64,000 nt of DNA from an uncultured virus (IMG/VR IMGVR_UViG_2684623068_000003) (taxonomy: Duplodnaviria > Heunggongvirae > Uroviricota > Caudoviricetes), in the IMG/VR virus record IMGVR_UViG_2684623068_000003; one strand, written 5' to 3'. Both the position numbers and the translations under genes were made by a program. The notes beneath the pieces were generated by a model, which saw nothing but the letters and a program-made list of their open reading frames with translations, searched no databases and was not told where the DNA came from. Within the stretch, counting starts at the first letter, position 1. Each line of letters opens with the position of its first letter. Shown here one piece after another: positions 1-64,000 of the stretch.

Positions 1-1056
1 CTACCCTTTGGCAACCTCCGCCGCCATTTTGCCGCCATTCAGGCGGGTCAACGGATTAAGCCGAATCGCATCTTCTAGGTGGTCAGGAGCAAAATGTGCA
101 TAACGCATGGTTATACGTATATCAGAGTGTCCAAGTATTCTTTGTAGCACGACGATGTTGCCACCGCCCATCATAAAATGGCTTGCAAACGAGTGACGAA
201 GTACATGTGTCATCTGCCCTTTTGGCAAATTTAGCCCAGCCAATCTAGCCACCCGATAGAATTGCTTGTAACAGGGTGCAAAAGGTTTGTTTTCCCAATT
301 GACTAAATCATCATAAAGTTCTTTTGCTAACGGAACCGTGCGGTTCTTTTTACCTTTTGTATTGATATAGGTGACTTTAGTTGGCGACAACTGAGAGGCT
401 TTTAGGTGCGCAGCCTCATTCCAGCGTGCACCAGTCGATAAACATAAGCGGACAATAAGAGTTAGTTCTGGATTACCATGTAGCTCGCACGCTGCAATAA
501 GCCTAGCAATCTCGCGATCTGTTAGCCAAGACATCTCCCGTTCTGCGGTTTCAAACTCGCGTATTGATTCTAGTGGGTTTGGATAGCTCCACTCACCCAG
601 CCTTTTGAGCTCATTAAACACCGCACGTAGGTATGCCTGTTCAATGTTGACCGTTCCTGTGCTTACCTTACGAGTCTCAAGTCTGACGCTATAGCCATTA
701 TCAACTTCTCCACGCAGCCGCCGATCACGATAATGCGCCCAATCTCTCGGTGTGATTTGTGAGGCAATGGGATCACCTAATCCACCGCATATAATGTTCA
801 GCTTAGCTATACGGCCACTTCTATCGCTCAGTGAACAACCGTGCAGGCGATCCCATAGGGTAATAAGTTCGCTTAATTTACGTTTATCGTCTTTATCTGC
901 GAGCCAAGGCCTAGATTTGGCCTGCTCCATGGAGAAAGCTTCAAAGGCGATAGCCTCACCTTTTGTAGAAAACTGCTTACGAACGCGTTTGCCTTCGCGG
1001 CCATTTGGATAACACTCGCAAAGCCATTTACCAGAGGGGAGTTTTCGAACAGACAT
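1..1056 (-). CDS. int: Phage tyrosine integrase
   Basis: 351 aa; TGARWNE (R), HVLRHSFASHF (HxxR), LGHSDIRITMRYAH (H..Y); P2-family N-terminus MSVRKLPSGKWLCECYP. Confidence 0.97.
   Translation of the reverse strand: MSVRKLPSGKWLCECYPNGREGKRVRKQFSTKGEAIAFEAFSMEQAKSRPWLADKDDKRKLSELITLWDRLHGCSLSDRSGRIAKLNIICGGLGDPIASQITPRDWAHYRDRRLRGEVDNGYSVRLETRKVSTGTVNIEQAYLRAVFNELKRLGEWSYPNPLESIREFETAEREMSWLTDREIARLIAACELHGNPELTLIVRLCLSTGARWNEAAHLKASQLSPTKVTYINTKGKKNRTVPLAKELYDDLVNWENKPFAPCYKQFYRVARLAGLNLPKGQMTHVLRHSFASHFMMGGGNIVVLQRILGHSDIRITMRYAHFAPDHLEDAIRLNPLTRLNGGKMAAEVAKG
20..37. promoter_or_regulatory. Probable integrase arm-type sites (GCCGCCA x2, 11-bp period)
   Basis: GCCGCCA-TTTT-GCCGCCA at the int 3' end; same spacing recurs at 34431-34448 at the other prophage end. 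Confidence 0.65.
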
Positions 1057-1091
1057 TCACTGCACCAATCATTTGAGTTGGCGCAGTTTTA

Positions 1092-1114
1092 CTGGATATA
1101 AAAACAGTAGTCAA
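1092..1114 (-). promoter_or_regulatory. LexA (SOS) box overlapping putative int promoter
   Basis: Minus strand CTGTTTTTATATCCAG (CTG-N10-CAG) directly after a TTGACT -35-like hexamer, about 35 nt upstream of int. Confidence 0.7.
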
Positions 1115-1154
1115 TGTTTGTTACTAAGCATACAAACACTATTATGATGGATGA

Positions 1155-2068
1155 CTATTTTTTAAGCTGAGCTAGTGTATCTAACATTTTTTCAAAGATC
1201 GCATAATCATCTTTAGATAGCTTTCTTGATTCAATGAGATCCGTGGTTTGTCCAGCATCAAGCTTCTCTACCGTAGACCTAAAGCCACACTTTTCTATTA
1301 GATCATAAACATGAAAATCAACATTGGAACTCTTCATTATTTTAACTATCGCAAGAGTTTCTTCACGTGAGCGTTTCAATGTCTCATAGTATCTAAATTC
1401 ATCCATTGAAATTCTATATTGTTTTAAGAAGAAAAATGCCACTAACTCAAGAAAAAATAAGACACCGAACTTTGGTAGTAAAGTTAACAATAAGACGTTA
1501 ATGTTATTGACATCGAAGTTATAATAATCAGTATTTAAGTAGAAAAACAGTAAGCCCAACAGAGACATAATAACACCGATAAATAAATACAAAGATGCTC
1601 TGCCATAGATGTTATTTGCCAATTTTGTTGAATTTACAACCAATTCTTCAACATAGTAAATAGGATCATTTTCCTCACTACTGACTCTATCTTGATTTTT
1701 TCTGAAAGCCCCAGCTTTCTTTTATCAGCAAAATCATTTTCTTTATTTTTTGCATTTTGCTTTATTTTTTCAAATGGAGTAATTCCATATATAGATGTAT
1801 ATACCAACGGAATAATAATAATGACCACACTTAAACTGATTGAAATCTGATGTTCAAGCATAGTTTGATAGCTTATAGACTTTTTTTGTATTGAGCTTAA
1901 AATAAAGTCAAATGATGGTATCATTGATACAACCACCCAAAAAAGAAACTCATTGTAGACACGAATCGTTCGCTTAAAAGAATCAATTAAATACAAAGCC
2001 GTATGCAAAAAAGCAGGGGAAGCTTTATCATCGACTGCATTTTTACTATTATTAAATGAATTTTTCAT
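1155..2068 (-). pseudogene. AT-rich multi-TM membrane protein gene split by an apparent 1-bp deletion (ORFs 1634-2068 and 1155-1643)
   Basis: Adding one A to the A6 run at 1696-1701 joins the ORFs into about 304 aa with four hydrophobic segments; lies between cI and int. Confidence 0.6.
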
Positions 2069-3205
2069 ATTTACCAATCACCAATCCTTTGACCTGCAAC
2101 ATATTCAACTCACTATCAAATTCAAAACCTTGACCAATCAACCTAATTCTATTGTCTGGTAATATTACTGTTTTATAAATATCAATTACACTATTCAACT
2201 CAATTAAGAATGTACCATTGAATATATCTTTGACACTGAAATCAACCAAATAAGAATTAAGACCATTAGATAAATATATAATACTGTTTTTGTTAGCAGC
2301 ATCAGGAATTTCATCTGAAGTGATAGCTCTTTGGCCTTGAGGTTTTAGTTTCCCGCCCTCTAGCTTCATCCTTTTTACTCTCAAAATATCCAAATCATCA
2401 TCCTTATTGACGTCCCCTAAAGCCAGCCACATAAGGTTGATTTTTGTATCTAACGCACACGCGACAACTACATCTCCCGGAAAATAGTTCCTACGGATCC
2501 AAGTACTAATGGTCGCAGTAGAAATCCCTAATAAGTCAGCAAGCTCTTTCTGCATAGTAAAACCATACGCTTGCATGATTCTTTCAAGTACGGCTTTCCC
2601 CCAGATGCAAGCACCTGTTCGTACAATGCTTGTCCTTTCAATAGAGACCGCTCTTTTACTTCCAAAATTGGCAGTTCATTAGCAGCTTGATTATTCGAGT
2701 GGGAATTTTCGAATTCGTCCTTACCTGTCATCAACCAATGCAAGGGACAACGGGTTTCCATTGCGCATTTGATAATAATATCGCCGGGTACGACATCGCG
2801 AAGAGCCCAACTACTAACTGAGCTTGGTGATGTCTCAAGCTTTTCTGCTAAATCTTTTTTAGTTGTTACACCATATGCCTTGATGATCCGGTCAAGAATA
2901 TCTTTACCACTTGAACTCAAAATTTTCTCATGCAAAGCCTTATTTGATGGCTCTAAACTTTCGTTATTCACGGGCTCTGAATTCGATTTTGCAAACTCAC
3001 CAGTAACTAACCACGTCACATCAGAACCGGTATCCATAGCGCATTGAACTAAAACGCTAGCTGGAACACTGCCGCGTTTAAGCCAACTACTGATGTTATT
3101 GCTCGCAATACCAAGCTTTTCGCTGAGTTCCTTTTGCATGGTAAAGCCATACGCAGAGAGCACTCGCTCTAGAACAGAGGTCACATCACGAGAGTCAGTA
3201 GTCAC
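2052..3205 (-). CDS. cI: 186-type CI repressor with three tandem HTH domains, split over two frames at 2594-2602
   Basis: Three repeats (VLERVLSAYGFTMQKELSEKLGI, ILDRIIKAYGVTTKKDLAEKLET, VLERIMQAYGFTMQKELADLLGI) plus a C-terminal CI-type domain; a -1 shift joins 2528-3205 to 2052-2576. Confidence 0.85.
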
Positions 3206-3317
3206 TTTTAGCCACCTAAAATCAAATAAAGTTATTTACACATCAATAAATGCGAACTAAAGTAACTACACACCACATGCAATACGATAGAACACAGTTA
3301 ACAGGAGATCTTGCTTT

Positions 3318-3704
3318 ATGGATCAGCAAAATGCAACGCCCACACCTTCAACACATGCGATTCAATTAACAGATCAGCAAATCAATTTGCTTGTTGCACA
3401 ACTACTTCCAGCCATAAGCACCGTGCTTGAGGCGTCAATGGAGCAAGCTGTTGCCACATTTAGTGCCCCGACAATTGACAAAAAAACCTTCGCTAAAGTC
3501 AACGACATCAGCAGTTCAGTGCTTGAGAAGTGGATTAGCAATGGCGTTGTACTGCTAGCCCCAACGCCTACAACTTCAGTCACTCAAGAACGCAATGGCA
3601 AAAACATCACTATGACTAAGCACGGAAATGCCTTAATCAATCTTGAAGCGTGGCGAGAGAAGAATCGACAGCAAGCGATCAAGTGCCGTTACATTAAACC
3701 GTAA
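3318..3704 (+). CDS. Apl/Cox-like lytic repressor/excisionase
   Basis: 128 aa, divergent from cI, first early gene; SD AGGAGA; TIDKKTFAKVND..VLEKW HTH-like segment. Confidence 0.7.
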   Translation: MDQQNATPTPSTHAIQLTDQQINLLVAQLLPAISTVLEASMEQAVATFSAPTIDKKTFAKVNDISSSVLEKWISNGVVLLAPTPTTSVTQERNGKNITMTKHGNALINLEAWREKNRQQAIKCRYIKP

Positions 3705-3736
3705 TTCGATTATTCAAATTTATACGAGATTTTGCC

Positions 3737-4255
3737 ATGTTTGCAAAAGGAACGGCTAAACATACACATTGGGATTCGGCTCTGCGACGTTTCGCCAATT
3801 CTGTCGAAATAAAAGAAATAGCCGAGATTATCGGCATGAATCCCCAAACGCTGCGCAATAAGCTCAACCCCGCGCAGCCGCACGAACTTACCGCCGTTGA
3901 GCTGTTACGCATCACACATGCAACGCAGAATTACACGTTGGTTGATGGTGCTCTCGCGGAGCTTGGGCGTTTGCCCTCTCTGCCAATGGATTGCCAACAG
4001 GAAGAAACCAACATTCCCGTGCAGGCGCTAAAAATCAGCGCCGCAGCCGGTGAACTGGCTGGCGAATCAGTGCAATTAATATCAGGAGCTCGCCTAACTA
4101 AAACACGCAAAGACGCCATCGTAGCGCGAGCGAATAAAGCCGTTCGCGATCTGATGTTGTTTGCTTATGCCGTTGAAGAGCGTTTTCACTCGGTGCCGGT
4201 GCTCTCCACCACAGCCGATTTGCTCACCAATGGCAATTTACCCGGTCTCATGTGA
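3737..4255 (+). CDS. cII: 186-type CII activator
   Basis: 172 aa; HWDSALRRFA..GMNPQTLRNKLNPAQPHELT signature. Confidence 0.9.
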   Translation: MFAKGTAKHTHWDSALRRFANSVEIKEIAEIIGMNPQTLRNKLNPAQPHELTAVELLRITHATQNYTLVDGALAELGRLPSLPMDCQQEETNIPVQALKISAAAGELAGESVQLISGARLTKTRKDAIVARANKAVRDLMLFAYAVEERFHSVPVLSTTADLLTNGNLPGLM

Positions 4256-4263
4256 GGTATTTC

Positions 4264-4440
4264 ATGGACACGCCCGTTTCTATCACCCCGCTATTACGTC
4301 GGCAGCAAGGCCGCCCAAGCAGCCCTGTTGAAATCCGTCATGGCAAAGGACGCCAAGGCATCATTATTCGCCCTGATGGCCGTCGCTGGACACCACCAAA
4401 AGGCGCTTTCACTCAGTTACTACAGAGGGCAACACGATGA
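4264..4440 (+). CDS. Small early protein, Fil (filamentation) family-like
   Basis: SITPLLRRQ..HGKG..IIRPDGRRWTP resembles 186 Fil; SD GAGGT; position after cII. Confidence 0.55.
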   Translation: MDTPVSITPLLRRQQGRPSSPVEIRHGKGRQGIIIRPDGRRWTPPKGAFTQLLQRATR

Positions 4441-4946
4441 ACCCACGCTTGGCTTTCAGTTCTGAACACGTACATACCATACCGATCCGTCTGCGTTCGC
4501 TTATCGGCAAACACTTCGCCAGCTCACGCTGGGAAGAAAGCTGCCAGTTTTATGACGCCATGCCAGAACGCTATCGCTCGACAGTGTGCTTTCATGCGGG
4601 ACTGAAAAAACACCATGCATTATTGCGTTTGTCTGAACTGGATGACTCTGAACGCGAGCGTGTGATTAATGCGCTGGACGAACTGCGCGGCCATTTTGCC
4701 AAATATCGCAAACATGCCATAAGCAACGCCGCCTATGTTCAGCGCTTGCCGATTAGTGTGCGCAAAACGTTATTTCTTCATGCTGGATTAACGCAGACAG
4801 AATTCAATCAACCGGTTTGGCTCATTGAGGACGAGACCTGCGTTTGGCGCGACAAAGTGCTTAAAGCGATCCGTGAATTGCTCAATATGTTCGCCGATGT
4901 ACCGGACATTCTGACCTCGGTCAAACCTGAAACCTATTTCAACTAA
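4437..4946 (+). CDS. P2 gpB-like replication accessory protein
   Basis: 169 aa; repeated CFHAGL/FLHAGL motifs; early operon position. Confidence 0.7.
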   Translation: MNPRLAFSSEHVHTIPIRLRSLIGKHFASSRWEESCQFYDAMPERYRSTVCFHAGLKKHHALLRLSELDDSERERVINALDELRGHFAKYRKHAISNAAYVQRLPISVRKTLFLHAGLTQTEFNQPVWLIEDETCVWRDKVLKAIRELLNMFADVPDILTSVKPETYFN

Positions 4947-5015
4947 ATAACCCATTTTCAATTTATGGCGTGTTAACCCGCCGGGTTTCGTGCGCTCAAA
5001 ATTTAAGGAATCATC

Positions 5016-5234
5016 ATGGCTGACATCATCGATCGCGCCCAAGAATTGCAGCAGCACCAACTTGAAAGACAAATTGCTGCGGCGAGACAGTCTCACCATT
5101 CTGTTTCGGCTGATACTTGCGAAGACTGCGACGCCCCAATCCCTGAAGCGCGCCGCACGGCTATCGCAGGTGTGCAGTGTTGCATTCACTGCCAGCAGAT
5201 CCGCGAACTCACACGCAAGCATTTTCGCGCATGA
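5016..5234 (+). CDS. TraR/DksA C4 zinc-finger protein (P2 orf82-like)
   Basis: MADIIDRAQE..CEDCDAPIPEARR..CCIHCQ. Confidence 0.92.
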   Translation: MADIIDRAQELQQHQLERQIAAARQSHHSVSADTCEDCDAPIPEARRTAIAGVQCCIHCQQIRELTRKHFRA

Positions 5235-7498
5235 GCCAACCTCATCGGGGGCGCATCGCCCCCTCGCCGCCGCCACCGTTTACCGGAACCCAAGCCGACG
5301 CCTTCGTCGGCCTTTACCCATGGAACGCGCCTAAAAAAGCGATAGGCCGAGAAAGACAGCTTGCCCTTGCCGAATACCAGCAAGGGCAAGCTGTTTTGCG
5401 TCGTATCGATTCCCTACCACGTTTTCTGAGCGCCATTCTACTAAACCGCCATGCGTGGCTACTGAAGAACAAAAGCCTGCACGCAGCGAATAAGTTTCTG
5501 GTGTTCACCGTTGAGCCGCGCATCTGGCCGCGTCTTGATATCGTTAACCGCAAGTTCGCCATGAACCTCAATGCCTCACAGCGCTTTATGTCAGAAGGCG
5601 ACATTTATCGCCGTTTACCCGGCATGAACGATCGTGAGCTTGAACGCCTCGCTGGCCGTATCGCGGGACAACTCTTTTCAGCTTACGAAGAACTTAGCGA
5701 TGCGTTTTTACTGCACAGCGCCCAAGAGAAGCTTTTCACCGACGAAGCACAGGCCAAGATTTACGGCCATGTTGCTGGCGCAGCTCGCGCTTTCAACATC
5801 ACCCCACTGAACTGGACTAAATACCGCAAAGGCACGCTGGATATCCGCTCAGCGTTCTCCAGCATTGCGCGTCTGATAAATGATGAATGGTGGATTAGCC
5901 AGCTCAAAGCCCAGCGCACGCAGTGGCGTGAGGCATTGCTGATTGCCGCTGGTGAAGTACATTGCAATAAGTCCGGCTATGCCAGCAAACAGGCGATCCG
6001 CGATGTTCAGGCGCGCCGCTTGGCGAATATGGAATACCTAAAGTCCTGCGAGTTGGAGAACGTTGACACCGGTGAGCGTTTTTCCCTGATCGATAAAGTG
6101 ATGGCCAGTATCTCGAATCCTGAAATCCGTCGTATGGAACTCATGAGCACCATCGCGGGGATCGAGAAATACGCGGCCAGCATGAAACATGTCGGCATGT
6201 TCCTGACTATCACCACGCCCTCGAAATACCACCCGATGCGTAAAACGGGTAAGAAAAACAACATCCGAGTTCAACTCAATCACAAATGGGATGACGCGGC
6301 GTTCTCGCCTAAAGACGGCCAGCGCTATTTGGTCAATATCTGGAGCAAAATGCGCACCGCATTCAAAGACCAAAATCTAAAGGTCTACGGAATGCGCGTG
6401 GTCGAGCCACACCACGACGCCACGCCTCACTGGCACATGATGCTGTTTTGCGAACCGAAGCACCGCCCTTCAATCATTGCCATTATGAAGCGCTACGCGC
6501 TGATGGAAGATGGTGACGAACGCGGCGCACAGGAAAACCGCTTCGAGTGTAAGCACCTCAACAGAGGCGGCGCGGCGGGTTACATCGCCAAGTACATCGC
6601 TAAAAATATCGATGGCTATGCCCTCGACGGCGAGATCGATAGCGAAACCGGTAAACCGTTGTCAGACACTGCCGCCGCTGTTACCGCGTGGGCGTCTACG
6701 TGGCGCATTCCCCAATTTAAAGCCATTGGGGTGCCGACCATGGGCGCATACCGCGAGTGCCGTAGTCAAAATCTACGTTATATCAGTCTGGCCGAAAGCT
6801 TTGATGAACGCGTCGAAGCCGTGCGCGCTGCCGCATCAGACGGCGATTTTGCTGCCTATATCGCGGCACAAGGTGGTGCCAATGTGCCTCGTGACTTACA
6901 AACGGTGCGCGTGGCTCGCAAGGTTGCCGATGAACCTAACGAATACGACGAAGACGTTCAGAAAATCGTGGGCATCTTCGCCCCGCATCTCGGTGAAAAC
7001 CACATTCACACCACCCGCGATACCCAATGGCGCATCGTCGCTAGAGCCGTTGACCTTGAGCCTTTGACCTTAAAAAGCGCCTCTGGCGCGCCTCGGAGTC
7101 CTGTCAATAACTGTGGATCCGCTGGGAAAGCAGCCACCAAAGAAACCGCCGATAAGGCACCTAAACAGGACTCAAGACGCATCAGTTCGCCGCCTGTAGA
7201 CGAAATCGCATGGGATGACATCGGTAACGTGGTGCTCATTAGAGAGCTACTGAAGGAACAAGCGCCAAAAGTGAACCACAGGCAGCGAAATTACGACCAG
7301 TTGCACCGGCCAGAACTTGCACCTTCGGCACGTTTGACTCAAGCCGAACGGCAATGTCTGCCACAAATTCACGCCGACCTCACGGCCAAAGGCATTCATC
7401 CGCAACGTTGGGAGCTGGAAGTTCTCGCTCGTGGGGCAAAAGTGAGCTTTGGGGATCTAACGTTCCAATATTCAACAGATGATGAATGGAATATGTGA
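5231..7498 (+). CDS. A: Rolling-circle replication endonuclease gpA
   Basis: EPHHDATPHWH (HUH) and YIAKYIAKNIDG (YxxxY); ATG overlaps upstream stop. Confidence 0.96.
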   Translation: MSQPHRGRIAPSPPPPFTGTQADAFVGLYPWNAPKKAIGRERQLALAEYQQGQAVLRRIDSLPRFLSAILLNRHAWLLKNKSLHAANKFLVFTVEPRIWPRLDIVNRKFAMNLNASQRFMSEGDIYRRLPGMNDRELERLAGRIAGQLFSAYEELSDAFLLHSAQEKLFTDEAQAKIYGHVAGAARAFNITPLNWTKYRKGTLDIRSAFSSIARLINDEWWISQLKAQRTQWREALLIAAGEVHCNKSGYASKQAIRDVQARRLANMEYLKSCELENVDTGERFSLIDKVMASISNPEIRRMELMSTIAGIEKYAASMKHVGMFLTITTPSKYHPMRKTGKKNNIRVQLNHKWDDAAFSPKDGQRYLVNIWSKMRTAFKDQNLKVYGMRVVEPHHDATPHWHMMLFCEPKHRPSIIAIMKRYALMEDGDERGAQENRFECKHLNRGGAAGYIAKYIAKNIDGYALDGEIDSETGKPLSDTAAAVTAWASTWRIPQFKAIGVPTMGAYRECRSQNLRYISLAESFDERVEAVRAAASDGDFAAYIAAQGGANVPRDLQTVRVARKVADEPNEYDEDVQKIVGIFAPHLGENHIHTTRDTQWRIVARAVDLEPLTLKSASGAPRSPVNNCGSAGKAATKETADKAPKQDSRRISSPPVDEIAWDDIGNVVLIRELLKEQAPKVNHRQRNYDQLHRPELAPSARLTQAERQCLPQIHADLTAKGIHPQRWELEVLARGAKVSFGDLTFQYSTDDEWNM

Positions 7499-7606
7499 AA
7501 AAGGAGGTGAGGAAAAATGTAAAACAGATGACTAAACGTCACAAAATCTATACATGTGAATGAGTTAGCGCTTATACAGTGTTGACGAGGTTATTTTTAT
7601 AACCGA

Positions 7607-7626
7607 TACTGTATATGCATACAGTA
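7607..7626 (+). promoter_or_regulatory. LexA (SOS) box
   Basis: Perfect palindrome TACTGTATATGCATACAGTA downstream of TTGACG, upstream of tum-like gene. Confidence 0.92.
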
Positions 7627-7642
7627 ATTGCAGAGGATACCA

Positions 7643-7846
7643 GTGGAACACATCAAACAAAATCAACTCACACTGTCACGGATACAATTTATTGCTGACG
7701 TCTCGCAGTCAGCTCAATGCAGCAATTCAGAATTTAAAATTGCTATGTCGCTCATATCTGAGTTAGTTGGCACCACGCTAGAGTCTGAACCTCATAGCTC
7801 AGGCTTGAATGCTGCCCCAGATAAAATGAACAAACTTGAGAGCTGA
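7643..7846 (+). CDS. tum: Tum-like SOS antirepressor
   Basis: GTG start with GAGGA SD; LSRIQFIADVS..CSNSEFKIAMSLISEL resembles 186 Tum N-domain; LexA box upstream; follows A. Confidence 0.7.
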   Translation: MEHIKQNQLTLSRIQFIADVSQSAQCSNSEFKIAMSLISELVGTTLESEPHSSGLNAAPDKMNKLES

Positions 7847-8039
7847 CCCCATGCATATACCACTACGCGAACCACCCCGTTTCAGCTCACATCAGTTAAA
7901 GTTGAACGCTGTTATTCTTCGCCTGCAGAATTTGATGATCAATGAGAATTTGACTCCTGACGAGCTCGTAGCGTGCGCTGAATTAGTTAAGGTCAGTAAT
8001 ATCAAAACAGAAGAACTAGCTTCAAATAGGGCTACCTAA
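7836..8039 (+). CDS. Small P2-like phage protein (orf91-like), start uncertain
   Basis: LNAVILRLQNLMINENLTPDELVAC; position before cos. Confidence 0.5.
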   Translation: MRADPMHIPLREPPRFSSHQLKLNAVILRLQNLMINENLTPDELVACAELVKVSNIKTEELASNRAT

Positions 8040-8178
8040 GCCCGATTTTCACCTTGCATGCATAGCGTGCATCAATTCGCATCGTGATCCGTTGCCAGTT
8101 TTGATCTTGTAGCGCCAGTCCTGACGCGGATCACGATGGATCACGCACCTGCATTAAAAACGACACATTAAGCGGGCA

Positions 8179-8197
8179 GGCGTGGCGGGGATAGCAT
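8179..8197 (+). other. cos site of prophage 1
   Basis: GGCGTGGCGGGGATAGCAT, near-identical to the 19-nt 186/P2 cohesive end. Confidence 0.93.
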
Positions 8198-8357
8198 TGC
8201 GCGCTTAATATTTAGTGCCTTCAGCCATGATTAATACAAAAGATATTTTTTTATTTGGGTAAGGTCGTTATGATCCAAACGCTCATATCGATCATTTGGC
8301 TATGCTCGCGATGAGAATCATATAGTTTTATAGTTTTACAAATAATGAGGTAGTGGT

Positions 8358-10838
8358 TTGACACTTTTAGAACAGGTTGACAGGATTCGTATCCAAGCTA
8401 ACTTAGAGCTTGATCCGGACAAAAAAGGCGCGTTAGGCCAGTACTTCACCTCTGCGCCAATCAGCCTTTTCATGGCTTCTTTATTTAGCGATATTAAAGG
8501 TGATATACGCCTTCTAGACCCAGGTTGTGGTCCGGGCTCCTTAACCGCTGCCTTCACTTCTGAGGCTCTACGGAGAGGTTCAGCAAAAAAAATTGATCTT
8601 TTTGCTTTTGACATCGAACCAACTCTAGCGCCTTACATACAAAAAACGATGAAATTATGCGCAGAATACTCTAATAATTCTGGAGTCACTTGCGCTTCTT
8701 CTTTCAAAGAATGTGACTATATTTTAACAACAGCCTGTAATGACAAAGTAAGCTCCACTTACACCCATTGCATCATAAATCCACCATATAAAAAAATCGC
8801 TACAACTAGCGAACATAGACATGTATTAAGAAAATCTGGTATCGAAGCAGTAAATCTTTATGCTGGTTTTGTAGCTTTAGCATTACAACAACTTGACCAT
8901 TTAGGCGAGTTAGTCGCTATTATCCCAAGATCTTTTTGTAACGGTCCTTATTACTTACCGTTTAGAAATGTGCTTTTCACTGAAACAGCCATTAAACACA
9001 TTCATATATTTGATAGCAGAACTCATGCATTTGCAGAAGACTCCGTACTCCAAGAAAATATTATAATTCATGTAATTAAAGGTGCGATTCAAAGCGATGT
9101 AACTATAACATCTAGCCCTATGTCGGATTTTTCATTTGATGACGAAACGCAAACCGTCACAGCAAGTGATATGACAATAAGAAAAGTTCCTTTTGAATCA
9201 CTAGTAAATAAAAATGATTCAGATAGATTTATACATATTGCTGCGAACAATAGAGACCAGTTCATAATTGATAGGCTATCGATCTTCACTACTAATCTTG
9301 AGCAATTAGGCATCAATGTTAGCACTGGTCCTGTTGTAGACTTCCGTCTAAAAAGCGATCTTCGCCAAGATATTGAGTTAGGAGCCGTGCCATTAATTTA
9401 TCCAATTCATTTGAACAATGGAGTTCAATGGCCAAAGGTTTCAAAAAAACCTAACGCCATATACGTATCTGAGACGTCAGAACCTTGGTTATGGAAGAAT
9501 AAAGACCATTTTGTCATCGTCAGAAGATTTAGCTCAAAAGAAGAAAAACGCCGTATTGTTGCAACGGTTTATGATGGTTCTTTACCTGGTGACTTGATTG
9601 GTTTTGAAAATAAACTCAACGTCTTTCATATCCATAAATCTGGAATGAGCGAACAACTGGCTTATGGTCTTGCAGCTTTTTTGAATTGTACATTACTCGA
9701 TAAATATTATCGTTTATTTGGCGGACATACGCAGGTTAACGCAACAGACCTACGAAACATGCACTACCCAAGTTACGAATCTTTATGCAGAATTGGCCTA
9801 CAACTTGCTGATGATAATCTTAGCCAAGAAAAAATTGATGATGTTATCAACAAGGAGGTAATACAATTGACCGGTGATATAGAACAAAACCCTCTTAGCG
9901 CCCAAGAGAAAATTGATCAGGCTATTGAGATACTCAAACAACTTGGAATGCCTAGAGCTCAGCTTAATGAACGCTCAGCGCTTACCTTTTTAGCATTACT
10001 AAATCTTCATCCTGAAGGCAATTGGCAAGAGTTAGAAAAACCACTGATTGGTGTTACTCCGATTATGGATTGGTGCAAAATTGTTTATGGAAAAGAATAT
10101 GCTCCTAACACTAGGGAAACATTCAGACGCCAGACACTTCACCAGTTTGTTGATGGCGGATTAGCTCTTTATAACCCAGACCAGCCAGATAGAGCTGTTA
10201 ACAGCCCCAAAGCATGCTATCAGATAGCACCAGAGCTCTATGATGTATTGAGTTCCTATGGAACATTACATTGGGACACTAATATCTCTCGCTGGCTTGA
10301 GCACCAAGAAACTTTGGTAGAAAGATATGCAATGGAGCGTGAAATGCATATGATCCCACTGACGCTAGACGATGGAACAGAAATTCATCTAAGTCCCGGT
10401 GATCATAGTCAACTAATACGCGATATCGTTATAGAGTTTGGCGCTAGATTTTTACCAGGCGCACAAGTTTTGTACCTTGGAGATACAGGGGCAAAGGAGG
10501 ATTTCTTTAGAAAATCTACACTTGAGTCTTTGGGGGTAACTGTAAATAGAAAAGGAAAGCTTCCTGATGTTGTACTCTACAGCCCCCAACGTGACTGGTT
10601 AGTTTTAATTGAATCCGTGACTAGCCATGGCCCTGTCGATAGTAAGCGACATGGGGAATTAGCAAAATTATTTGAAAATGCTCGCCCCGGGCTGGTATAT
10701 GTGTCCGCGTTTCCGGATAAAAAAACCATGGCGAAATTTCTATCTCAAATTAGCTGGGAAACAGAAATCTGGATTGCCGAGTCCCCAACACATATGATTC
10801 ATTTAAATGGGGATAGATTCTTAGGCCCCCATAATTGA
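8358..10838 (+). CDS. Fused N6-adenine methyltransferase + BsuBI/PstI-family restriction endonuclease
   Basis: 826 aa; GQYFT, LLDPGCGPG (motif I), NPPY (motif IV); C-terminal NERSALT, YAPNTRETFRRQTLHQF, GKLPDV..LIESVTSHGP. Confidence 0.88.
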   Translation: MTLLEQVDRIRIQANLELDPDKKGALGQYFTSAPISLFMASLFSDIKGDIRLLDPGCGPGSLTAAFTSEALRRGSAKKIDLFAFDIEPTLAPYIQKTMKLCAEYSNNSGVTCASSFKECDYILTTACNDKVSSTYTHCIINPPYKKIATTSEHRHVLRKSGIEAVNLYAGFVALALQQLDHLGELVAIIPRSFCNGPYYLPFRNVLFTETAIKHIHIFDSRTHAFAEDSVLQENIIIHVIKGAIQSDVTITSSPMSDFSFDDETQTVTASDMTIRKVPFESLVNKNDSDRFIHIAANNRDQFIIDRLSIFTTNLEQLGINVSTGPVVDFRLKSDLRQDIELGAVPLIYPIHLNNGVQWPKVSKKPNAIYVSETSEPWLWKNKDHFVIVRRFSSKEEKRRIVATVYDGSLPGDLIGFENKLNVFHIHKSGMSEQLAYGLAAFLNCTLLDKYYRLFGGHTQVNATDLRNMHYPSYESLCRIGLQLADDNLSQEKIDDVINKEVIQLTGDIEQNPLSAQEKIDQAIEILKQLGMPRAQLNERSALTFLALLNLHPEGNWQELEKPLIGVTPIMDWCKIVYGKEYAPNTRETFRRQTLHQFVDGGLALYNPDQPDRAVNSPKACYQIAPELYDVLSSYGTLHWDTNISRWLEHQETLVERYAMEREMHMIPLTLDDGTEIHLSPGDHSQLIRDIVIEFGARFLPGAQVLYLGDTGAKEDFFRKSTLESLGVTVNRKGKLPDVVLYSPQRDWLVLIESVTSHGPVDSKRHGELAKLFENARPGLVYVSAFPDKKTMAKFLSQISWETEIWIAESPTHMIHLNGDRFLGPHN

Positions 10839-10843
10839 TTCTA

Positions 10844-10872
10844 AAAAACAGCCTCTTATTGAGGCTGTTTTT
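10844..10872. terminator. Bidirectional rho-independent terminator
   Basis: AAAAACAGCCTC-TTATT-GAGGCTGTTTTT between convergent R-M gene and Q. Confidence 0.88.
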
Positions 10873-11047
10873 ATATTAGCTTATGAATAACACCTGAACT
10901 CAACACACAAGCCGGTGAAAAATTAATCATAAATACAAAAACCATAAAATATATTTTCACCAATGATAGAACAGAGAAGCGTGACTCTAAGCTTGGTGAC
11001 TCATCTTTGGCATCTAAATATATTATTAACAACGATATATAAAACAA

Positions 11048-12064
11048 TTATAAACGATATGTTTTAAAATTTATTAGTTCCATTCCGACCCACTCATTAA
11101 CCTCCTTAATCCGCGCCTGCAACGGCAGGAGCTCATTCCTCACAAACACCTGACTCGCCTTCACCACATCCCCAAAACCCCCGTTATTATTCGGTAGCAC
11201 GCCCATCATTTGAGGTGGAACACGGTGCGCACTCAACAAATCATCGCGGGTCGCGTTCTTGATGTTAAAGAAGTCATCTTTGGTGGCCACTTCACTCAGC
11301 GGCACGATTTTAATGCCGTCGGGTTTGCCGTTCGGCGCATAGAAGAACAGGTTTTTAAAGTTACCCAGCCCTTTCGAGCTGCGCATCGCATCACGTAATG
11401 CTTCCACATCGGTGTTACTTTGTGCCGCGTCGGTTACGTACATGATATAGCCCGCGTGCGCACCATTCTGGTAATACTTACGGCGAAACAGCGTGGCGGA
11501 TTCATTCAGCCATGCCGAGTTAAGCGAGCTCATATACTCCGGCAATCCGTACAGTTCCTGATTGATATCCGGCTCAATCAAGTGGAACATCGAACCAGCT
11601 TCAAAACGATGCGGCTCTTTAAACGACTGCACGAACCAATACACATCATCCTCGACGCCTCGGCGAGTATACTTGGCCGGTGAGCACTCCAGTCGCATCA
11701 CCTCCCCCACGCGGTTGTAACGCTTTTCTAAAAACGCATTGCCAAACACCAAGAAGTCGAGCACAAAGCGGCTGAACGCCTGCTGACTCAATAGCGGATG
11801 CGGGATAAAGGTGCTGGCGAGAATGTTGCGCTTCACGTAAATCGGCGAGCTGTGGTGGACGGCAGCGCGCAGACTTTTCGCCAGCCCCGCAAAGCTCACC
11901 GGCGGCTCGATCCATTTACCGTTACCGATACACTCGGCATAGTCGAGGATATCGCGGCGATCCAGCACCGCCGACGGCTCGCCAAAGGTGAACGCCTGCA
12001 TCGCTTGATCTGGTTTTTTTGCCATGGTCATGGCTTTGGCGCGCTGGCCTTTACGTTTGCTCAT
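11048..12064 (-). CDS. Q: Portal protein gpQ
   Basis: AFTFGEP..LRAAVHHSSPIYVKRN..FRRKYYQNGAHAG. Confidence 0.96.
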   Translation of the reverse strand: MSKRKGQRAKAMTMAKKPDQAMQAFTFGEPSAVLDRRDILDYAECIGNGKWIEPPVSFAGLAKSLRAAVHHSSPIYVKRNILASTFIPHPLLSQQAFSRFVLDFLVFGNAFLEKRYNRVGEVMRLECSPAKYTRRGVEDDVYWFVQSFKEPHRFEAGSMFHLIEPDINQELYGLPEYMSSLNSAWLNESATLFRRKYYQNGAHAGYIMYVTDAAQSNTDVEALRDAMRSSKGLGNFKNLFFYAPNGKPDGIKIVPLSEVATKDDFFNIKNATRDDLLSAHRVPPQMMGVLPNNNGGFGDVVKASQVFVRNELLPLQARIKEVNEWVGMELINFKTYRL

Positions 12065-13833
12065 CAGTTGAAGTCCAAGATTGAAGGAATAACGTTGCCG
12101 TTACCGGCGGTGAGAGGTTCGTTAATCATGGCGTGCATCGCCGCCCACGCGATATCGGCGTGGCTCACCTCTTCGCTACGGCTGGCCTCATAGGTCGCAC
12201 TGCGCCCGCTGGCCGTCATGGTCTTGCGGATCGCCATAAAGGATTGGGTGATATCGGTATGACCGGCGTCATATTCGAGGCGACCACTGGTGATCAGGTC
12301 TTTGGCCTTCAGCACCATGTTGGTTTTTACCTCCGGGCTATAACGAATTTCTCTGGCCGCTGGGAAGAAGTTGCGCACCAGTTGGAACACGCCCTGCCCG
12401 ATACCGGTAGCATCGATGCCGATATATTCCACGCTATATTTGTCTGTCAGTGATTTGATGGATTCGGCCTGTGTAGCGAAGTCCATGCCCTTCCACTGAT
12501 GACGCTCCAGAATACGGAACTTGCCGCCGGGAACTAACGGCGGCGCTAGCACCACACACCCCGCACTGTCGCCGGTGTGTGACGGGTCATAGCCGATCCA
12601 GACCGCACGGTAGCCAAACGGACGATAGGCAAACTGATGGAAATCCTCCCACTCTTCCATGGTATCGACCATGCAGCCTTGCAGCTCCTCGAACGGGAAG
12701 ACTGAGGCCTTATCATCGACAAACTCGCACAGGAACAGATTGCGGAAATCTTCTTCGCTGTTTTCCTGCTTGAGCACATCCAGATTAAACAAGGTACAGC
12801 CACCGGCCTGCGCGTCCTCGATGGTGACAATCTGCCGCCACTGACCATCACCGCATACCGCACCGCCGGCTAAGGCTTGGTGACTCACGTCCAGCTCAAT
12901 ACACTCACTTTTATCTTTGCGCCCCTTGTTGAACAGCTCACCCGACCAATACGGATAGGCACTGTGAGCAAGGCTCGACGGGGTTGAGAAATAGGTGGTA
13001 CGTAAATGTTCCTGCGACGCCATGCCCGAGGCCACTTTGCGCAGCTTTTGGAAATTGGGGATCCAGAAATATTCATCGACATACAGGTCGCCGTTATGGC
13101 TTTGCGCGGTGTTGGAGTTGGTACCGAGGAAAATCAGCTTCGCGCCGTTGTTACCTAACACTATCGGATCGCCAGTGAGCTCGACATCCACCTCTCGGGC
13201 GAACTGGATGATGTATTCACGGAACACGTAAGCCTGCGTTTTACTAGCCGAGAGAAAGATCTGATTACAGCCACTGTCCAACGCCTTGAGCAGCGCCTCG
13301 CGGGAAAAGAAGTAAGTTGCCCCAATCTGTCGCGATTTAAGAATGTCGCGAATACGGTGCTTTAGCCCCATCTCATACCAGTATTTTTGGTAGTTAAAGG
13401 ACTGTTTAAAGAAAATGGCTTTGAGTTGGGCGATAGCCTCTTCGCTGAAGAAATTCTTCTTCGGCTGTTTGCGCTCGCCTTTGTTACGGCTGCGAATATT
13501 CGGATTGAGATCGGCCTCATTACCGCCGTTCATATAACGGCTGACGCGTGCCAGTCGTTCAATTTGGCGACCGAGCAGGTCGATCTCTTTGTAGTCGCTC
13601 CCCTCCTTTTTGCTTTTCATCACCAGTTGAATCAACCGCGCCTCGATGCTGGTTTCCACGCGAGAAATCGGCGCAATGTCGTCCCATTTCTCGCGCTGTT
13701 TCCAACTCTGCACGGTCGGACGTTTTTGGCTCAGCATGTCCGCGATTTGGCGCACGGAAAACCCCTGCCAGTAAAGCAAAGCAGCCTGACGGCGTGGGTC
13801 ACTGAGGATAGTGGTATCGAGTGTCATGTTCAT
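12064..13833 (-). CDS. P: Terminase ATPase subunit gpP
   Basis: DPRRQAALLYWQG, LKSRQIGAT, WIGYDP, HADIAWA. Confidence 0.96.
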   Translation of the reverse strand: MNMTLDTTILSDPRRQAALLYWQGFSVRQIADMLSQKRPTVQSWKQREKWDDIAPISRVETSIEARLIQLVMKSKKEGSDYKEIDLLGRQIERLARVSRYMNGGNEADLNPNIRSRNKGERKQPKKNFFSEEAIAQLKAIFFKQSFNYQKYWYEMGLKHRIRDILKSRQIGATYFFSREALLKALDSGCNQIFLSASKTQAYVFREYIIQFAREVDVELTGDPIVLGNNGAKLIFLGTNSNTAQSHNGDLYVDEYFWIPNFQKLRKVASGMASQEHLRTTYFSTPSSLAHSAYPYWSGELFNKGRKDKSECIELDVSHQALAGGAVCGDGQWRQIVTIEDAQAGGCTLFNLDVLKQENSEEDFRNLFLCEFVDDKASVFPFEELQGCMVDTMEEWEDFHQFAYRPFGYRAVWIGYDPSHTGDSAGCVVLAPPLVPGGKFRILERHQWKGMDFATQAESIKSLTDKYSVEYIGIDATGIGQGVFQLVRNFFPAAREIRYSPEVKTNMVLKAKDLITSGRLEYDAGHTDITQSFMAIRKTMTASGRSATYEASRSEEVSHADIAWAAMHAMINEPLTAGNGNVIPSILDFN

Positions 13834-13975
13834 GGTGCAAAGGCTACGCAAGCCGCTCAGCGCCTGCCTTATGTGCCTGTTGTCTCAGCGGTTATCAGAC
13901 GTGCATCGATGGCGGCCAGCGCTTGGAGTCGGGAAACTAGCCCCGAACCCAATACCGACTCAGGACACCTGAACA

Positions 13976-14821
13976 ATGGCTAAGAAAATTTCGAAATGGT
14001 TTCGCATCGGCGTCGAGGGTGACACCTGCGACGGACGCAATATTGAAGCCTCAGATATTCAACAAATGGCCGACAGCTTTGACACGCGTGTTTACGGCTG
14101 CCGTATCAATCTGGAACACATTAAAGGACTGCTGCCCGATAGCGCCTTTCGCCGTTTTGGTGATGTCGTCGAACTGAAGGCCGAAACTATCGCCGATGAT
14201 TCGGCACTCAATGGCAAGCTGGCGCTGTACGCCAAAATTAGCCCCACCGACGAACTGGTCACCATGACTAAGGCCAGCCAGAAAATTTATACCTCGATGG
14301 AGATCCGCCCTAACTTCGCCAATACCGGCAACAGTTATCTCGTGGGGCTCGCGGTGACTGACGATCCAGCTAGCCTCGGCACCGAAGTGCTGGCATTCAG
14401 CGCCAAAGCCGCTACCAATCCTTTTGCCAGTAAAAAATCCGAGCCGGATGACTTGTTCTCAGTCGCGACATTAGCCGAACTGACATTCGAAGACGTCCCC
14501 GACACCTTACTCAATAACCTGACCGATAAGGTCAAAAGCATCTTTAGCCGCAAGCAGGCCAACGATGATGCCCGCTTTAGCGACGTGCATGAGGCAGTCA
14601 CTGCCGTTTCTGAACAGGTGCGAACCACCATCGAGAGCACTGAGCAACGCTTTGCCGTCCTTGAGCAAAACCTTCAGAGCCTATCTGAACAGGTGCGCTG
14701 CGAAAAACAGGCGCTGTCCACGCTCAAAGGTCAACTCGACACCACCGAGAACTTCAGCCAAACACGCCGCCCACTGGCGAACGGTGGCAACGGTGAAGAG
14801 ATGCACCTGACCAACTGCTAA
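13976..14821 (+). CDS. O: Capsid scaffolding protein gpO
   Basis: FRIGVEGDTCDGR..YLVGLAVTDDPASLGTE. Confidence 0.95.
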   Translation: MAKKISKWFRIGVEGDTCDGRNIEASDIQQMADSFDTRVYGCRINLEHIKGLLPDSAFRRFGDVVELKAETIADDSALNGKLALYAKISPTDELVTMTKASQKIYTSMEIRPNFANTGNSYLVGLAVTDDPASLGTEVLAFSAKAATNPFASKKSEPDDLFSVATLAELTFEDVPDTLLNNLTDKVKSIFSRKQANDDARFSDVHEAVTAVSEQVRTTIESTEQRFAVLEQNLQSLSEQVRCEKQALSTLKGQLDTTENFSQTRRPLANGGNGEEMHLTNC

Positions 14822-14868
14822 GCGACGCGCTAGCGAATAACGTAAAAATTCATTGAAAGAGAGACACT

Positions 14869-15942
14869 ATGCGCCCGAATACCCGCTTTAAATTTAATGC
14901 GTTCCTGACTCAGGTCGCCAAGCTCAACGGCATCGACGTGAACGACATCGCCAAGAAGTTCACCGTCGAGCCGTCCGTAACCCAAACACTGATCACCACC
15001 GTGCAGGACACCTCCGACTTCCTCAAGCGCATCAACATGGTGCCAGTGGATGAGCAAGAAGGTGAAAAAATTGGCCTCGGTGTGACCGGCTCAATTGCCA
15101 GCACCACCGATACCGATAGCGGCGATGAACGCGAGACCGCCGATTTTGCCGCCCTCGAGGCGCGCCGGTATAAGTGCGAACAGGTCAACTTTGACTTTCA
15201 TATCCGCTACAACACCCTTGACCTGTGGGCGCGTTATCAGGACTTCCAGATCCGCCTACGTGATGCCATCACCAAGCGTCAGGCGCTCGATTACATCATG
15301 GCCGGTTTCAACGGCATCAAGCGCTCGGCAACCTCTGACCGCAGTAAAAACCCGATGCTGCAAGATGTGGCCGTCGGTTGGCTGCAAAAACTGCGTAACG
15401 AAGCACCGAAGCGCGTCATGGATAAAGTCACCGACGCCGAGGGCAACGTGGTCTCAACCACGATCCGTATCGGTAAGAACGGCGACTACGTCAATCTCGA
15501 CGCCGCCGTGATGGATGCGACCAACAGCATGATTGAGCCATGGCATCAGGAAGATCCTGACTTGGTGGTCATCTGCGGTCGCCAGTTGCTGGCCGACAAG
15601 TATTTCCCGCTGGTGAACCAAGAGCAGCCCAACACCGAAGCCATGGCCGCCGACGTGATTGTCAGCCAAAAGCGCATCGGTAACTTACCGGCGGTACGTG
15701 TGCCGTACTTCCCCGCTGACGCCCTGATGATCACCCGTCTGGATAACCTATCGATTTACATCATGGACAGCGCTCACCGCCGCCATATCGAAGAGAACGC
15801 CAAGCGCGATCGCGTCGAAAACTATGAGTCGCTGAAGGTCGATTTTGTAGTCGAGGACTACGGCTGCGCCTGTCTGATTGAAAACATCAAGCTGGGCATT
15901 TTCCCTGAAGCAGAAGCACCTACCGACACGCCGGAGGCCTAA
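14869..15942 (+). CDS. N: Major capsid protein gpN
   Basis: TRFKFNAFL..FTVEPSVTQTL..KRIGNLPAVRVPYFP. Confidence 0.96.
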   Translation: MRPNTRFKFNAFLTQVAKLNGIDVNDIAKKFTVEPSVTQTLITTVQDTSDFLKRINMVPVDEQEGEKIGLGVTGSIASTTDTDSGDERETADFAALEARRYKCEQVNFDFHIRYNTLDLWARYQDFQIRLRDAITKRQALDYIMAGFNGIKRSATSDRSKNPMLQDVAVGWLQKLRNEAPKRVMDKVTDAEGNVVSTTIRIGKNGDYVNLDAAVMDATNSMIEPWHQEDPDLVVICGRQLLADKYFPLVNQEQPNTEAMAADVIVSQKRIGNLPAVRVPYFPADALMITRLDNLSIYIMDSAHRRHIEENAKRDRVENYESLKVDFVVEDYGCACLIENIKLGIFPEAEAPTDTPEA

Positions 15943-15944
15943 CC

Positions 15945-16601
15945 ATGTCCAGCCCTGCACAGCGTCACATGATGCGCGTGTCAGCGGTGGAGGCTGCGCA
16001 GCGTGGCAATCACGCGCTGCGCCATGCCACTGGCTACGAGCAGATGTTGGTCAAACTGAGTAGCGACAAGCGCACCTTAAAAGGCGTGCGCTCGATTGAA
16101 CGCAAAGCGGCGCGCAAGCGTGAAATGTTGCCGCACTATGCGCCATGGGTAGCCGGTGTGTTGGCCGAAGGCCGAGGGGCTCAGGATGCGGTGTTGATGA
16201 CCGTGATGGTGTGGAAACTTGACGCCGGGGATATCGCCGGTGCGTTGGACATTGCGCGCTACGCCCTCGCCAATCAGTTGGTCATGCCCGATACCTACAC
16301 CCGCCCAACGCCGTATTTACTGGCCGAGGATGTGGCTATCGCTGCCGATCGCCTGCGCGTTGCCGGTGAGCCGGTTGATGTGTCGCTCCTGCTCACCACG
16401 CTGGAGCTTACCGACGCCGAAGATATGCCCGACCAAGTGCGCGCCAAGCTGCACAAAATCACCGGTCTGGTGCTACGCGATATCGGTAAAGACATTCAGG
16501 CACTCACTCATTTACAGCGCGCCATGCAGCTCGACCGCCATGCCGGTGTGAAAAAAGACATCAGTACGTTGGAAGCGAAGATCCGTAAAGCCAACGGCTA
16601 A
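15945..16601 (+). CDS. M: Terminase small/endonuclease subunit gpM
   Basis: SPAQRHMMRVSA..DMPDQVRAKLHK..AGVKKDI. Confidence 0.94.
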   Translation: MSSPAQRHMMRVSAVEAAQRGNHALRHATGYEQMLVKLSSDKRTLKGVRSIERKAARKREMLPHYAPWVAGVLAEGRGAQDAVLMTVMVWKLDAGDIAGALDIARYALANQLVMPDTYTRPTPYLLAEDVAIAADRLRVAGEPVDVSLLLTTLELTDAEDMPDQVRAKLHKITGLVLRDIGKDIQALTHLQRAMQLDRHAGVKKDISTLEAKIRKANG

Positions 16602-16694
16602 CCGAACGCGCCCCGCGCTGGGCGGCACGTAGGCCGATACAGGTTAACGCCTCGTCTGACGCCTGCGTCCACCGCCCCCTATTTTGAGGTTGTA

Positions 16695-17180
16695 ATGGAT
16701 ATCGTTATTGAGAAGAACGACGCGTTGGTCATTCCTCCACTGGAAGCTAACGAGCAGCCGATCCGTAACACGTTTTTCTGGCCGGATATTGACCCGGTAC
16801 GGATCCGCGAGTTGATGCGGCTGGAGTACACCGTCACCCCGCCCCGCCTGCGTGAAGCAATTTTAACCGGCATGTCTGAAACCAACGCCGAGCTGTATGA
16901 CTACCGCGAGCGTCAAATGGCCGCCGGTTACAAAATCCTCAGCGACGTCCCTGCCGAACAGCTCGATGGCGAGAGCGAGAAATGCTTCCACTATCAGCGT
17001 GCGGTGTCCGCGTTCGCCAGTGCCAGCGTTTACGAACGTTATCGCGGCTATGACGCCAGCGCCAAAGGCAACAAAAAAGCCGAGGACATCGACGGCACCA
17101 TCGACGAACTGTGGCGCGATGCCCGCTGGGCAGTGAGTCGCTTAGAAGGTCAGCCTAAATCCATTATCGGGCAAATCTAA
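16695..17180 (+). CDS. L: Head completion protein gpL
   Basis: IRNTFFWPDIDP..LWRDARWAVS. Confidence 0.93.
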   Translation: MDIVIEKNDALVIPPLEANEQPIRNTFFWPDIDPVRIRELMRLEYTVTPPRLREAILTGMSETNAELYDYRERQMAAGYKILSDVPAEQLDGESEKCFHYQRAVSAFASASVYERYRGYDASAKGNKKAEDIDGTIDELWRDARWAVSRLEGQPKSIIGQI

Positions 17181-17383
17181 TGCGCGTTATAGCCTCACAG
17201 GGCGACACCCTCGACGCCCTGTGTTATCGCCGTTATGGGCGCACCGAGGGCGTGGTCGAGGCGGTGCTCGCGGTCAATCCGGGGCTTGCAGAGCTGGGTG
17301 CTGTGTTACCGCATGGCACCACTGTCGAGTTGCCGGTCGTTGAGTCCTCGACCGCGTCGGAGACTCTCAACCTATGGGATTAA
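17180..17383 (+). CDS. X: Tail protein X
   Basis: QGDTLDALCYRRYGRTEG..NPGLAELG..LWD. Confidence 0.95.
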   Translation: MRVIASQGDTLDALCYRRYGRTEGVVEAVLAVNPGLAELGAVLPHGTTVELPVVESSTASETLNLWD

Positions 17384-17386
17384 TTC

Positions 17387-17683
17387 ATGAACGAAACCGA
17401 TAAGAGCGTGGTGACGCTATTCCTCATCGGGATGCTGATTGTGGTGGGCAAAGTGCTCGCCGGTGGTGAACCCATCACGCCTCGGCTGTTTATAGGCCGT
17501 ATGTTGCTCGGCGGCTTTGTCTCGATGGTGGCCGGTGTGGCGCTGGTGCAATTCCCTGATTTATCGGGTGCTGCCGTGAACGGCATCGGTGCCGCGTTGG
17601 GGATTGCGGGTTATCAGGTGGTGGAAATTTTTATCCAGCGCCGCCTGAACAAAGAAAACAAAACCGACAAAGGGGACAAATAA
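17387..17683 (+). CDS. Y: Holin
   Basis: 98 aa, three hydrophobic segments, GGEPITPRLFIGR, charged C-terminus, precedes endolysin. Confidence 0.9.
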   Translation: MNETDKSVVTLFLIGMLIVVGKVLAGGEPITPRLFIGRMLLGGFVSMVAGVALVQFPDLSGAAVNGIGAALGIAGYQVVEIFIQRRLNKENKTDKGDK

Positions 17684-18183
17684 TGACCGTGATTAAAGTC
17701 CATCCAAACGTTGCCGCGTTTCTCGATATGCTGGCGTTTTCCGAGGGAACGGCGACGCATCCACTCACCCGAAATCAGGGCTATGACGTGGTGGTCACCG
17801 GTATCGATGGCAAGCCGGAGATATTCACCGACTACAGCGATCACCCGTTTGCGCACGGTCGCCCCGCCAAAACCTTCAACCGACGCGGTGAGCGCTCGAC
17901 CGCCTCGGGGCGTTATCAGCAGCTTTATCGCTACTGGCCGCACTACAAAGCATTGCTTTCATTGCCTGACTTTAGCCCGTCGTCACAAGACCGCCTCGCG
18001 GTGCAATTGCTGACCGAGCAGCGAAGCCTCAGCGATATCGAGCATGGTGATATTGAACAAGCGATTAGCAAGTGCCGCAATATTTGGGCGTCACTGCCGG
18101 GTGCCGGTTACGGCCAGCGAGAGCACCGACTCGACAAATTGGTCGAGGTCTATCGCGCAGCAGGGGGAACACTTACCCCATGA
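17683..18183 (+). CDS. K: Endolysin (lambda R-like transglycosylase)
   Basis: AFLDMLAFSEGT..STASGRYQ..IWASLPGAGYGQ. Confidence 0.95.
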   Translation: MTVIKVHPNVAAFLDMLAFSEGTATHPLTRNQGYDVVVTGIDGKPEIFTDYSDHPFAHGRPAKTFNRRGERSTASGRYQQLYRYWPHYKALLSLPDFSPSSQDRLAVQLLTEQRSLSDIEHGDIEQAISKCRNIWASLPGAGYGQREHRLDKLVEVYRAAGGTLTP

Positions 18184-18620
18184 AAACGCTGATTATCTTG
18201 CTGATAGTGGCCGTGGTCGGCCTGTGGTGGTTAAAGCGCGAAAATCGCGAGCTGGGGCAAGCCCTCAGCGCTGCCACGCAAACCCTCGACACGCAAAAAA
18301 ATAACCTTAGTACCTTAAACAATCAGCTCAACGTGGTGCGCGATAACGCCGACCGCAGCGAACGCGCTCAGGTGGCATTGCGTCAACAACTCGACCACAC
18401 GCAGCTGCTCGCCACCGGTAAAGACCAAAAAATAACGAGGCTACTTAATGAAAATAAAGCGCTGCGTGATTGGTATCAGTCTGCTTTGCCTGATGACATT
18501 GCAAGGTTGCACACCCGTCCCGCCTTTGACACCCCCGACGCTTATCTACGTTGGCTGTCCGAAGGTGACGAGCTGCCCGATACCGGCAAGCCTGCCGAAA
18601 ACCAACGGAGATTTGAGTGA
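18180..18620 (+). CDS. lysB: Inner-membrane spanin LysB
   Basis: N-terminal TM, coiled coil, ITRLLNENKALRDW..LPDD. Confidence 0.9.
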   Translation: MKTLIILLIVAVVGLWWLKRENRELGQALSAATQTLDTQKNNLSTLNNQLNVVRDNADRSERAQVALRQQLDHTQLLATGKDQKITRLLNENKALRDWYQSALPDDIARLHTRPAFDTPDAYLRWLSEGDELPDTGKPAENQRRFE

Positions 18621-18735
18621 AGACAACCGCCAGCTAGAGCGCGCACTGGTGAGCTGTGCGCTACAGGTTGAAACCGTGAAACAGTGCCAGGAGTCACACG
18701 ATGTTAAAGCCCAAGAGTCTGCGCGAAGCGCTTGA
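18448..18735 (+). CDS. lysC: Outer-membrane spanin lipoprotein LysC
   Basis: Lipobox LQGC, GCPKVTSCPIP; overlaps lysB. Confidence 0.85.
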   Translation: MKIKRCVIGISLLCLMTLQGCTPVPPLTPPTLIYVGCPKVTSCPIPASLPKTNGDLSEDNRQLERALVSCALQVETVKQCQESHDVKAQESARSA

Positions 18736-19168
18736 GAAAGCCGCGCCGGTGTTGCGTAAAAATCCCGATATGCTGCGCCTGTTTGTGGATAACGGGACGA
18801 TTGCGAGCACGCTGGCCGCGACGCTATCGCATGAAAATCTATACACGCTCAATGTGATGGTGACCGATTATTCTGGCGATTTGGATTTGCTCATCGTGCC
18901 GATTAACGCATGGCTGCGTGAAAACCAGCCGGATATCATGACCACGGACGAGGGCAAGCGGAACGGCTTCACCTACTTTGCTGACCTGAATAATCACGAC
19001 AGTATCGATGTGAGTTTTAGCCTGCGCCTCACCGAGCGCGTTATCGTCAAACAGGTAGATAAGGCGCTTCATGTGAAGCACCTCAGTGAGCCACCAATCC
19101 CGCAGCCGGTTGAGCGCCCCATGGCGCTCTATATCAATGGCGAGCTAGTGAGTCAGTGGGATGAATGA
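18701..19168 (+). CDS. R: Tail completion protein gpR
   Basis: MLKPKSLREAL..WLRENQPDIMTT. Confidence 0.94.
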   Translation: MLKPKSLREALEKAAPVLRKNPDMLRLFVDNGTIASTLAATLSHENLYTLNVMVTDYSGDLDLLIVPINAWLRENQPDIMTTDEGKRNGFTYFADLNNHDSIDVSFSLRLTERVIVKQVDKALHVKHLSEPPIPQPVERPMALYINGELVSQWDE

Positions 19169-19610
19169 GCTCAAACAGTTTGAGGAACGGCTCGCGGGGC
19201 TGATTGGCAACCTAACGCCGGTACAGCGCCGCAAAATTGCGGTCGAAGTGGCGAAGCGCTTGCGCAGCAGTCAAAAGCAGCGCATTAAGCAACAAAAAGC
19301 GCCCGACGGCACCCCTTACGCCAGCCGAAAACCGCAACCGGCCAGCGGTAAACGAGGCCGCGTAAAGCACCAGATGTTCGCCAAGCTGCGCACCAATCGC
19401 TTTATGAAAGCGCAAGGCTCAAGCGATGCCGCCGTGGTGGAGTTTGTCGGGCGTGTTCAACGCATGGTTCGGATACATCAAGAGGGTTTAAGCGATAAGC
19501 CGAACCGGTTTAGTCGTGAGGTTAAATACGATGCGCGCCCTCTGTTGGGGTTTAGTGCATCGGATAAGGATATAGTCGAGGAGGTGATGACTGCATTTCT
19601 TAGCGAGTGA
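19161..19610 (+). CDS. S: Tail completion/virion morphogenesis protein gpS
   Basis: QQKAPDGTPYASRK..MFAKLRT..YDARPLLG. Confidence 0.94.
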   Translation: MNELKQFEERLAGLIGNLTPVQRRKIAVEVAKRLRSSQKQRIKQQKAPDGTPYASRKPQPASGKRGRVKHQMFAKLRTNRFMKAQGSSDAAVVEFVGRVQRMVRIHQEGLSDKPNRFSREVKYDARPLLGFSASDKDIVEEVMTAFLSE

Positions 19611-19663
19611 TAGGTTTTAGTCACCAGTATCCAAAAGTTTGCTTGGGGTAAAGTTAACACTAG

Positions 19664-19691
19664 CAGTCCGCTTTGAGCGAGGAGCGGAAGT
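19664..19691 (-). repeat. 28-bp cassette-boundary site, type A (spacer TCGCTC)
   Basis: Minus strand ACTTCCGCTCC-TCGCTC-AAAGCGGACTG; matches 51412-51439 of prophage 2. Confidence 0.85.
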
Positions 19692-19807
19692 TCGCTTTAA
19701 AGGGTAACTAATCCGCTTGTCTGACGATCTCTGAAACAGAGTGAGCCACTTTGCTATGATACTTACACATAGGCCTATGCTATTCATAAGCCTATGAAAA
19801 AAATTAG

Positions 19808-20683
19808 TCAAAAATCTAAATCTACCGCATGATTGGACGGTTGATGCAAATTTTCTGCAGGATGCAAGGAATTCATGTAATCAATTATCTCTTGATTTTG
19901 TAACAAGGCAGAATAAAATGCACTCTGCCAATCTTTTCCAATGTCTGGCTGTGGAATCTCTGATAAACGTTGCTTTAATGCTGTACTCACGTCAAATTTT
20001 GCATTGGCCAATCTTCTCTTCCATTGCCGGAATTCCTTTTTGCTATAATGAATAATTCGTGATTTAATTTTTAATTTTTCCGCATGAATAATCACTCGCC
20101 TTTGGTCATCAGCCTGAGTTTCTATAATTCTTTTTAACTTTACCACTACAGATATATCATTGCTTTCAGTATTTAATGAGACATTCATTGAGAAACGAAA
20201 ATTCTCCAGAAAATTGAAATAAATAGGATGTATAAACATAGCTAAGTTATTTTCATTGCAATAATAATGCTCGCCTTTTACTGGAGCACAGCCTCTACAC
20301 TGAGGTACTAGATTATTAGGGAAAATAGAAAATTCAGGCCATTTTCCTTTAGGGATAAAATGATCTAAAGTGTCAGGAATCATTGGATTTCCACAGTAAG
20401 GGCAAAAGGAAAGTTCGTGTTCATTCCTTCTTTTAAGTAATAATTTGTTTAATTCCTTTGGTGCTTTTTCATAATATTCAATTAATAGATCAGAATGCTG
20501 TAGGAATGCACTCTCAGGTAGCGCATCATTACTAGAATCTATCAGACTATCATATGAACTATAATTATCAGATAGTTCTTCAGCTATAAGTTTAAGTTGT
20601 TGAACATTTTCTTTTTTACTTCCTCTTGCCGCGTCAAGCCATGCGCAAGGCTGATTTTCCATGAGTTCGCCTAAGTATTTCAT
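19808..20683 (-). CDS. HNH endonuclease (PtuB-like)
   Basis: CPYCG..TLDHFIPK..NNLVPQCRGC; translationally coupled to upstream ATPase. Confidence 0.85.
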   Translation of the reverse strand: MKYLGELMENQPCAWLDAARGSKKENVQQLKLIAEELSDNYSSYDSLIDSSNDALPESAFLQHSDLLIEYYEKAPKELNKLLLKRRNEHELSFCPYCGNPMIPDTLDHFIPKGKWPEFSIFPNNLVPQCRGCAPVKGEHYYCNENNLAMFIHPIYFNFLENFRFSMNVSLNTESNDISVVVKLKRIIETQADDQRRVIIHAEKLKIKSRIIHYSKKEFRQWKRRLANAKFDVSTALKQRLSEIPQPDIGKDWQSAFYSALLQNQEIIDYMNSLHPAENLHQPSNHAVDLDF

Positions 20684-22329
20684 TATTCATCCTCAAAAGA
20701 CATCTTGTCATCATCTGATTTTGAAAGTGCATAAGCTAATGCATCATTGCCGATATACCCCTTAATTTCAGAAATAGATGAGCTATCGCGAATGAAATAT
20801 TTATCAATCTCTTTTTGATAAGGCTTGCTTACATATTCATCATCGAATACTTCCGAGACTATTACATCAATTGACTCCCCATATGTTTCAACTGAGGATC
20901 TAAATACTTTGGTGTTCCCTTCAATTTTTCGTAATATAGTTACTGCATCTCTTTCAACTTCACGTGTCAATATTGATGAATGAGTGGCAATTATAGAAAA
21001 AGATTTTGTTTCATCCAAAATGTTCTTGAGCATGTTTATCAAACCAACTTCAAGCTCAGGGTGTAAGTAAAGTTCAGGTTCATCGAGGATTAATAAACTT
21101 TCTTCTTCAAGCTCAGATATTATTGCCGGAATCATATATGTATAAATTTTCTGACCTGAGCTTAGAGGAATTATGGCACCGTTTTTTTTAAAGATTAATC
21201 CTTTTTTTAAATTTATGTTTTCTTTGATGCTATTGATTCTAGTTTTTTCGTTTATGCAAATTTCATCACCACCATTATCCAGTATCGATATTGAATCAAA
21301 GGCTATTGAAATGGATAATGTTTCTTTTAGAAGTTGAAATCTCGTTTTATCATTCCACCAACCGTTTTCTTCATCATAACTTAGTATTTTAATAATTGAT
21401 TCAACGCTTTTTAAAACTGGGTATTCCGGGTCAAAGATTCCATCCTGATTTCTAAACCCTATATAAGAGTATTCATTTACATGTAAACGCTTTCTTTTCA
21501 AGCTTTTTTTGTTAGCTAAAGAGCCTTCCCGTGAATATTTTACCGTTAGCTTGTTGAATATTTCATTTTCTGTATAGAAGTCTTCAAATGGTGAGTGCGC
21601 AATAACTATTAACTTGTGAAAATAAGGTGGGTGCTCTTCACCGTCTGTAACACCTGTTATAACTTCACTTATTCTCTTCAATATATGGGTTTTGCCAACA
21701 CCATTCTTTCCGATTATAAGACAGATATTTGACTTCCCAACCTTTCTGTCCATGTTGAATTTAAAACTAATAGGGTCAAAACTCTCACCGAGGCTTTCAA
21801 TGTTCAGCTCAAATTTAGTTTTAGGATTATATCTCCCCAGTGCTATTTGATATCCTTTTTTCAAAATTGCAGCAGAAGAACTTCCTCTCATTAAACTACC
21901 TGAATATCCACCCCATTCAGAGTATTCGCTTTGATTCCTTAGAAAATATCCAGCATCACATAAAGATTCTAGCAGGGCATCTATTTTCTCTGGTTGAAAT
22001 AGTGAGTTTATCTTTTTATAATAGTCTATATCTTCACCAATCGAAACCAACTTATTTTCAGACAGTACGCCATTAATATTAATAATTTTTAGCTCAATTT
22101 CTTCACCATGTTCTTTAAAGTAAAGTGATGTGTTTTCATTTACTTTGGAAAGCATTTTTATATTGCCAATTTTTATCTTATCAGTATCTCTTACATAATA
22201 TACTTTGAACGTAATGATATATCCGAAGTCATCCCATGGAACTCCATAGTTTGTTCCTATATGATCCTGAAGCAAATGAATTCCAGGATATTTATCAATC
22301 ATTAATGTTTCCGAGTAGTAATAATCCAT
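20683..22329 (-). CDS. ABC/AAA_21-type ATPase (PtuA-like)
   Basis: Walker A GKNGVGKT, signature LSSGQK, Walker B LLILDEPE-LHP, switch IATHS; N-terminal WDDFGY. Confidence 0.88.
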   Translation of the reverse strand: MDYYYSETLMIDKYPGIHLLQDHIGTNYGVPWDDFGYIITFKVYYVRDTDKIKIGNIKMLSKVNENTSLYFKEHGEEIELKIININGVLSENKLVSIGEDIDYYKKINSLFQPEKIDALLESLCDAGYFLRNQSEYSEWGGYSGSLMRGSSSAAILKKGYQIALGRYNPKTKFELNIESLGESFDPISFKFNMDRKVGKSNICLIIGKNGVGKTHILKRISEVITGVTDGEEHPPYFHKLIVIAHSPFEDFYTENEIFNKLTVKYSREGSLANKKSLKRKRLHVNEYSYIGFRNQDGIFDPEYPVLKSVESIIKILSYDEENGWWNDKTRFQLLKETLSISIAFDSISILDNGGDEICINEKTRINSIKENINLKKGLIFKKNGAIIPLSSGQKIYTYMIPAIISELEEESLLILDEPELYLHPELEVGLINMLKNILDETKSFSIIATHSSILTREVERDAVTILRKIEGNTKVFRSSVETYGESIDVIVSEVFDDEYVSKPYQKEIDKYFIRDSSSISEIKGYIGNDALAYALSKSDDDKMSFEDE

Positions 22330-22657
22330 TTTAATTCCTTTGAGTGACTAATTATCAAAAATACTCATGAGAATACATTCATTAAATTGTATACATTCTC
22401 TTAACATAGTATGAGTTTATAGCATCGTTTTTTGAAGCTTAATGCTTTGGTGATTTTCCAATAAAACATACAGCCCCAGATTAATAGATGACGTTAACAC
22501 TCTTAAAACAAAATTTACACTGCGAGGGGAAAATATAACAAAACATTACCATTATGTAAGCCCCTTAGCATAGGTTTATCAGTTTTTTACCACATAATCG
22601 AATAAATATGTGCGTTAGTGAACTATCCATAACTATCAACGCCAAGTGAGATTTACA

Positions 22658-22685
22658 ACGTCCGTTCCTGGCACTAAACAGTCCA
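22658..22685 (+). repeat. 28-bp cassette-boundary site, type B (spacer TGGCAC)
   Basis: ACGTCCGTTCC-TGGCAC-TAAACAGTCCA; matches 44585-44612 (minus) of prophage 2. Confidence 0.85.
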
Positions 22686-22756
22686 TCCCTGTTGTCTGAT
22701 CTCCCATCCTACGCACTCACATTGCCGCTAACCCTCCCTAGCTGCATGCTTTCCCC

Positions 22757-23395
22757 ATGAGCACACAATCCCAACTATCCGAAATCTCGCGCCTACTGCG
22801 CAATCTTATCCGCACCGGTGTCGTGTCCGAAGTCGATGCCGATGGAGCCCTGTGCCGCGTCCAAACCGGTGACATACAAACCGGTTGGATTAACTGGCTG
22901 GCGCGTCGCGCTGGCCGTTCGCGTGACTGGTGGGCTCCGTCGGTGGGGGAACAGGTGTTATTGCTGGCCGTCGGCGGCGAGCTCGATACCGCCTTTGTCC
23001 TGACCGGCATTTACTGCGATGAATTCCCCGCCCCGTCGGCGTCTGCCGATGGTTGGCGCGTCGAGTTTCCTGACGGCGCGGTCATCGAGTACGAGCCCGA
23101 TACCGGCAAACTCAGCGTAAGCGGCATTAAAAGCGCGGATGTGACCGCCTCGGCGTCGGTGGTGGTGACTTGCCCGTCCGTCACCGTGACCGCCAGCCAA
23201 AAAATTATCCTCGATACCCCCGAAGTGGTTTGCACCAACAAGCTGACCACCGGCTCTATCGAGGTGAAAAAAGGCGGCACGATGCGCGGCACCATCGAAC
23301 ACACCGGCAAATTTACCTCCAACGGCGTGCAGGTTGACGATCATGGTCACGGCGGCGTTGAGCGTGGTGGCTCTTGGACGGAGGACACGAAATGA
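22757..23395 (+). CDS. V: Baseplate spike gpV
   Basis: NLIRTGVV..RAGRSRDWWAPSVGEQV..HGHGGV. Confidence 0.95.
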   Translation: MSTQSQLSEISRLLRNLIRTGVVSEVDADGALCRVQTGDIQTGWINWLARRAGRSRDWWAPSVGEQVLLLAVGGELDTAFVLTGIYCDEFPAPSASADGWRVEFPDGAVIEYEPDTGKLSVSGIKSADVTASASVVVTCPSVTVTASQKIILDTPEVVCTNKLTTGSIEVKKGGTMRGTIEHTGKFTSNGVQVDDHGHGGVERGGSWTEDTK

Positions 23396-23739
23396 CGGCG
23401 CGCTATATCGGCATGAGCAGAGACAACGGTCAGCAGCTCGATGACCTCGCGCATATTCGCCAAAGCGTGCGCGATATTCTTATCACACCGGTCGGCACGC
23501 GGGTCATGCGTCGTGAGTATGGATCGCTGTTGTCTGCGCTGATTGACCAACCGCAGAACGCCGCGCTCAACCTGCAAATTATGGCCGCCTGTTACATGGC
23601 GATTTTAAAGTGGGAGCCCCGCGTTAGGCTCACGGCCATCACGTTCGATAACCGGTTTAACGGCGAGATGGTGGTCGATATCACCGGCACGCTGACCGAA
23701 ACCGGCGGCACCTTCTCTCTAAACGTACCTGTGAGTTAA
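23392..23739 (+). CDS. W: Baseplate protein gpW
   Basis: HIRQSVRDILITPVGTRVMRREYGS..WEPRV. Confidence 0.95.
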   Translation: MTARYIGMSRDNGQQLDDLAHIRQSVRDILITPVGTRVMRREYGSLLSALIDQPQNAALNLQIMAACYMAILKWEPRVRLTAITFDNRFNGEMVVDITGTLTETGGTFSLNVPVS

Positions 23740-23742
23740 TCC

Positions 23743-24651
23743 ATGGCAACCATTGACCTAAGCCTGCTCCCCGCGCCCGATGTGGTCGAGGTGCTGGACT
23801 ACGAAAGCATTTTAGCCGAGCGCAAGGCGACGCTGTTGTCGCTGTGTGACGAAAGCCAGCGCGAGGCGGTAGCACGTACCTTACAGCTCGAATCGGATCC
23901 GCTGACCAAGTTGCTCGAAGAAAGCGCTTACCGCGAGGTGATGTGGCGCCAACGGGTGAACGAAGCCGCTCGGGCGAACATGCTGGCCTATGCCACCGGC
24001 GGCGATCTGGATAACCTCGGCGCGAACTATAACGTTGAGCGTCTGGTCATTACGCCCGCCGATACCACCGCGATTCCCCCTCTGGCCGCCGTGCTGGAGT
24101 CCGACAACGATTTTCGGGTACGTATTCAGCAAGCCTTTGAGGGCTTAAGCGTGGCTGGTTCAGTCGGTGCGTATCAATTCCATGGCCGAAGTGCTGACGG
24201 TCGGGTGGCCGACGTATCGGTCATTAGTCCCACACCGGCGTGCGTGACGGTCTCGGTGCTCTCGCGTGAGGGGAACGGCGCGGCCAGCAATGAGTTGATC
24301 CAGATAGTAAACCTCGCGCTTAACGCCGAAGACGTGCGCCCCGTTGCTGACCGTGTGACAGTGCAAAGTGCCGAAATTGTGCCGTATCAGATTGAGGCCG
24401 AGCTCTATCTCTATCCGGGGCCGGAAGTCGAGCCAGTACGCGAAGCCGCTGAGGCCAAACTGAAAACCTACATCACTACTCAGCACCGCCTCGGGCGCGA
24501 CATTCGTAAATCGGCCATCTATGCCGCGCTCCATGTGGAAGGTGTACAACGTGTTGAGCTCGCGCAGCCGGTCGCCGATATCGTGCTCGATGAGACTCAG
24601 GCGTCCTATTGCTCTGATTATGCGATCACCATTGGGGGCGCGGATGAGTGA
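23743..24651 (+). CDS. J: Baseplate protein gpJ
   Basis: IDLSLLPAPDVVE..GLSVAGSVGAY..VRPVADRV. Confidence 0.95.
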   Translation: MATIDLSLLPAPDVVEVLDYESILAERKATLLSLCDESQREAVARTLQLESDPLTKLLEESAYREVMWRQRVNEAARANMLAYATGGDLDNLGANYNVERLVITPADTTAIPPLAAVLESDNDFRVRIQQAFEGLSVAGSVGAYQFHGRSADGRVADVSVISPTPACVTVSVLSREGNGAASNELIQIVNLALNAEDVRPVADRVTVQSAEIVPYQIEAELYLYPGPEVEPVREAAEAKLKTYITTQHRLGRDIRKSAIYAALHVEGVQRVELAQPVADIVLDETQASYCSDYAITIGGADE

Positions 24652-25183
24652 TAACCGCCTGTTACCGGTTGGCTCCTCGCCGCTGGAGGTGGCCGCCGCG
24701 ATTGCCTGCGCTGAGATAGAGCGAACCCCGATACCGCTACGCCAGCTCTGGAACCCGAAAACCTGCCCGGTAAACCTGTTGCCCTATCTGGCGTGGGCGT
24801 TCTCGGTTGACCGCTGGGATGCGACGTGGCCGGAAGAAACCAAGCGCGACGTAATTGCGGCGGCGTATTACATCCACAGCCGCAAAGGCACCATTAGCGC
24901 CGTACGCCGCGTGGTTGAGCCGCTGGGCTACGTGATTAACGTCAATGAGTGGTGGGAGACCAATGACCCGCCCGGCACCTTTCGGCTCGATATTGGCGTA
25001 CTGGAAAGCGGCATCACCGAGGAAATGTATTTCGAGATGGAGCGACTTATCGCGGATGCAAAGCCCGCCAGTCGCCACCTCATCGGACTCAACATTATTC
25101 AAGATATCGCCGGTTATGCCTACACCGGCGTCGCCCTGTACGACGGCGACATTATTACCGTTTACCCTGACCTAGAGAGCTAA
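24644..25183 (+). CDS. I: Tail protein gpI
   Basis: LLPVGSSPLE..LLPYLAWAFSVDRWD. Confidence 0.95.
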   Translation: MSDNRLLPVGSSPLEVAAAIACAEIERTPIPLRQLWNPKTCPVNLLPYLAWAFSVDRWDATWPEETKRDVIAAAYYIHSRKGTISAVRRVVEPLGYVINVNEWWETNDPPGTFRLDIGVLESGITEEMYFEMERLIADAKPASRHLIGLNIIQDIAGYAYTGVALYDGDIITVYPDLES

Positions 25184-25187
25184 CCCG

Positions 25188-27062
25188 ATGGCACAAAAAT
25201 ATAAGGCGGTACTGACCAAAATCGGCGCGGCTAAGATTGCCGCCGCGACCGCTGGCGGGACAAAAATCAACCTCACCCAAATGGCCGTCGGTGACGGTGG
25301 CGGCACGCTGCCCACGCCTGACCCGGCACAAACCAAGCTGATTGCCGAGAAGCACCGCGCCACCCTCAATAAAGTGATCGTCGACCCGAAGCACAAAAAC
25401 TATTTGGTGGCCGAGCTGGTTATCCCGCCGGAGATTGGCGGCTTTTGGATGCGTGAGCTCGGTCTCTATGACGAAGTCGGCGCGCTGATTGCAGTCAGTA
25501 ACATGGCCGAGAGTTACAAGCCGCTGTTATCCGAGGGCTCAGGCCGTGCGCAGACCCTGCGCATGGTGGTGATTGTCAGCGATATGGATACGGTTAACTT
25601 GCTTATCGACAGTTCGACGGTGCTCGCTACACAGGAATACGTCGATGATAAATTGTTGGAGCATGAGCAATCGCGCCGCCATCCTGACGCCACGCTCAAA
25701 GAGAAAGGTTTTACCCAACTGAGCAGCGCCACCAATAGCGACAGCGAGGCGTTTGCAGCTACCCCTAAAGCCGTCAAAGCGGCCTATGACTTGGCAAGTG
25801 GCAAGTACACCGCGCAGGATGCGAGCACGGTTAAAAAAGGGATTGTCCAGCTAAGCAGTGCCACCAATAGCCCCAGTGAGACATTAGCCGCTACGCCGAA
25901 AGCGGTTAAAGCGGCTAATGAAAAAGCGCAAACAGCTGATAACAACGCTGGAAAAGCTAACGATAACGCGAATACGCGCCTTGAAAAAAACAAGAACCTA
26001 GCCGAGCTGACAGATAAGCCCCAAGCACGAAAAAATTTAGAGCTAGGCACAGCAGCAACAAGTAACGTTCAAAAATCAGCAACAGATAACACGGTTAACG
26101 CCGTGCTGACTACTGGTGCGTTTGGGTTGGGTGGAAATTCCATACCAGTTACTACAGCGTCAAATTCTGATTTATCTAAAATGCCCGCAATACCCTTCAA
26201 TGCTATCCGTGAATATAAATCGTCAGATGGCTCGGTATATCTCATCGGGATGAGTGGCATCTCGCCGAGCGGGAATTTAGTTGAATGGTTGGCGCCTGAA
26301 AATGGTTCTGATGGTAAAAAAATAGCCATTAGAAATAAGGATAACCTGTTCATACTTTACCACTCAAAAAACAAACCCACGGCCAGTGATGTTGGTGCTC
26401 TGCCACTGGATGGCGGTACGATGGCCGGTGCGATAAAAGTGTCAAGCACCGGACACGGATCCTTCGCAAGTCAAAATAGTGGGGAAGCACCGATTTTCCA
26501 GCCCATCGATACGGCGCAAACGTCAGAATATTGGCCGATCATTAAGCAAAGATATAAGCAGGCTAATGCAACATGGTCGGCAGGTATGCTAGTTAGCGCA
26601 AATCGATTCCTTGTACATTATCAAGATGCAGCGGGGGGCGATGCGCTGTTTTCCTTCTACAAGGATGGTCAGTTTATCCCCGGAAACTACGCTAACTTTG
26701 ATGCCAAATATCAACCTAAAGGCAATTATCAACCGGCGGGAAATTATGCATTAGTTGGCGCGTCATATACTAAAGCTGAATCCGATAACCGATATTATAC
26801 GAAAGCACAGAGCGATGCAGGTTATGCGGCGCAGTCCTCCGTCTATTCAAAAACAGCCTCTGATGCACGTTATGTCCAAGATATTCGCCAGTCGGGGATT
26901 ATGAATTTGGCTGTGGGGTCTAACGCCAACACGCAAGCCCCCGCCGGTGGTGTAGTGATTGGCGCTATCGTTAACGGCACGTGGGATAACAACGAAATAC
27001 TGAAATACACGTGGTTACAGAAAAACGTAAACGGGACTTGGTTGACCATTGGCCGCGTATGA
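25188..27062 (+). CDS. H: Tail fibre gpH
   Basis: MAVGDGGG..GGFWMRELGL N-domain; QLSSATNS..AATPKAVKAA repeats; YTKAESD-type repeats. Confidence 0.93.
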   Translation: MAQKYKAVLTKIGAAKIAAATAGGTKINLTQMAVGDGGGTLPTPDPAQTKLIAEKHRATLNKVIVDPKHKNYLVAELVIPPEIGGFWMRELGLYDEVGALIAVSNMAESYKPLLSEGSGRAQTLRMVVIVSDMDTVNLLIDSSTVLATQEYVDDKLLEHEQSRRHPDATLKEKGFTQLSSATNSDSEAFAATPKAVKAAYDLASGKYTAQDASTVKKGIVQLSSATNSPSETLAATPKAVKAANEKAQTADNNAGKANDNANTRLEKNKNLAELTDKPQARKNLELGTAATSNVQKSATDNTVNAVLTTGAFGLGGNSIPVTTASNSDLSKMPAIPFNAIREYKSSDGSVYLIGMSGISPSGNLVEWLAPENGSDGKKIAIRNKDNLFILYHSKNKPTASDVGALPLDGGTMAGAIKVSSTGHGSFASQNSGEAPIFQPIDTAQTSEYWPIIKQRYKQANATWSAGMLVSANRFLVHYQDAAGGDALFSFYKDGQFIPGNYANFDAKYQPKGNYQPAGNYALVGASYTKAESDNRYYTKAQSDAGYAAQSSVYSKTASDARYVQDIRQSGIMNLAVGSNANTQAPAGGVVIGAIVNGTWDNNEILKYTWLQKNVNGTWLTIGRV

Positions 27063-27073
27063 GGAATAGAACA

Positions 27074-27610
27074 ATGATCCATTTAAAAAACTTTACTGAA
27101 TATACGCCTGATGCCGGAGAACGTGCCGAGTTGAATGCCGAGTTCTCGGCGCTATTTCTCCGCTCTCAAGGGGGCGTAGATTGGTACGATGCACAGACGC
27201 GCTTCAAGCCAGATACGCTAAAGATCGTGTATGACCAAAGCCGCATCATTGTGGGTTACTCCACCGATGTTTCGACACTGGTGCCTTACCACTGTTCAGT
27301 GGTTGAGATGAGCCTCAGCGCGGTTCCCGATGCGCTGACCGATGACAATACGTGGCAATATTGTGACGGTGAAATCGTCCCTCGTGAGTATACGCCAGCA
27401 GAGCAAACAGCTAAGGCTGAAAGCAAAAAGTTGTCGTGCTTGGCATATGCCACGAACGTAATGGCTCCGCTACAAGATGCGGTTGATTTAGGCATGGCAA
27501 CAGATGAGGAATGCGCGCAGCTCAAAGCATGGAAAACTTACCGCGTGTTACTCAGTCGCATTGATACAGCAAGTGCGCCAGATATTGAATGGCCGCCTCT
27601 CCCCGCCTGA
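27074..27610 (+). CDS. G: Tail fibre assembly chaperone gpG
   Basis: LQDAVDLGMATDEE..WKTYRVLLSRID..IEWP. Confidence 0.92.
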   Translation: MIHLKNFTEYTPDAGERAELNAEFSALFLRSQGGVDWYDAQTRFKPDTLKIVYDQSRIIVGYSTDVSTLVPYHCSVVEMSLSAVPDALTDDNTWQYCDGEIVPREYTPAEQTAKAESKKLSCLAYATNVMAPLQDAVDLGMATDEECAQLKAWKTYRVLLSRIDTASAPDIEWPPLPA

Positions 27611-27627
27611 TTTACCCCGTTTATCTT

Positions 27628-27651
27628 GCCCTCGTTTGAGGGCTTTTTTTT
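27628..27651 (+). terminator. Rho-independent terminator
   Basis: GCCCTC-GTTT-GAGGGC followed by T8. Confidence 0.85.
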
Positions 27652-27657
27652 GCCTGT

Positions 27658-27675
27658 TGTTTCACCGCCGCCACA
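27658..27675 (+). promoter_or_regulatory. Ogr-binding site of late promoter pF
   Basis: TGT-N12-ACA (TGTTTCACCGCCGCCACA) upstream of FI. Confidence 0.75.
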
Positions 27676-27747
27676 AGCCCTATTCCTAGTGAGTTCAGCA
27701 TCTAAACAACACAATAGCCTTGCAACTTTCTCACGGAGTCAAACACG

Positions 27748-28935
27748 ATGCCCGATTTTAAACATGGCGTGCAGGTGCTCGAAATTAACGACGGCACCCG
27801 CGTCATTTCCACCGTTTCAACCGCCATTATTGGCATGGTCTGCACCGCCTCGGATGCAGATGAAAAAATGTTCCCGCTCAATGTGCCGGTGCTGATTACC
27901 GACGTGGTGGCCGCTACCGGTAAAGCCGGAACGAAAGGCACCTTAGCCCCCGCGCTGGCAGCCATCGGCGACCAGTGCAAACCCGTTACCGTCGTGGTGC
28001 GCGTGGCCGAGGGCGAAGGTGATGACGAAGAAGCGATCCAAGCGGCGACCGTTTCCAACATCATCGGCGACGCGGATGAGAACGGCCAATACACCGGCCT
28101 AAAAGCGTTGCTTACCGCGAAAGCCGTCACCGGCGTCAAGCCTCGCATTTTGGGCGTGCCGGGTCTCGATACTAAAGAGGTGGCTGTCGCACTGGCGGCA
28201 GTCTGTCAGCAACTGCGCGCCTTTGGCTATATCAGCGCGTGGGGCTGTAAAACCCTGTCGGATGCGATTAAGTACCGCGACAATTTCAGCCAGCGCGAGC
28301 TGATGCTGATTTGGCCGGACTTCTTGGCATGGAATACCACCACCAACGCCAGCGGCACCGCGTGGGCGACCGCGCGCGCATTAGGTCTGCGCGCCAAGAT
28401 TGACCAAGAGACCGGCTGGCATAAAACCCTGTCCAACGTCGGCGTGAACGGCGTCACAGGAATCAGTGCCTCGGTATTTTGGGATTTACAGGCACCGGGC
28501 ACCGATGCCGACTTACTCAACGAAGCCGGTATTACCACGCTGGTGCGCTCCGATGGTTTCCGCTTTTGGGGCAACCGCTGTTGCTCTGATGACCCGCTGT
28601 TTATGTTTGAGAACTACACCCGCACCGCGCAGGTGCTGGCCGATACCATGGCCGAGGCGCATCAATGGGCGGTAGATAAACCAATGACCGCCACGCTTAT
28701 TCGCGACATTGTCGAGGGTATCAAGGCCAAATTCCGCGAGCTGAAAACTAACGGTTACATCATCGATGCGGATTGCTGGTATGACGAAAGCGCCAACGAT
28801 AAAGAGAGCCTGAAAGCGGGCAAACTCTATATCGATTACGACTACACGCCAGTGCCGCCGCTGGAAAACCTCACCTTACGCCAACGCATCACCGATAAAT
28901 ATCTGGTGAGCTTAGGCTCAACCGCCAACAGCTAA
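27748..28935 (+). CDS. FI: Tail sheath FI
   Basis: [30 protein letters not shown]. Confidence 0.96.
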
Positions 28936-28948
28936 GGATTAACCCGCT

Positions 28949-29467
28949 ATGGCTTTACCGCGCAAATTGAAATACCTCAACCTGTTTAACGACGGATTGA
29001 GCTACATGGGTGTCGTCAGCTCGGTGACGTTACCCAAACTAACCCGCAAGCTGGAGAACTATCGCGGCGGTGGGATGAACGGCTCGGCGGCGGTGGATTT
29101 GGGGCTCGATGACGACGCGCTGTCCGTGGAGTGGACTATCGGCGGTTTTCCTGATGATGACCTCTGGAGTCAGTACGCCGTGCCGGGTGCCTCTGATGTG
29201 CCGCTGCGCTTTTCGGGCTCTTACCAGCGTGACGACACCGGCGATATTAGCGGTGTGGAAATCGTATTGCGTGGCCGCCACAAAGAAATCGACAGCGGTG
29301 ACAACAAGCAAGGTGAGAACACCGAGACCAAAATCTCGACCCAATGCACCTACTACAAATTGATGGTAGACGGCAAAGAACTCATCGAGATTGACGTCGT
29401 TAACATGATTGAGAAGGTCAACGGCGTTGACCGTTTAGCGCAGCACCGTAAAAACCTCGGTCTGTAA
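28949..29467 (+). CDS. FII: Tail tube FII
   Basis: MALPRKLKYLNLFNDG..YRGGGM. Confidence 0.96.
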   Translation: MALPRKLKYLNLFNDGLSYMGVVSSVTLPKLTRKLENYRGGGMNGSAAVDLGLDDDALSVEWTIGGFPDDDLWSQYAVPGASDVPLRFSGSYQRDDTGDISGVEIVLRGRHKEIDSGDNKQGENTETKISTQCTYYKLMVDGKELIEIDVVNMIEKVNGVDRLAQHRKNLGL

Positions 29468-29526
29468 TCTGATGGCCGGTCAGGTGCAACACTGGCCGGT
29501 TAACCCCTATTTTAAAGAGAACGATT

Positions 29527-30002
29527 ATGAAAGATAAAAACACCCCGGAGCACGTCACCCCTGAAAATGACAATCTGGTGACGCTGGAAAACCCGATTAA
29601 GCGTGGCGATCTGCTTATCGAGCAAGTGACCCTCATCAAACCCAACGCGGGAACCCTGCGCGGCGTGAGCCTTGCGGCGGTGGCAAATTCTGACGTGGAC
29701 GCGCTGATTAAGGTACTGCCGCGCATGACCTACCCACCATTGCTGGAGAGCGATGTGGTCAAGTTGGAGCTGCCCGATATGATTGCGCTCGCCGGTAAGG
29801 TGATCGGTTTTTTGTCGCCGAATTCGGCTCAATAGACTTTCCCGCCGACTTATCGGTCGATGACCTGATGGCGGATATCGCAGTGATATTTCACTGGCCG
29901 CCCTCAGAACTTAACCCCATGAGCCTGACCGAGCTCGCCCTCTGGCGCGACAAAGCGCTGCAACGAAGCGCTACACCAAACGGACGTACTGATGAGCAAT
30001 AA
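29527..30002 (+). CDS. E: Tail assembly chaperone gpE (29527-29835) and -1 frameshift product gpE+E'
   Basis: KPNAGTLRGVSL; slippery TTTTTTG at 29808-29814; -1 frame encodes MADIAVIFHWPPSEL. Confidence 0.92.
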
Positions 30003-32436
30003 CCTAAAATTGCAGGTGCTTCTCAACGCCGTTGACCGAGCGAGCCGCCCGTTTAAAGCGATCCAGACCACGAGCAAGTCGCTGTCTGGTGATATTCGCA
30101 ACACACAGAAAACCCTCAAAGAGCTGAACGCCCAAGCGGGACGCGTTGAGGGCTTTCGCAAAACGAGCGGCCAGCTCGCCGTCACCGGCCAAGCATTGAA
30201 GAAAGCCAAGCAAGAAGCCGCCGAGCTGGCTATCCAGTTCAAAGCAACAGAAAAGCCGACACGCGCACAGGCGCAGGTCATGGAGTCAGCCAAGCGCGCC
30301 GCCTCTGAGCTCCAGCTTAAATACAATGGCCTACGCCAATCCGTGCAGCGCCAGCGCCAAGAGCTACAGCAAGCGGGTATCAATACGCGCACGTTATCCA
30401 ACGATGAGCGCCGCTTAAAAACCTCGGTCAATGAAGCGACCGCCAGCCTCAATCGCCAGCGCGAAGCCCTCGCACGTAACAGCCAGCAACAAGCCAAGCT
30501 CAGCCGGATTAATCAGCGCTATCAGAGCGGTAAAGCGCTCGCCGGTAATCTGGCCGGAGCCGGTGCCGCTGGTGTGGGTATGGCGACGGCGGGCATTGTG
30601 GCCGGTGCTGCCGTATTAAAGCCCGGTTATGACTTTGCACATAAAAACTCGGAGTTACAGGCCGTGCTCGGTCTAGATAAATCGAGCGCGGATATGTTGG
30701 CGCTACGGGGACAGGCGCGCCAGCTCGGCGACACTACTGCCGCCTCAGCCGATGACGCTGGCGCCGCGCAAATCATCATCGCCAAGTCGGGTGCGGATAA
30801 AGACGGCATTCTCGCCGCCACACCGACCACGCTTAACATGTCACTGGCGAACCGCCGCAGTATGGAAGAAAACGCCGCGTTGTTGATGGGTGTCAAATCA
30901 GCCTTTGGGCTGGCTAACGACAAGGTGGCGCACATCGGGGATGTTATCTCCTCCACAATGAATAAAAGCGCCGCCGACTTTGAGGGGCTCAGCGACACAC
31001 TGACCTACGCCGCGCCGGTAGCTAAAAACGCTGGTATCAGCGTCGAGGAAACTGCCGCCATGGCCGGTGCGCTGGCTGACGCCAAAATCACCGGCTCGAT
31101 GGCGGGGACGGGAAGCCGCGCAGTCATCACGCGACTGCAAGCGCCGACCGGCAAAGCCTATGACGCCCTCGGCGAGCTCGGCGTCAAAACAGCCGACCGC
31201 AAAGGCAACATGCGCCCGCTGTTCTCCATCCTCAAAGAGATGCAGAAAAGCTTTAATAAAAATAACCTCGGCACCTCGCATCGCGCCGAGTATATGAAAA
31301 CCATTTTTGGCGAGGAGGCCAGCTCGGCGGCGGCGGTGCTAATGGCCGCCGCCTCATCGGGTAAGCTCGATAACCTCACCAAAATGCTACAAACCTCGGA
31401 CGGCAAAACCGAGGAACTGGTCAAGGTGATGCAGGACAACCTCGGCGGGGATTTTAAAGAATTCCAATCAGCCTATGAGGCCGTGGGGATCGACCTGTTT
31501 GACCAACAGGAGGGCGCGCTACGCTCTCTTACCCAAACCGCCACAAAATACGTGCTTAAGCTCGACCAGTGGATTCAGAAAAACAAAGGCCTGTCCCAAA
31601 CCCTCCTCAAAATTGCCGGTGGTGCGGTTGCTATCATTGGCGTTCTTGGCGCGATAGGTCTGGTGGCGTGGCCGGTGGTGATGGGGATTAATGCGATCAT
31701 TGCCGGAGCCAGTTTGCTCGGCACCGTCTTTGCCGCCGTCGGTAGCGGTATTTTAACGGTGCTCGGGGCGCTAACGTGGCCGCTGGTTGGTATTGGGGCG
31801 GCTATTGTCGCCGGTGCTCTGCTCATCCGTAAATATTGGGAGCCTATCAGCGCCTTTTTTAGCGGCGTGGTTGAAGGGCTAAAGGCCGCGTTTGCGCCGG
31901 TGTCTGAGATGTTTGCGCCGTTAATGCCGGTGTTTGATTTATTAGGGCAAAAGCTCCAAGCCGCTTGGAAGTGGTTCGGGGATTTGATTGCGCCGGTGAC
32001 ATCGACGAAAGAAAGCCTCGATAGCTGCAAAAATGCTGGTGTGGAATTTGGTCAGGCGCTGGCGAGTGTGCTGACGGCACCGCTCAATCTATTTAACGCG
32101 ATAGGCGGCAAAGTCGATTGGTTGTTAGAAAAAATGGGCTTAATGAAAAAAGAGTCTGCCGATATCGATGCCACGGCTAACAAGGTTAGTCAATACGCCA
32201 CCGGCGCGAACGGTCGAGGCTATTCGCCCTCGGGCGGGATACTCACCGGAGGCTATGCCCCCGTGAAAGCGGGCGGCGCAAGCTATACCGACCAAAGTCA
32301 AAACGCCTACCAGCTCGATATCCATATTCCTCCTGGTCAAAACCGTGAGGATGCCAAAAACATGATCCGCGAGGTACTGGAAGAGAAAGAACGCCAACGC
32401 CGCGCCGCAGCTCGTTCGCGCATGAACACCGACTAA
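29992..32436 (+). CDS. T: Tape measure protein gpT
   Basis: 814 aa; LQVLLNAVDRASRPF..MQDNLGGDFK. Confidence 0.95.
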   Translation: MSNNLKLQVLLNAVDRASRPFKAIQTTSKSLSGDIRNTQKTLKELNAQAGRVEGFRKTSGQLAVTGQALKKAKQEAAELAIQFKATEKPTRAQAQVMESAKRAASELQLKYNGLRQSVQRQRQELQQAGINTRTLSNDERRLKTSVNEATASLNRQREALARNSQQQAKLSRINQRYQSGKALAGNLAGAGAAGVGMATAGIVAGAAVLKPGYDFAHKNSELQAVLGLDKSSADMLALRGQARQLGDTTAASADDAGAAQIIIAKSGADKDGILAATPTTLNMSLANRRSMEENAALLMGVKSAFGLANDKVAHIGDVISSTMNKSAADFEGLSDTLTYAAPVAKNAGISVEETAAMAGALADAKITGSMAGTGSRAVITRLQAPTGKAYDALGELGVKTADRKGNMRPLFSILKEMQKSFNKNNLGTSHRAEYMKTIFGEEASSAAAVLMAAASSGKLDNLTKMLQTSDGKTEELVKVMQDNLGGDFKEFQSAYEAVGIDLFDQQEGALRSLTQTATKYVLKLDQWIQKNKGLSQTLLKIAGGAVAIIGVLGAIGLVAWPVVMGINAIIAGASLLGTVFAAVGSGILTVLGALTWPLVGIGAAIVAGALLIRKYWEPISAFFSGVVEGLKAAFAPVSEMFAPLMPVFDLLGQKLQAAWKWFGDLIAPVTSTKESLDSCKNAGVEFGQALASVLTAPLNLFNAIGGKVDWLLEKMGLMKKESADIDATANKVSQYATGANGRGYSPSGGILTGGYAPVKAGGASYTDQSQNAYQLDIHIPPGQNREDAKNMIREVLEEKERQRRAAARSRMNTD

Positions 32437-32448
32437 GGAGCCGATACC

Positions 32449-32934
32449 ATGATGCTTACCCTTGGGCTGTTTGTTTTTCAGCTCCAGACATTACCCTACC
32501 AATCGTTACAGCAAAGCCTCGATTATCGCTGGCCGTCAAACAGCCGGGTAGGACAACGCCCCACCTACCAGTTTTTAGGCGCTGGCGAGGATAAGGTCAC
32601 TTTGTCGGGTGTACTACTGCCCGAAATCACCGGCGGCGCGTTATCTCTGCTTACGCTCAAAACCATGGCTGAGCAGGGTAAGGCGTGGCCGCTGATTGGC
32701 GGTGATGGTGCCATCTACGGCATGTACGTTGTCACCAGCATGACGCAGACTCAAAGCGTCTTTTTTGCCGATGGCAGTGCTCGGCGCATTGAATTTAGCA
32801 TGACCCTAACCCGCGTCGATGAATCGCTCGGGGCGATGTTTGGCGACCTGCAACAACAGGCCAACGACTTAGCCGGTCAGGCGGGTGAGATGGCGCAGAA
32901 AGCGCAGGATATGGCCGGAGGGTTATTTTCATGA
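32449..32934 (+). CDS. U: Tail protein gpU
   Basis: MMLTLGLFVF..SNSRVGQRP. Confidence 0.95.
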   Translation: MMLTLGLFVFQLQTLPYQSLQQSLDYRWPSNSRVGQRPTYQFLGAGEDKVTLSGVLLPEITGGALSLLTLKTMAEQGKAWPLIGGDGAIYGMYVVTSMTQTQSVFFADGSARRIEFSMTLTRVDESLGAMFGDLQQQANDLAGQAGEMAQKAQDMAGGLFS

Positions 32935-34087
32935 TCACCAGTATGTCAATCGCCTCCGGTGCTGATATTACGCCCGCGTTTATGCTCACCCTTGGCGGGG
33001 ATGATATTACCGACAACCTTAGCAACCGCCTGTTGTCACTGACGATGACCGATAATCGCGGTTTTGAGGCTGACCAGCTTGATATCGAGCTCGATGACGG
33101 CGACGGGCAACTCGCTATGCCCGCTCGCGGCGCGGTGCTGTCGTTGTTTCTCGGCTGGAAAGGTTCGGCGCTAATTGGTAAAGGTCAGTTTACCGTTGAT
33201 GAAATCGAGCATCGAGGCGCGCCGGACACGCTGACCATTCGCGCCCGTAGCGCTGATTTTCGCGGGTCACTTAATTCCCGCCGTGAGGTGTCTTACCACG
33301 ACACCACCCTCGGCGCAGTCGTGAAACAAATAGCCGAGCGCAACCAGCTCGATGCGTTGCTGGCGAAAGGCTTTGCTGAAATTGCGATCCCCCACATCGA
33401 CCAATCTCAGGAGAGCGATATTAAATTTCTCACCCGTCTGGCCGAGCGCAACGGTGCCGAGGTATCGGTCAAAGCGGGCAAGCTGTTATTTCTCAAAGCG
33501 GGGAACGGCGTGACGGCCAGCGGGAAAGCTATCCCGATGATGACCATCGAGCGCAGCGACGGCGACCGCCACCAGTTTGCGATCGCCGACCGCAACGCCT
33601 ACACCGGTGTCACTGCTAGCTGGTTGCATACAAAAGACCCGAAGCCGAAAAAGCAAAAGGTAAAGCTACAACGAAAGGCTAAGCCTAAGCACCTGCGTGC
33701 CTTGCAACACCCCAAAGCCAAACCGCTCAAGGCGAGCCCTAAAACGGCCAAACCACAAGAAGAAAAACAGGGTGAGTATTTGGCCGGAGAGTCCGATAAC
33801 GTGCTGGCGCTGACGACAACCTACTCGACCAAAGCGCAGGCGATGCGCGCCGCACAAGCCAAGTGGGACAAACTGCAACGCGGCGTGGCGAGTTTTCAAT
33901 CAATCTCGCCATGGGGCGTGCTGATTTATATCCAGAAATGCCGGTAACGGTGAAAGGGTTTAAGGCCGTCATAGACCAACAGGCATGGACAATCACTAAA
34001 GTGACCCACACGCTCGGTGATGGCGGCTATACGACGGCGCTAGAGCTTGAGGTTAAACTGTCTTATGTGGAGTATGAGGAGGTTTAA
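32931..34087 (+). pseudogene. D: Tail protein gpD with apparent 1-bp deletion at ~33890
   Basis: GTGGCGAGTTTT versus GTAGCGGAGTTTT in the prophage 2 copy; C-terminus EFSINLAMGRADLYPE is in another frame. Confidence 0.85.
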
Positions 34088-34158
34088 ATATAAATTCGAT
34101 TTTTCAAATTAAATGTTAAAATGCAACCTCGCTGAACTGATATTACAGGGGGATCACT

Positions 34159-34377
34159 ATGATGCACTGCCCTATTTGCCGCCATGCTGCACACGCCCGC
34201 TCAAGTCGTTATCTGAGCGAAAATACGAAAGAGCGCTATCACCAATGCCAAAACATTAATTGCAGTTGTACCTTTGTAACGATGGAATCAGTGGAGCGTT
34301 ACATCATGACGCCCGGCAAGATAACGCCGGTAGCCCCCCACCCTACTCGCGATCAGCAAGTTCAGATGTGGATATAG
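34159..34377 (+). CDS. ogr: Late activator Ogr
   Basis: CPICRHAAHARSSRY..RYHQCQNINCSCTF. Confidence 0.96.
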   Translation: MMHCPICRHAAHARSSRYLSENTKERYHQCQNINCSCTFVTMESVERYIMTPGKITPVAPHPTRDQQVQMWI

Positions 34378-34406
34378 GAAAAGGCCTGCAATGCAGGCCT
34401 TTTCCT
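34376..34406. terminator. Terminator after ogr
   Basis: AGGAAAAGGCCTGCA-A-TGCAGGCCTTTTCCT inverted repeat. Confidence 0.85.
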
Positions 34407-34430
34407 TATCAGCCGATCACCAATTTCCCT

Positions 34431-34448
34431 GCCGCCACCCTGTCGCCA
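34431..34448. promoter_or_regulatory. Probable integrase arm-type sites near attR of prophage 1
   Basis: GCCGCCA-CCCT-GTCGCCA followed by IHF-like TCTCAACACATTG. Confidence 0.65.
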
Positions 34449-35250
34449 AATCTTACAATCAACAATCTCAACACATTGTTTTTATTTAATTAATTTTCAT
34501 TAGATTAGTATCAGGTCTCTTTTTATATAGAGTAAGAGGCGTTAATCCAGCTGTTTTGGATATGCATGTACAGTAGGCATTTAGAGCAATATATAAGTTT
34601 TGCTTGCTAAAATGTATTGGTGACAGGTGCGACTTTCACCGAAAAAATTGACAACAACAAAAGCATATATAAACAAAAAAGACATATTTCCTGAGATGAT
34701 TTTTACACAGGAGTATCATTTATTATCGCAGCTCTTAATATATGTCAATTTCAACACCACCTATATTTCCACATAGATTGAATATAAACATTAGAATTAA
34801 CAAATATAATCGGATGTTTTAAATCCAATCTAAAAGCACATCCTCTGCTCTTCATATATCCCGACGAATGATCATTACGCTGCGTGACAATAACCAAACT
34901 GCACTGCAGGAAAATATTGATTCATCTGCGTTATTATTTTCGAGTTTTCGCTAAGTTTCCATTCATCTACAAAAACTAATCTAGTTGGATTATTGCCCTT
35001 ATTGTATTAGGATTGAGCGAAATTAATGTAGGGGCTTGAAAGTTGCATTAATTTTCACCTAAATTAAAACTTCAGTTTCAATTATTTAGTTTAAACACGT
35101 GACTATTGTTGCAATTTATTGCGCTATATAGTTGAATGCACATCGCATTTAGTGGCTGCGATATATCAGACTTTATGTATTTCTATTATTTTACTTATAA
35201 AACAATTGCGAGTGTAAATTAAACATTCGTTGATACGTCAGGGATAAAAA

Positions 35251-36414
35251 ATGATTAAACATCATGTGGCGAAAAAAATTGTATTAGCAGTGGCATTGGG
35301 TTGTGCTTCTTTCTCCTCGCTCGCAGAAATCACGCTGTTAGAGCAAGATCCGCAGGCTGGCGATCCACTTAGCCGCTTGAAGTTTCAGGTTGGGGGTAGT
35401 ATTCGTCCACAGTTCATTGATGAAATGGGCAACAGCGATAAAGGCTCTTATAAACGCAACGGTTATGACGGCGGAACGCGTTTTCGTTTCTCTGCTGATT
35501 ATTACCTGTTCGATGATGTTAGCCTGATTGGTTACTACGAATTAGGTGTGAATGTCCCAGCGCTGTTTAACTGGGATAATCACTATGCAGATGGCGCAGC
35601 AAACACCGATCGCCGTATGCTGTTCGGAGGTTTGAAAAGTGCAACGTGGGGTACTCTAACCTACGGTAAGCAAAATAGTATCTACTACACCGTTGTTGGC
35701 GCGAAAACGGATATCTGGGACTTCGATATGCAGGCTCAGGCTCCAGGTAACGGTTATAACGGCAACTATGATGGCTCATACCGCAGCTACAATCTGGTCC
35801 AATATAAAAATACCTTTGGCCCCGTTGATCTGTATGTGGGCGGTGTTTTACATGATGACTCCCACCCTGCTGGCGTAAATAACGGCAACCCACTGCGTTA
35901 TCAACGTAAAGGCGGCGGTGCATTGGGTGTGGATTACCACATCACCGATGAGCTAACTTGGGGTACTGCGTACAGCTATATCCAACAAAGCATCAAACAA
36001 AATAACGGTGCAGATAGTGGCAAAAATGATAATGGCCAACAGTTGCTGGGTTCTGGTTTAAGCTGGAAGCCTGACAATTGGACTCTGGCAGCATCTGCCG
36101 GTTGGTATCGTAATTTCTTAATGACCGGTGTTAAAAACCGTCATGATTACTTTGCTGGAAATGGCTACGGCGTTGAATATTATGCGGGTTATACTTTCCC
36201 TATCAGCCAATATCTGGTGAAAAATATTACACCTTATTATGCTGGTGACCGCCTGAAATTTAACACTGGTCGTGATTATCAGAGCAACCATCAGACGCTG
36301 GGTATTTCCACCAAGTTTGATTATGGCTTCCAGATCGACGTCGAACATGTATTCACAAATACCACAGACAATAAAAGTGACCTGAATCTAGTTCGCCTGC
36401 GTTACGACTTCTAA
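35251..36414 (+). CDS. Outer-membrane porin (Gram-negative porin family)
   Basis: Signal peptide, beta-strand pattern, WGTLTYGKQ, C-terminal LRYDF. Confidence 0.85.
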   Translation: MIKHHVAKKIVLAVALGCASFSSLAEITLLEQDPQAGDPLSRLKFQVGGSIRPQFIDEMGNSDKGSYKRNGYDGGTRFRFSADYYLFDDVSLIGYYELGVNVPALFNWDNHYADGAANTDRRMLFGGLKSATWGTLTYGKQNSIYYTVVGAKTDIWDFDMQAQAPGNGYNGNYDGSYRSYNLVQYKNTFGPVDLYVGGVLHDDSHPAGVNNGNPLRYQRKGGGALGVDYHITDELTWGTAYSYIQQSIKQNNGADSGKNDNGQQLLGSGLSWKPDNWTLAASAGWYRNFLMTGVKNRHDYFAGNGYGVEYYAGYTFPISQYLVKNITPYYAGDRLKFNTGRDYQSNHQTLGISTKFDYGFQIDVEHVFTNTTDNKSDLNLVRLRYDF

Positions 36415-36436
36415 GTTAAATCAATTTAATTACTCA

Positions 36437-36466
36437 AGCACCTAAACCCTATTTAGGTGCTTTTTT
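36437..36466. terminator. Terminator after porin
   Basis: AAGCACCTAAA-CCCTA-TTTAGGTGCTT then T run. Confidence 0.8.
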
Positions 36467-36487
36467 AAACAAAATCCTAATCTAATC

Positions 36488-36955
36488 TCACATCTTATCA
36501 AGATTATTTGCCGCGTTATTAAACGCCTTCGCTAGAGAGGCATCAGTCCCTTTCAACGTAATTGAATTCATATAAGCCAGCCATTTTGTATGTAGATCAT
36601 TAAGCGCAGCTAACTGGGCAGAATCTGCCGTCACGCTTTGGACCCGGCTAACCTGAGGCTGTACGATATCTATGGATGCTTGACGTATTTCACTGCTACA
36701 GGACTCAATTTTCGCTTTCTCAATGGAATCTGTAGTTTGCTGTGCCCACTGTGCCGCCACGACATTTTTACGTTCCGCATCGACACCCAGCTTGCGCATG
36801 TTCACTAGCAGATCTGACGTAGACTCGATTATAGGATAGTGACTTGCCGCTGGGATATCGCAGGAGAAATAGCTCTTAAATGGCGATTGCCCCTCGCTGC
36901 TTGCACACCCTGCCAATAATAGCGAACTCAAACATAGGGTAAGAATCTTTTTCAT
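36488..36955 (-). CDS. Hypothetical lipoprotein
   Basis: MKKILTLCLSSLLLAGC lipobox; GAGGT SD. Confidence 0.85.
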   Translation of the reverse strand: MKKILTLCLSSLLLAGCASSEGQSPFKSYFSCDIPAASHYPIIESTSDLLVNMRKLGVDAERKNVVAAQWAQQTTDSIEKAKIESCSSEIRQASIDIVQPQVSRVQSVTADSAQLAALNDLHTKWLAYMNSITLKGTDASLAKAFNNAANNLDKM

Positions 36956-37108
36956 CCGATAGACCTCGTTATTTTTTGTTGTTCGATAATAGCAAGACAA
37001 CGAGATAACGCATATCGACGAGAGATAAAATGGCATTTCATGGATAACATGTGGCGTAAAAAAAGCCGCATAAGCGGCTTATAAACGCAATACTAACCGA
37101 CAACCCAA

Positions 37109-37546
37109 TTATTTTTGTGGAATAATGAGCATCTGCCCTGGATAGATTTTATCTGGATGCGACAGCATCGGTTTATTGGCTTCAAAAATGCGCATGTAGT
37201 CATTGGCGTTGCCATAATGTGCTTTGGCAATCGCACTCAGTGTATCACCTGCTTTAACCGTATAAAAATGACTCTCAACACCAGATTGCGCAGCCGCAAG
37301 CTGATCGTCTACTTTGCTAATGCCTGCGACGTTACCAATCGCAACCAAGATCTTCTCTTTCAGTTCCTGACTCACTCCCTCGCCTGACACCGTGGCAGTA
37401 CCATCATCAGCAACTTTAACGTCGACCTTATCTGCTCCTGGTAAACCAAGCTTATTGATATGCTCTTTGAGTTTATCATCACGGTTTCCACTCACCGCAT
37501 CCCAAAGCTTTTCTCCCGCATCTTTAACGAAACTTAGCAAACCCAT
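37109..37546 (-). CDS. kbp: BON+LysM potassium-binding protein Kbp (YgaU)
   Basis: [49 protein letters not shown]. Confidence 0.93.
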
Positions 37547-37829
37547 TTAGACCTCCAATAACCTATGCCCAACCCAAATTGGCGAGCACAATTGATATCG
37601 TTGATAAATTTAATCCTATTAAGCTTAGCAGAATATCCAAGATAATCGGTTTTCAGCCGCCATTCGATTTGTCATTTTCACGTGCCAAAATTGTAAAGCG
37701 AATAATTACTTTTAATAACAATGAATTAAAGTCTGAATTCAAACCATTTTCTCAGAGGGTGAACCCGATCACGCTTCACATTAAAGCATCGCGTTATGGT
37801 ACTTAAACCGCAGGTCATGAAGGAGTCAA

Positions 37830-37934
37830 ATGAAGAAGTTGATTTCATTAGTGTTGGTTGTTGCTTCAAGCACAATGTCGGCCACCTCGATGGCTTACCC
37901 GGCGGAAACCCACCCAAATGGCGGGACGGGATAA
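37830..37934 (+). pseudogene. Small secreted-protein ORF, probably degraded
   Basis: AAGGAG SD; MKKLISLVLVVASSTMSATSMA-YPAETHPNGGTG-stop; too short for the ORF track. Confidence 0.5.
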
Positions 37935-37975
37935 CACCTACTGGTGGCTCTATTCCAAACTCAATTTATCTCTAG

Positions 37976-38007
37976 AATCAAGGCCTCATTCGAGGCCTTG
38001 ATTTTTT
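37976..38007. terminator. Hairpin/terminator, candidate att core region of prophage 2
   Basis: AATCAAGGCCTC-ATTC-GAGGCCTTGATT-TTTT, followed by IHF-like TATCAACACACTG (38009-38021). Confidence 0.65.
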
Positions 38008-38046
38008 ATATCAACACACTGAAATAAAAGGATTTATTTCAACCGA

Positions 38047-38065
38047 TGTCCACACATCGACCACA
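38047..38065 (-). promoter_or_regulatory. P2-type Int arm sites
   Basis: Minus strand TGTGGTCG and TGTGGACA at 11-bp period; TGTGGACA is the P2 arm consensus. Confidence 0.7.
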
Positions 38066-38073
38066 CTTCGAAA

Positions 38074-38098
38074 AAAAGCCCCGATATTCGGGGCTTTT
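38074..38098 (-). terminator. Terminator after ogr of prophage 2
   Basis: AAAAGCCCCGA-TAT-TCGGGGCTTTT. Confidence 0.85.
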
Positions 38099-38103
38099 CT
38101 GTT

Positions 38104-38322
38104 TTACATCCAGAGGGTTTGTTGTCCGTTTCGTTCCGGGTGTGGCATCGCTGGGATAACCGTTCCCAGCAGCATGATCGAGCTTTCGAATGTTTCCATT
38201 GTCTTAAACGTATGACCGCAATTTATGTTCTGGCACTGGTGATAACGCTCTTTTGTGTTGTCGGTTATATAGCGACTTGAGCGGGCATGAGCGGCATTTT
38301 TGCATAGTGGACAATGAAACAT
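38104..38322 (-). CDS. ogr: Late activator Ogr
   Basis: MFHCPLCKNAAHARSSRY..CQNINCGHTF. Confidence 0.95.
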   Translation of the reverse strand: MFHCPLCKNAAHARSSRYITDNTKERYHQCQNINCGHTFKTMETFESSIMLLGTVIPAMPHPERNGQQTLWM

Positions 38323-38399
38323 TTTAATCACCTCAATGGCTAGATTTGATACGGCAATTTTAGTGCTTTTATCCTTTTAAAACAATGAATTATGTATAT

Positions 38400-39572
38400 T
38401 TATTCATCTTGTTTTTCTTCCTCATACTCAACGTTAGACAGCTTAACCTCAAGCTCTAGCGCCGTCGTGTAGCCGCCATCGCCGAGGGCGTGGGTCACTT
38501 TAGTGATCGTCCATGCCTGCTGGTCTATGACGGCCTTAAACCCTTTCACCGTCACCGGTGTTTCTGGATATAAATCAGCACGCCCCATGGCGAGATTGAT
38601 AGAAAACTCCGCTACGCCGCGTTGCAGTTTGTCCCACTTGGATTGTGCGGCTCGCATCGCCTGTGCTTTGGTCGAGTAGATTGTCGTTATCGCCAGCACG
38701 TTATCGGACTCACCGGCCAGATACTCGCCCTGTTTTTCTTCCTGTGGCTTGGTCGCCTTGACGGTTGTCTTTTTCGCGGGCTTCGCTTTAGGGTGCTGTA
38801 AGGCGCGCATATGTTTAGGCTTAGCCTTGCGCTGTAGTTTTACCTTTTGCTTTTTCGGTTTCGGGTCTTTGGTATGTAACCAACTTGCCGTCACGCCGGT
38901 GTAAGCATTGCGGTCGGCGATCGCAAATTGGTGGCGGTCGCCGTCGCTGCGTTCAATAGTCATCATCGGGATAGGTTTGCCGCTGGCCGTCACGCCATTC
39001 CCCGCTTTGAGAAATAACAGCTTGCCCGCTTTGACTGACACCTCGGCACCGTTGCGCTCGGCCAGACGGGTGAGAAATTTAATATCGCTCTCCTGAGATT
39101 GGTCGATGTGAGGGATCGCAATTTCAGCAAAGCCTTTCGCCAGTACCGCATCGAGCTGGTTGCGCTCGGCTATTTGTTTCATTACTGCGCCGAGGGTAGT
39201 GTCGTGATAAGACACCTCACGGCGGGAATTAAGTGACCCGCGAAAATCAGCGCTACGAGCACGAATGGTCAGCGTGTCCGGCGCGCCTCGATGCTCGATT
39301 TCATCAACGGTAAACTGACCTTTACCAATTAGCGCCGACCCTTTCCAGCCGAGAAACAACGACAGCACCGCACCGCGAGCGGGCATGGCGAGCTGACCGT
39401 CACTATCATCGAGCTCGATATCAAGCTGGTCAGCTTCAAAGCCGCGATTATCGGTCATCGTCAGTGACAACAGGCGATTGCTGAGGTTGTCGGTAATATC
39501 ATCCCCGCCGAGGGTGAGCATAAACGCGGGCGCAATATCAGCACCGGCGGCGATAGGCATACTGGTCATCAT
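38400..39572 (-). CDS. D: Tail protein gpD (intact)
   Basis: 390 aa; TDNRGFEADQLDIELDD. Confidence 0.95.
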   Translation of the reverse strand: MMTSMPIAAGADIAPAFMLTLGGDDITDNLSNRLLSLTMTDNRGFEADQLDIELDDSDGQLAMPARGAVLSLFLGWKGSALIGKGQFTVDEIEHRGAPDTLTIRARSADFRGSLNSRREVSYHDTTLGAVMKQIAERNQLDAVLAKGFAEIAIPHIDQSQESDIKFLTRLAERNGAEVSVKAGKLLFLKAGNGVTASGKPIPMMTIERSDGDRHQFAIADRNAYTGVTASWLHTKDPKPKKQKVKLQRKAKPKHMRALQHPKAKPAKKTTVKATKPQEEKQGEYLAGESDNVLAITTIYSTKAQAMRAAQSKWDKLQRGVAEFSINLAMGRADLYPETPVTVKGFKAVIDQQAWTITKVTHALGDGGYTTALELEVKLSNVEYEEEKQDE

Positions 39573-40054
39573 GAAAATAACCCTCCGGCCATATCCTGCG
39601 CTTTCTGCGCCATCTCACCCGCCTGACCGGCTAAGTCGTTGGCCTGTTGTTGCAGGTCTCCGAACATCGCCCCGAGCGATTCATCGACGCGGGTTAGGGT
39701 CATGCTAAATTCAATCCTGCGAGCACTGCCATCGGCAAAAAAGACGCTTTGTGTCTGCGTCATGCTGGCGACAATGTACATGCCATAGATTGCCCCATCG
39801 CCACCAATCAGCGGCCATGCTTTACCCTGCTCGGCCATCGTTTTAAGCGTGAGCATAGACAGCGCGCCGCCGGTGATTTCAGGCAGTAACACGCCCGACA
39901 AAGTCACCTTATCCTCGCCAGCACCTAAAAACTGATAAGTGGGACGCTGCCCTACACGGCTGTTTGACGGCCAGCGATAATCGAGGCTTTGCTGTAATGA
40001 TTGATAAGGCAATGTCTGGAGCTGAAACACAAACAGCCCGAGCGTTAACATCAT
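39569..40054 (-). CDS. U: Tail protein gpU
   Basis: Near-identical to 32449-32934. Confidence 0.95.
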   Translation of the reverse strand: MMLTLGLFVFQLQTLPYQSLQQSLDYRWPSNSRVGQRPTYQFLGAGEDKVTLSGVLLPEITGGALSMLTLKTMAEQGKAWPLIGGDGAIYGMYIVASMTQTQSVFFADGSARRIEFSMTLTRVDESLGAMFGDLQQQANDLAGQAGEMAQKAQDMAGGLFS

Positions 40055-40066
40055 AGTAAGGGCTCC

Positions 40067-42511
40067 TTAATCGGTGGTCATGCGCGAACGGCCAGCGGCG
40101 CGGCGTTGGCGGTCACGTTCTTCGAGTGCTTCGCGGATCATGTTTTTGGCATCCTCTCGGTTTTGACCAGGAGGAATATTAATATCGAGCTGGTAAGTAT
40201 GTTGGCTTTGGTCGGTATAACTTGCGCCACCCGCTTTTACCGGGGCATAGCCGCCGGTGAGTATCCCGCCCGAGGGTGAATAGCCTCGACCGTTCGCGCC
40301 GGTGGTGTACTGATTAACCTTGTTCGTGGTGGCATCGATATCGGCAGACTCTCTTTTCATTAAGCCCATTTTTTCTAACAGCCAATCGACTTTATTGCCT
40401 ATCGCGTTAAATAGATTGAGCGGTGCCGTCAGTACACTCGCCAACGCCTGACCAAATTCGACACCGGCATTTTTGCAGCTATCGAGGCTTTCTTTCGTCG
40501 ATGTCACCGGCGCAATCAAATCCCCGAACCATTTCCAAGCGGCTTGGAGCTTTTGCCCCAACGAATCAAACACCGGCATTAACGGCGCAAACATCTCAGA
40601 CACCGGCGCAAACGCAGCCTTGAGCCCTTCCACCACGCCGTCAAAAAAGGCGCTGATAGGCTCCCAATATTTACGGATAAGCAGAGCACCGGCGACAATA
40701 GCGACGCCAATCGCGACAATCGGCCACGTCAGCGCCCCGAGCACCGTTAAAATACCGCTACCGACGGCGGCAAAGACGGTGCCGAGCAGACTAGCTCCGG
40801 CAATAATGGCATTAATCCCCATCACCACCGGCCACGCCACCAGACCAATCGCGCCAAGAACGCCAATGATAGCGACCGCACCACCGGCAACTTTGAGGAG
40901 GGTTTGGGACAGCCCCTTATTTTTCTGTATCCACTGGTCGAGCTTAAGCACGTATTTCGTGGCGGTTTGGGTAAGAGAGCGTAGCGCGCCCTCCTGTTGG
41001 TCAAACAGGTCGATCCCCACGGCCTCATAGGCTGACTGGAATTCTTTAAAATCCCCGCCGAGGTTGTCCTGCATCACCTTGACCAGTTCCTCGGTTTTGC
41101 CGTCCGAGTCTTTCAGCATTTTGGTCAGGTTATCGAGCTTGCCCGAGGCGGCTGCGGTCATCAGTACCGCCGCCGACGAGCTGGCTTCTTCGCCGAAAAT
41201 GGTTTTCATATACTCGGCGCGCTGTGAGGTGCCGAGATTATTTTTATCAAAGCTTTTCTGCATCTCTTTAAGGATGGAGAACAGCGGGCGCATGTTGCCT
41301 TTACGGTCGGCGGTTTTGACGCCGAGCTCGTTAATCGCCTCGTAGGCTTTGCCGGTGGGGGCTTGTAATCGGGTGATGACTGCACGGCTTCCCGTCCCCG
41401 CCATTGAGCCGGTGATTTTGGCATCGGCCAGCGCACCCGCCATGGCGGCGGTTTCCTCGACGCTGATACCGGCGTTTTTAGCCACCGGCGCGGCGTATGT
41501 CAGTGTGTCGCTCAGCCCCTCAAAGTCGGCGGCGCTTTTATTCATGGTGGCCGAGATAACATCCCCAATATGCGACACCTTATCGTTAGCCAGCCCAAAC
41601 GCTGATTTGACTCCCATCAACAGCGCGGCGTTTTCTTCCATGCTGCGGCGGTTCGCCAGTGACATATTGAGCGTGGTAGGCGTCGCGGCCATGATGCCGT
41701 CTTTATCCGCGCCCGATTTAGCGATAATGATTTGTGCGGCAGCAGCGTCATCGGCTGAGGCGGCCGTGGTGTCGCCGAGCTGGCGTGCCTGACCGCGCAG
41801 CGCCAACATATCCGCACTCGATTTATCCAGACCGAGCACGGCCTGTAACTCAGAGTTTTTCTGTGCAAAGTCATAACCGGGCTTTAATGCCGCGACACCG
41901 GCCATAATGCCCGCCGTCGCCATACCCACACCGGCGGCACCGGCTCCGGCCAGATTACCGGCGAGCGCTTTACCGCTCTGATAGCGCTGATTAATCCGGC
42001 TGAGCTTGGCTTGCTGCTGGCTGTTACGTGCGAGGGCTTCGCGCTGGCGATTGAGGCTGGCGGTCGCTTCATTGACCGAGGCTTTCAGGCGGCGCTCATC
42101 GTTGGATAACGTGCGCGTATTGATACCCGCTTGCTGTAGCTCTTGGCGCTGACGCTGCACGGATTGGCGTAGGCCATTGTATTTAAGTTGGAGCTCAGAG
42201 GCGGCGCGCTTGGCTGACTCCATCACCTGCGCCTGTGCGCGTGTTGGCTTTTCGGTGGCTTTGAACTGGATAGCCAGCTCGGCGGCTTCTTGCTTGGCTT
42301 TCTTCAACGCTTGGCCGGTGACGGCGAGCTGGCCGCTCGTTTTGCGAAAGTCCTCAACGCGTCCCGCTTGGGTGTTCAGCTCTTTGAGGGTTTTCTGCGT
42401 GTCGCGAATACTGCCAGACAGAGACTTACTCTCCGTCTGGATCGCTTTAAACGGGCGGCTGGCTCGGTCGACGGCGTTGAGAAGCACCTGCAATTTTAGA
42501 TTATTGCTCAT
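40067..42511 (-). CDS. T: Tape measure protein gpT
   Basis: 814 aa, near-identical to 29992-32436. Confidence 0.95.
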   Translation of the reverse strand: MSNNLKLQVLLNAVDRASRPFKAIQTESKSLSGSIRDTQKTLKELNTQAGRVEDFRKTSGQLAVTGQALKKAKQEAAELAIQFKATEKPTRAQAQVMESAKRAASELQLKYNGLRQSVQRQRQELQQAGINTRTLSNDERRLKASVNEATASLNRQREALARNSQQQAKLSRINQRYQSGKALAGNLAGAGAAGVGMATAGIMAGVAALKPGYDFAQKNSELQAVLGLDKSSADMLALRGQARQLGDTTAASADDAAAAQIIIAKSGADKDGIMAATPTTLNMSLANRRSMEENAALLMGVKSAFGLANDKVSHIGDVISATMNKSAADFEGLSDTLTYAAPVAKNAGISVEETAAMAGALADAKITGSMAGTGSRAVITRLQAPTGKAYEAINELGVKTADRKGNMRPLFSILKEMQKSFDKNNLGTSQRAEYMKTIFGEEASSSAAVLMTAAASGKLDNLTKMLKDSDGKTEELVKVMQDNLGGDFKEFQSAYEAVGIDLFDQQEGALRSLTQTATKYVLKLDQWIQKNKGLSQTLLKVAGGAVAIIGVLGAIGLVAWPVVMGINAIIAGASLLGTVFAAVGSGILTVLGALTWPIVAIGVAIVAGALLIRKYWEPISAFFDGVVEGLKAAFAPVSEMFAPLMPVFDSLGQKLQAAWKWFGDLIAPVTSTKESLDSCKNAGVEFGQALASVLTAPLNLFNAIGNKVDWLLEKMGLMKRESADIDATTNKVNQYTTGANGRGYSPSGGILTGGYAPVKAGGASYTDQSQHTYQLDINIPPGQNREDAKNMIREALEERDRQRRAAGRSRMTTD

Positions 42512-42964
42512 CAGTGTTTCCGCTTCGTTGTAGCGCTTTGTCGCGCCAGAGGGCGAGCTCGGTCAGGCTCATGGGGTTAAGTTCTGAGGGCGGCCAGTGA
42601 AATATCACTGCGATATCCGCCATCAGGTCATCGACCGATAAGTCGGTGGGAAAGTCTATTGAGCCGAATTCGGCGACAAAAAACCGATCACCTTACCGGC
42701 GAGCGCAATCATGTCGGGCAGTTCCAACTTGACCACGTCGCTCTCCAACAATGGCGGGTAGGTCATACGCGGCAGCACTTTAATCAGCGCATCAACGTCA
42801 GAATTTGCCACCGCCGCCAGACTCACGCCGCGCAGGGTTCCCGCATTGGGTTTGGTGAGGGTCACCTGCTCGATAAGCAGTTCGCCACGCTTAATTGGGT
42901 TTTCCAGCGTTACCACGTTGTCATTTTCAGGGGTGACGTGCTCAGTGATGTTTTTATCTTTCAT
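42501..42964 (-). CDS. E: gpE (42656-42964) and -1 frameshift product gpE+E'
   Basis: Slippery TTTTTTG at 42677-42683 (minus). Confidence 0.9.
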
Positions 42965-43024
42965 AATCGTTCTCTTTAAACAAGGGGATTAACCGGCCAG
43001 TGTTGCACCTGACCGGCCATTGCA

Positions 43025-43064
43025 TTACAGACCGATGTTTTTACGGTGCTGCGCTAAGCGGTCA
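43025..43064 (-). pseudogene. FII: 3' remnant of tail tube FII
   Basis: Encodes DRLAQHRKNIGL-stop, matching the FII C-terminus of prophage 1. Confidence 0.88.
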
Positions 43065-43527
43065 CCCGACCATCAGCACTGCGGCCATGGAATTGATACG
43101 CGCCGACTGAACCGGCCACGCTTAATCCCTCAAAGGCTTGCTGAATACGCACCCGAAAATCGTTGTCGGACTCCAGCACGGCGGCCAGAGGGGGAATAGC
43201 GGTGGTATCGGCGGGCGTAATGACCAGACGTTCAACGTTATAGTTCGAGCCGAGGTTATCCAGATCGCCGCCGGTGGCATAGGCCAGCATGTTCGCGCGG
43301 GCGGCTTCATTCACCCGCTGACGCCACATCACCTCGCGATAAGCGTTTTCTTCGAGCAACTTGGTCAAGGGTTCGGATTCGAGCTGCAAGGTACGCGCCA
43401 CCGCTTCGCGCTGGCTCTCGTCACACAGAGACAACAGCGCCGCCTTGCGCTCGGCTAAAATACTTTCGTAGTCCAGCACCTCGACCACATCGGGCGCGGG
43501 AAGCTGACTCAGGTCAATGGTTGCCAT
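43054..43527 (-). pseudogene. J: Truncated gpJ (N-terminal ~155 aa)
   Basis: Matches gpJ up to HGRSADGRV, then joins the FII remnant. Confidence 0.92.
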
Positions 43528-43530
43528 GGA

Positions 43531-43878
43531 TTAACTCACAGGTACGTTAAGGGAGAAGGTGCCGCCGGTATCGGTCAGGGTGCCGGTGATATCGACCACC
43601 ATCTCGCCGTTAAACCGGTTATCGAACGTGATGGCCGTGAGCCTAACGCGGGGCTCCCACTTTAAAATCGCCATGTAACAGGCGGCCATAATTTGTAGGT
43701 TGAGCGCGGCGTTCTGCGGTTGGTCAATCAGGGCAGATAGGAGCGAACCATACTCACGACGCATGACCCGCGTGCCGACCGGCGTGATTAGAATATCGCG
43801 CACGCTTTGGCGAATATGGGCGAGGTCATCAAGCTGCTGGCCGTCGTCTCGGCTCATGCCTGAATAACGCGCCGTCAT
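43531..43878 (-). CDS. W: Baseplate protein gpW
   Basis: Near-identical to 23392-23739. Confidence 0.95.
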   Translation of the reverse strand: MTARYSGMSRDDGQQLDDLAHIRQSVRDILITPVGTRVMRREYGSLLSALIDQPQNAALNLQIMAACYMAILKWEPRVRLTAITFDNRFNGEMVVDITGTLTDTGGTFSLNVPVS

Positions 43879-44513
43879 TTCGTTCCCTCCGTCCATTCAC
43901 CGCCGCCTTTAACGCCGCCATGCCCATGTTTATCAACCTGTACGCCGTTCGAGGTGAATTTGCCGGTGTGTTCTATGGTGCCGCTCATCGTGCCGCCTTT
44001 TTGCACCTCGATAGAGCCGGTGGTTAGCTTGTTGGTGCAAATCACTTCGGGGGTATCGAGGGTGATTTTTTCGCTGGCGGTCACGGTGACGGACGGGCAA
44101 GTCACCACCACCGACGCCGAGGCGGTCACATCCGCGCTTTTTATACCGCTCACACTAAGCGCGCCGGTATCGGGCTCGTACTCGATGACCGCGCCGTCAG
44201 GAAACTCGACGCGCCAACCATCGGCAGACGCCGACGGGGCGGGAAAGTCATCACAATAAATGCCGGTCAGGACAAAGGCGGTATCAAGCTCGCCGCCGAC
44301 GGCCAGCAATAACACCTGCTCCCCCACCGACGGAGCCCACCAGTCACGCGAACGGCCAGCGCGACGCGCCAGCCAGTTAATCCAACCGGTTTGTATTTCG
44401 CCGGTTTGGACGCGGCACAGGGCTCCATCGGTATCGACTTCGGACACGACACCGGTGCGGATAAGGTTGCGCAGTAGACGCGAGATTTCGGATAGTTGGG
44501 ATTGTGTGCTCAT
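43875..44513 (-). CDS. V: Baseplate spike gpV
   Basis: Near-identical to 22757-23395. Confidence 0.95.
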   Translation of the reverse strand: MSTQSQLSEISRLLRNLIRTGVVSEVDTDGALCRVQTGEIQTGWINWLARRAGRSRDWWAPSVGEQVLLLAVGGELDTAFVLTGIYCDDFPAPSASADGWRVEFPDGAVIEYEPDTGALSVSGIKSADVTASASVVVTCPSVTVTASEKITLDTPEVICTNKLTTGSIEVQKGGTMSGTIEHTGKFTSNGVQVDKHGHGGVKGGGEWTEGTK

Positions 44514-44584
44514 GGGGAAAGGATGCCGCTAGGGAGGATTAGCGGCAATGTGATAGCGTAGGATGGGGGATCAGACAACAGGGA

Positions 44585-44612
44585 TAGACTGTTTAGTGCC
44601 AGAAGCGGACAT
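44585..44612 (-). repeat. 28-bp site, type B
   Basis: ATGTCCGCTTC-TGGCAC-TAAACAGTCTA. Confidence 0.85.
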
Positions 44613-44721
44613 ATCTTCAGATATTCTTATGGTGAAAAAACACAGCCATCAATTATTGTTCAATATCAATAATCAAAGCATGTTAGAGTTTCATTCGTAA
44701 GGAAAATCTCATCAGAAAAAT

Positions 44722-44749
44722 GCTTTATCACAGTGCCAAAAGTGGATAA
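44722..44749 (-). repeat. Degenerate type B site
   Basis: TTATCCACTTT-TGGCAC-TGTGATAAAGC; shares GTGCCAAAAGTGG with 46216-46228. Confidence 0.45.
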
Positions 44750-44830
44750 TCTATCACCTATTCATCTAGAGTTCGTTAGGTTTCGTTATCATTCGATTCA
44801 ATGTTCTTATACAAGGAATAGTTAGTCTCT

Positions 44831-46105
44831 ATGAGTGTCATAAAAGATTTTTTAGAACAATATAGCAAGCAGTATGATTACTATTCTGAGTTGGCAAAAA
44901 TTGGCTCAAACTTGCTCGAGCAGGAATTGGAGAAGAGAGGGATTAAAGCCATAGTTTCATTCAGAGCTAAGCGACCAGACCGCTTAGAACAAAAACTTAA
45001 TCAAAGAAATGAAAAGTCAGCATATGCAGATGTTGCTAATATATATGAAGATATCGTCGACCTGGCCGGTGTTCGAGTAGCTTTATATTTTCCAAAAGAT
45101 AGAGAAGTAGTTGATGAAACTATTAATTTTTTATTTAACGTCCGAAAAAAGAAAAACTTTCCAGAAGCATCTTATAAACCTAAGTTTGAAAAAAGATTTT
45201 CTGGTTACTGGGCATCTCATTATCGTGTCAATTTGAAAAACTCTAACCAAAATAAGAAGCGTTACGAAAGTGCATTATTTGAGATTCAAGTAGCATCGGT
45301 TCTTATGCATGCCTGGTCGGAAGTCGAACATGACCTTGTTTACAAACCTCTAGCAGGCGATTTGTCTGAAGAGGAACTTGCAATCCTGGATGAGATTAAT
45401 GGATTAGTGCTTACTGGCGAAATAGCTCTTGAAAGACTTCAAAAAGCCATAACAAAAAGAACTAAAGAAAAAGATAATATTTCAAATAGATATGAATTAA
45501 CGAGTTTTATAACCAACTCACTTAATAAGAATTATATAAACAAACTTAAATTAGGTGATACTAAAATTTTATTTAATTATCTCAAAGATAATTCTAGCAT
45601 AAGCGTCAGTGAACTTTCTGAATATTTGCGTAAAATTAATCAAAGTGAAAAAGAAACAATCACAGATCAATTGCTTCTTATGATTATTAATGATTCATAC
45701 AAGAGCGTTGGAAGTAATTTAAATCTTTCAAATTATTTCAAACATGCTCTTGGGGAACATAAGGATGTATCAGGGTTTGAGTCATTTGTTAAAACATGGA
45801 TTTTACTAGAAAAAGCAGTGTCTTTAATTCACAATCAAAACAATCGCCAGCACAAAAAATTCTTCACCGCAAAATTTGAGCCATTGGTTTCTGACGGAGT
45901 GCTGACGCAGGAAGAGTCAATTGAACTAAACTATTTTAAAAGAATTAGAAATAACTTACTTCATGGTATAGAAACACCTAACGATAAAGATCTAAACGAA
46001 ATGTTCGTTAGGTTGTTAGCATTAACTGAGAAGATTATCTCATCTATTAAAAATGATGATGATAAAGCTAAATTGCTCAAAGAAATAAAGACATTGAGTG
46101 ATTAA
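44831..46105 (+). CDS. RelA/SpoT (small alarmone synthetase-type) domain fused to a C-terminal HEPN-like domain
   Basis: RAK, DLAGVRV, GYWASHY, EIQVASVLMHAWSEVEHDLVYK; C-terminal FVKTWILLEK..RIRNNLLHG (RX4H). Confidence 0.85.
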   Translation: MSVIKDFLEQYSKQYDYYSELAKIGSNLLEQELEKRGIKAIVSFRAKRPDRLEQKLNQRNEKSAYADVANIYEDIVDLAGVRVALYFPKDREVVDETINFLFNVRKKKNFPEASYKPKFEKRFSGYWASHYRVNLKNSNQNKKRYESALFEIQVASVLMHAWSEVEHDLVYKPLAGDLSEEELAILDEINGLVLTGEIALERLQKAITKRTKEKDNISNRYELTSFITNSLNKNYINKLKLGDTKILFNYLKDNSSISVSELSEYLRKINQSEKETITDQLLLMIINDSYKSVGSNLNLSNYFKHALGEHKDVSGFESFVKTWILLEKAVSLIHNQNNRQHKKFFTAKFEPLVSDGVLTQEESIELNYFKRIRNNLLHGIETPNDKDLNEMFVRLLALTEKIISSIKNDDDKAKLLKEIKTLSD

Positions 46106-46178
46106 AATATGAGATAAAAATCATGGTCATAGGCTAATTATTGTTTTGTATTCAGAGCCTGAATCTAAGCAGAATGAT

Positions 46179-46232
46179 ATGTCCGCTCCTCGCTCAAAGC
46201 AGCCCACTCCGCTTCGTGCCAAAAGTGGCAGT
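46179..46232. repeat. Back-to-back type A (46179-46206, +) and type B (46205-46232, -) sites
   Basis: ATGTCCGCTCC-TCGCTC-AAAGCAGCCCA / ACTGCCACTTT-TGGCAC-GAAGCGGAGTG. Confidence 0.85.
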
Positions 46233-46329
46233 AGCTAATAGTCGATTGCGTGGAACAACTGAAACCAAATCAAATAGCCGCTATTGACACATGATGCAAA
46301 TACCCCGCAAGAGCGGGGTTTGAACGAAA

Positions 46330-46713
46330 CTACAATTTTTTAATCAGATTCTCAATATTGGCTGGTTCAAAGTAATGCGGATTAACTTCACCATTTATGA
46401 GGAAACCATCTTTAAGTAGGTCTTCAAGTTCACTCTCTACCTCTTTGTCGAAGATACCTGGATATATTCTCTTGTATGCCTGAAAGGTACCTTTCATCTT
46501 CCTGCAAGCATTTTCCGCGATTTCGAATGAGATCTCGTTTCCTGCATTAAAGGCCGGTATGAAGATCTCAAGAATATCGTTCTTTAGCTTCTGCTTAAGT
46601 TTCTTCTTTTCAACGATATTTGAGTAACAGATACCTAAAAAGAAGGTGAAGATACCAGGAACCCAATTGTTAACGAAAACTTCAAGAATCCCTTTAATAG
46701 ACAAAGTGTCCAC
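46330..46713 (-). CDS. Hypothetical protein with N-terminal TM helix
   Basis: 127 aa; GTG start with AGGAG SD; hairpin ACCCCGC-AAGA-GCGGGGT downstream (46302-46319). Confidence 0.7.
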   Translation of the reverse strand: MDTLSIKGILEVFVNNWVPGIFTFFLGICYSNIVEKKKLKQKLKNDILEIFIPAFNAGNEISFEIAENACRKMKGTFQAYKRIYPGIFDKEVESELEDLLKDGFLINGEVNPHYFEPANIENLIKKL

Positions 46714-46928
46714 TATCTTACTCCTGAATTAAGATTGAGGTTCATAAAGTACAAACCCAGTACAAGTCGGGTATTAAACTGCAGGTCGAATACGTTATTT
46801 ATTATACAGCGTTCATGTGAAAGTGCTTCACCTTTGGTGGCAAATTGCATGCGAATCCGTTTGCCGCTTGCCCTAAATAGATAACACTCGCTAAACCACT
46901 TTCCTGATAGGTGCTTACGAACGATCAT
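46713..46928 (-). pseudogene. 5' remnant of a P2-family integrase
   Basis: MIVRKHLSGKWFSECY..GKRIRMQFATKGEALSHE aligns by eye to the N-terminus of int at 1-1056. Confidence 0.85.
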
Positions 46929-47169
46929 TCTGTTTAGGCTTCATGAGTAAATCCCGGATTTTCGCAAGGTTTGAATTTTCGGGGGCTGAATCCATGTATG
47001 GATCGCGCTCAAACACTAATTGCTCAGACTCAACAAAAGCATGCCACTCTACTGGGTCTAGCTCAAATTCCATCGCCGACATATCACTTTCATCTTCCCC
47101 CTTGATCCAGCGGACTAAATAAAACAATTCATCATCAGGATGACTCATCATCGTCATCAACAATATCAA
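46915..47169 (-). CDS. Hypothetical acidic protein, probably 5'-truncated
   Basis: 84-aa ORF overlapping the int remnant start; weak start. Confidence 0.4.
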   Translation of the reverse strand: MILLMTMMSHPDDELFYLVRWIKGEDESDMSAMEFELDPVEWHAFVESEQLVFERDPYMDSAPENSNLAKIRDLLMKPKQNDRS

Positions 47170-47385
47170 CGTCGGTTACAGTGATGCGAAGGGTGGGATC
47201 GATTTTTGAGACATAAATCCCTAACTGCGGCATTGTTGTTCATGAGAATTCCTTTTATTAGTGTTTGCTATTCGAATAAAAATACGCCAAACAGTGTGCT
47301 TACTGTGAATACGGCAAGAATCGTTATAAGTATCCCGCTTAGACGCCCCATTCTCTTTCTGAGGGAGTATGTTACCTGAAAACGA

Positions 47386-47450
47386 ACTTCTGTTCCTCGC
47401 TCAAAGCAAACCCAATGACCACGTAACCGTTGCGTGCCAGAAGCCGACTT
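47386..47450. repeat. Back-to-back type A (47386-47413, +) and type B (47423-47450, -) sites
   Basis: ACTTCTGTTCC-TCGCTC-AAAGCAAACCC / AAGTCGGCTTC-TGGCAC-GCAACGGTTAC. Confidence 0.82.
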
Positions 47451-47536
47451 TTGGTAGTTGTCAGTAGGATGGTATTTGAGCAGAATGAGACAGCCTTAAA
47501 GGATGTTCGTTTTTTATACAACAACACAAGGTCTGA

Positions 47537-48061
47537 ATGGGGCTGCTGGCCCACAAAAGAAAGGATGTACGAGATCGAGCTATGCGTATTCATCAGCAGA
47601 ATAAGTCCCGTAAACTATATCGCAGCGTCAACACGACGACGCGGCACCATTCTAATAATCCGGGTGCTGAGTATCGGTGGGAACGAAATCGCAAAAAAGT
47701 CGGAGATGAGCTACTGGTAAAGCGCGAGACAATGCATAGCAGACAGAAGCGTGGCCGAGACTACACACCATTGTTTTATTTTCTGATCAAAGAGATTGGC
47801 AAGCCGTGGAATGAAATATTCAGCGAAGTATGTGGACGTCTTGATACCACCGAGCCGGTATTCTGGTTGGTCGCGCTACATGAGCATCAGCGAAGGGGTC
47901 TAGTCTGCATTGGTGAAAGCAGTTTTTACCCAGGTCTGTTTGTTGATGAGAATGGAATTCTGCAACAGGTAAACCTTTCAATCACAAGAGATGACGTTAA
48001 GGTGACATGTCGTTGCTGCACACACACTTATATTGGTGAACCTGTACCTTGGATAGATTGA
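47537..48061 (+). CDS. Hypothetical basic protein with C-terminal CRCCTH motif (start may be 47582)
   Basis: 174-aa ORF filling the interval between two site pairs; DYTPLF, PVFWLV, GLFVDENG. Confidence 0.7.
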   Translation: MGLLAHKRKDVRDRAMRIHQQNKSRKLYRSVNTTTRHHSNNPGAEYRWERNRKKVGDELLVKRETMHSRQKRGRDYTPLFYFLIKEIGKPWNEIFSEVCGRLDTTEPVFWLVALHEHQRRGLVCIGESSFYPGLFVDENGILQQVNLSITRDDVKVTCRCCTHTYIGEPVPWID

Positions 48062-48119
48062 GTGACACCACCTATCTTATCTTGGATGCGATCATTGTCA
48101 GCAGTAAGAGTGCTTGCAA

Positions 48120-48180
48120 ACATCCGTTACTCACTTACTCCGGGCAGTTAGCCCTTCCGCAATGTGCCAGGAACGGACAT
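48120..48180. repeat. Degenerate type A (48120-48147, +) and type B (48153-48180, -) sites
   Basis: ACATCCGTTAC-TCACTT-ACTCCGGGCAG / ATGTCCGTTCC-TGGCAC-ATTGCGGAAGG. Confidence 0.75.
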
Positions 48181-48230
48181 TGTCGGTAAAATGGAGTATG
48201 AGTGTCGTTGAATGCTTTTATAATGTGGCT

Positions 48231-49145
48231 CTAGTGCTTTTCAAGTATTTCATACGAGAACTCCACATGTGGATGAACATACTCTGCTGAATTAATCTCA
48301 CGTTGCACATTATCAATTGTTACAACGCAGAGAACCCCATTGGTGTTTAGTAGGACAGCCTTTTGCCCTACAGCCGGAGTAACAGAACGACCTGGAGTTA
48401 AGAAAGAATTGACAGTCAAGGGATCAAAATCTGCAACTGTAATCAACCCGACGGCTTTGAGTCCACCATCTATATAGAGGTAAACACTACTGTCTGAGTG
48501 TGCACTAAATGCTATTTTAAACTGATATTCACTGTTACCAATCGTATAGTGGGCATTGTCTTTGAAGCGAAAAATCTCGCGTCCCTTGAGTGCTGGATTC
48601 GCATAATGCGAAGGAGCACGAAGAATATCAATATGTTCAAGCCTTGCAATACGTTGACGATAAACCGATAATGGAGTCGTATGCTTTTTATCTGTTGGCA
48701 GTCCTTCAATCCAACGCCAAATAGCATCGATCTGTATAGAGCCAGGAAATTCATTTCTATCAGGATTAGAATTAAAGTCAAAGCCCTTAGGATTATGCCC
48801 CTCAAGCCAATTAGGTAGTTTTCGCTCAGGATTTCGAACAAAGATAACCGACAACCATGTCGAGTGCTTTGTCATAAAAGCTTCACTTATCCATTTGTTT
48901 TCGATACCAACCCCTGAATTCGGTTTGTTATTAGCTCGTTGGACATAGTTATCGTCGACAATCAACAGTACATGATCGGTTTCGATAACCTCTCGCATGA
49001 AACCAGATAAGCTTGAACCATATTTTACAGATTCATCGATTTTAACCGTATAGCCAATAAGGTCGAGATGGCTTGCAATTAGTCGAACCCATTCCCTATG
49101 GACATCTGAAGTCCAAGCGTATGAAATAAATAAATCGGTTTTCAT
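48231..49145 (-). CDS. TIR (TIR_2/SEFIR-like) domain protein with beta-rich C-terminal domain
   Basis: LFISYAW..HREWV..ID..G.SL..FM..VLLIVDDNY..GVGIE (putative catalytic Glu). Confidence 0.88.
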   Translation of the reverse strand: MKTDLFISYAWTSDVHREWVRLIASHLDLIGYTVKIDESVKYGSSLSGFMREVIETDHVLLIVDDNYVQRANNKPNSGVGIENKWISEAFMTKHSTWLSVIFVRNPERKLPNWLEGHNPKGFDFNSNPDRNEFPGSIQIDAIWRWIEGLPTDKKHTTPLSVYRQRIARLEHIDILRAPSHYANPALKGREIFRFKDNAHYTIGNSEYQFKIAFSAHSDSSVYLYIDGGLKAVGLITVADFDPLTVNSFLTPGRSVTPAVGQKAVLLNTNGVLCVVTIDNVQREINSAEYVHPHVEFSYEILEKH

Positions 49146-49289
49146 TCATTAAGCCCAGCTTAAGTTGTGTGATAAGATAATTGTCTATCCCGAATGCTCG
49201 TTTGACAAATTTTTTTAAACTCCCCCTGAGATAGAAAAACCTTACTTGAGTTATCGGTATAAAGCAACCGCACAGAGGTCTCCAACTCA

Positions 49290-49317
49290 TCGTCCGCCCT
49301 TCGCTCAGAGCTGCCTT
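49290..49317 (+). repeat. Type A site
   Basis: TCGTCCGCCCT-TCGCTC-AGAGCTGCCTT. Confidence 0.75.
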
Positions 49318-49349
49318 TCATGCCTGCTTATAAAATAGGCTTAGCGTAG

Positions 49350-49644
49350 GATAGTTAGGGGCACGACGACTACGATTTATCCGCGTATCCACACCGCCTT
49401 CATCGGCCAGTTCGCGGTAACCATAGAACGAATCACGTGAAATTCCCATGATTTTACAGGCTTTTGATACATTGCTGAGTTCTTCAGCCAAATTGAGTAA
49501 ACCGGCTTTGTGTTTGATAATGCGATTGGTAGTATGAAGCATGAGAGTTACCTTGTGTTTTGTGTAAGGATTCGACACTCATATCAAAACCGGTAATCCT
49601 CAACCTTTCAAGGCCATGTGTCAGATCAAGTCGCGACTGATACA
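49350..49644 (-). mobile_element. IS481-family remnant (left end plus truncated transposase)
   Basis: End TGTATCAGTCGCGACTTGATCTGACA (49619-49644); MLHTTNRIIKHKAGLLNLAEELSNVSKACKIMGISRDSFY. Confidence 0.85.
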
Positions 49645-49672
49645 GGTAATGTGTCCACCACGCTAAATTTGA

Positions 49673-50416
49673 TTAACTCTCAAGAGTATCAAGGCCTTCT
49701 ACGTAATTTTTTTTCAAATCTTCTATAAGCTTGGGTAGTTTTCTGATTATGCTTTCATCCCTATAAAAATCGGTATGTTCAGCCTGTGTCAGAAAATCTA
49801 TAATATCAGTTCGAGTGTGAATCCCTTTATTTTCATCATAGCAGTCCACAAAGGCTTTAATCCCATAAAAAAGGTCTACTCGTCGTTCCTGTAAGGTTTT
49901 ATTCTTGCTCAACAATAGTTCATTTTCTTTCTGTAGCTCTAAATTTTCTTGCTCTAAGTTATTGGCTTTCTTGGTTTTATCCGCTATAGATGCTCTTAAT
50001 TTTTGGTACTCATTTTCCACCTCAAGGTCAGCCATCCCATCTTCGCGCCTGATTTTTGCAAACCACTTCGAGGTGAATTTGGAAACATTATAAGTTACAA
50101 ATGGGGCACCTAGAGAGACTATTAATCCTGTAACAAGAGGCAATCCAAAATGTGCAGACCATGGTGATAAAAAGAAATCGCCAATGAAGGGAAGACAGAA
50201 ACTCTGACCAGTGAAAATCATAGACAGGGTGTAATAAATATCCTCTTTGGTCTTGATTAAAATAATTATTTCTTGCCAATTTAGGACAAAAAATGAAACT
50301 AAGACGTAGAAGTATATTTTATTAAATAATTTAGTTCTTAATTCGCCATGTAATGTTCCCAATACACTTGGCTTATCAAGCTTATCCTCACTGTTATTTG
50401 CACTTTCCACACTCAT
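49673..50416 (-). CDS. Hypothetical membrane protein with coiled coil
   Basis: 247 aa; hydrophobic N-half, LEQENLELQKENELL heptads; AT-rich. Confidence 0.75.
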   Translation of the reverse strand: MSVESANNSEDKLDKPSVLGTLHGELRTKLFNKIYFYVLVSFFVLNWQEIIILIKTKEDIYYTLSMIFTGQSFCLPFIGDFFLSPWSAHFGLPLVTGLIVSLGAPFVTYNVSKFTSKWFAKIRREDGMADLEVENEYQKLRASIADKTKKANNLEQENLELQKENELLLSKNKTLQERRVDLFYGIKAFVDCYDENKGIHTRTDIIDFLTQAEHTDFYRDESIIRKLPKLIEDLKKNYVEGLDTLES

Positions 50417-50502
50417 AGCCCTTTATATACTCAGTTTATATTAATCCATTAACGAATAGCACCGCTGCAAACAACCGGTGCTATTCAACATAATTTAATT
50501 TT

Positions 50503-50922
50503 TTATAAAAACAATTCTGGTTTCACACCAAAACGAGCCGACAGTGCCTTAATGTGAGTAATGGTCAAAGAGCGCTGGCCAGACAGAATCTGGCTAACCA
50601 GTGATTTAGAGCCGATCTCCTCTTTGAGATCAGAGTAAGACAGCTTGTGCTGGTCAATCAGGGTACGCAGCAGTGCAACGCCGACCGGCATTTCAGCGTT
50701 AGCTTTGTTGAATTCAGCGAAACGAGGGCTATTATCTTCATAGTCGGCAATCTTACTCACCAAAAAGTCAATAAGCGGGTTCTCGTCGTCGTTCTCGATC
50801 AAGTAGTCCACCAGCTCCAACGCTTCGCGGTAATCGCTCTCGGACGAACTGCCCCCTAGGAAGGGGACAGCAGCTATGAGTTGTTTGGTTGCTTCAATGG
50901 CTTTTGCGGTGTCGGTAATCAT
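50503..50922 (-). CDS. higA: HigA antitoxin (HTH)
   Basis: LLRTLIDQHKLSYSDLKEEIGSKSLVSQILSGQRSLT..LSARF. Confidence 0.92.
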   Translation of the reverse strand: MITDTAKAIEATKQLIAAVPFLGGSSSESDYREALELVDYLIENDDENPLIDFLVSKIADYEDNSPRFAEFNKANAEMPVGVALLRTLIDQHKLSYSDLKEEIGSKSLVSQILSGQRSLTITHIKALSARFGVKPELFL

Positions 50923-51230
50923 TCTTTGTTCTCCCTGTAATAGCGGGTCAACTTGTCGTAATCAGCGTGGGTTGCGATGTGCTTCACATAGAAGCGCTTA
51001 TTCATGAAATTGATATAGACAATAACCCTCAAGTTGTTGCCTCCTACATTTAAAACCCACCACTTGTTCCGGTACTTGAAATTATCCATGCTCGGTATCA
51101 GAGTTGGCATCTCAGTTGGAGAAGAGAAATCCGTCTCGCGCACTAAGCGGTACAGTGCCCGAATGGCTAACGAATCGTTGGGATATCGCTTTGCCGCTTC
51201 CTCAAAAGGCTCTTTTGAAATTACGTGCAT
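50919..51230 (-). CDS. higB: HigB toxin (RelE-like mRNase)
   Basis: MHVISKEPF..WWVLNVGGNNLR..FYVKHIATHADYD; toxin-first order. Confidence 0.92.
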   Translation of the reverse strand: MHVISKEPFEEAAKRYPNDSLAIRALYRLVRETDFSSPTEMPTLIPSMDNFKYRNKWWVLNVGGNNLRVIVYINFMNKRFYVKHIATHADYDKLTRYYRENKE

Positions 51231-51411
51231 TTTGCGGCCATTCTATCCGTTTACATTATATGAACATGATAGTGCCACCCTTTACCGTTTGCAATATGTA
51301 AACGGTGACTTTTCATTTCATAACCTCGGAAAAATCCCTACTTAACCTGAACCGAGTGGACCTTGAGGGCATGATCTGCTCCCTGTTGATTCACACTGAA
51401 TGCTGTTAGCA

Positions 51412-51439
51412 ATGTCCGCTCCTCGCTCAAAGCGGACTG
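51412..51439 (+). repeat. Type A site (S-proximal)
   Basis: ATGTCCGCTCC-TCGCTC-AAAGCGGACTG, internal dyad GTCCGCT/AGCGGAC. Confidence 0.88.
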
Positions 51440-51492
51440 CTAGTGTTAACTTTACTTTGAGCAAACTTTTGGATACTGGTGACTAAAACTTA

Positions 51493-52404
51493 TCACCCGC
51501 TAAGAAATGCGGTGACGACATCCTCAACGATATGCTTATCCGATGCACTAAACCCTAATAGCGGGCGTGCATCATACTTCACCTCACGGCTAAAGCGGTT
51601 CGGCTTATCGCTTAAGCCCTCTTGATGTATCCGCGCCATACGCTGAACACGCCCGACAAACTCGACCACGGCGGCATCGCTTGAGCCTTGCGCTTTCATA
51701 AAGCGATTGGTGCGCAGCTTCGCAAACATCTGGCGCTTTACGCGGCCTCGTTTGCCGCTGGTTGGTTGTGGCTTTCGGCTGGCGTAGGGTGTGCCGTCGG
51801 GCGCTTTCTGTTGCTTAATGTGCTGTTGCTGACTGGTGCGCAAGCGCTTCGCCACTTTCACCGCAATTTTGCGGCGCTGCACCGGCGTTAGGTTGCCAAT
51901 CAGCCCCGCGAGCCTGTCCTCAAACTGTTTGAGCTCACTCATATCCCACTGACTCACTAGCTCGCCGTTGATATAGAGCTCCATGGGGCGCTCAACCGGC
52001 TGCGGGATTTGTGGCTCGTTAAGGTGCTTCACATGAAGCGCCCTATCCACCTGTTTGACGATAACGCGCTCGGTGAGGCGCAGACTAAAACTGACATCGA
52101 TACTTTCGTGATTATTCAGGTCAGCAAAGTAAGTGAAGCCGTTCCGTTTGCCCTCATCAGTGGTCATGATATCCGGCTGGTTTTCGCGGAGCCATGCGTT
52201 AATCGGCACAATGAGCAAATCCAGATCGCCAGAATAATCGGTTATGGTCACATTGAGCGTGTACAGATTTTCATGCGATAGCGTCGCGGCTAGCGTGGTC
52301 GCAATCGTCCCGTTATCTACAAACAGGCGCAGCATATCGGGATTTTTACGCAGCACCGGCGCGGCTTTCTCAAGCGCTTCGCGCAGACTTTTGGGCTTTA
52401 ACAT
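51493..52404 (-). CDS. In-frame gpR-gpS fusion
   Basis: 303 aa = R (..ELVSQWD) + S (MSELKQF..); TGGGATATGAGT versus TGGGATGAATGA in prophage 1. Confidence 0.88.
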   Translation of the reverse strand: MLKPKSLREALEKAAPVLRKNPDMLRLFVDNGTIATTLAATLSHENLYTLNVTITDYSGDLDLLIVPINAWLRENQPDIMTTDEGKRNGFTYFADLNNHESIDVSFSLRLTERVIVKQVDRALHVKHLNEPQIPQPVERPMELYINGELVSQWDMSELKQFEDRLAGLIGNLTPVQRRKIAVKVAKRLRTSQQQHIKQQKAPDGTPYASRKPQPTSGKRGRVKRQMFAKLRTNRFMKAQGSSDAAVVEFVGRVQRMARIHQEGLSDKPNRFSREVKYDARPLLGFSASDKHIVEDVVTAFLSG

Positions 52405-52657
52405 CGTGTGACTCCTGGCACTGTTTCACGGTTTCCACCTGTAGCGCACAGCTCACCAGTGCGCGCTCTAATTGGCGGTTGTCTTCACTCAGATCGCCGT
52501 TAGTTTTCGGTAGGCTTGCCGGTATCGGGCAGCTCGTCACCTTCGGACAACCAACGTAGATAAGCGTCGGGGGTATCAAAGGCGGGACGGGTGTGCAACC
52601 TTGCAATGTCATCAGGCAAAGCAGACTGATACCAATCGCGCAGCGCTTTATTTTCAT
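52370..52657 (-). CDS. lysC: Spanin lipoprotein LysC
   Basis: Near-identical to 18448-18735. Confidence 0.85.
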   Translation of the reverse strand: MKIKRCAIGISLLCLMTLQGCTPVPPLIPPTLIYVGCPKVTSCPIPASLPKTNGDLSEDNRQLERALVSCALQVETVKQCQESHDVKAQKSARSA

Positions 52658-52925
52658 TGAGTAGCCTCGTTATTTTTTGGTCTTTGCCGGTGGCGAGCTG
52701 CTGCGCGTGGCTAAGTTTCTGACGTAATACCACCTGAGCGCGTTCGCTGCGGTTAGCGTTATCGCGCACTACGTTGAGCTGATTGTTTAAGGTGGCAAGG
52801 TCATTTTTTTGCATACCGATGGTTTGCGTGGCGGCGCTGAGGGTTTGCCCCAGCTCGCGATTTTCACGCTTTAACCACCACAGGCCGACCATGGCCACTA
52901 TCAGCAAGATAATCAGCGTTTTCAT
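52500..52925 (-). CDS. lysB: Spanin LysB
   Basis: Homologue of 18180-18620, 5 aa shorter. Confidence 0.9.
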   Translation of the reverse strand: MKTLIILLIVAMVGLWWLKRENRELGQTLSAATQTIGMQKNDLATLNNQLNVVRDNANRSERAQVVLRQKLSHAQQLATGKDQKITRLLNENKALRDWYQSALPDDIARLHTRPAFDTPDAYLRWLSEGDELPDTGKPTEN

Positions 52926-53422
52926 TGAGCGAGCTCGCCCCCAGCTGCGCGATAGACCTCGACCAGTTTGTCGAGTTGGTGCTCTCGCTGGCCGTAACCG
53001 GCACCCGGCAGGGATGCCCAAATGTTTCGGCACTTGCTAATCGCTTGCTCAATATCACCGCGCTCGATATCCGCAAGGCTTCGCTGCTCGGTCAGTAATT
53101 GCACCGCGAGGCGGTCTTGTGATGACGGGCTAAAGTCAGGCAGTGAAAGCAATGCTTTATAGTGCGGCCAGTAGCGATAAAGCTGCTGATAACGCCCCGA
53201 GGCGGTCGAGCGCTCACCGCGTCGGTTGAAGGTTTTCGCGGGACGACCGTGCGCAAACGGGTGATCGCTGTAGTCGGTGAAAATCTCCGGCTTGCCATCA
53301 ATACCCGTCACCACCACGTCATAGCCCTGATTTCGGGTGAGTGGATGGGTCGCCGTTCCCTCAGAAAACGCCAGCATATCGAGAAACGCGGCGACGTTTG
53401 GATGGACTTTAATCACGGCCAT
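52922..53422 (-). CDS. K: Endolysin
   Basis: Near-identical to 17683-18183. Confidence 0.95.
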   Translation of the reverse strand: MAVIKVHPNVAAFLDMLAFSEGTATHPLTRNQGYDVVVTGIDGKPEIFTDYSDHPFAHGRPAKTFNRRGERSTASGRYQQLYRYWPHYKALLSLPDFSPSSQDRLAVQLLTEQRSLADIERGDIEQAISKCRNIWASLPGAGYGQREHQLDKLVEVYRAAGGELAQ

Positions 53423-53718
53423 TATTTATCCCCTTTGTCGGTTTTGTTTTCTTTGCTTAGGCGGCGCTGGATAAAGATTTCCACCACCTGATAACCGGCG
53501 ATCCCCAGCATGGCCGCGATACCATAGATAGCCACTGGATTAATCTCGGGAAACTGCACCAGCACAACGCCTGATACCATGGAAACAAAGCCGCCGAGCA
53601 ACATGCGGCCAATGAAAAGCCGAGGCGTGATGGGCTCCCCACCGGCGAGCACCTTACCCACGACAATCAGCGCGCCGGTAAGGAACAGCGTCACTACGGT
53701 CTTATCGGATTCGATCAT
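53422..53718 (-). CDS. Y: Holin
   Basis: 98 aa, three TM segments. Confidence 0.9.
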   Translation of the reverse strand: MIESDKTVVTLFLTGALIVVGKVLAGGEPITPRLFIGRMLLGGFVSMVSGVVLVQFPEINPVAIYGIAAMLGIAGYQVVEIFIQRRLSKENKTDKGDK

Positions 53719-53721
53719 GAA

Positions 53722-53925
53722 TTAATCCCATAAATTGACAGTCTTCGACGTGGTCGAGGACTCAACGACCGGCAACTCGACAGCGGTGCCATGCGGTAAC
53801 ACCGCGCCCAGTTCAGCCAGTCCCGGATTGACTGCGAGCACCGCCTCGACCACGCCCTCGGTGCGCCCGTAACGGCGATAACACAGGGCGTCGAGAGTGT
53901 CCCCCTGTGAGGCGATAACGCGCAT
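53722..53925 (-). CDS. X: Tail protein X
   Basis: Near-identical to 17180-17383. Confidence 0.95.
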   Translation of the reverse strand: MRVIASQGDTLDALCYRRYGRTEGVVEAVLAVNPGLAELGAVLPHGTAVELPVVESSTTSKTVNLWD

Positions 53926-54431
53926 TAGATTTGCCCTATGATGGATTTAGGCCGCCCTTCTAAGCGACTCACCGCCCAGCGTGCATCGCGCCACAGCGTG
54001 TCAGCGGTGCTCTCAACGGTGTCGGCTTTCCGGTCGCCTTTGGCGCTGGCGTCATAGCCGCGATAACGCTCGTAGACGCTGGCACTGGCAAAGGCCGACA
54101 CGGCGCGCAGGTAGTGAAAACATTTTTCACTTTCACCATCGATTTTCTCGGCGGGAACCTCCGCTAAACAGGCGTAGCCTGCGGCGATATTGCGCTCACG
54201 AAAGAGATGTAACTCAGCGTTGGTTTCGGCAATCCCCATGCGGATCGCTTCACGCAATCGCTCAGGCGTTACCACATACTCAAGGCGCATGAGCTCACGG
54301 ATACGCACCGGGTCGATATCCGGCCAGAAATAGGTGTTTTTAATCACCGGCTCACGCGATTCAGGCGCAGGAATGACTATCCCTGATGCGTCGGTATTCT
54401 CATCCGAGGCAGGAATGATGATTGTCGTCAT
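53925..54431 (-). CDS. L: Head completion protein gpL
   Basis: IKNTYFWPDIDP..LWRDARWAVS. Confidence 0.92.
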   Translation of the reverse strand: MTTIIIPASDENTDASGIVIPAPESREPVIKNTYFWPDIDPVRIRELMRLEYVVTPERLREAIRMGIAETNAELHLFRERNIAAGYACLAEVPAEKIDGESEKCFHYLRAVSAFASASVYERYRGYDASAKGDRKADTVESTADTLWRDARWAVSRLEGRPKSIIGQI

Positions 54432-54524
54432 GACAAATCCTTGTAATGGGTGGGCGGTGGACGCAGAAGCCAATCAGAGCAAGCCTGTTTTCTCTGCGTG
54501 CCGCCCGGCGCGGGGCGCGTTCTG

Positions 54525-55304
54525 TTAGCGGCGAGCGGTGGCGCTCGTCGGTTTGCGCGTGCGAGTGGCTGATTTAGCCGGTGTTTTCGCACGCTTCGCT
54601 GTTTTGGGTTTGGCGCGTTCTTTCGGTTTTGGCGCGGGAGCCGGTTCGGGGTCACTGGCGGCCTTAATGGCTCGCTCCAGTCGCTCGATATCCTTTTTCA
54701 CACCGGCCAATCGGTCGAGCTGCATGGCGCGTTTAAGGTGCTCTAGCGCTTGGAGCGCCGCGCCCTCATCACGCAGTACCAGCCCGGTGATTTTGTGCAG
54801 TTTGGCGCGCACTTTATCCGGCATATCGGCGCTTTCGGTCAGCGCCATGGTGTCGAGTAGCAACGACACGGCCACTGGCTCACCGGCAGTACGTAAACGC
54901 TCGGCGGCGATAGCCACATCCTCAGCCAAAAAATAACCGGTGGGTCGGTTGAGATGTGACGGCATAGCGAGGCCGTATTTCAGGGCGTAGCGGGCAATCT
55001 CCAGCGCGCCGGCAATATCATTGGCGTCGAGCTTCCACACCATGACGGTCATTAAAACCGCATCTTGAGCGCCTCGGCCTTCGGCCAAAACGCCCGCAAC
55101 CCATGGCGCGTACTCCGGCAACATGCCGCGCTTAATCTCGGCTTTACGCTCGAATGAGTGCACGCCTTTTAACGTGCGCATATCACCGGCTAAACGCATG
55201 AGCACCAGCTCGTATCCGCTGGCGTGGCGCAACGCGCTGTTTTCGCGCTGCGCCGCCTCTTGTGCCGATACCCGCATCATGTGACGTTGTGCAGGGCTCG
55301 CCAT
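54525..55304 (-). CDS. M: Terminase small subunit gpM
   Basis: SPAQRHMMRVSA; basic Pro/Lys-rich C-terminal tail. Confidence 0.94.
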   Translation of the reverse strand: MASPAQRHMMRVSAQEAAQRENSALRHASGYELVLMRLAGDMRTLKGVHSFERKAEIKRGMLPEYAPWVAGVLAEGRGAQDAVLMTVMVWKLDANDIAGALEIARYALKYGLAMPSHLNRPTGYFLAEDVAIAAERLRTAGEPVAVSLLLDTMALTESADMPDKVRAKLHKITGLVLRDEGAALQALEHLKRAMQLDRLAGVKKDIERLERAIKAASDPEPAPAPKPKERAKPKTAKRAKTPAKSATRTRKPTSATARR

Positions 55305-55306
55305 GA

Positions 55307-56401
55307 TTATTCCTCGGTCGGCTTATCATCAACCGGCGCGGATGCCTGTTCCGGCGCTGCGGGCGCTTTAAAGGTGCCAACCTTGATATTTTCAATCAGG
55401 CACGCGCAGCCGTAATCCTCGACTACAAAATCGACTTTCAGCGACTCATAGTTTTCGACGCGGTCACGCTTGGCGTTCTCCTCGATATGGCGGCGGTGCG
55501 AGCTGTCCATGATGTAAATAGACAGGTTATCGAGGCGCGTCACCATCATGGCATCGGCGGGGAAGTACGGCACACGTACCGCCGGTAAGTTACCGATGCG
55601 TTTCTGGCTGACAATCACGTCGGCGGCCATGGCTTCGGTGTTCGGCTGCTCTTGGTTCACCAGCGGGAAATACTTGTCCGCTAACAGCTGACGACCACAG
55701 ATAACCACAAGGTCAGGGTCTTCTTGGTGCCATGGGTCGATCATGCTGTTGGTCGCATCCATCACCACGGCGTCAAGGTTGGCATAATCGCCGTTTTTAC
55801 CTACGCGAATGACGTCAGACACGGTGCCATCTTCGGCGGTATAGCTGTCCATGACGCGCTGCGGAGCTTCATTGCGTAACTTCTGCAACCAACCGACGGC
55901 TAAGTCCTGCAACATTGGATTTTTACTACGGTCAGACTTCGGTGCACGGGCAATGCCGTTAAAACCGGCCATGATGTAATCGAGCGCCTGACGCTTGGCA
56001 ATCGCATCGCGTAAACGGATCTGGAAGTCCTGATAACGCGCCCACAGGTCGAGGGTGTTGTAACGGATGTGAAAGTCAAAATTGACCTGTTCACATTTGT
56101 ATTTACGCGACGTTAGCGCGGCAAAATCGGCGGTTTCACGCTCGCCGCCGTTGTCAGTGTCGGCGGTGCTGGCGATAGAGCCGGTGACGCCGAGGCCGAT
56201 TTTCTCGCCCTCTTGCTCATCCACCGGCACCATGTTGATGCGGGTCAGAAAATCCGAGGTCTCTTGCACGGTGGTGATAAGGGTCTGCGTAACCGACGGC
56301 TCAACGCTGAATTTTTTATCGATATCGGCAACATCAACATTATTCAGCTTGGCGACTTGGGTCAGGAACGCATTAAATTTAAAACGGGTATTCTGGCGCA
56401 T
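55307..56401 (-). CDS. N: Major capsid protein gpN
   Basis: MRQNTRFKFNAFL.. Confidence 0.96.
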   Translation of the reverse strand: MRQNTRFKFNAFLTQVAKLNNVDVADIDKKFSVEPSVTQTLITTVQETSDFLTRINMVPVDEQEGEKIGLGVTGSIASTADTDNGGERETADFAALTSRKYKCEQVNFDFHIRYNTLDLWARYQDFQIRLRDAIAKRQALDYIMAGFNGIARAPKSDRSKNPMLQDLAVGWLQKLRNEAPQRVMDSYTAEDGTVSDVIRVGKNGDYANLDAVVMDATNSMIDPWHQEDPDLVVICGRQLLADKYFPLVNQEQPNTEAMAADVIVSQKRIGNLPAVRVPYFPADAMMVTRLDNLSIYIMDSSHRRHIEENAKRDRVENYESLKVDFVVEDYGCACLIENIKVGTFKAPAAPEQASAPVDDKPTEE

Positions 56402-56466
56402 AGTTTCTCTCAATCAAATAAGGGGCAGAAGGCGCAGCAATCCCGCGCCGGTTAACAGTCAAACGG

Positions 56467-57312
56467 TTAACAGTTGGTGAGGTGGATTTCTTCGCCGTTG
56501 CCACCATTGGCCGCTGGACGGCGTGACTGTCCAAAGTGCTCGGTGTTACCGAGCTGACCTTTCAGCGCTGATAATGCCTGTACGCTGTTTTCTGCGGTTT
56601 CCTGCGCGGTTTTCAGGTCATTTTCTAACGTGGTTAAACGCTGCTCGACGTCGTCCTGATAGCTTTGCACCTGCTCAGAAACGACCGAGACCGCCTCATG
56701 CACATCGTTAAAACGTGCGTCATCGTTGGCTTGCTTGCGGCTAAAAATGCGGGTGACTTTGTCAGTCAGTGTGGTGAGAAGCGTGTCGGGAACGTCCTGA
56801 AATTCCAGCGTGACCAGTGTCGCCACAGAAAACAGATCGTCCGGCTGTTCTTTTTTACCGGCGAACGGGTTCACTTTGGCCTTAGCGCTGAATTCCAGCA
56901 TCTCAGTCCCGAGGCTGGCGGGGTCATCGGTGACCGCAAGGCCAACCAGATAGGCTTTGCCCGTATTGGCAAAGTTCGGGCGAATTTCCATGGAGGTGTA
57001 AATCTTTTGCCCCGCTTTCACCATGGAGACCAAATCCTCGAGCGGAGCCATCTTGGCATAGAGTGCCAGCTTGCCGTTTAGGATAGAGTCATCCTCAATG
57101 GCTTCGGCCTTAAGCTCGACTACGTCACCAAGGCGCTTAAAATCGCCTGTTGGTAACACGCCTTTGATGTGTTCGAGATTGATGCGACAGCCACGCACTC
57201 GGGGGTCAAAGCTGTCGGCCATTTGCTGAATGTCAGTTGCTTCGATACTACGGCCATCGCAGGTGTCACCCTCGACGCCGATGCGAAACCAGTTAGATAC
57301 TTTCTTTGCCAT
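56467..57312 (-). CDS. O: Capsid scaffolding protein gpO
   Basis: FRIGVEGDTCDGR. Confidence 0.95.
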   Translation of the reverse strand: MAKKVSNWFRIGVEGDTCDGRSIEATDIQQMADSFDPRVRGCRINLEHIKGVLPTGDFKRLGDVVELKAEAIEDDSILNGKLALYAKMAPLEDLVSMVKAGQKIYTSMEIRPNFANTGKAYLVGLAVTDDPASLGTEMLEFSAKAKVNPFAGKKEQPDDLFSVATLVTLEFQDVPDTLLTTLTDKVTRIFSRKQANDDARFNDVHEAVSVVSEQVQSYQDDVEQRLTTLENDLKTAQETAENSVQALSALKGQLGNTEHFGQSRRPAANGGNGEEIHLTNC

Positions 57313-57479
57313 TGTTCAGGTGTCCTGAGTGGTGTTTAGGTTCGGGGCTAGTTTCCCCACCCAGCACTGACACCGCCATCAATCCCCGTCTGACAATCGC
57401 CTACACAACAGCCCTGTAAGGCGCGCCCTGTCTGCCTTGCGTAGCCTTGCCCTCGTTATCTATGCGAGAGGCAATATCG

Positions 57480-59252
57480 ATGATTACCACGGACACATCA
57501 CTCCTTCATGACCCGAGGCGACAGGCGGCCTTGCTCTACTGGCAAGGTTTTTCACCCCGTCAGATCGCCGAAACGCTCGGTCAGAAAATCCCGACCGTCA
57601 ACAGTTGGAAACGCCGCGATAAATGGGACGACATTCACCCGATTTCCCGCGTGGAAACCAGTATCGAATCCCGCTTAATTCAACTGATAGCTAAGCCTAA
57701 AAAGGATGGGGGCGACTACAAAGAGATTGACCTGCTAGGCCGCCAGATTGAGCGCCTAGCGCGCGTGAATCGCTATAGCCAAACCGGCAACGAGGCCGAC
57801 TTAAATCCGAACGTGCGCAACCGCAATAAGGGCGAGCGTAAAGCACCGAAAAAGAACTATTTCAGCGACGAGGCCATCGAGAAACTCAAGTCGATTTTTT
57901 TCGAACAATCTTTCGGCTACCAGCTCGGCTGGCATGAGGCCGGGCTTAAATACCGTATTCGCGACATTCTCAAATCGCGCCAGATTGGCGCTACGTTTTA
58001 CTTTTCGCGTGAGTCGCTACTGCGTGCGCTCGATACCGGCCACAACCAGATTTTTCTCTCGGCCAGTAAGACTCAGGCTTATGTGTTCCGTGAATACATC
58101 ATCCAGTTTGCGCGCATGGTGGATGTGGAGCTCACCGGCGATCCGATTGTGCTCGGCAATAACGGCGCAAAGCTGATTTTTCTTGGCACCAACTCCAACA
58201 CAGCGCAGAGCCATAATGGCGACCTATTGGTCGATGAGATTTTCTGGATCCCCAATTTCCAGAAACTGCGAAAAGTGGCGTCAGGTATGGCCTCGCAAAA
58301 ACATCTGCGTACCACCTATTTCTCGACGCCGTCCACACTGGCACATGGCGCGTATCCGTTCTGGTCGGGTGAACTATTTAACAAAGGGCGCAGCAGCGCC
58401 GACGACCGTGTCGATATTGATATCAGCCACGGCGCACTGGCGAAAGGCGCGCTGTGTGCCGACGGACAATGGCGGCAGATTGTCACCATCGAGGATGCGC
58501 TCGCCGGTGGCTGCGACCTATTCGATCTCGATACGTTAAAACGGGAAAACAGCGCCGAGGATTTCCGCAACCTGTTTATGTGTGAGTTTGTCGACGATAA
58601 GGCCTCGGTGTTCCCTTTCGAGGAGCTGCAAGCCTGTATGGTCGATTCGAGGCTGGAGTGGGAAGACTTTATCCAGATTGACCAACACCCTCGACCGTTT
58701 GGTTATCGTCCTGTGTGGATTGGTTATGACCCGTCGAACACCGGCGACAGCGCGGGCTGTGTGGTGATGGCACCTCCCGCCGTTCCGGGCGGTAAGTTCC
58801 GTATTCTGGAGCGCTACCAGTGGAAAGGCATGGACTTTGCCACACAGGCCGAATCCATCAAGGCACTAACTGAAAAATACGTCGTGGAATATATCGGCAT
58901 TGACGCCACCGGCATCGGGCAAGGCGTTTACCAACTGGTGCGCAACTTCTTCCCAGCGGTGCGAGAAATTCGCTATAGCGCCGAGGTGAAAACCAACATG
59001 GTGCTAAAAGCAAAAGACCTCATCACTACTGGGCGATTGGAGTACGACATCGCCTACACCGATATCACGCTCTCGTTTATGGCCATACGTAAAACCATGA
59101 CGGCCAGCGGGCGCGGCATGACCTACGTCGCCAGCCGTAGCGAGGAAGTCAGCCACGCTGATATCGCATGGGCGGCCATGCACGCCATGATTAACGAACC
59201 GCTCACCGCCGGTAACGGCAACGTCACCCCTTCAATTTTGGAATTTAACTAA
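57480..59252 (+). CDS. P: Terminase ATPase subunit gpP
   Basis: DPRRQAALLYWQG, LKSRQIGAT. Confidence 0.96.
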   Translation: MITTDTSLLHDPRRQAALLYWQGFSPRQIAETLGQKIPTVNSWKRRDKWDDIHPISRVETSIESRLIQLIAKPKKDGGDYKEIDLLGRQIERLARVNRYSQTGNEADLNPNVRNRNKGERKAPKKNYFSDEAIEKLKSIFFEQSFGYQLGWHEAGLKYRIRDILKSRQIGATFYFSRESLLRALDTGHNQIFLSASKTQAYVFREYIIQFARMVDVELTGDPIVLGNNGAKLIFLGTNSNTAQSHNGDLLVDEIFWIPNFQKLRKVASGMASQKHLRTTYFSTPSTLAHGAYPFWSGELFNKGRSSADDRVDIDISHGALAKGALCADGQWRQIVTIEDALAGGCDLFDLDTLKRENSAEDFRNLFMCEFVDDKASVFPFEELQACMVDSRLEWEDFIQIDQHPRPFGYRPVWIGYDPSNTGDSAGCVVMAPPAVPGGKFRILERYQWKGMDFATQAESIKALTEKYVVEYIGIDATGIGQGVYQLVRNFFPAVREIRYSAEVKTNMVLKAKDLITTGRLEYDIAYTDITLSFMAIRKTMTASGRGMTYVASRSEEVSHADIAWAAMHAMINEPLTAGNGNVTPSILEFN

Positions 59253-60274
59253 TGAGCAAACGTAAAGGCCACCGCGCCAAAAAAATGACCGCGCAGTCTG
59301 ACGCCTCAGTGCAGGCGTTTACCTTCGGTGAGCCTTCGGCGGTGTTAGACCGTCGCGACATTCTCGATTACGCCGAGTGCATCAATAACGGCAAATGGAT
59401 CGAGCCGCCGGTGAGATTTGCGGGACTGGCGAAAAGCCTGCGCGCCGCCGTCCACCACAGCTCGCCAATTTATGTAAAGCGCAACATTCTCGCCAGCACC
59501 TTTATCCCGCACCCGTTACTGAGTCAGCAGGAGTTTAGCCGCTACGTGCTCGACTATCTGGTCTTCGGAAATGCTTTTTTAGAAAAGCGTTTTAATCAGC
59601 TTGGTGAGGTCATGCGACTGGAGTGCTCACCGGCGAAATATACCCGCCGAGGTGTTGAGGAGGATGTTTATTGGTTCGTGCAGTCATTCAAAGAGCCGCA
59701 CCGCTTCGCGCCGCGTTCGGTGTTCCATTTGATTGAGCCAGATATTAATCAGGAGCTGTACGGCTTGCCGGAATATATGAGCTCGCTCAACTCGGCGTGG
59801 CTGAATGAATCCGCTACCCTATTCCGCCGCAAGTATTACCAGAACGGCGCGCACGCTGGCTACATCATGTACGTGACCGACGCCGCACAGAGTAATACCG
59901 ACGTTGAGGCACTGCGTGAGGCGATGCGCAGCTCGAAAGGACTGGGTAATTTTAAAAACCTGTTTTTCTACGCGCCGAACGGTAAACCGGATGGGATCAA
60001 GATTGTGCCGCTCAGCGAGGTAGCGACCAAGGATGATTTCTTTAACATCAAGAACGCGACCCGCGATGACTTGCTCAGCGCTCACCGCGTGCCACCCCAG
60101 ATGATGGGCGTCGTACCCAATAACACCGGCGGCTTTGGTGACGTCGTCAAAGCGGCTCAGGTTTTTGTACGCAACGAGCTAACGCCCTTACAGGAGCGCA
60201 TCAAAGAGGTGAATGACTTTCTCGGTCAGGAAGTGGTTCGCTTTAAGCCTTACGAGCTACCGAAAAACAAGTAA
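59252..60274 (+). CDS. Q: Portal protein gpQ
   Basis: Homologue of 11048-12064. Confidence 0.96.
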   Translation: MSKRKGHRAKKMTAQSDASVQAFTFGEPSAVLDRRDILDYAECINNGKWIEPPVRFAGLAKSLRAAVHHSSPIYVKRNILASTFIPHPLLSQQEFSRYVLDYLVFGNAFLEKRFNQLGEVMRLECSPAKYTRRGVEEDVYWFVQSFKEPHRFAPRSVFHLIEPDINQELYGLPEYMSSLNSAWLNESATLFRRKYYQNGAHAGYIMYVTDAAQSNTDVEALREAMRSSKGLGNFKNLFFYAPNGKPDGIKIVPLSEVATKDDFFNIKNATRDDLLSAHRVPPQMMGVVPNNTGGFGDVVKAAQVFVRNELTPLQERIKEVNDFLGQEVVRFKPYELPKNK

Positions 60275-60292
60275 CGAACAGACAACCACAAC

Positions 60293-60315
60293 AGCCGCCG
60301 CCGGGCGGCTTTTTT
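60293..60315 (+). terminator. Terminator after Q
   Basis: AGCCGCC-GCCG-GGCGGCT then T run. Confidence 0.85.
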
Positions 60316-60327
60316 GTATCCCTCACC

Positions 60328-60357
60328 AGCGCCCACAGGAGCGCCCACAGGAGCGCC
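60328..60357. repeat. 12-bp tandem repeat x2.5
   Basis: AGCGCCCACAGG AGCGCCCACAGG AGCGCC. Confidence 0.85.
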
Positions 60358-60467
60358 AGCACCGCGAGGACGCAGAAAGACGCATCAACATCCAAACCGA
60401 CACCCCAAACAGCACCACGACGCCCTCAGACGATCATAGATAACTGTATTAACACCCTCAGCGCGCA

Positions 60468-60486
60468 ATGCTATCCCCGCCTCGCC
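60468..60486 (-). other. cos site of prophage 2
   Basis: GGCGAGGCGGGGATAGCAT, one base different from the prophage 1 cos. Confidence 0.93.
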
Positions 60487-60730
60487 TGCCCGCTTTAGGG
60501 GGTGGTTTTTATGCACTTGCATGAGCCCGCCCAAGCTGCGCCAGCGCTGGCGCAAAGCGATAAAAAAAAAGTTAAAGTTGCATGCATTTAAATGCAAGCT
60601 CATGCAATGCATACTAACTTTCTATAGACATATTTAAATTAATTTATTTCAGAAACCTATACATTAATTTATCGTAATATGTACATTTATATATTTTTGC
60701 TTTTCAAATCTACTAAAAACCCATGTTTTA

Positions 60731-62464
60731 TTATGGGAATATTGGAATTACAGAAAAATTCACAATACGCGTAGTTGTATTAATCCCCTGATATACAGTG
60801 GTTTGTGTAATCTGGTTGGATACCTCATCATATTTCATTGTATCAGTGAGACATGCTAAAGCCACCTCTGGATTTTTTTTGTACAAAATTGCATATCTTT
60901 TATTCATCCATGCCAGCACACAACGATGTAACGCATTTGTTCCTTCTTCAATATTTTTTGGATGTAGTTTTAACCCAAGCACATTCAGAATAAAACTTAA
61001 AAACCTTGCCCCCTTATAATTTGGAAACCTTTCCATTTCAATTACTTCCTCATATAATAGCCGACGTAATTTATGTTTTATAATTTCACTAGGTTTACCA
61101 TGTATACTAGAAGTTTGGAAAAAACCGTCTAAGACAGTATTATGCTGAATTGACCAACAGTCCCAGATAGGACTTTTTACAGCTGATGCATAATATATTA
61201 CATCTAGCATATTCTTTGCTACAGCATCATATATTGAGTGATATCTATATCTCCCCACCCCCTTTACCTTATTTCTCAAGACAAAATTAGAAGGTTTTTT
61301 AACATTACTTATCTCACACGAAACTTCATTTAAAAAATTGACACAAACATCCAATCGTCGAACTGGTTCAGAATCCCAACTACCAAGCATGCCATTTACT
61401 TTATAAATCCCACTACTTTCATCAGTAATATAACCCAAAGCTCTATTTATCATTGTAGGGCTCTGACAAATAACGCCTTGCAAATAAGATTTAATTGTAA
61501 GAAGAAAAGCGTTGCAGAAAACATCAAATTGTTTAACAGACCAATGCTTTCGAATTTCGCTGTCAATATCGAAAACTATAGATAAATTTTCAACAAGAAC
61601 ATAATTTTTGAACAAAGCAGTACTTAAAGGTTTTACATATCCTATAAATCCAGAATCATAATAATTAGACTCATGATACAAAAATGAGTCTGTATTTAAT
61701 ATTGCTTCTGTGAAAAAATTTTTTGCAAAAATATCAACATTAATTCGATATTTTTTGCAATTATCCATTTCAGTAAAGAGTAGTATGGAAAGTGGAAGTG
61801 CCGACTCAGCCACAGCTTTGCAAAAACGCTTATCAGATATAAGCACAAGGATTTCATTTGCAACTAACTCAACTAAAGGCGTTTTCTTTACACTTTCCCC
61901 TCCATCTTTCTCAGAACCATTTGTTGCATACTTAACAAGGTTTGGGATAGACCTTGTAATCTCATCGGCTATAACAATCAAATCATTTTTATACCCACGA
62001 ACAATATAGCCATACAATACATTCCCATACTTTTTAGCCGTCCAGCGTGAAAAAACAGATGGCCTAATAAAAGCAAAAAAAACCCATACAAGGAATATGA
62101 GAAAAAACACGCCAGCTAAAAGCGCTTGCCAACCAGCTTGACTAATTAAGCTACCTTTCAAAACTGGCCAGCCTTGCGCTCGCCATAGGTCAGTTAATAA
62201 TGATAATACTCCGACTAGCGTAACCGTGTAGAAAGTAATTTTTTCAAGAGCTAGAGGTGCAGTTTTAATTCGAAATCGATATCGAGTATCTGCTATTGTC
62301 CATGCTAGTATCATTAATGCCAAGCCAGCAAGAAACTCTGAAAAACCGAAGATTTTTGGACCATTCTGGTTGAGGTTGACAAAGCATAAAAGCTCAGTGC
62401 AATTTTTAGTCATGATAATAAGCTTATTATAAGAAATGTATACCATAGTATCTAATTTTAACAT
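60731..62464 (-). CDS. AT-rich hypothetical protein with ~3 N-terminal TM helices (A-cos accessory locus)
   Basis: 577-aa ORF, start uncertain; hydrophobic segments FLAGLALMILAW, FYTVTLVGVLSLL, ALLAGVFFLIFLVWVFFAF. Confidence 0.8.
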   Translation of the reverse strand: MLKLDTMVYISYNKLIIMTKNCTELLCFVNLNQNGPKIFGFSEFLAGLALMILAWTIADTRYRFRIKTAPLALEKITFYTVTLVGVLSLLTDLWRAQGWPVLKGSLISQAGWQALLAGVFFLIFLVWVFFAFIRPSVFSRWTAKKYGNVLYGYIVRGYKNDLIVIADEITRSIPNLVKYATNGSEKDGGESVKKTPLVELVANEILVLISDKRFCKAVAESALPLSILLFTEMDNCKKYRINVDIFAKNFFTEAILNTDSFLYHESNYYDSGFIGYVKPLSTALFKNYVLVENLSIVFDIDSEIRKHWSVKQFDVFCNAFLLTIKSYLQGVICQSPTMINRALGYITDESSGIYKVNGMLGSWDSEPVRRLDVCVNFLNEVSCEISNVKKPSNFVLRNKVKGVGRYRYHSIYDAVAKNMLDVIYYASAVKSPIWDCWSIQHNTVLDGFFQTSSIHGKPSEIIKHKLRRLLYEEVIEMERFPNYKGARFLSFILNVLGLKLHPKNIEEGTNALHRCVLAWMNKRYAILYKKNPEVALACLTDTMKYDEVSNQITQTTVYQGINTTTRIVNFSVIPIFP

Positions 62465-62615
62465 TTTTGGCTAATCCATTAACCAACTAAAACACTGTTC
62501 TTCACCCATATAAAAATCACCACTTGCAGTTTTAATTGTACTTACAGTGCTCACTGCATCTCGTCTTTAGTGATTTTTAATGTCTGCAAATTAGAACATT
62601 ATGAACTTCATATTA

Positions 62616-64000
62616 TTATGGATACCATTCATCTAAGCTCGGATATGAGAATACTATTCCATCATAAACTAGTGATGCCCCCCGAGCTAACGCTTCAAGC
62701 TCCCAGCGCTGCGCAGTAATACCTTCTTTAGCTAAAGATCGGCTTATTTTCCACGTTCGCTCCCGTTCGCAGTGGGTCAGTCGCGCCGACGGCGCTAAAT
62801 CACGCGGTTTATTCGGTTCTGCACTACGTTGATGCCGATTCACTCTTCCCAACTGTGCCTTTGCTGAGTCTCTAATCACCTTGGCAGCGTCGGGGTCGTT
62901 CCAGCTAACATCGCCGCTTTCTATAAGTTTCATCACCGCTGAGGCGTATTCAGACGGTGTAACCGGTGGTGTTATATCAACACTATGATGCCCTTCCCCA
63001 CAGTTATTGACAGGACTCCGAGGCGCGCCAGAGGCGCTTTTTAAAGTCAAAGGATCAAGGTCAACGGCCTTGCTGACGATGCGCCATTGAGTCTCGCGAG
63101 TTTTGTGGATGTGGCTTTCACCAAGATGCGGCGCAAAGATGCCGACAACCTTCGGGACTTCTTCGTCGTATTCGTTGAGCTCGTCGGCTATCTCGCGAGC
63201 GACACGAACGGTCTGTAAATCTCTTGCTACATTTGCACCGCCCTGCGCCTCGATATAGGCCGCAAAGTCACCACCGTCGGCAGCTGCTCGCACAGCCTCG
63301 ACGCTTTCATCAAAACTATCGGCGATACTGATACCCCGTAGGCTTTGGCGGCGACACTCACGGTATGCGCCCATTGTAGGAATACCAATCGGGTGAAATT
63401 GTGGAATACGCCAGATAGACGCCCATGCTGTAACGGCGGCGGCGGTCTGAGATAAGGGCTTGCCGGTGTCATGGTCTATTTCGCCGTCAAGCGCATAACC
63501 ATCGATATTTTTAGAAACGTATTTAGCGATGTAGGCTACCGCGCCGCCTTTGTTCAGGTGCTTACACTCAAAGCGCTGCTTACGAGCTCCGCGTTCGTCA
63601 CCGTCTTCTTTTAACGCGTAACGTTGCATAATCTCGACAATAGCCGCGCGTTGTTTGCGGTCGCAAAACAGCACCATATGCCAGTGAGGTGTCCCGTCGT
63701 GGTGAGGCTCAACCACACGAATCCCATAGACGTTTAGATCGCGGTCTTTGAATGCGGTGCGCATCTTGCTCCAGATTCTGACTAGATAACGCTGGCCATC
63801 TTTCGGGGAAAAGGCTTCTCCATCCCACTTGTGGTTAAGCTGGCATTGTTTGTCACGCTTGTTTTTTACCTTGCGGGTCGGGTGATATTTCGAGGGCGTG
63901 GTGATGGTGACAAACATACCGATGTGATTTTTTTCAACGGCATATTTTCCGATACCGTAAATAGTGCTCATCAGCTCCATGCGGCGAATCTCAGGGTTAG
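62616..64000 (-). CDS. A: Replication endonuclease gpA (3' part; runs off the window)
   Basis: EPHHDGTPHWH, YIAKYVSKNIDG. Confidence 0.95.
   Translation of the reverse strand, partial: NPEIRRMELMSTIYGIGKYAVEKNHIGMFVTITTPSKYHPTRKVKNKRDKQCQLNHKWDGEAFSPKDGQRYLVRIWSKMRTAFKDRDLNVYGIRVVEPHHDGTPHWHMVLFCDRKQRAAIVEIMQRYALKEDGDERGARKQRFECKHLNKGGAVAYIAKYVSKNIDGYALDGEIDHDTGKPLSQTAAAVTAWASIWRIPQFHPIGIPTMGAYRECRRQSLRGISIADSFDESVEAVRAAADGGDFAAYIEAQGGANVARDLQTVRVAREIADELNEYDEEVPKVVGIFAPHLGESHIHKTRETQWRIVSKAVDLDPLTLKSASGAPRSPVNNCGEGHHSVDITPPVTPSEYASAVMKLIESGDVSWNDPDAAKVIRDSAKAQLGRVNRHQRSAEPNKPRDLAPSARLTHCERERTWKISRSLAKEGITAQRWELEALARGASLVYDGIVFSYPSLDEWYP

What the first reader, a model, noticed from the sequence alone, without database searches (positions are those of the whole stretch)
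19611..22756. Natural control: same two boundary sites, different cargo, in two co-resident prophages
Seen: the S-side flank of prophage 1 (19614-19688) matches prophage 2 (51415-51490, reverse) through the type A site and then diverges (GCGGA|AGTT versus GCGGA|CATT). The V-side flank matches back to CTGGCAC, with the inner arm differing (TCCGTTC versus TCCGCTT). Prophage 1 has about 3 kb of cargo and prophage 2 about 6.8 kb of unrelated cargo. Inferred: exchange happens at or within these sites, probably by site-specific recombination.
Basis: partly seen in the sequence, partly recalled or inferred. Interest (0 to 1): 0.8.

Follow-up and report, generated by a model that had tools for sequence, protein, structure and literature searches.

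The report
Recombinase sites bounding swappable prophage cargo
Two neighbouring P2-like prophages carry completely different accessory (mostly anti-phage) genes between the same pair of short recombinase-type DNA sites, and comparison with hundreds of other phages and bacteria indicates that gene cassettes are cut in and out exactly at these sites, which may explain how phages trade defence genes.

Summary
Confirmed. The S and V flanks of the two prophages align up to window 19688/51415 and from 22660/44610. The interiors of 2,971 and 6,804 bp share only extra site copies.

The boundaries are two 24-bp sites with the same inverted 9-bp arms (GTCCGCTYY) and different 6-bp spacers: A = GAGCGA, B = TGGCAC.

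Prophage 2's cargo is an array, A-cargo-B-(short)-A-cargo-B. Four close relatives have an empty S-V junction with neither site. All 5 loci that carry the sites hold different cargo.

In an unbiased set of 80 P2 G-FI loci (47 distinct cargos), sequence is fixed through the spacer. It varies from the first base of the cargo-side arm, at both sites.

A block of prophage 2 recurs at 98% identity in an E. coli island. It recurs circularly permuted in four other organisms, with joints inside the spacers.

A 200-aa tyrosine recombinase sits between B and A in other arrays. It is absent from this window.

Best reading: site-specific cassette integration and exchange. This scan found the same system before on other DNA. 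Inverted repeats flanking P2 fun were reported in 2004; I could not read that paper.

The parts
19161..19610 (+). gene S (tail completion) of prophage 1
   Evidence: ORF list. Its relatives carry Pfam Phage_tail_S (protein 42). It is 90% identical in DNA to the prophage 2 copy.
19611..19665 (+). 55-nt outer leader that travels with the A site and is not phage backbone
   Evidence: It is absent from the 4 empty close relatives, where the S stop codon abuts CTGTTGTCTGA. A similar leader precedes A in lambdoid loci.
19666..19689 (+). A site of prophage 1: GTCCGCTTT GAGCGA GGAGCGGAA
   Evidence: Homology with prophage 2 ends at 19688.
19808..22329 (-). cargo of prophage 1: a two-gene candidate defence system. 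PDC-M01B is 19808-20683 and the PDC-M01A AAA ATPase is 20683-22329.
   Evidence: PADLOC E 7.7e-128 and 4.1e-248. Pfam AAA_21.
22660..22683 (+). B site of prophage 1: GTCCGTTCC TGGCAC TAAACAGTC. The outer arm is degenerate.
   Evidence: Homology with prophage 2 resumes at 22660.
22757..23395 (+). gene V (baseplate spike) of prophage 1
   Evidence: ORF list. Its relatives carry Phage_base_V and Phage_spike (protein 22).
51414..51437 (-). A1 site of prophage 2: GTCCGCTTT GAGCGA GGAGCGGAC
49318..51230 (-). first block of prophage 2. It holds HigB-like (50919-51230), an HTH antitoxin-like gene (50503-50922), a 247-aa ORF (49673-50416) and an 86-aa IS-type HTH fragment (49318-49578).
   Evidence: Pfam HigB_toxin, HTH_3 and HTH_29. 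PD-Lambda-2 A/B-like. The fragment is 90% identical to E. coli ylbG, and that match stops where the leader of the next A site begins.
49292..49315 (-). A2 site, degenerate: GGCAGCTCT GAGCGA AGGGCGGAC
48231..49145 (-). cassette: bSEFIR/TIR-domain protein, 304 aa
   Evidence: PADLOC bSEFIR E 3.8e-43. Pfam TIR_2.
48155..48178 (-). B1 site: GTCCGTTCC TGGCAC ATTGCGGAA
   Evidence: The E. coli island shares sequence from the first base of this spacer onward. The joint seen in four runs lies within its spacer.
47537..48061 (+). cassette: 174-aa ORF of unknown family
   Evidence: no family. The B1-to-B2 block is 87% identical in locus L117.
47388..47448 (-). B2 (47425-47448) and a degenerate A3 (47388-47411) forming a B-A junction
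46330..47169 (-). cassette of three small ORFs (84, 71 and 127 aa)
   Evidence: No family found. The region is 98% identical in E. coli island L397, where the annotation includes a DUF8087 protein.
46181..46230 (-). B3 (46207-46230) and A4 (46181-46204) forming a B-A junction
   Evidence: Contigs of other organisms leave the window sequence at 46196 and at 46201.
44831..46105 (+). cassette: 424-aa RelA/SpoT-domain protein
   Evidence: Pfam RelA_SpoT E 1.5e-13. The cassette is 97% identical, from A to B, in the G-FI locus of L013 and L065.
44587..44747 (-). B4 (44724-44747) and B5 (44587-44610, GTCCGCTTC TGGCAC TAAACAGTC). B5 is the V-side boundary of prophage 2.
43875..44513 (-). gene V of prophage 2
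   Evidence: 92.5% identical to the prophage 1 copy.

Best explanation
The cargo between S and V sits in a portable docking platform bounded by two core-type tyrosine-recombinase sites.

The sites. Both are 24 bp: two inverted 9-bp arms (GTCCGCTYY / RRAGCGGAC) around an asymmetric 6-bp spacer. The arms are the same in both sites. The spacers differ: GAGCGA in A and TGGCAC in B.

The proposed mechanism.
- Strand exchange happens in the spacer. Whatever lies on the cargo side of the spacer, including the inner arm, travels with the cargo. The outer arm stays with the platform.
- Like recombines with like (A with A, B with B).
- A circle carrying a B-A junction can enter at either kind of site. 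That builds arrays of the form A-cargo-B-A-cargo-B.
- Two crossovers, one at A and one at B, swap a cassette between genomes without deleting it. This is a natural counterpart of cassette exchange between heterospecific sites.

The enzyme. The most likely one is a ~200-aa, catalytic-domain-only tyrosine recombinase. In other arrays its gene lies between a B and an A site. It would act in trans here, because the window has no copy.

History of this window.
- Prophage 1 holds one cassette, the PDC-M01 pair.
- Prophage 2 most likely started with the bSEFIR cassette.
- It then gained the HigBA block at A.
- It also gained, at B, a circle carrying the ORF174 gene, the small-ORF cassette and the RelA/SpoT cassette.

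Shown: the site anatomy, the breakpoint positions, the shared and permuted cassettes, and the linkage of recombinase gene to sites.
Inferred: catalysis, the identity of the enzyme, incompatibility of A with B, and the order of events.
For: 1. Flanks match up to the sites and the cargo is unrelated.

2. Anatomy. A and B share arms and differ in spacer. Among 420 distinct 9-6-9 sites in 4.8 Mb of fetched loci, 202 have the spacer GAGCGA and 150 have TGGCAC. Most of the rest are one-base variants of these.

3. Grammar.
- A-to-B neighbours: n = 159, none under 340 nt apart, median 1,570 nt.
- B-to-A neighbours: n = 70, of which 48 are at most 100 nt apart, median 18 nt.

4. Breakpoints. All 5 S-V loci with the sites have different cargo, an invariant outer arm and spacer, and differing inner arms. 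The unbiased G-FI set of 80 loci (47 distinct cargos on each side) shows the switch from fixed to variable exactly at the cargo-side edge of the spacer.

5. Portability.
- The exact A 19-mer occurs in 81 IMG/VR stretches and 92 stretches of species genomes. Contexts include P2 tail genes, lambdoid Q/lysis regions and integrase-proximal positions.
- There are 143 distinct flank combinations. Six left flanks have several right flanks, and five right flanks have several left flanks.
- The RelA/SpoT cassette is 97% identical, A to B, in the G-FI locus of L013 and L065.
- Window 48169-46201 is 98% identical in an E. coli chromosomal island. The left break falls exactly at the arm/spacer border.

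6. Permutation. In contigs of 4 runs from 4 organisms, blocks 46201-48163 and 44596-46196 stand in the other order. They are joined at 48163|44596 within 7 shared letters of the B spacer. Beyond 46196 two of the contigs run into the recombinase leader. This is what a circle opened at B here and at A there would give.

7. Enzyme.
- The recombinase passes Pfam Phage_integrase (65.5 bits against a cut-off of 27.1).
- R53, H150, R153, H176 and Y185 are invariant in 26 aligned sequences.
- For copies at least 75% identical, 14 of 16 distinct 3' contexts hold a B site and 15 of 16 distinct 5' contexts hold an A site.
- In 301 genomes of the order, 4 of 7 genomes with a close copy have the A pattern, against 5 of 294 without one (Fisher p = 1.3e-5).
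- The E. coli island carries a frameshifted copy.

8. Reference phage P2 has exactly two such sites, B and A, and they flank its Z/fun genes.
Against: - No recombinase of this family is in the window (best tblastn E 0.08). None is in any of the 80 V-related loci. The host genome is not held, so nothing says the sites are active here.
- 3 of 5 genomes that hold the exact A site have no copy at E <= 1e-10. 5 of 9 A-pattern genomes in the 301-genome sample have none at E <= 1e-30.
- 36 of 41 filled S-V intervals in relatives carry cargo with no recognisable A or B. The hotspot itself therefore does not depend on the sites. How the platform first entered the S-V junction is unexplained; no target duplication is seen.
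- The V-side outer arm of B in both prophages (TAAACAGTC) matches the consensus arm poorly.
- One shared block ends about 5 nt before the A4 spacer rather than in it. An 8-nt difference in the outer arm between the window and E. coli would account for this.
- Because spacers are identical between partners, breakpoints cannot be placed inside the spacer. Short-homology recombination over about 15-20 identical bases would leave similar footprints.
- The recombinase model is of low confidence (mean pLDDT 58.9). It lacks the N-terminal core-binding domain of studied relatives.
Confidence: 0.65

Rival explanations
1. Short-homology recombination. A and B are kept for another reason, such as binding sites of a regulator or insulating hairpins. 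Cassettes are exchanged by general or phage-encoded homologous recombination that uses the roughly 15-24 identical bases as micro-homology. The small recombinase would be just another passenger.
For: Partners share identical outer arm, spacer and most of the inner arm, so homologous exchange would leave the same footprints. The sites persist in many genomes without the recombinase. The 2026 P2/P4 study leaves the mechanism open and lists homologous and illegitimate recombination as options (PMC13586616, Discussion read).
Against: The 9-6-9 layout with two spacer classes is what tyrosine recombinases use. The recombinase gene lies in the B-to-A gap, in one orientation, in 14 of 16 and 15 of 16 contexts, and it co-occurs with the sites (p = 1.3e-5). 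Only 7 of 47 cargos have a T-run after A, so A is not a general terminator. The scan in the window found 1 terminator-like site against 1.6 expected.
Confidence: 0.15
2. The sites are real tyrosine-recombinase sites, but a different enzyme works on them: the host XerC/XerD or a phage integrase, not the 200-aa recombinase.
For: Most loci with sites, this window included, have no copy of the small recombinase. Every phage concerned has an integrase; the window's own is at 1-1056.
Against: The sites occur in phages with unrelated integrases, both P2-like and lambdoid. The small recombinase is the only gene physically tied to the sites. I did not compare the sites with a dif site or with P2 att sites.
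Confidence: 0.1
3. Ordinary homologous recombination in the flanking S and V genes between related P2-like phages moved the cargo. On this reading the sites are just part of the conserved flank.
For: The S and V flanks of the two prophages are 90-93% identical over hundreds of bases.
Against: The same cassettes and the same sites occur where the flanks share nothing beyond the site: the G-FI locus, lambdoid phages and an E. coli chromosomal island. Empty close relatives lack the sites and the 55-nt leader.
Confidence: 0.05
4. A and B are the cores of terminal inverted repeats of a cargo-carrying, transposase-less DDE transposon (an IS481-type relative) that is mobilised in trans.
For: The outer flanks of A and B are inverted repeats of each other beyond the 24 bp (AATCTGACAGTCYGCT). 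Some cassettes add a ~45-nt inner inverted repeat. An IS-type HTH fragment lies next to A2 in prophage 2.
Against: One outer flank is joined to 47 different cargos, with the switch inside the repeat and not at its outer end. No target-site duplication is seen at the S-V insertion when compared with empty relatives. The IS-type fragment has no relative in 398 fetched loci.
Confidence: 0.05

Closest known systems
Inverted repeats flanking the fun (Z/fun) gene of phage P2 (Nilsson, Karlsson and Haggard-Ljungquist 2004, Mol Biol Evol 21:1). I know this only through a review sentence in PMC8987985 (passage read). The paper itself is not held.
   Same: The reference P2 genome has exactly one B and one A site, and they flank its Z/fun genes. 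[quoted passage not shown]
   Different: - Here the sites are in the S-V junction, a different P2 locus. P2's own S-V cargo has no such sites.
- They form multi-cassette arrays.
- They resolve into two classes with the same arms and different spacers.
- They occur in lambdoid phages and chromosomal islands.
- They are tied to a small recombinase gene.
I cannot say how much of this the 2004 paper already contains.
Integrons (IntI integrase, attI, attC gene cassettes)
   Same: Both have arrays of single- or few-gene cassettes bounded by recombination sites of a tyrosine recombinase. In both, circles are the likely intermediates. Arrays without the enzyme also occur in both. Defence genes are cargo in both; for integrons I saw only a search listing (bioRxiv 10.1101/2024.07.02.601686).
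   Different: - Each cassette here has two different short palindromic duplex-type sites, one at each end. Integron cassettes have one long folded attC at the 3' end.
- The recombinase is 200 aa and scores 54 bits against a cut-off of 220 on the XerA/integron-integrase model.
- The enzyme's gene lies between the sites inside the array.
- Cargo genes point either way and appear to bring their own promoters.
- The platforms are phage hotspots.
Engineered recombinase-mediated cassette exchange with heterospecific lox or FRT sites
   Same: A cassette is flanked by two sites with the same recombinase-binding arms and different spacers. This allows exchange without loss.
   Different: This one is natural. 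That A and B are incompatible is inferred from the spacers only. Arrays and single-site integration occur here as well.
Xer-dependent dif modules of Acinetobacter plasmids (recalled, not looked up)
   Same: Both have accessory-gene modules bounded by short arm-6 bp-arm sites of a tyrosine recombinase supplied in trans.
   Different: The recombinase here is not XerC or XerD: 43 and 27 bits against cut-offs of 335 and 330. The arms are 9 bp. The two sites differ in spacer, not in the order of their arms.
Small tyrosine DNA invertases (FimB/FimE type)
   Same: The size is similar (about 200 aa), and both lack a long N-terminal domain.
   Different: The score is 25.5 bits against a cut-off of 222 on the invertase subfamily model. 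The sites flank cargo as A then B in one orientation, not as an invertible pair.

Membership tests
Core-type tyrosine-recombinase site (arm-spacer-arm) | Two inverted arms of about 9-13 bp around an asymmetric 6-8 bp spacer | tested here: met
   A is GTCCGCTTT GAGCGA GGAGCGGAC. B is GTCCGCTYC TGGCAC ARAGCGGAC. There are 420 distinct sites, 352 of them with one of the two spacers.
Core-type tyrosine-recombinase site (arm-spacer-arm) | Exchange points lie at the spacer | tested here: met
   Conservation switches at the cargo-side edge of the spacer at both sites: 80 loci, 47 distinct cargos. Joints lie within the B spacer and at the edge of the A spacer in 4 runs. The left break of the E. coli block is at the arm/spacer border. 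One boundary is about 5 nt off.
Core-type tyrosine-recombinase site (arm-spacer-arm) | Binding and cleavage by a cognate recombinase | not testable with these tools
   This needs gel-shift, suicide-substrate and in vivo assays.
Tyrosine recombinase (Pfam PF00589), for the 200-aa protein found between B and A elsewhere | Catalytic domain with the R...HxxR...H...Y residues | tested here: met
   PF00589 scores 65.5 bits against a cut-off of 27.1, over residues 37-186. R53, H150, R153, H176 and Y185 are invariant in 26 sequences. The fold was not checked because the model is poor (pLDDT 58.9).
Tyrosine recombinase (Pfam PF00589), for the 200-aa protein found between B and A elsewhere | Present in this window or its genome | tested here: not met
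   The best tblastn hit in the window has E 0.08. The host assembly is not held.
Integron | IntI-type integrase | tested here: not met
   The XerA/integron-integrase model scores 54.2 bits against a cut-off of 220. The protein has only 202 aa.
Integron | One attC per cassette at its 3' end, with promoterless cassettes all in one orientation behind Pc | tested here: not met
   Each cassette has an A at one end and a B at the other. Cargo genes lie on either strand.
Xer/dif modules | The recombinase is XerC/XerD | tested here: not met
   The XerC model scores 43 against 335 and the XerD model 26.6 against 330.
Xer/dif modules | The sites resemble dif | not tested
P2 Z/fun flanking inverted repeats (Nilsson 2004) | The same repeats flank Z/fun in phage P2 | tested here: met
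   In NC_070905.1, B is at 15446 and A at 17044. These are the only two sites in 32.5 kb and they flank gp22 and gp23 between G and FI. An A site plus 45 nt of prophage 2 matches P2 at 88%.
DDE transposon with terminal inverted repeats | Mobility of the whole unit, with breaks at the outer ends of the repeats and a target duplication | tested here: not met
   Breaks lie inside the repeats. No duplication is seen at the S-V insertion when compared with empty relatives. No related transposase was found in 398 loci.
Intrinsic terminator | A stem followed by a T-run | tested here: not met
   7 of 47 distinct cargos have 5 or more T in 8 nt after the A stem. The A site of prophage 1 is the single terminator-like hit in 19500-22900, against 1.6 expected.

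The most novel reading that the evidence does not exclude
A and B are the two heterospecific sites of a natural, phage-borne cassette-exchange system. It is run by a catalytic-domain-only tyrosine recombinase of about 200 aa whose gene sits between the sites. The system would be a duplex-DNA counterpart of the integron. It would dock in hotspots of P2-like and lambdoid phages and in chromosomal islands across Enterobacterales and some Alteromonadales. It would be the missing mechanism by which defence genes are swapped between otherwise unrelated mobile elements.
Probability: 0.55. Interest if true: 0.9.

Novelty: new variant of a known kind. Interest (0 to 1): 0.8.

Why it matters
[quoted passage not shown] The most recent large study states that the recombination processes 'still need to be elucidated', and it found no transposons to blame (PMC13586616, Discussion read).

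A defined pair of 24-bp sites plus a candidate enzyme turns that open question into bench experiments. It would also:
- give annotators a way to delimit cassettes, and so to find new defence genes by position;
- add a second kind of cassette system next to integrons;
- offer a compact (200 aa) recombinase with two naturally orthogonal sites as a possible genome-engineering tool.

Tried and rejected
- Own genome: not held. The nearest provirus, G001, has no A site.
- The outer leader of the S-V platform as a pattern: only the 3 loci already known in IMG/VR and none in metagenome contigs. The S-V sample therefore stays at 5.
- Prophage 1 cargo with flanks, megablast: no match in E. coli genomes or plasmids. 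No hit among the fetched loci either.
- G-FI locus in the window's own phage lineage: mostly empty, without sites. The unbiased test was therefore run on the E. coli/Salmonella-type G-FI platform.
- PDB sequence search with the recombinase: only an irrelevant repeat protein.
- Structure model: mean pLDDT 58.9. It is too poor for a fold search, so none was run.
- IS-type fragment of prophage 2: no relative in the fetched loci.
- Literature:
  - The site letters searched in full text gave 3 irrelevant papers.
  - Two term searches for a cassette system in prophages found nothing that describes this.
  - Nilsson 2004 is not held.
  - Supplements of the papers cited were not opened.
- Runs: no run holds half of the 7.2-kb stretch. 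The parts of the stretch without contig cover in the four runs laid (48256-51147) say nothing either way.
- The reading of the B hexamer TGGCAC as a sigma-54 element was considered from the sequence and dropped. The expected second element is not at the right spacing in any of the copies read; the sigma-54 consensus is recalled, not fetched.


Full report
OBSERVATION

The window holds two P2-like prophages in opposite orientation. Prophage 1 has S at 19161-19610 and V at 22757-23395, both on the + strand. Prophage 2 has S ending at 51493 and V at 43875-44513, both on the - strand.

A blastn of the two S..V intervals gives two flank alignments:
- 19161-19688 = 51942-51415, 90.3% identical;
- 22660-23395 = 44610-43875, 92.5% identical.

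Between them it finds only 19-39-nt matches of the A site of prophage 1 to two internal sites of prophage 2. The interiors are 2,971 bp and 6,804 bp. The A 19-mer occurs 5 times in the window against 0.02 expected.

ANATOMY OF THE SITES

Read in full, both boundary elements are 24-bp sites of the same build:
- A is GTCCGCTTT GAGCGA GGAGCGGAC.
- B in its complete form is GTCCGCTYC TGGCAC ARAGCGGAC.

The arms are the same and the spacers differ. In both prophages the V-side arm of B is degenerate (TAAACAGTC).

Prophage 2 is not one cargo but an array. From S to V it reads:
- A1;
- a HigBA-like pair, a 247-aa ORF and an IS-type HTH fragment;
- A2;
- a bSEFIR/TIR protein;
- B1;
- a 174-aa ORF;
- B2-A3;
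- three small ORFs;
- B3-A4;
- a RelA/SpoT-domain protein;
- B4 and B5.

Prophage 1 carries the two-gene PADLOC candidate system PDC-M01.

RELATIVES OF THE S-V LOCUS

I fetched 80 IMG/VR loci by the V protein. With the two window copies, 79 intervals have both S and V.
- 38 are empty (68-76 nt). Four of these are close relatives, with V 92-96% identical. In them the S stop codon abuts CTGTTGTCTGA, and neither A nor B nor the 55-nt leader before A is present. The platform is therefore itself an insertion.
- 41 are filled. Only 5 of these carry the sites: the two window copies, L184, L185 and L186. In all 5 the leader, the outer arm and the spacer are identical. The cargo-side arm differs (GGAGCGGAA, GGAGCGGAC, GGAGCAGAC, GAAGCAGAC, AAAGCAGAA). 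The cargo is different in each, and the B side shows the mirror pattern.
- L177 has visibly decayed A and B. L175 and L182 have a decayed B.
- The other filled loci hold cargo without the sites, so the S-V hotspot is also used in other ways.

No empty A-B platform was found. 0 of 159 A-to-B neighbour pairs in all fetched DNA lie closer than 340 nt.

WIDER DISTRIBUTION

The exact A 19-mer occurs in 81 IMG/VR stretches. It also occurs in 92 stretches of species-representative genomes. These are mostly Enterobacterales, plus Pseudoalteromonas and Pseudidiomarina and a few likely chance hits.

Only 12 of the 81 viral loci hold S or V at all, and in none does A lie between them. The contexts are the G-FI (Z/fun) locus of P2-like phages, the Q/lysis region of lambdoid phages, and positions next to an integrase.

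At 60 nt on each side there are 143 distinct flank combinations. At 40 nt, six left flanks are joined to several right flanks, and five right flanks to several left flanks.

Across all loci the grammar is A-cargo-B-(short)-A. B-to-A gaps have a median of 18 nt, and 48 of 70 are at most 100 nt. A-to-B gaps have a median of 1,570 nt. Of 420 distinct 9-6-9 sites, 202 have the spacer GAGCGA and 150 have TGGCAC. The A count is inflated, because many loci were fetched by the A pattern.

UNBIASED BREAKPOINT TEST

I anchored on 19 nt of outer flank of the G-FI platform. This says nothing about the site beyond GTCT. It returned 80 loci with 47 distinct continuations.

The majority-base fraction on the A side is:
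- 0.89-1.00 over GCTTT GAGCGA;
- 0.62 and 0.40 at the next two bases;
- 0.79-0.94 over AGCGGA;
- 0.3-0.45 from 4 nt past the arm.

The B side is the mirror image. 73 of the 80 loci have the outer anchor, with 47 distinct ends. The spacer scores 0.94-0.98 and the two arm bases beside it score 0.53.

So one platform is joined to at least 47 cargos. The switch lies at the cargo-side edge of the spacer at both ends.

THE SAME CASSETTES ELSEWHERE

- The RelA/SpoT cassette of prophage 2 is 97% identical, from the A site to the end of B5, in the G-FI locus of L013 and L065. The inner arms are the same there and the outer arms differ.
- Window 48169-46201 is 98% identical in an E. coli chromosomal island. 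The left break falls exactly between the arm and the TGGCAC spacer of B1. The right break lies in front of A4, where the two sequences differ by 8 nt in the outer arm.
- That island is itself an array of A and B sites, with a frameshifted small integrase gene between a B and an A.
- No public run holds half of the 7.2-kb stretch, but 20 runs in 13 studies hold about a third of it.
- In contigs of four runs from four organisms, blocks 46201-48163 and 44596-46196 are both present but in the other order. They are joined at 48163|44596, with 7 letters (GTGCCAG) fitting both sides, which places the joint in the B spacer.
- Beyond 46196 two of those contigs continue into the leader of the recombinase gene. 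Before 46201 three of them continue into another A site.
- This circular permutation is what one circle gives if it opens at B in one genome and at A in another.

THE CANDIDATE ENZYME

Clustering of 2,134 ORFs from the first 173 loci turned up a 200-202-aa protein with a Phage_integrase domain next to B sites.
- It passes Pfam's threshold over residues 37-186.
- The catalytic residues are invariant.
- It reaches no curated NCBIfam family: XerA 54 bits against a cut-off of 220, XerC 43 against 335, invertase 25.5 against 222.
- It has no close solved relative.
- Its family is very large and 74-92% identical across Gammaproteobacteria. Sources give it only generic names.
- In 60 IMG/VR loci fetched by the protein, copies at least 75% identical have a B site within 70 nt after the stop in 14 of 16 distinct contexts. 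They have an A site within 110 nt before the start in 15 of 16. The gene therefore occupies the B-to-A gap, antisense to the A-to-B direction.
- In 301 genomes sampled from the order, 34 have a family member and 9 have the A pattern. The reversed-pattern control gave 0. Four genomes have both (p = 0.011). For close copies the figures are 4 of 7 against 5 of 294 (p = 1.3e-5).

Against this reading: the window has no copy, nor have the 80 V-related loci. 3 of 5 genomes with exact A sites have none.

MECHANISM

The best-supported reading is site-specific recombination in the spacers, with like sites pairing with like.
- A circle carrying a B-A junction, with or without the recombinase gene in it, can integrate at any A or any B. 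That produces the observed arrays.
- Crossovers at both A and B exchange a cassette.
- For prophage 2, the simplest history starts from a resident bSEFIR cassette. The HigBA block then entered at A. A circle carrying the ORF174 gene, the small-ORF cassette and the RelA/SpoT cassette entered at B. This accounts for the hybrid arms of B1 and B5.
- This history is inference.

RIVALS

- Short-homology recombination at conserved palindromes cannot be excluded from footprints alone.
- Another recombinase may be the enzyme.
- Flank homology alone, and a DDE-transposon reading, fit the data poorly.
- Intrinsic termination is not a general property of A: 7 of 47 cargos have the T-run.

WHAT IS KNOWN

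[quoted passage not shown] 2004 (PMC8987985, passage read). I could not read that paper.
- The reference P2 genome indeed has one B and one A around Z/fun and nowhere else.
- The 2022 and 2026 hotspot papers do not mention sites. In PMC13586616 I read sections 24 and 30, and a term search found 'motif', 'palindrom' and 'inverted repeat' zero times. In PMC9122126 I read passages only.
- Full-text searches for the site letters and for a cassette system of this kind found nothing relevant.
- This scan has met the same sites and recombinase before on other DNA. I reached my reading before those look-ups and tested it on my own data.

What this window adds:
- a second P2 locus (S-V) that uses the sites;
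- a within-cell pair of prophages that serves as a natural control;
- a direct case of circular permutation.

CAVEATS

- All of this is comparative inference.
- Activity in this host is unknown.
- The degenerate outer arm of B at the V side may mean these particular sites are fossil.
- How the platform first entered the S-V junction is unexplained.
- Some cassettes carry an extra ~45-nt inner inverted repeat of unknown role.

Noticed in passing
window 43059-43064, compared with 24211-29428: Prophage 2 lacks the counterpart of prophage 1 positions 24212-29427. That stretch covers most of J, I, the tail fibre H, G, the sheath FI and most of the tube FII. The two alignments abut at 43059/43064. 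Prophage 2 is therefore a defective prophage that still carries a five-unit cargo array.
   Followed up: partly
window 8358-10838 (+): The classical A-to-Q (tin/old) hotspot of prophage 1 holds an 826-aa fused type II methyltransferase plus BsuBI/PstI-type restriction endonuclease. No A or B site was found there, so this hotspot uses another route.
   Followed up: partly
window 60731-62464 (-): The corresponding hotspot of prophage 2, between portal gene Q and replication gene A, holds a 577-aa protein with no Pfam or PADLOC family.
   Followed up: no
window 51372-51413; also L009, L038, L100, L052 and others: Some cassettes carry a ~45-nt inner inverted repeat just inside both sites (RTTGCTAACA...CAACRGGGAGCAGGTC). 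It follows A1 of prophage 2 and lies next to the A site of reference P2. Its role is unknown. It may be an accessory binding site or a relic of another element.
   Followed up: partly
L104 8218-8250; rec loci L254-L298: The start of the small recombinase gene lies inside a near-perfect inverted repeat (ACTCAAATCTC...GAGATTTGAGT). Earlier notes of this scan read it as a hairpin that hides the ribosome-binding site. I did not test that.
   Followed up: no
L186, 875-981 nt after the S stop: One S-V platform of a close relative keeps a B-to-A gap of 59 nt whose A has the recombinase-proximal arm GTCCCTTAT. This looks like the scar of a lost recombinase gene inside the S-V locus.
   Followed up: no
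L276, L278, L279, L306-L309: Recombinase copies about 60-74% identical are followed by sites with the same arm (AAGCGGAC) but a spacer of the TGGCCG type. This hints that spacer classes follow recombinase clades. It was not counted.
   Followed up: no
window 49354-49644: The IS-type HTH fragment in prophage 2 is 90% identical to the E. coli gene annotated ylbG, which matched in more than 3,000 E. coli records. The match stops exactly where the leader of site A2 begins.
   Followed up: partly
window 34400-38170: The two prophages lie tail to tail, about 3.8 kb apart. The DNA between them encodes an autotransporter-domain protein (35251-36414) and a BON/LysM protein (37109-37546).
   Followed up: no

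What the first reader, a model, noticed from the sequence alone, without database searches (positions are those of the whole stretch)
44585..51439. Integron/pdif-like cassette array of candidate defence genes, delimited by paired 28-bp sites
Seen: order B(44585) [RelA/SpoT-HEPN] A(46179)B(46205) [TM protein, int remnant] A(47386)B(47423) [CRCCTH protein] A(48120)B(48153) [TIR] A(49290) [IS481 remnant, membrane protein, higBA] A(51412). The first four modules each have a B site on the left and an inverted A site on the right; the last lacks its B site. Neighbouring modules abut with A and B less than 10 bp apart. Genes inside point either way and keep their own upstream regions. No intact recombinase lies in the array. 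Known: inverted repeats flanking variable single-gene cargo were reported at the P2 Z/fun locus; I cannot confirm they are the same sequence. Inferred: a gene-capture platform in which an unknown trans-acting tyrosine recombinase stacks defence cassettes in tandem.
Basis: partly seen in the sequence, partly recalled or inferred. Interest (0 to 1): 0.93.

Follow-up and report, generated by a model that had tools for sequence, protein, structure and literature searches.

The report
Recombinase-site gene cassettes in P2 prophage
A stack of swappable gene cassettes sits in a prophage, each bounded by two kinds of short recombination site that also bound cassettes in chromosomes, plasmids and other phages, and a small, unnamed recombinase gene found between those sites elsewhere may be the enzyme that moves them.

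Summary
The sites are real. The locus is the gpS/gpV gap of a defective P2-like prophage, not Z/fun. A and B are 24-bp sites with the same inverted arms (GTCCGCT / AGCGGAC) around a 10-bp centre. The core is TCGCTCA in A and GTGCCA in B.

The same grammar recurs widely: B, cargo, A, about 20 bp of linker, then B again. It flanks cargo in phage P2 at Z/fun.

Where two sequences share only one flank, homology breaks inside the 6-7 bp core. Contigs from four public runs hold modules 2+3 followed by module 1, joined at GTGCCAG. That is a circular permutation of the window's order. Another cassette is 99.1% identical between a P2-like contig and an E. coli CFT073 array.

A conserved tyrosine recombinase of about 200 aa lies between an A core and a B core in 9 of 71 genome loci. 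Its module is in 912 of 5426 E. coli genomes. It is absent from the window.

Best reading: A-by-A and B-by-B site-specific recombination, acting in trans, inserts, deletes and exchanges cassettes. No recombination was observed directly. My searches found no description, and Nilsson 2004 could not be read.

The parts
43875..44513 (-). gpV baseplate spike; the phage backbone on the left of the array
   Evidence: Pfam Phage_base_V and Phage_spike
44587..44610 (+). B1, the V-side docking site. Its outer (5') arm is degenerate (GACTGTTTA); then the core GTGCCA; then a 3' arm that belongs to module 1
   Evidence: Five phages keep the backbone constant up to and including GTGCCA.
44831..46105 (+). 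Module 1 cargo: a 424-aa RelA/SpoT-type nucleotidyltransferase with a C-terminal R-x4-H (HEPN-like) motif
   Evidence: Pfam RelA_SpoT E 1.5e-13 and PADLOC PDC-S33 E 9e-9. RIRNNLLHG is seen in the translation. The HEPN assignment is inferred from that motif.
46181..46204 (+). A1 site. Its linker to B2 is 8 nt shorter than in the public-run contigs.
46207..46230 (+). B2 site
46330..47169 (-). Module 2 cargo: three small ORFs (127, 71 and 84 aa) with no Pfam match. RefSeq names the E. coli homologue of the last one DUF8087.
47388..47411 (+). A2 site (5 mismatches)
47425..47448 (+). B3 site
47537..48061 (+). Module 3 cargo: a 174-aa protein with no family match
48120..48147 (+). It is degenerate and was not recovered by the 24-nt scan.
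48155..48178 (+). B4 site. Its 5' half stays with module 3 in the four public runs, and the joint to module 1 lies at its core.
48231..49145 (-). Module 4 cargo: a 304-aa TIR/SEFIR protein (bSEFIR defence type)
   Evidence: PADLOC bSEFIR E 3.8e-43 and Pfam TIR_2
49292..49315 (+). A4 site
49318..49578 (-). 86-aa HTH_29 fragment (remnant of an IS481-type transposase), lying where the fifth B site would be
   Evidence: Pfam HTH_29; sequence
49673..51230 (-). Last module cargo: a 247-aa protein with no match, an HTH_3 antitoxin-like protein (139 aa) and a HigB toxin-like protein (103 aa)
   Evidence: Pfam HigB_toxin E 1.7e-22 and HTH_3; PADLOC PD-Lambda-2 A/B-like
51414..51437 (+). A5, the S-side docking site (0 mismatches). 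The backbone is constant from the core TCGCTCA onward.
51493..52404 (-). Fused gpR-gpS tail-completion ORF; the phage backbone on the right of the array
   Evidence: Pfam P2_Phage_GpR and Phage_tail_S in one 303-aa ORF
19666..22683 (-). Second instance, in the other prophage: the A site (19666-19689), a PDC-M01 B and A gene pair (19808-22329) and the B site (22660-22683), lying between gpS (19161-19610) and gpV (22757-23395)

Best explanation
The array is a stack of mobile gene cassettes docked in the gpS/gpV gap of a P2-like prophage. A and B are two kinds of double-stranded recombination site. Both have the same 7-bp inverted arms (GTCCGCT ... AGCGGAC), set 10 bp apart, and they differ in their asymmetric core: TCGCTCA in A and GTGCCA(R) in B. 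I propose that a small tyrosine recombinase of about 200 aa, not encoded in the window and supplied from a chromosome or plasmid, exchanges strands inside the cores, A with A and B with B. Recombination between two like sites in direct repeat releases a circle of one or more cassettes. The circle re-enters at any like site. A B-by-B event together with an A-by-A event exchanges whatever lies between a resident B and a resident A. The phage keeps only the outer half of one B and one A as docking sites. For this window, the order (module 1, 2, 3, then the TIR cassette) fits a circle of modules 2-3-1 made by A-by-A recombination in an array that carries the recombinase. That circle would then have entered the phage through a B-by-B event. 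Shown here: the sites, their grammar, the core-level boundaries, the permuted order, cassette sharing between phage and chromosome, and the position of the recombinase gene. Inferred: that this enzyme acts on these sites, that circles form, and the order of events.
For: (1) The sites exceed chance.

(2) The grammar is regular. In 71 genome loci there are 464 sites and 393 neighbouring pairs. Of these pairs, 375 are on the same strand. B to A occurs 154 times at a median of 1398 bp. A to B occurs 148 times at a median of 42 bp.

(3) Among sites with canonical arms 10 nt apart, only two cores are common: TCGCTC (157, plus 128 in reverse) and GTGCCA (120, plus 104 in reverse). Every other core was seen 3 times or fewer.

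(4) Five phages share one S/V backbone but carry five different cargoes. The backbone is constant up to and including GTGCCA on the left, and from TCGCTCA onward on the right.

(5) In pairs of sites that share only one flank, the variable dinucleotides on each side of the core segregate with their own flank, for both A and B. These pairs fall into 16-19 flank groups per class.

(6) Contigs of 4 of 4 runs, from four coded organisms and four studies, join 48163 to 44596 with 7 letters (GTGCCAG) common to both sides. Module 1 ends at 46196, the last base of the A core. In 2 of the 4 runs the recombinase leader follows.

(7) A 1037-bp cassette is 99.1% identical between a P2-like viral contig, where it lies next to gpQ, and the CFT073 array. 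It ends in an A core at both ends.

(8) The recombinase module starts exactly at an A core and ends at a B core in the 8 loci aligned. Nine different cargoes follow its B site.

(9) It matches Pfam Phage_integrase at 67-69 bits against a cut-off of 27.1. R51, K79, H148, R151, H174 and Y183 are invariant in 20 homologues.

(10) The arms show no compensatory covariation: Watson-Crick pairing frequency equals that of shuffled columns. The window's own B1 and A1-B2 junction fold no better than shuffles. Both points fit protein half-sites in duplex DNA.
Against: No excised circle, empty site or hybrid core was seen, and all runs laid were contigs rather than reads.

None of the 5 whole array-bearing genomes searched has an intact copy of the recombinase; 2 of 5 have remnants. 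Only 4 of the 9 copies in genome loci are full length. Many arrays may therefore be fossils.

The enzyme's link to the sites rests on position alone.

The window's A1-B2 linker differs by 8 nt from the simple product predicted from the sampled donors.

The loci were collected with exact site patterns. Site conservation is therefore partly forced, and the pairs are not independent.

The empty G/FI gap of prophage 1 and the S-orf30-V gap of P2 have no A or B site. The first entry of a cassette into a naive phage therefore needs another route.
Confidence: 0.62

Rival explanations
1. The mobile elements are the recombinase module (A core, int, B core) and its 85-bp int-less miniature (A, 20 nt, B). 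They insert into a palindromic target of the form GTCCGCTyy|rrAGCGGAC. The 'cassettes' are merely the DNA caught between two copies and move as a by-product, as with composite or MITE-flanked units.
For: A resembles the reverse complement of B, so the module has inverted ends. The int gene occupies the linker position. The conserved module is bounded by the cores in E. coli: query 28-733 in most of the records listed, out of 912 genomes with a match. An RBS-hiding hairpin in its leader recalls insertion sequences.
Against: No unoccupied palindromic target and no hybrid core was found among 893 arm-pair matches. The 20-nt linker and its spacing are conserved as one unit with A and B. Cargo, not the linker, is what differs between otherwise identical phage backbones.
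Confidence: 0.15
2. No dedicated enzyme is involved. The palindromic repeats are terminator-like insulators carried with accessory genes. Cargo is swapped by homologous or microhomology-mediated recombination between them, as proposed for promoter/stem-loop cassettes of T4-type phages (recalled from memory).
For: Many arrays lack an intact recombinase. A canonical junction can fold: -17.9 against -11.5 kcal/mol for shuffles, z -2.66. A 2026 survey of P2 hotspots (section 30 read) names homologous and illegitimate recombination as open options.
Against: The boundaries map inside a 6-7 bp core although the arms are equally conserved. At the phage's V side only about 7-16 bp are shared with incoming cassettes. 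The 7-bp joint is the same in 4 of 4 runs. Only two core types exist. A recombinase gene is embedded between the sites.
Confidence: 0.13
3. The sites act as folded single-stranded hairpins. They would be cut by an integron-like single-strand pathway, or by an HUH enzyme such as the phage's own gpA during rolling-circle replication.
For: Each site is an inverted repeat able to form a 7-bp stem. A5 folds better than all 200 shuffles, z -3.9. The boundaries lie in what would be the loops. P2-like phages encode gpA.
Against: There is no compensatory covariation in the arms. B1 and the A1-B2 junction do not fold better than shuffles. Y1 transposases are absent from 3 of 5 array-bearing genomes. Arrays occur in chromosomes and plasmids with none of the 12 P2 proteins searched nearby, 0 of the L130-L209 loci.
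Confidence: 0.05
4. The host XerC/XerD pair recombines the sites, as with pdif modules of Acinetobacter plasmids.
For: XerC/D-type genes are present in all 5 genomes searched (best PF00589 hits). The sites are about 24-28 bp long and alternate in orientation.
Against: The arms are symmetrical and, as far as I recall the dif consensus, unlike it; this was not tested with a tool. A different, dedicated recombinase sits between the sites.
Confidence: 0.03

Closest known systems
Integrons (IntI integrase, attI, attC cassettes)
   Same: Tandem arrays of small accessory-gene cassettes are separated by a conserved imperfect palindrome, and a tyrosine recombinase is associated with them. The cargo is similar in type: GNAT, glyoxalase, toxin-antitoxin and defence genes.
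   Different: The recombinase is about 200 aa and scores 15-16 bits on integron-integrase models whose cut-offs are 265 and 435. The sites are defined by sequence, with two core types and no structural covariation. I did not note the attC end motif GTTRRRY, recalled from memory, in the site consensus. Genes point either way. The recombinase gene sits inside the array between an A and a B site, not at one end next to an attI.
pdif modules (XerC/XerD) of Acinetobacter plasmids
   Same: Modules are bounded by short sites in alternating inverted orientation and moved by an enzyme acting in trans. No recombinase lies in most arrays.
   Different: The site sequence and architecture differ: 7-bp arms with a 10-bp centre. 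A dedicated recombinase of another subfamily is present; XerC and XerD models score 30-52 bits against cut-offs of about 330. Xer dependence was not tested.
R64/IncI shufflon (Rci recombinase, sfx sites)
   Same: The sfx core is GTGCCAA (passages of PMC4176322). It matches the B core GTGCCA plus A, which is seen in 32% of B sites. In both systems the core is asymmetric and one arm is less conserved.
   Different: Rci is 384 aa and unrelated beyond the catalytic motifs: BLASTP E 0.9. According to those passages sfx sites drive inversion only, whereas here 375 of 393 neighbouring sites are direct. The right arms differ.
P2 accessory-gene hotspots (Z/fun, tin/old, orf30 slot)
   Same: The window's array lies in the S/V slot that holds orf30 in P2. 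In P2 itself fun(Z) is flanked by a B site (1 mismatch) and an A site (4 mismatches). Viral contigs carry A sites upstream of FI and next to Q.
   Different: The texts read describe the hotspots but not these sites or an enzyme. No 'inverted repeat', 'hairpin' or 'terminator' occurs in PMC13586616, and its discussion says the recombination processes 'still need to be elucidated'. PMC9122126 speculates on cos ends. Nilsson et al. 2004 (Mol Biol Evol 21:1), whose title names site-specific recombination, is not held, so it may already describe the sites at Z/fun.

Membership tests
Tyrosine recombinase (Pfam PF00589), for the about 200-aa protein found between A and B elsewhere | Match to the catalytic-domain model above its curated cut-off | tested here: met
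   67.3 and 68.9 bits against a cut-off of 27.1, covering residues 37-186 of 202
Tyrosine recombinase (Pfam PF00589) | The catalytic residues R, K, H-x-x-R, H/W and Y are conserved | tested here: met
   R51, K79, H148, R151, H174 and Y183 are invariant in 20 homologues of 76-93% identity. Their assignment to catalytic roles follows the known motif order and is inferred.
Integron | An IntI-type integrase | tested here: not met
   NCBIfam integron-integrase models score 15.3-16.2 bits against cut-offs of 265 and 435. The array ORFs tested have no recombinase match in Pfam.
Integron | attC sites conserved in structure rather than in sequence | tested here: not met
   The arms are conserved in sequence, and pairing frequency equals that of shuffled columns for the 7 arm pairs of both site sets.
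pdif / Xer modules | Recombination depends on XerC/XerD acting at dif-like 11-6-11 sites | not tested
   The architecture seen here is 7-10-7. The dif consensus was recalled and not compared by a tool. Dependence on Xer needs genetics.
pdif / Xer modules | Modules flanked by sites in alternating inverted orientation | tested here: met
   A resembles the reverse complement of B, and the two alternate: B to A 154 times and A to B 148 times among 393 pairs.
Shufflon (Rci/sfx) | An Rci-type recombinase | tested here: not met
   BLASTP against the 384-aa pEK204 integrase next to the shufflon gives E 0.9.
P2-like prophage accessory hotspot | Variable cargo between conserved late-operon genes of a P2-like phage | tested here: met
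   gpV and gpR/S flank the array. Five phages share this backbone and carry five different cargoes. P2 has orf30 in the same slot.
Rfam RNA families | The A/B junction matches a curated RNA model | tested here: not met
   No match at gathering score in the window, and no match on the sites at E up to 5.

The most novel reading that the evidence does not exclude
This would be an undescribed counterpart of the integron. It would consist of a family of tyrosine recombinases of about 200 aa and two heterospecific 24-bp duplex sites. Together they would form a common docking standard across Enterobacterales and some marine Gammaproteobacteria. Cassettes or whole stretches of an array could then hop as circles, or be exchanged in one step, between chromosomal arrays, plasmids and the accessory hotspots of P2-like phages. 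That would be the unexplained mechanism behind the very fast turnover of defence genes in these phages.
Probability: 0.45. Interest if true: 0.92.

Novelty: new variant of a known kind. Interest (0 to 1): 0.86.

Why it matters
Surveys of thousands of P2-like prophages report that defence genes in their hotspots are swapped faster than the core genes diverge. They leave the mechanism open (PMC13586616, discussion section; PMC9122126, passages).

This finding offers a concrete, testable mechanism. It consists of two defined 24-bp sites and a candidate enzyme whose module is present in 912 of 5426 complete E. coli genomes and, at 80% identity or more, on 97 plasmid records.

It would also tie phage hotspots to chromosomal and plasmid arrays that carry ordinary accessory genes. 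That would add a cassette platform besides integrons to the biology of Enterobacterales.

A small recombinase with two non-cross-reacting sites would also be a natural tool for cassette exchange.

Tried and rejected
- **Rfam.** No family fits the sites.
- **Whole genome of the window.** It is not held, so the host's own recombinase content is unknown.
- **Recombinase linkage by Pfam scans.** PF00589 and PF01797 scans of five array-bearing genomes showed no consistently adjacent integrase. Y1 transposase is absent from 3 of 5.
- **First changepoint analysis.** The conserved motif blurred it. I replaced it with per-position identity profiles.
- **Regular expressions.** They forced an exact 5' arm and core, so the logo is biased at those positions.
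- **Site sets.** The A and B sets cross-match in reverse complement. The pairing statistics hold, but the sets are mixed.
- **Hybrid or empty cores.** TCGCCA and GTGCTC were not found. TGGCTC and GAGCCA were seen twice each and are one substitution away from normal cores.
- **Structure prediction of the recombinase.** The mean pLDDT was 45, so the model was not used and no fold search was run.
- **Solved structures.** The sequence search found no hit.
- **Protein atlas.** It returned generic names only.
- **Sequencing runs.** No run holds more than 37% of the sampled words of the array. Parts of the stretch without cover mean nothing.
- **DNA after module 1 in E. coli T16R (L002).** It is not the recombinase module.
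- **Rci.** It is unrelated to the recombinase.
- **Literature.** Searches found no paper on these sites or this enzyme. Nilsson 2004 and Odegrip 2006 are not held.

Full report
**Setting**

The window holds two P2-like prophages in opposite orientation.

Prophage 1 runs on the + strand, with gpS at 19161-19610 and gpV at 22757-23395.

Prophage 2 runs on the - strand. Its gpV is at 43875-44513 and a single 303-aa ORF carrying both the gpR and gpS domains is at 51493-52404. The finding therefore lies in the gap between the O and V late operons. That is the slot which holds orf30 in phage P2. It is not the Z/fun locus.

Prophage 1 has the same arrangement with one cassette. An A site at 19666 and a B site at 22660, both on the - strand, enclose a PDC-M01 A/B gene pair.

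- The A pattern gives 5 matches against 0.06 expected.
- The B pattern gives 9 matches against 1.11 expected. None of 100 shuffles reached either count.
A(48120) is degenerate and is not recovered.
  - a RelA/SpoT-type enzyme with a C-terminal R-x4-H motif;
  - small unknown ORFs;
  - a 174-aa unknown protein;
  - a bSEFIR/TIR protein (PADLOC E 3.8e-43);
  - an HTH_29 transposase remnant;
  - a 247-aa unknown protein;
  - a HigB/HTH_3 pair.
- No recombinase is present in the array.
- The 'int remnant' in module 2 is not supported.

**What the sites are**

I aligned 57 A-B junctions from other loci. A and B are built alike:

- A is GTCCGCT-yy-TCGCTCA-n-AGCGGAC.
- B is GTCCGCT-yy-GTGCCA-rr-AGCGGAC.

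Both have identical 7-bp inverted arms 10 bp apart, and they differ in an asymmetric core. A resembles the reverse complement of B. A full junction is A, about 20 nt of conserved linker, then B, at nearly fixed spacing.

Among 893 arm-pair matches, the only common cores are TCGCTC (157, plus 128 in reverse) and GTGCCA (120, plus 104 in reverse). No Rfam family fits.

The arms do not covary, because pairing frequency equals that of shuffled columns. The window's own B1 and A1-B2 junction fold no better than shuffled sequence. This points to protein half-sites in duplex DNA rather than to a folded strand.

**Spread**

By their titles, nearly all of the 80 rows printed are Enterobacterales, including Pantoea, Erwinia, Rahnella, Rouxiella, Yersinia, Serratia, Citrobacter, Klebsiella, Enterobacter, Salmonella and Pectobacterium. 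The exceptions are one Pseudidiomarina MAG and one MAG labelled only Gammaproteobacteria. Two of the printed rows are plasmids.
- In five whole genomes the A sites are few, 4-17 per genome. They are clustered and mostly co-oriented within a cluster.
- In 71 genome loci, 375 of 393 neighbouring site pairs share a strand. The dominant steps are B to A (154, median 1398 bp) and A to B (148, median 42 bp).
- The L130-L209 genome loci had no tblastn match to the 12 P2 proteins used. Their cargo is ordinary accessory genes: GNAT, glyoxalase, NUDIX, ASCH, LysR with MFS, AraC, SDR and LysE.
- In P2-like viral contigs the sites also lie just upstream of FI, which is the Z/fun slot, and next to Q, which is the tin/old slot.
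- In phage P2 itself, fun(Z) is flanked by a B site with 1 mismatch and an A site with 4. By contrast, P2's S-orf30-V gap and the empty G/FI gap of prophage 1 have neither site.
- The 69 cassettes extracted gave only nine similar pairs, most of them duplicates of one contig.

**Where exchange happens**

Five phages (the two in the window plus L258-L260) share the S/V backbone but carry five different cargoes. On the V side they are identical up to and including GTGCCA. On the S side they are identical from TCGCTCA onward. The inner arms differ with the cargo.

I then examined all pairs of sites that share one flank only. The variable dinucleotide left of the core follows the left flank, and the one right of the core follows the right flank. 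This holds for both site types:

| Site type | Pairs sharing the right flank | Pairs sharing the left flank |
|---|---|---|
| A | 77 | 9 |
| B | 20 | 67 |

These pairs come from 16-19 flank groups per class, so they are not independent. They also derive from loci collected with exact site patterns. The crossover is thus placed inside the 6-7 bp core.

**Cassettes move**

- Module 1 occurs alone in E. coli T16R with its own B and A sites.
- Module 2 occurs in many E. coli genomes.
- Modules 2+3 occur in a chromosomal array.
- Contigs of four public runs (four coded organisms, four studies) carry modules 2+3 directly followed by module 1. The joint runs from 48163 to 44596 with seven letters, GTGCCAG, common to both sides.
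- In those contigs module 1 ends at 46196, the last base of its A core. In two of the four runs the next letters are the leader of the recombinase module.

So the order 2-3-1 in those genomes is a circular permutation of the window's 1-2-3. The window shows both reciprocal B junctions. B1 combines the phage's outer half with module 1's inner half. B4 combines module 3's side with another inner half.

Separately, a 1037-bp cassette is 99.1% identical between a P2-like viral contig, where it lies next to gpQ, and the E. coli CFT073 array. It ends in A cores at both ends.

**A candidate enzyme**

I clustered all ORFs of the 71 genome loci. Apart from generic LysR, SDR and dehydrogenase families, the most recurrent family is a tyrosine recombinase of about 200 aa, found in 9 loci, 4 of them full length. 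A frameshifted copy lies in the E. coli array L001.

In an alignment of eight loci, the conserved module begins exactly at an A core. An upstream arm that varies from locus to locus precedes it. The module ends at a B core 21 bp after the stop codon. The gene therefore sits where the 20-nt linker sits in ordinary junctions. Nine different cargoes follow its B site.

Further properties:

- It matches only the general Phage_integrase model.
- It reaches no NCBIfam cut-off.
- It has no sequence match among solved structures.
- It keeps R, K, H-x-x-R, H and Y invariant.
- Homologues of 76-97% identity occur in Proteus, Providencia, Pantoea, Erwinia and Sodalis. They also occur in Idiomarina, Cycloclasticus and Pseudoalteromonas. 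All bear generic names only.
- The module is in 912 of 5426 complete E. coli genomes, with 42 places on plasmids.
- On plasmid records, 97 matches have 80% identity or more.
- In CFT073 it lies inside an array: B, hypothetical gene, A, int, B, ETEC_3214, A, hypothetical gene, A-B, siderophore receptor and ABC transporter, A-B.
- It is not in the window.
- No close copy is in the phage collection.
- It is intact in none of five array-bearing genomes.

**Mechanism proposed**

There are two heterospecific sites, and strand exchange takes place within the core, A with A and B with B. Direct repeats of a like site release circles. Circles re-enter at any like site. A B event combined with an A event exchanges the content between a resident B and a resident A. 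This explains several observations:

- a phage keeps constant outer half-sites while its cargo changes;
- arrays arise as intermediates;
- the window's order is a permutation of the order in other genomes.

It does not explain how a naive gap first acquires sites. It also rests on position, not on an assay, for the enzyme.

**Comparison with known systems**

It works like an integron or like pdif modules but is a member of neither. The B core equals the sfx core of the IncI shufflon, but Rci is unrelated and the sites here are direct repeats.

Among the papers I could read, none describes these sites or the enzyme: sections 24 and 30 and passages of PMC13586616, passages of PMC9122126, and passages of bioRxiv 10.1101/2024.10.15.618418. 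Four further searches found nothing.

Nilsson et al. 2004 could not be read. Its title speaks of site-specific recombination in P2-like coliphages, so the sites at Z/fun may already be in print. The supplements of the papers cited were not opened.

**Verdict**

I rate it a new variant of a known kind, a recombinase-driven cassette platform, of high interest. It turns an open question about phage defence hotspots into a direct experiment.

Noticed in passing
window 42656-44513: Prophage 2 goes from a shortened gpFII-like ORF (43054-43527, 157 aa, named by its place and by comparison with prophage 1) straight to gpW (43531-43896) and gpV. The J, I, H, G and FI genes present in prophage 1 (23743-28935) are missing, so prophage 2 is probably defective. 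That may be why it tolerates a 6.9-kb array.
   Followed up: partly
window 51493-52404 (- strand): gpR and gpS are read as one 303-aa ORF with both Pfam domains. In prophage 1 and in P2 they are two overlapping genes.
   Followed up: no
window 8358-10838 (+ strand): In prophage 1, between gpA and gpQ (the tin/old slot), lies an 826-aa fusion of an Eco57I-type methylase region with BsuBI/PstI restriction-endonuclease domains. No A or B site flanks it.
   Followed up: partly
window 60731-62464 (- strand): A 577-aa ORF with no Pfam match lies in the tin/old slot of prophage 2, between gpQ and gpA.
   Followed up: no
L167:11097-11135 (leader of the recombinase gene): A 15-bp inverted repeat (CATACTCAAATCTCC ... 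GGAGATTTGAGTATG) covers the ribosome-binding site and the start codon. The predicted RNA hairpin has an energy of -23.9 kcal/mol. It resembles the way some insertion sequences block translation from read-through transcripts (recalled from memory).
   Followed up: partly
window 46866-47298 and L012:8001-9975: Only the right-hand 441 bp of module 2 recur, at 92% identity, inside a different and longer cassette of a viral contig. Cassettes can therefore be mosaics below the level of the A and B sites.
   Followed up: no
window 46197-46200: The A1-B2 linker is 8 nt shorter than the A site and linker found upstream of module 2 in the public-run contigs and in E. coli L001 and L003. As a result A1 lacks a proper 3' arm.
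   Followed up: partly
window 27611-27747: The G/FI (Z/fun) gap of prophage 1 is empty. It holds a GC-rich inverted repeat followed by a run of T (terminator-like) and then the start of FI, with no A or B site.
   Followed up: yes
window 35251-37546: Between the two prophages lie an autotransporter-beta-domain ORF (387 aa) and a BON-LysM ORF (145 aa).
   Followed up: no

Follow-up and report, generated by a model that had tools for sequence, protein, structure and literature searches.

A prophage-borne cassette encodes an alarmone-synthetase-type enzyme joined to a HEPN domain of the ribonuclease type

Introduction

Both alarmone-synthetase toxins and HEPN RNases are well-known weapons of toxin-antitoxin and anti-phage systems. 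In the DNA of an uncultured virus assigned to the Caudoviricetes (IMG/VR record IMGVR_UViG_2684623068_000003), an earlier note made from the sequence had pointed to an ORF that seems to join the two in one polypeptide. The whole stretch of 64,000 nucleotides is called the window here. Is the ORF really such a fusion, is the architecture found elsewhere, does the gene act without a partner, and what may its product do? On the combined evidence of sequence comparisons and predicted models, it was confirmed that the ORF P0001 (44831..46105, + strand, 424 aa) encodes an alarmone-synthetase-type enzyme fused, by way of a helical middle domain, to a HEPN ribonuclease-type domain.

Domain architecture of the protein

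The start methionine of the 424-aa protein is the same as in its relatives in a 34-sequence alignment. Residues 1-214 (44831..45472, + strand) form the small-alarmone-synthetase-type RelA/SpoT domain, in which the Pfam family RelA_SpoT (PF04607) covers residues 45-172 with an E-value of 1.5e-13 and 51.5 bits against a cut-off of 27. This Pfam domain was found in 34/34 relatives, and the approximately 250 residues beyond it make up the helical middle domain and the HEPN domain. R45-x-K47, K55, R59, and D74/D77-x-x-G80-x-R82 are invariant in the 34-sequence alignment, and so are G125-Y126...H130, E151-I-Q153, and E164-x-E166-H167. No HD, TGS, or ACT family was detected in the 424-aa protein at E<=1 in the Pfam scan, and the earlier description of a synthetase with its motifs present and these domains absent is thus borne out.

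The synthetase motifs line up with those of the solved RelQ/RelP structures 2be3, 5f2v, 3l9d, and 6fgk. The codon of D77, presumably a metal ligand, lies at 45059..45061 (+ strand) and aligns with the Asp that is conserved in the DxxGxR motif of RelQ/RelP, and the codon of E151 lies at 45281..45283 (+ strand) in the EIQ motif, which reads EIQVAS here and EIQIRT in RelQ/RelP. A sequence search of the PDB placed residues 41-181 closest to RelQ/RelP (E 2e-8 to 5e-5). With the full-length model, Foldseek gave RelP/RelQ at E 6e-5 and CapRel (7ztb_A) at E 3e-4, every match being confined to the N-terminal synthetase part. Like RelQ/RelP, the protein has the RxK, DxxGxR, GY..H, and EIQ...EH motifs; unlike them, it has 210 extra C-terminal residues and a mobile, patchy genomic setting, and its score with the RelQ equivalog model was 34 bits against a cut-off of 320. 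Since W127 and A155 replace the arginines of RelQ/RelP (GYR, which has become GYW, and QIR), the acceptor substrate is not readable from the sequence. The only PADLOC model matched was PDC-S33 (E 9.1e-9), with residues 22-163 aligned to profile positions 48-175 of 349; given this partial coverage, the match reflects a shared RelA/SpoT core in a different architecture. At the level of sequence, the N-terminal part of the protein is a RelA/SpoT pyrophosphokinase of the small-alarmone-synthetase type, and its catalytic core is complete.

Residues 215-310 (45473..45760, + strand) had been described as a helical linker, and helices are indeed predicted for this region in both models. It has no Pfam family, but a profile made from it matches 133/135 full-length representatives. 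By sequence, it is a family-specific middle helical domain which links the synthetase to the HEPN domain.

The HEPN domain corresponds to residues 311-424 (45761..46102, + strand). The W..LE...RNNLLHG pattern read by the earlier note is found in the sequence as W323, L326-E327, and R373-H378-G379, and these residues are at least 90% conserved in relatives. W323-I-L-L-E327 (45797..45811, + strand) provides the conserved W...E of a long HEPN helix, and R373-N-N-L-L-H378-G379 (45947..45967, + strand) is an Rx4H catalytic-type motif; the polar N374 follows R373, and the Rx4-6H motif of HEPN proteins is therefore present. When 34 relatives were scanned with Pfam at E<=0.1, HepT-like matches were found in 21/34 (best 3.7e-6), DUF4145 in 18/34, and HEPN_Swt1 in 12/34. 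The protein of the window by itself has a sub-threshold match to DUF4145 (E 0.051) as its sole match in the HEPN clan, so that the HEPN assignment rests on family-level evidence. A profile search of the PDB with the C-terminal domain ranked HepT toxins at the top with weak E-values (0.02-0.11), and R373-N-N-L-L-H378 aligns to the RNxxxH of the HepT toxins 7ae9, 6m6u, and 5yep.

Does the predicted fold agree with this assignment? The C-terminal model has a pLDDT of 91.9. In VIA-align, most of the top matches of its positions 97-196 are HEPN proteins at Z 9.4-7.2, a range possibly generic for helical bundles: 1wwp (Z 9.4), followed by 2hsb, 4pqz, 8xdj, 5yep, 8oz7, 7ae2, 1jog, 1ylm, and 6tug (Z 8.7-7.2). 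Among them are the AMPylated HEPN toxin 8xdj and the HepT/MntA complexes 5yep and 7ae2. Lower matches include DrrA/SidM (3l0i, Z 6.5; 6yx5, Z 6.1) and the adenylylation domain of GlnE (3k7d, Z 6.2). The matches span positions 77-210 of the C-terminal model and barely cover the fold of the middle domain. The earlier note had named beforehand the lack of a C-terminal HEPN fold as grounds for giving up its reading; the best matches of the predicted fold are HEPN proteins. In fold searches of the kind it had proposed, Foldseek recovered RelP/RelQ and CapRel for the N-terminal part and nothing in the PDB at E<=1e-3 for the C-terminal model, whose weak rows included Csm6 and AbiF. No usable match to residues 205-424 was found in the ESM Atlas. 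As far as sequence motifs and modelled structure indicate, residues 311-424 are a HEPN domain in which RNxxxHG is conserved, the type of site that makes HEPN proteins RNases.

Distribution and conservation of the family

Is this architecture common? At E<=1e-30, the family comprises 433 clusters (50% identity), and relatives occur at 471 sites in a collection of one genome per species. The gene occurs patchily in many phyla and is annotated in databases as "GTP pyrophosphokinase" only. The full-length form was found in 0/50,697 records of deposited phage genomes at a coverage of at least 80%, with just four partial, N-terminal matches there, and in 1/72,556 plasmids.

The synthetase core (R45, K47, D77, E151) is intact in 330/332 full-length relatives, with D77 kept in 332/332 and E151 in 331/332. 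The HEPN R/H pair is retained in 295 of the same 332; counted residue by residue, R373 is kept in 307, N374 in 290, H378 in 302, W323 in 305, and E327 in 294. Core and R/H pair occur together in 293 relatives, the core only in 37, and the R/H pair only in 2. In sets of 63 and 42 diverse relatives, R373, N374, H378, G379, W323, and E327 are nearly the sole C-terminal residues conserved to at least 90%, the identity of the remaining C-terminal domain falling to 14-25% and that of the N-terminal half being at least 50%. The co-retention in 293/332 and the conservation of these few residues amid a divergent C-terminus indicate that both active sites are under selection. Other C-termini were found in 14/135 representatives; in a separate Pfam scan, TPR was detected in P0204 and HTH_8 in P0260, the latter protein retaining its HEPN domain. 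By these sequence comparisons, what stays constant in the family is the synthetase core, and the HEPN domain is its usual but replaceable C-terminal module.

Has the family been named before? The RSH census (Jimmy et al. 2020, PMC7229694), in its available part, lists one FunRel[S] in each of two genomes cross-checked here for homologues, namely those of Eisenbergiella tayi DSM 26961 (L060) and Paenibacillus assamensis DSM 18201 (L047), besides RelP/RelQ entries. The family may therefore equal the 'FunRel' subfamily, the census rows being without accessions. In the same part of PMC7229694, neither a C-terminal HEPN domain nor a function is described for FunRel, and the validated toxins named belong to other subfamilies. 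Full-text searches, in one of which the slash in "RelA/SpoT" was unmatched, found no paper describing the fusion.

The mobile cassette and its genomic setting

The gene lies in a single-gene low-GC cassette of approximately 1.6 kb (44596..46202), as defined by the homology boundaries between different contexts. An imperfect inverted repeat of 27 nt coincides with these boundaries, the left arm (44589..44615) with the left one and the right arm (46176..46202) with the right one. The arms are 81% complementary, and their inner 12 nt are perfect. The GC content is 0.319 at 45-46 kb and 0.55-0.58 in the phage flanks. Besides the window, the cassette was found in at least three contexts, as copies of 96.6-99% identity with unrelated flanks: L082/L083 (IMG/VR), L001 (E. 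coli T16R), and L002 (Mangrovibacter). At L082, it occupies a different tail-gene slot of another P2-like phage, before the sheath gene.

Within 44596-46202, there is no second ORF of at least 50 aa; the others have only 25-48 aa. Among the neighbours at 80 loci, none is conserved throughout, and the largest neighbour family, an ABC-F-type ATPase, is found at 10/80. The claim that the cassette has no antitoxin gene agrees with its single long ORF and with the lack of a neighbour family at more than 10/80 loci. Since a cassette with one long ORF recurs amid unrelated flanks, and since no neighbour family exceeds this count, the gene is likely to work alone. Two-gene toxSAS systems differ in this respect: their antitoxin gene is conserved and adjacent, within a bicistronic or tricistronic operon. 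Rfam gave only sub-threshold, chance-level matches in 44300-46500, and thus no candidate for an RNA antitoxin. A small upstream ORF was considered as a general antitoxin and rejected, as it is confined to close relatives in Lachnospiraceae and Sphingobacterium (4-locus clusters) and belongs to no Pfam family. In Bacteroidota and Gammaproteobacteria, a gene of 190-260 aa recurs downstream; it was likewise rejected as a partner, as the ten examined proved to be of unrelated families (HD_3, methyltransferase, Ymh, TIR, CIA30, thioredoxin, a cNMP-binding protein, and three without a family).

A scan for promoters and terminators was uninformative, with fewer promoter-like sites than in shuffled sequences and no terminator on the + strand. 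RNA-library contigs that cover the cassette come from two transcriptome studies and a metatranscriptome; this is not proof of transcription. The contigs end at 46202 and, in the runs examined, extend within 44583-46202, being uninformative on the flanks.

Where does the cassette sit? In the window, it is found in a P2-like prophage at the junction of tail-completion and baseplate genes. On one side lies a phage baseplate assembly/spike gene (43875..44513, - strand; phrog_9992, E 1.6e-32), which I take to be P2 gpV-like. On the far side of a 7-kb island lies a fused tail terminator and tail completion gene (51493..52404, - strand), presumably P2 R+S-like, with matches to phrog_65 at residues 1-157 (E 8.5e-60) and phrog_26 at residues 152-302 (E 1.8e-46). 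The cassette shares this low-GC island with bSEFIR (E 3.8e-43) and PD-Lambda-2 A/B-like genes. A second P2-like prophage of the window carries PDC-M01A/B at the same junction (E 4e-248 and 8e-128), and P2 tail genes harbour a hotspot of defence genes, according to the accessible part of PMC13586616. This setting in a cargo slot beside defence genes favours a defence role.

In other genomes, 12/131 immediate neighbours are specific defence proteins, a count without a control; they include HamB (E 1e-243), ThsB (2.5e-111), and SIR2 (1e-60). In the closer clade (L003-L035), a specific defence gene is directly adjacent at approximately 10/33 loci. Among the PADLOC matches of neighbours, 17/29 are of a generic kind, namely ABC-F ATPases, HhH-GPD glycosylases, methyltransferases, a weak match to an E1-E2 tail, and a DEDDh exonuclease. 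The Bacillota branch of the family (approximately 40% identity) shows conserved chromosomal synteny which is not defence-island-like, and in Lachnospiraceae, the genes found in conserved synteny with the fusion gene encode ABC-F ATPases and HhH-GPD glycosylases.

Possible functions

What may the protein do? I tentatively regard it, at a little under an even chance, as a self-contained two-enzyme and most likely single-gene anti-phage system of the abortive-infection type; judging from the sequence, a single-gene abortive-infection role is plausible. The earlier note had inferred a self-regulated abortive-infection protein; the structural part of this reading is supported here, and the functional part is a proposal. 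In the uninfected cell, intramolecular packing would keep the protein off, with the HEPN domain monomeric. A phage cue would free the protein. The synthetase would move pyrophosphate from ATP to a nucleotide, giving an alarmone, or to the 3′ end of RNA or tRNA as in CapRel-type enzymes, and the HEPN domains would pair and cleave RNA. The two activities may jointly halt translation and phage growth.

In a rather unlikely alternative, the RelA/SpoT domain would be the sole toxin, acting by pyrophosphorylation of tRNA 3′ ends or by overproduction of (p)ppApp/(p)ppGpp, and the middle and HEPN-like regions would be an attached antitoxin or phage sensor and no RNase. The C-terminal region would block the active site, to be released by the binding of a phage protein, after the mechanism of CapRel as given in the accessible part of PMC13000451. 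CapRel of the SJ46 type is also a single prophage-carried polypeptide with an N-terminal small-alarmone-synthetase-type domain, a fast-evolving C-terminus, and no separate antitoxin gene. The match of the N-terminal model to 7ztb_A (Foldseek E 3e-4) and the constancy of the synthetase core (330/332, and intact in all 37 relatives without the HEPN R/H pair) are consistent with such a protein. So are the other C-termini in 14/135 representatives and the fast divergence of the C-terminal half (14-25% against at least 50% identity), which is expected of a sensor. However, conservation in the C-terminal part is highest at R373, N374, H378, and G379, which is hard to square with a pure blocking or sensing domain. 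Moreover, the C-terminal domain of CapRel is a zinc-finger-like antitoxin/sensor domain, whereas the fold here is HEPN-like with a conserved catalytic-type motif, and PDB searches gave no CapRel sequence match at E<=1, the likeness being confined to the N-terminal fold (7ztb_A).

It is distinctly unlikely that the protein has no immune role and acts instead in stress signalling, as a small alarmone synthetase with a HEPN-type domain for binding or sensing RNA and for tuning synthesis, the prophage copy being a passenger or a lysogen-fitness gene. The closest solved relatives in sequence are the housekeeping RelQ/RelP, and the conserved synteny described above for Lachnospiraceae would suit such a role, as would the 'FunRel' entries of E. 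tayi and P. assamensis, given that other subfamilies are named as validated toxins in the available part of PMC7229694. On the other hand, the patchy distribution across many phyla, the mobile cassette with its 96.6-99% identical copies in unrelated contexts, the prophage cargo slots beside defence genes, and the approximately 10/33 closer-clade loci (L003-L035) with an adjacent specific defence gene all argue against it.

Could the HEPN domain be the toxin and the transferase domain its built-in antitoxin, silencing it covalently in an ATP-dependent manner? This seems quite improbable. RelA/SpoT-type transferases are expected to transfer pyrophosphate onto a ribose 3′-OH, not AMP onto protein. 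HepT/MntA and FhepTA resemble the present protein in that a transferase of the polymerase-beta superfamily is paired or fused with an RNxxxH HEPN domain; HepT toxins give the best alignments to the HEPN profile, 8xdj, 5yep, and 7ae2 are among the top fold matches, and a defective core with an intact HEPN site is very rare (2/332). In HepT/MntA, a conserved Tyr near the RNase motif is AMPylated by MntA, and fused MNT-HEPN proteins regulated by such modification (FhepTA) set a precedent, both according to the accessible part of PMC13000451. However, these systems use a minimal nucleotidyltransferase (MNT), whereas the transferase here is of the RelA/SpoT type and no MNT-type family was found in the 424-aa protein at E<=1 in Pfam. 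The linker of FhepTA has 3-5 residues, in contrast to the 96-residue helical domain between transferase and HEPN here. HepT chains read RN..vHeY or RN..vHdY, whereas the family has RN.L.HGIE.P, with G379-I380 at the position of the modified Tyr. The core is also intact in 37/37 relatives without the HEPN R/H pair, which indicates that the synthetase has a role of its own. The analogy implied by the earlier note, with HEPN domains under the control of nucleotidyltransferases, is thus weakened in the HepT/MntA sense, by the missing Tyr and by these 37 relatives.

The two domains might instead form a second-messenger immune circuit in one polypeptide, an idea to which I give a small chance. The RelA/SpoT domain would make a 3′-pyrophosphorylated nucleotide on phage sensing, and this alarmone would activate the HEPN domain via the middle domain, in the same and in neighbouring molecules. 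Such a circuit would be the bacterial equivalent, in a single chain, of OAS-RNase L or Cas10-Csm6. As a variant, the 2′-OH chemistry of the HEPN domain might cut the 3′-pyrophosphate of the alarmone and serve as a built-in off-switch, replacing the HD hydrolase of long RelA/SpoT enzymes.

A mere substrate-binding role without catalysis, like that of the helical domain in polymerase-beta-type transferases such as kanamycin nucleotidyltransferase, GlnE, or DrrA, is very improbable for the C-terminal domain. Although DrrA/SidM and GlnE are among the fold matches (Z 6.1-6.5) and Pfam places HEPN in a nucleotidyltransferase substrate-binding clan, these two rank below true HEPN proteins in VIA-align, and those families have no Rx4-6H motif, which is conserved here (clan and motif according to the accessible part of PMC3710099, including Table 1).

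Concluding remarks

The self-contained two-enzyme protein that I tentatively favour as an anti-phage system combines two known types of weapon in one chain, with both active sites conserved; the pairing is uncharacterised but widespread. The system is easy to test, as it is a 1.6-kb cassette from an enterobacterial prophage which functions alone if it functions at all. If the two activities are coupled, the family would represent a new control of HEPN RNases, a new immune use of alarmone chemistry, or an attack on tRNA by two activities.

The gene and its synthetase domain

The RelA/SpoT–HEPN fusion is encoded by an ORF of 424 residues on the plus strand (44831..46105), as the earlier note had proposed, and homologues of many phyla have the same start methionine and the same length (419-430 aa). 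The GC content around the ORF is 31.9%, versus 55-58% in the flanking DNA. Residues 45-172 match the Pfam family RelA_SpoT (E 1.5e-13; 51.5 bits, cut-off 27). The HD hydrolase, TGS and ACT domains, which the same note had found to be absent, are not detected by Pfam even at E<=1. Among solved proteins, RelQ and RelP, which are small alarmone synthetases, are the nearest in sequence: a phmmer search against solved structures found 2be3 (E 1.7e-6), and a family profile found 2be3 (2.1e-8), 3l9d (5.6e-7), and 6fgk and 5f2v (both ~7e-6). In Foldseek, the full-length predicted model (pLDDT 80.1) matches RelP/RelQ (E 6e-5 to 2e-4) as well as CapRel, a tRNA pyrophosphokinase (7ztb_A, E 3e-4).

The synthetase motifs that had been read from the sequence are indeed present, since R45-x-K47, D77-x-x-G80-x-R82, G125-Y126...H130 and E151-I-Q153...E166-H167 were aligned onto those of the solved RelQ/RelP. 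Among 332 full-length relatives, which combine database proteins with locus-encoded copies and are not independent, R45, D77, Y126, H130 and Q153 are invariant, and 330 have all four residues of the synthetase core (R45, K47, D77, E151). The protein has W127 and A155 at two positions where RelQ/RelP have Arg; thus, the acceptor substrate cannot be inferred from sequence. It is not a RelQ orthologue, with a score of 34 bits where the cut-off is 320.

A HEPN domain at the C-terminus

The only C-terminal Pfam match of the protein alone is a sub-threshold one to DUF4145 (E 0.051). When 34 relatives were scanned individually, HepT-like was found in 21 (best E 3.7e-6), DUF4145 in 18 and HEPN_Swt1 in 12, while a precomputed PF01934 label is present on 5 of 120 homologues among the matches listed. 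The available text of PMC3710099 counts DUF4145 and DUF86 among the HEPN families. A profile of the last 140 residues, built from 42 loci, placed HEPN toxins at the top of all PDB sequences with matches that are weak individually (7ae9, E 0.02; 6m6u, 0.094; 5yep, 0.11), and the lRNelvHG of the relatives was aligned with lRNrlvHeY / lRNiavHdY of the toxins.

Residues 215-424 were modelled with a 63-row alignment as input (pLDDT 91.9, pTM 0.87). In an all-against-all structural search of 48,161 chains, the ranked matches over model positions 97-196 (protein residues 311-410) were 1wwp (Z 9.4), 2hsb, a "HEPN domain containing protein" (8.7), the Swt1 C-terminal domain 4pqz (8.0), the AMPylated HEPN toxin 8xdj (7.9), HepT 5yep (7.7), AbiA 8oz7 (7.7) and the HEPN toxin 7ae2 (7.5), followed by 1jog, 1ylm and the Csm6 6tug, all at Z <=9.4 in a range (below about 13) that can be generic for helical bundles. 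For the fold check suggested in the earlier note, the matches in the structural search are mostly HEPN proteins, and Foldseek gave no match at E<=1e-3 and only weak rows for Csm6 and AbiF. The sole C-terminal positions conserved in at least 90% of relatives are F319, W323, E327, R373, N374, H378 and G379, in alignments where the overall identity of this region drops to 15-25%; they include the W and E of the W..LE motif and the R and H of the RX4H motif, both of which had been pointed out. From sequence and model, the C-terminal domain is taken to be a HEPN domain with a catalytic-type site and a putative RNase function.

The middle domain and the constant core

The supposed helical linker between the two domains (residues 215-310) is indeed helical in the predicted models, where it forms a bundle of short helices, and no Pfam family was found for it. 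In 135 full-length cluster representatives, some of which were in the alignment used to build the profiles, the middle-domain profile matches 133 and the HEPN profile 121; RNxxxH occurs in 99, and the C-terminus is of another kind in 14. Where C-terminal identity to the window protein is 14-25%, the N-terminal half still has at least 50%. By these comparisons, the constant core is the synthetase plus the middle domain, and HEPN is the usual, fast-evolving C-terminal module, whose active-site residues are nevertheless kept. A Pfam scan of 40 variants revealed one protein with TPR repeats in place of HEPN (P0204) and one that retains HEPN and has an extra HTH_8, a Fis-type HTH, following it (P0260). 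Another 12 representatives have the synthetase and middle domain with other C-termini, most without a known family.

A mobile single-gene cassette

Copies of the cassette (44596-46202) were found in two IMG/VR contigs (L082 and L083, 97.0% identity), in the E. coli T16R chromosome (L001, 96.6-96.8%) and in a Mangrovibacter contig (L002, 99.2%). Of 5,426 complete E. coli genomes, three carry it, two of these being assemblies of strain T16R. The flanks are unrelated in every context, and in RNA-library contigs of another organism the homology ends exactly at 46202. An imperfect inverted repeat of 27 nt lies at the edges (44589-44615 / 46176-46202; 81% complementary, inner 12 nt perfect). These repeats may act as a site of recombination or as the ends of a mobile module that has no transposase. 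A semi-conserved AGTCCGCTnT lies just beyond the left edge in three of five contexts and has GTCCGCT in common with the right arm. The claim that there is no antitoxin gene stands, because the cassette has neither another ORF of at least 50 aa nor an Rfam family, and no neighbour is recurrent: the largest family within three genes, an ABC-F-type ATPase confined to Lachnospiraceae synteny, is present at 10 of 80 loci. In E. coli T16R (L001, 7382-10603), the cassette has a truncated pinE, a GIY-YIG gene and the remnant of a capsid gene next to it, and directly adjoins an IS26-bounded resistance region (TEM-1, RmtB1, FosA3).

The prophage setting

The window has two P2-like prophage segments in opposite orientation (11048-34000 and 38104-60274). 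The cassette provides the first gene of a low-GC island of 7 kb, which has a baseplate assembly/spike gene (43875-44513) on one side and, on the other, a fused gene for tail terminator and tail completion (51493-52404). On the minus strand, the island also carries a bSEFIR/TIR protein (48231-49145; PADLOC E 3.8e-43, Pfam TIR_2), an IS3-like HTH fragment (49318-49578) that suggests a past insertion, and two HigB/HigA-like genes with matches to PD-Lambda-2 A and B (50503-51230), with no third PD-Lambda-2 gene recognised in the island; several further ORFs match only phage proteins of unknown function. The other prophage has, where its own tail-completion and baseplate genes meet (19808-22329, minus strand), a two-gene, Septu-like candidate for a defence system: PDC-M01A (548 aa, E 4e-248), which is also PtuA-like, with PDC-M01B (291 aa, E 8e-128), which is HNH-like. 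In the IMG/VR contig L082, a different slot among the tail genes holds the cassette, with the sheath gene on one side and, on the other, a 175-aa ORF that follows the fibre gene.

The second segment looks rearranged or defective, since it lacks sheath, tube and fibre genes, its baseplate wedge gene is reduced to a 157-aa fragment (43054-43527), and the tail ORF at 51493-52404 is fused. Upstream of the first prophage, DNA of low GC content encodes an 826-aa fusion of a methyltransferase and a BsuBI/PstI-type restriction endonuclease (8358-10838, plus strand; PADLOC MTase_II E 0, REase_II 9e-132). A 577-aa ORF (60731-62464, minus strand, 33% GC) without a match in Pfam or PADLOC is candidate cargo; it lies between the portal-side genes and a homologue of replication gene A (62616-63980). 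The site between these P2 genes is the main P2 defence hotspot in the available text of PMC13586616.

Distribution and neighbours

A word-indexed search scored 7,998 proteins, of which 2,685 had E<=1e-3, and an exhaustive search run on representatives at 50% identity gave 4,257 at E<=1e-3, 1,327 at <=1e-10 and 433 at <=1e-30. With one genome per species, a relative is encoded at 471 of 496 pattern matches; the best 80 of the 471 loci belong to Gamma-, Beta-, Alpha- and Deltaproteobacteria, Bacteroidota, Bacillota, Actinomycetota, Acidobacteriota, one cyanobacterium and one spirochaete. The full-length form is rare in plasmids (1/72,556) and was found in none of 50,697 deposited phage records at >=80% coverage, where there are four partial N-terminal matches. 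In IMG/VR, 15 loci encode relatives, two of them near-identical. RNA-library contigs cover the cassette in two transcriptome studies of one organism (~96% identity) and in one metatranscriptome source (~99%), which is only a weak hint of expression because DNA carry-over is possible.

In other genomes, PADLOC matches at E<=1e-5 were found in 29 of 131 immediate neighbours of at least 90 aa, an uncontrolled raw count. I judged 12 to be specific for defence (NucC-like, SIR2, PD-Lambda-3_B, ThsB, RT fragment, HamB, HNH, PDC-M54A, PDC-M43B, PDC-S54, PbeA-like and PDC-M03B) and 17 to be generic (five ABC-F, eight HhH-GPD, two methyltransferases, one weak E1-E2 tail match and one DEDDh). Ten of the 12 are at loci L003-L035, which form the clade nearer to the window protein. 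In Photobacterium lipolyticum (L006), where K replaces R in the HEPN motif, an HD_3/YfbR-like phosphohydrolase gene (7301-7948, plus strand; E 1.1e-47) follows the homologue with a gap of 19 nt; at this one locus, it may be a nucleotide hydrolase partner.

Possible mechanisms

The synthetase core and the HEPN R/H (R373 and H378) are both kept in 293 of the 332 full-length relatives; 37 keep the core without the R/H, and two keep the R/H without the core. I tentatively prefer the reading that the fusion would be an abortive-infection protein autoinhibited as a single chain, in which synthetase and HEPN would both act, because both sites are under purifying selection, the gene is mobile and kept alone, and its surroundings contain defence genes. 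A purely CapRel-like protein, with HEPN merely as lid or sensor, would account for the constant synthetase and the fast-evolving C-terminus, but is not very likely, as it leaves the conserved R/N/H/G unexplained. The synteny in Bacillota and the nearest solved relatives would fit a housekeeping signalling role, which is at odds with the mobility and setting of the cassette and seems unlikely. It is quite improbable that the transferase is a built-in antitoxin as in HepT/MntA or FhepTA: it is of RelA/SpoT type, the modified Tyr is missing in the fusion, and all 37 relatives that lack the HEPN R/H still have an intact core. A purely substrate-binding helical domain at the C-terminus is contradicted by the conserved motif and can hardly be credited.

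Relation to described families

No published description of a RelA/SpoT–HEPN fusion was found in the text accessible to full-text literature searches. As far as their available text goes, the HEPN census (PMC3710099) has neither "SpoT" nor "ppGpp" in the main text, and the toxSAS paper (PMC7229694) has no occurrence of "HEPN". The genome table of the latter, in the part cross-checked, gives a "FunRel" small alarmone synthetase in both of two genomes; the family has probably been included there as one of the synthetase subfamilies, in rows that carry no accessions. The database name of the window protein and its relatives is "GTP pyrophosphokinase". As judged from sequence, two known conflict modules are joined here in a combination that is undescribed yet widespread, with a putative function.
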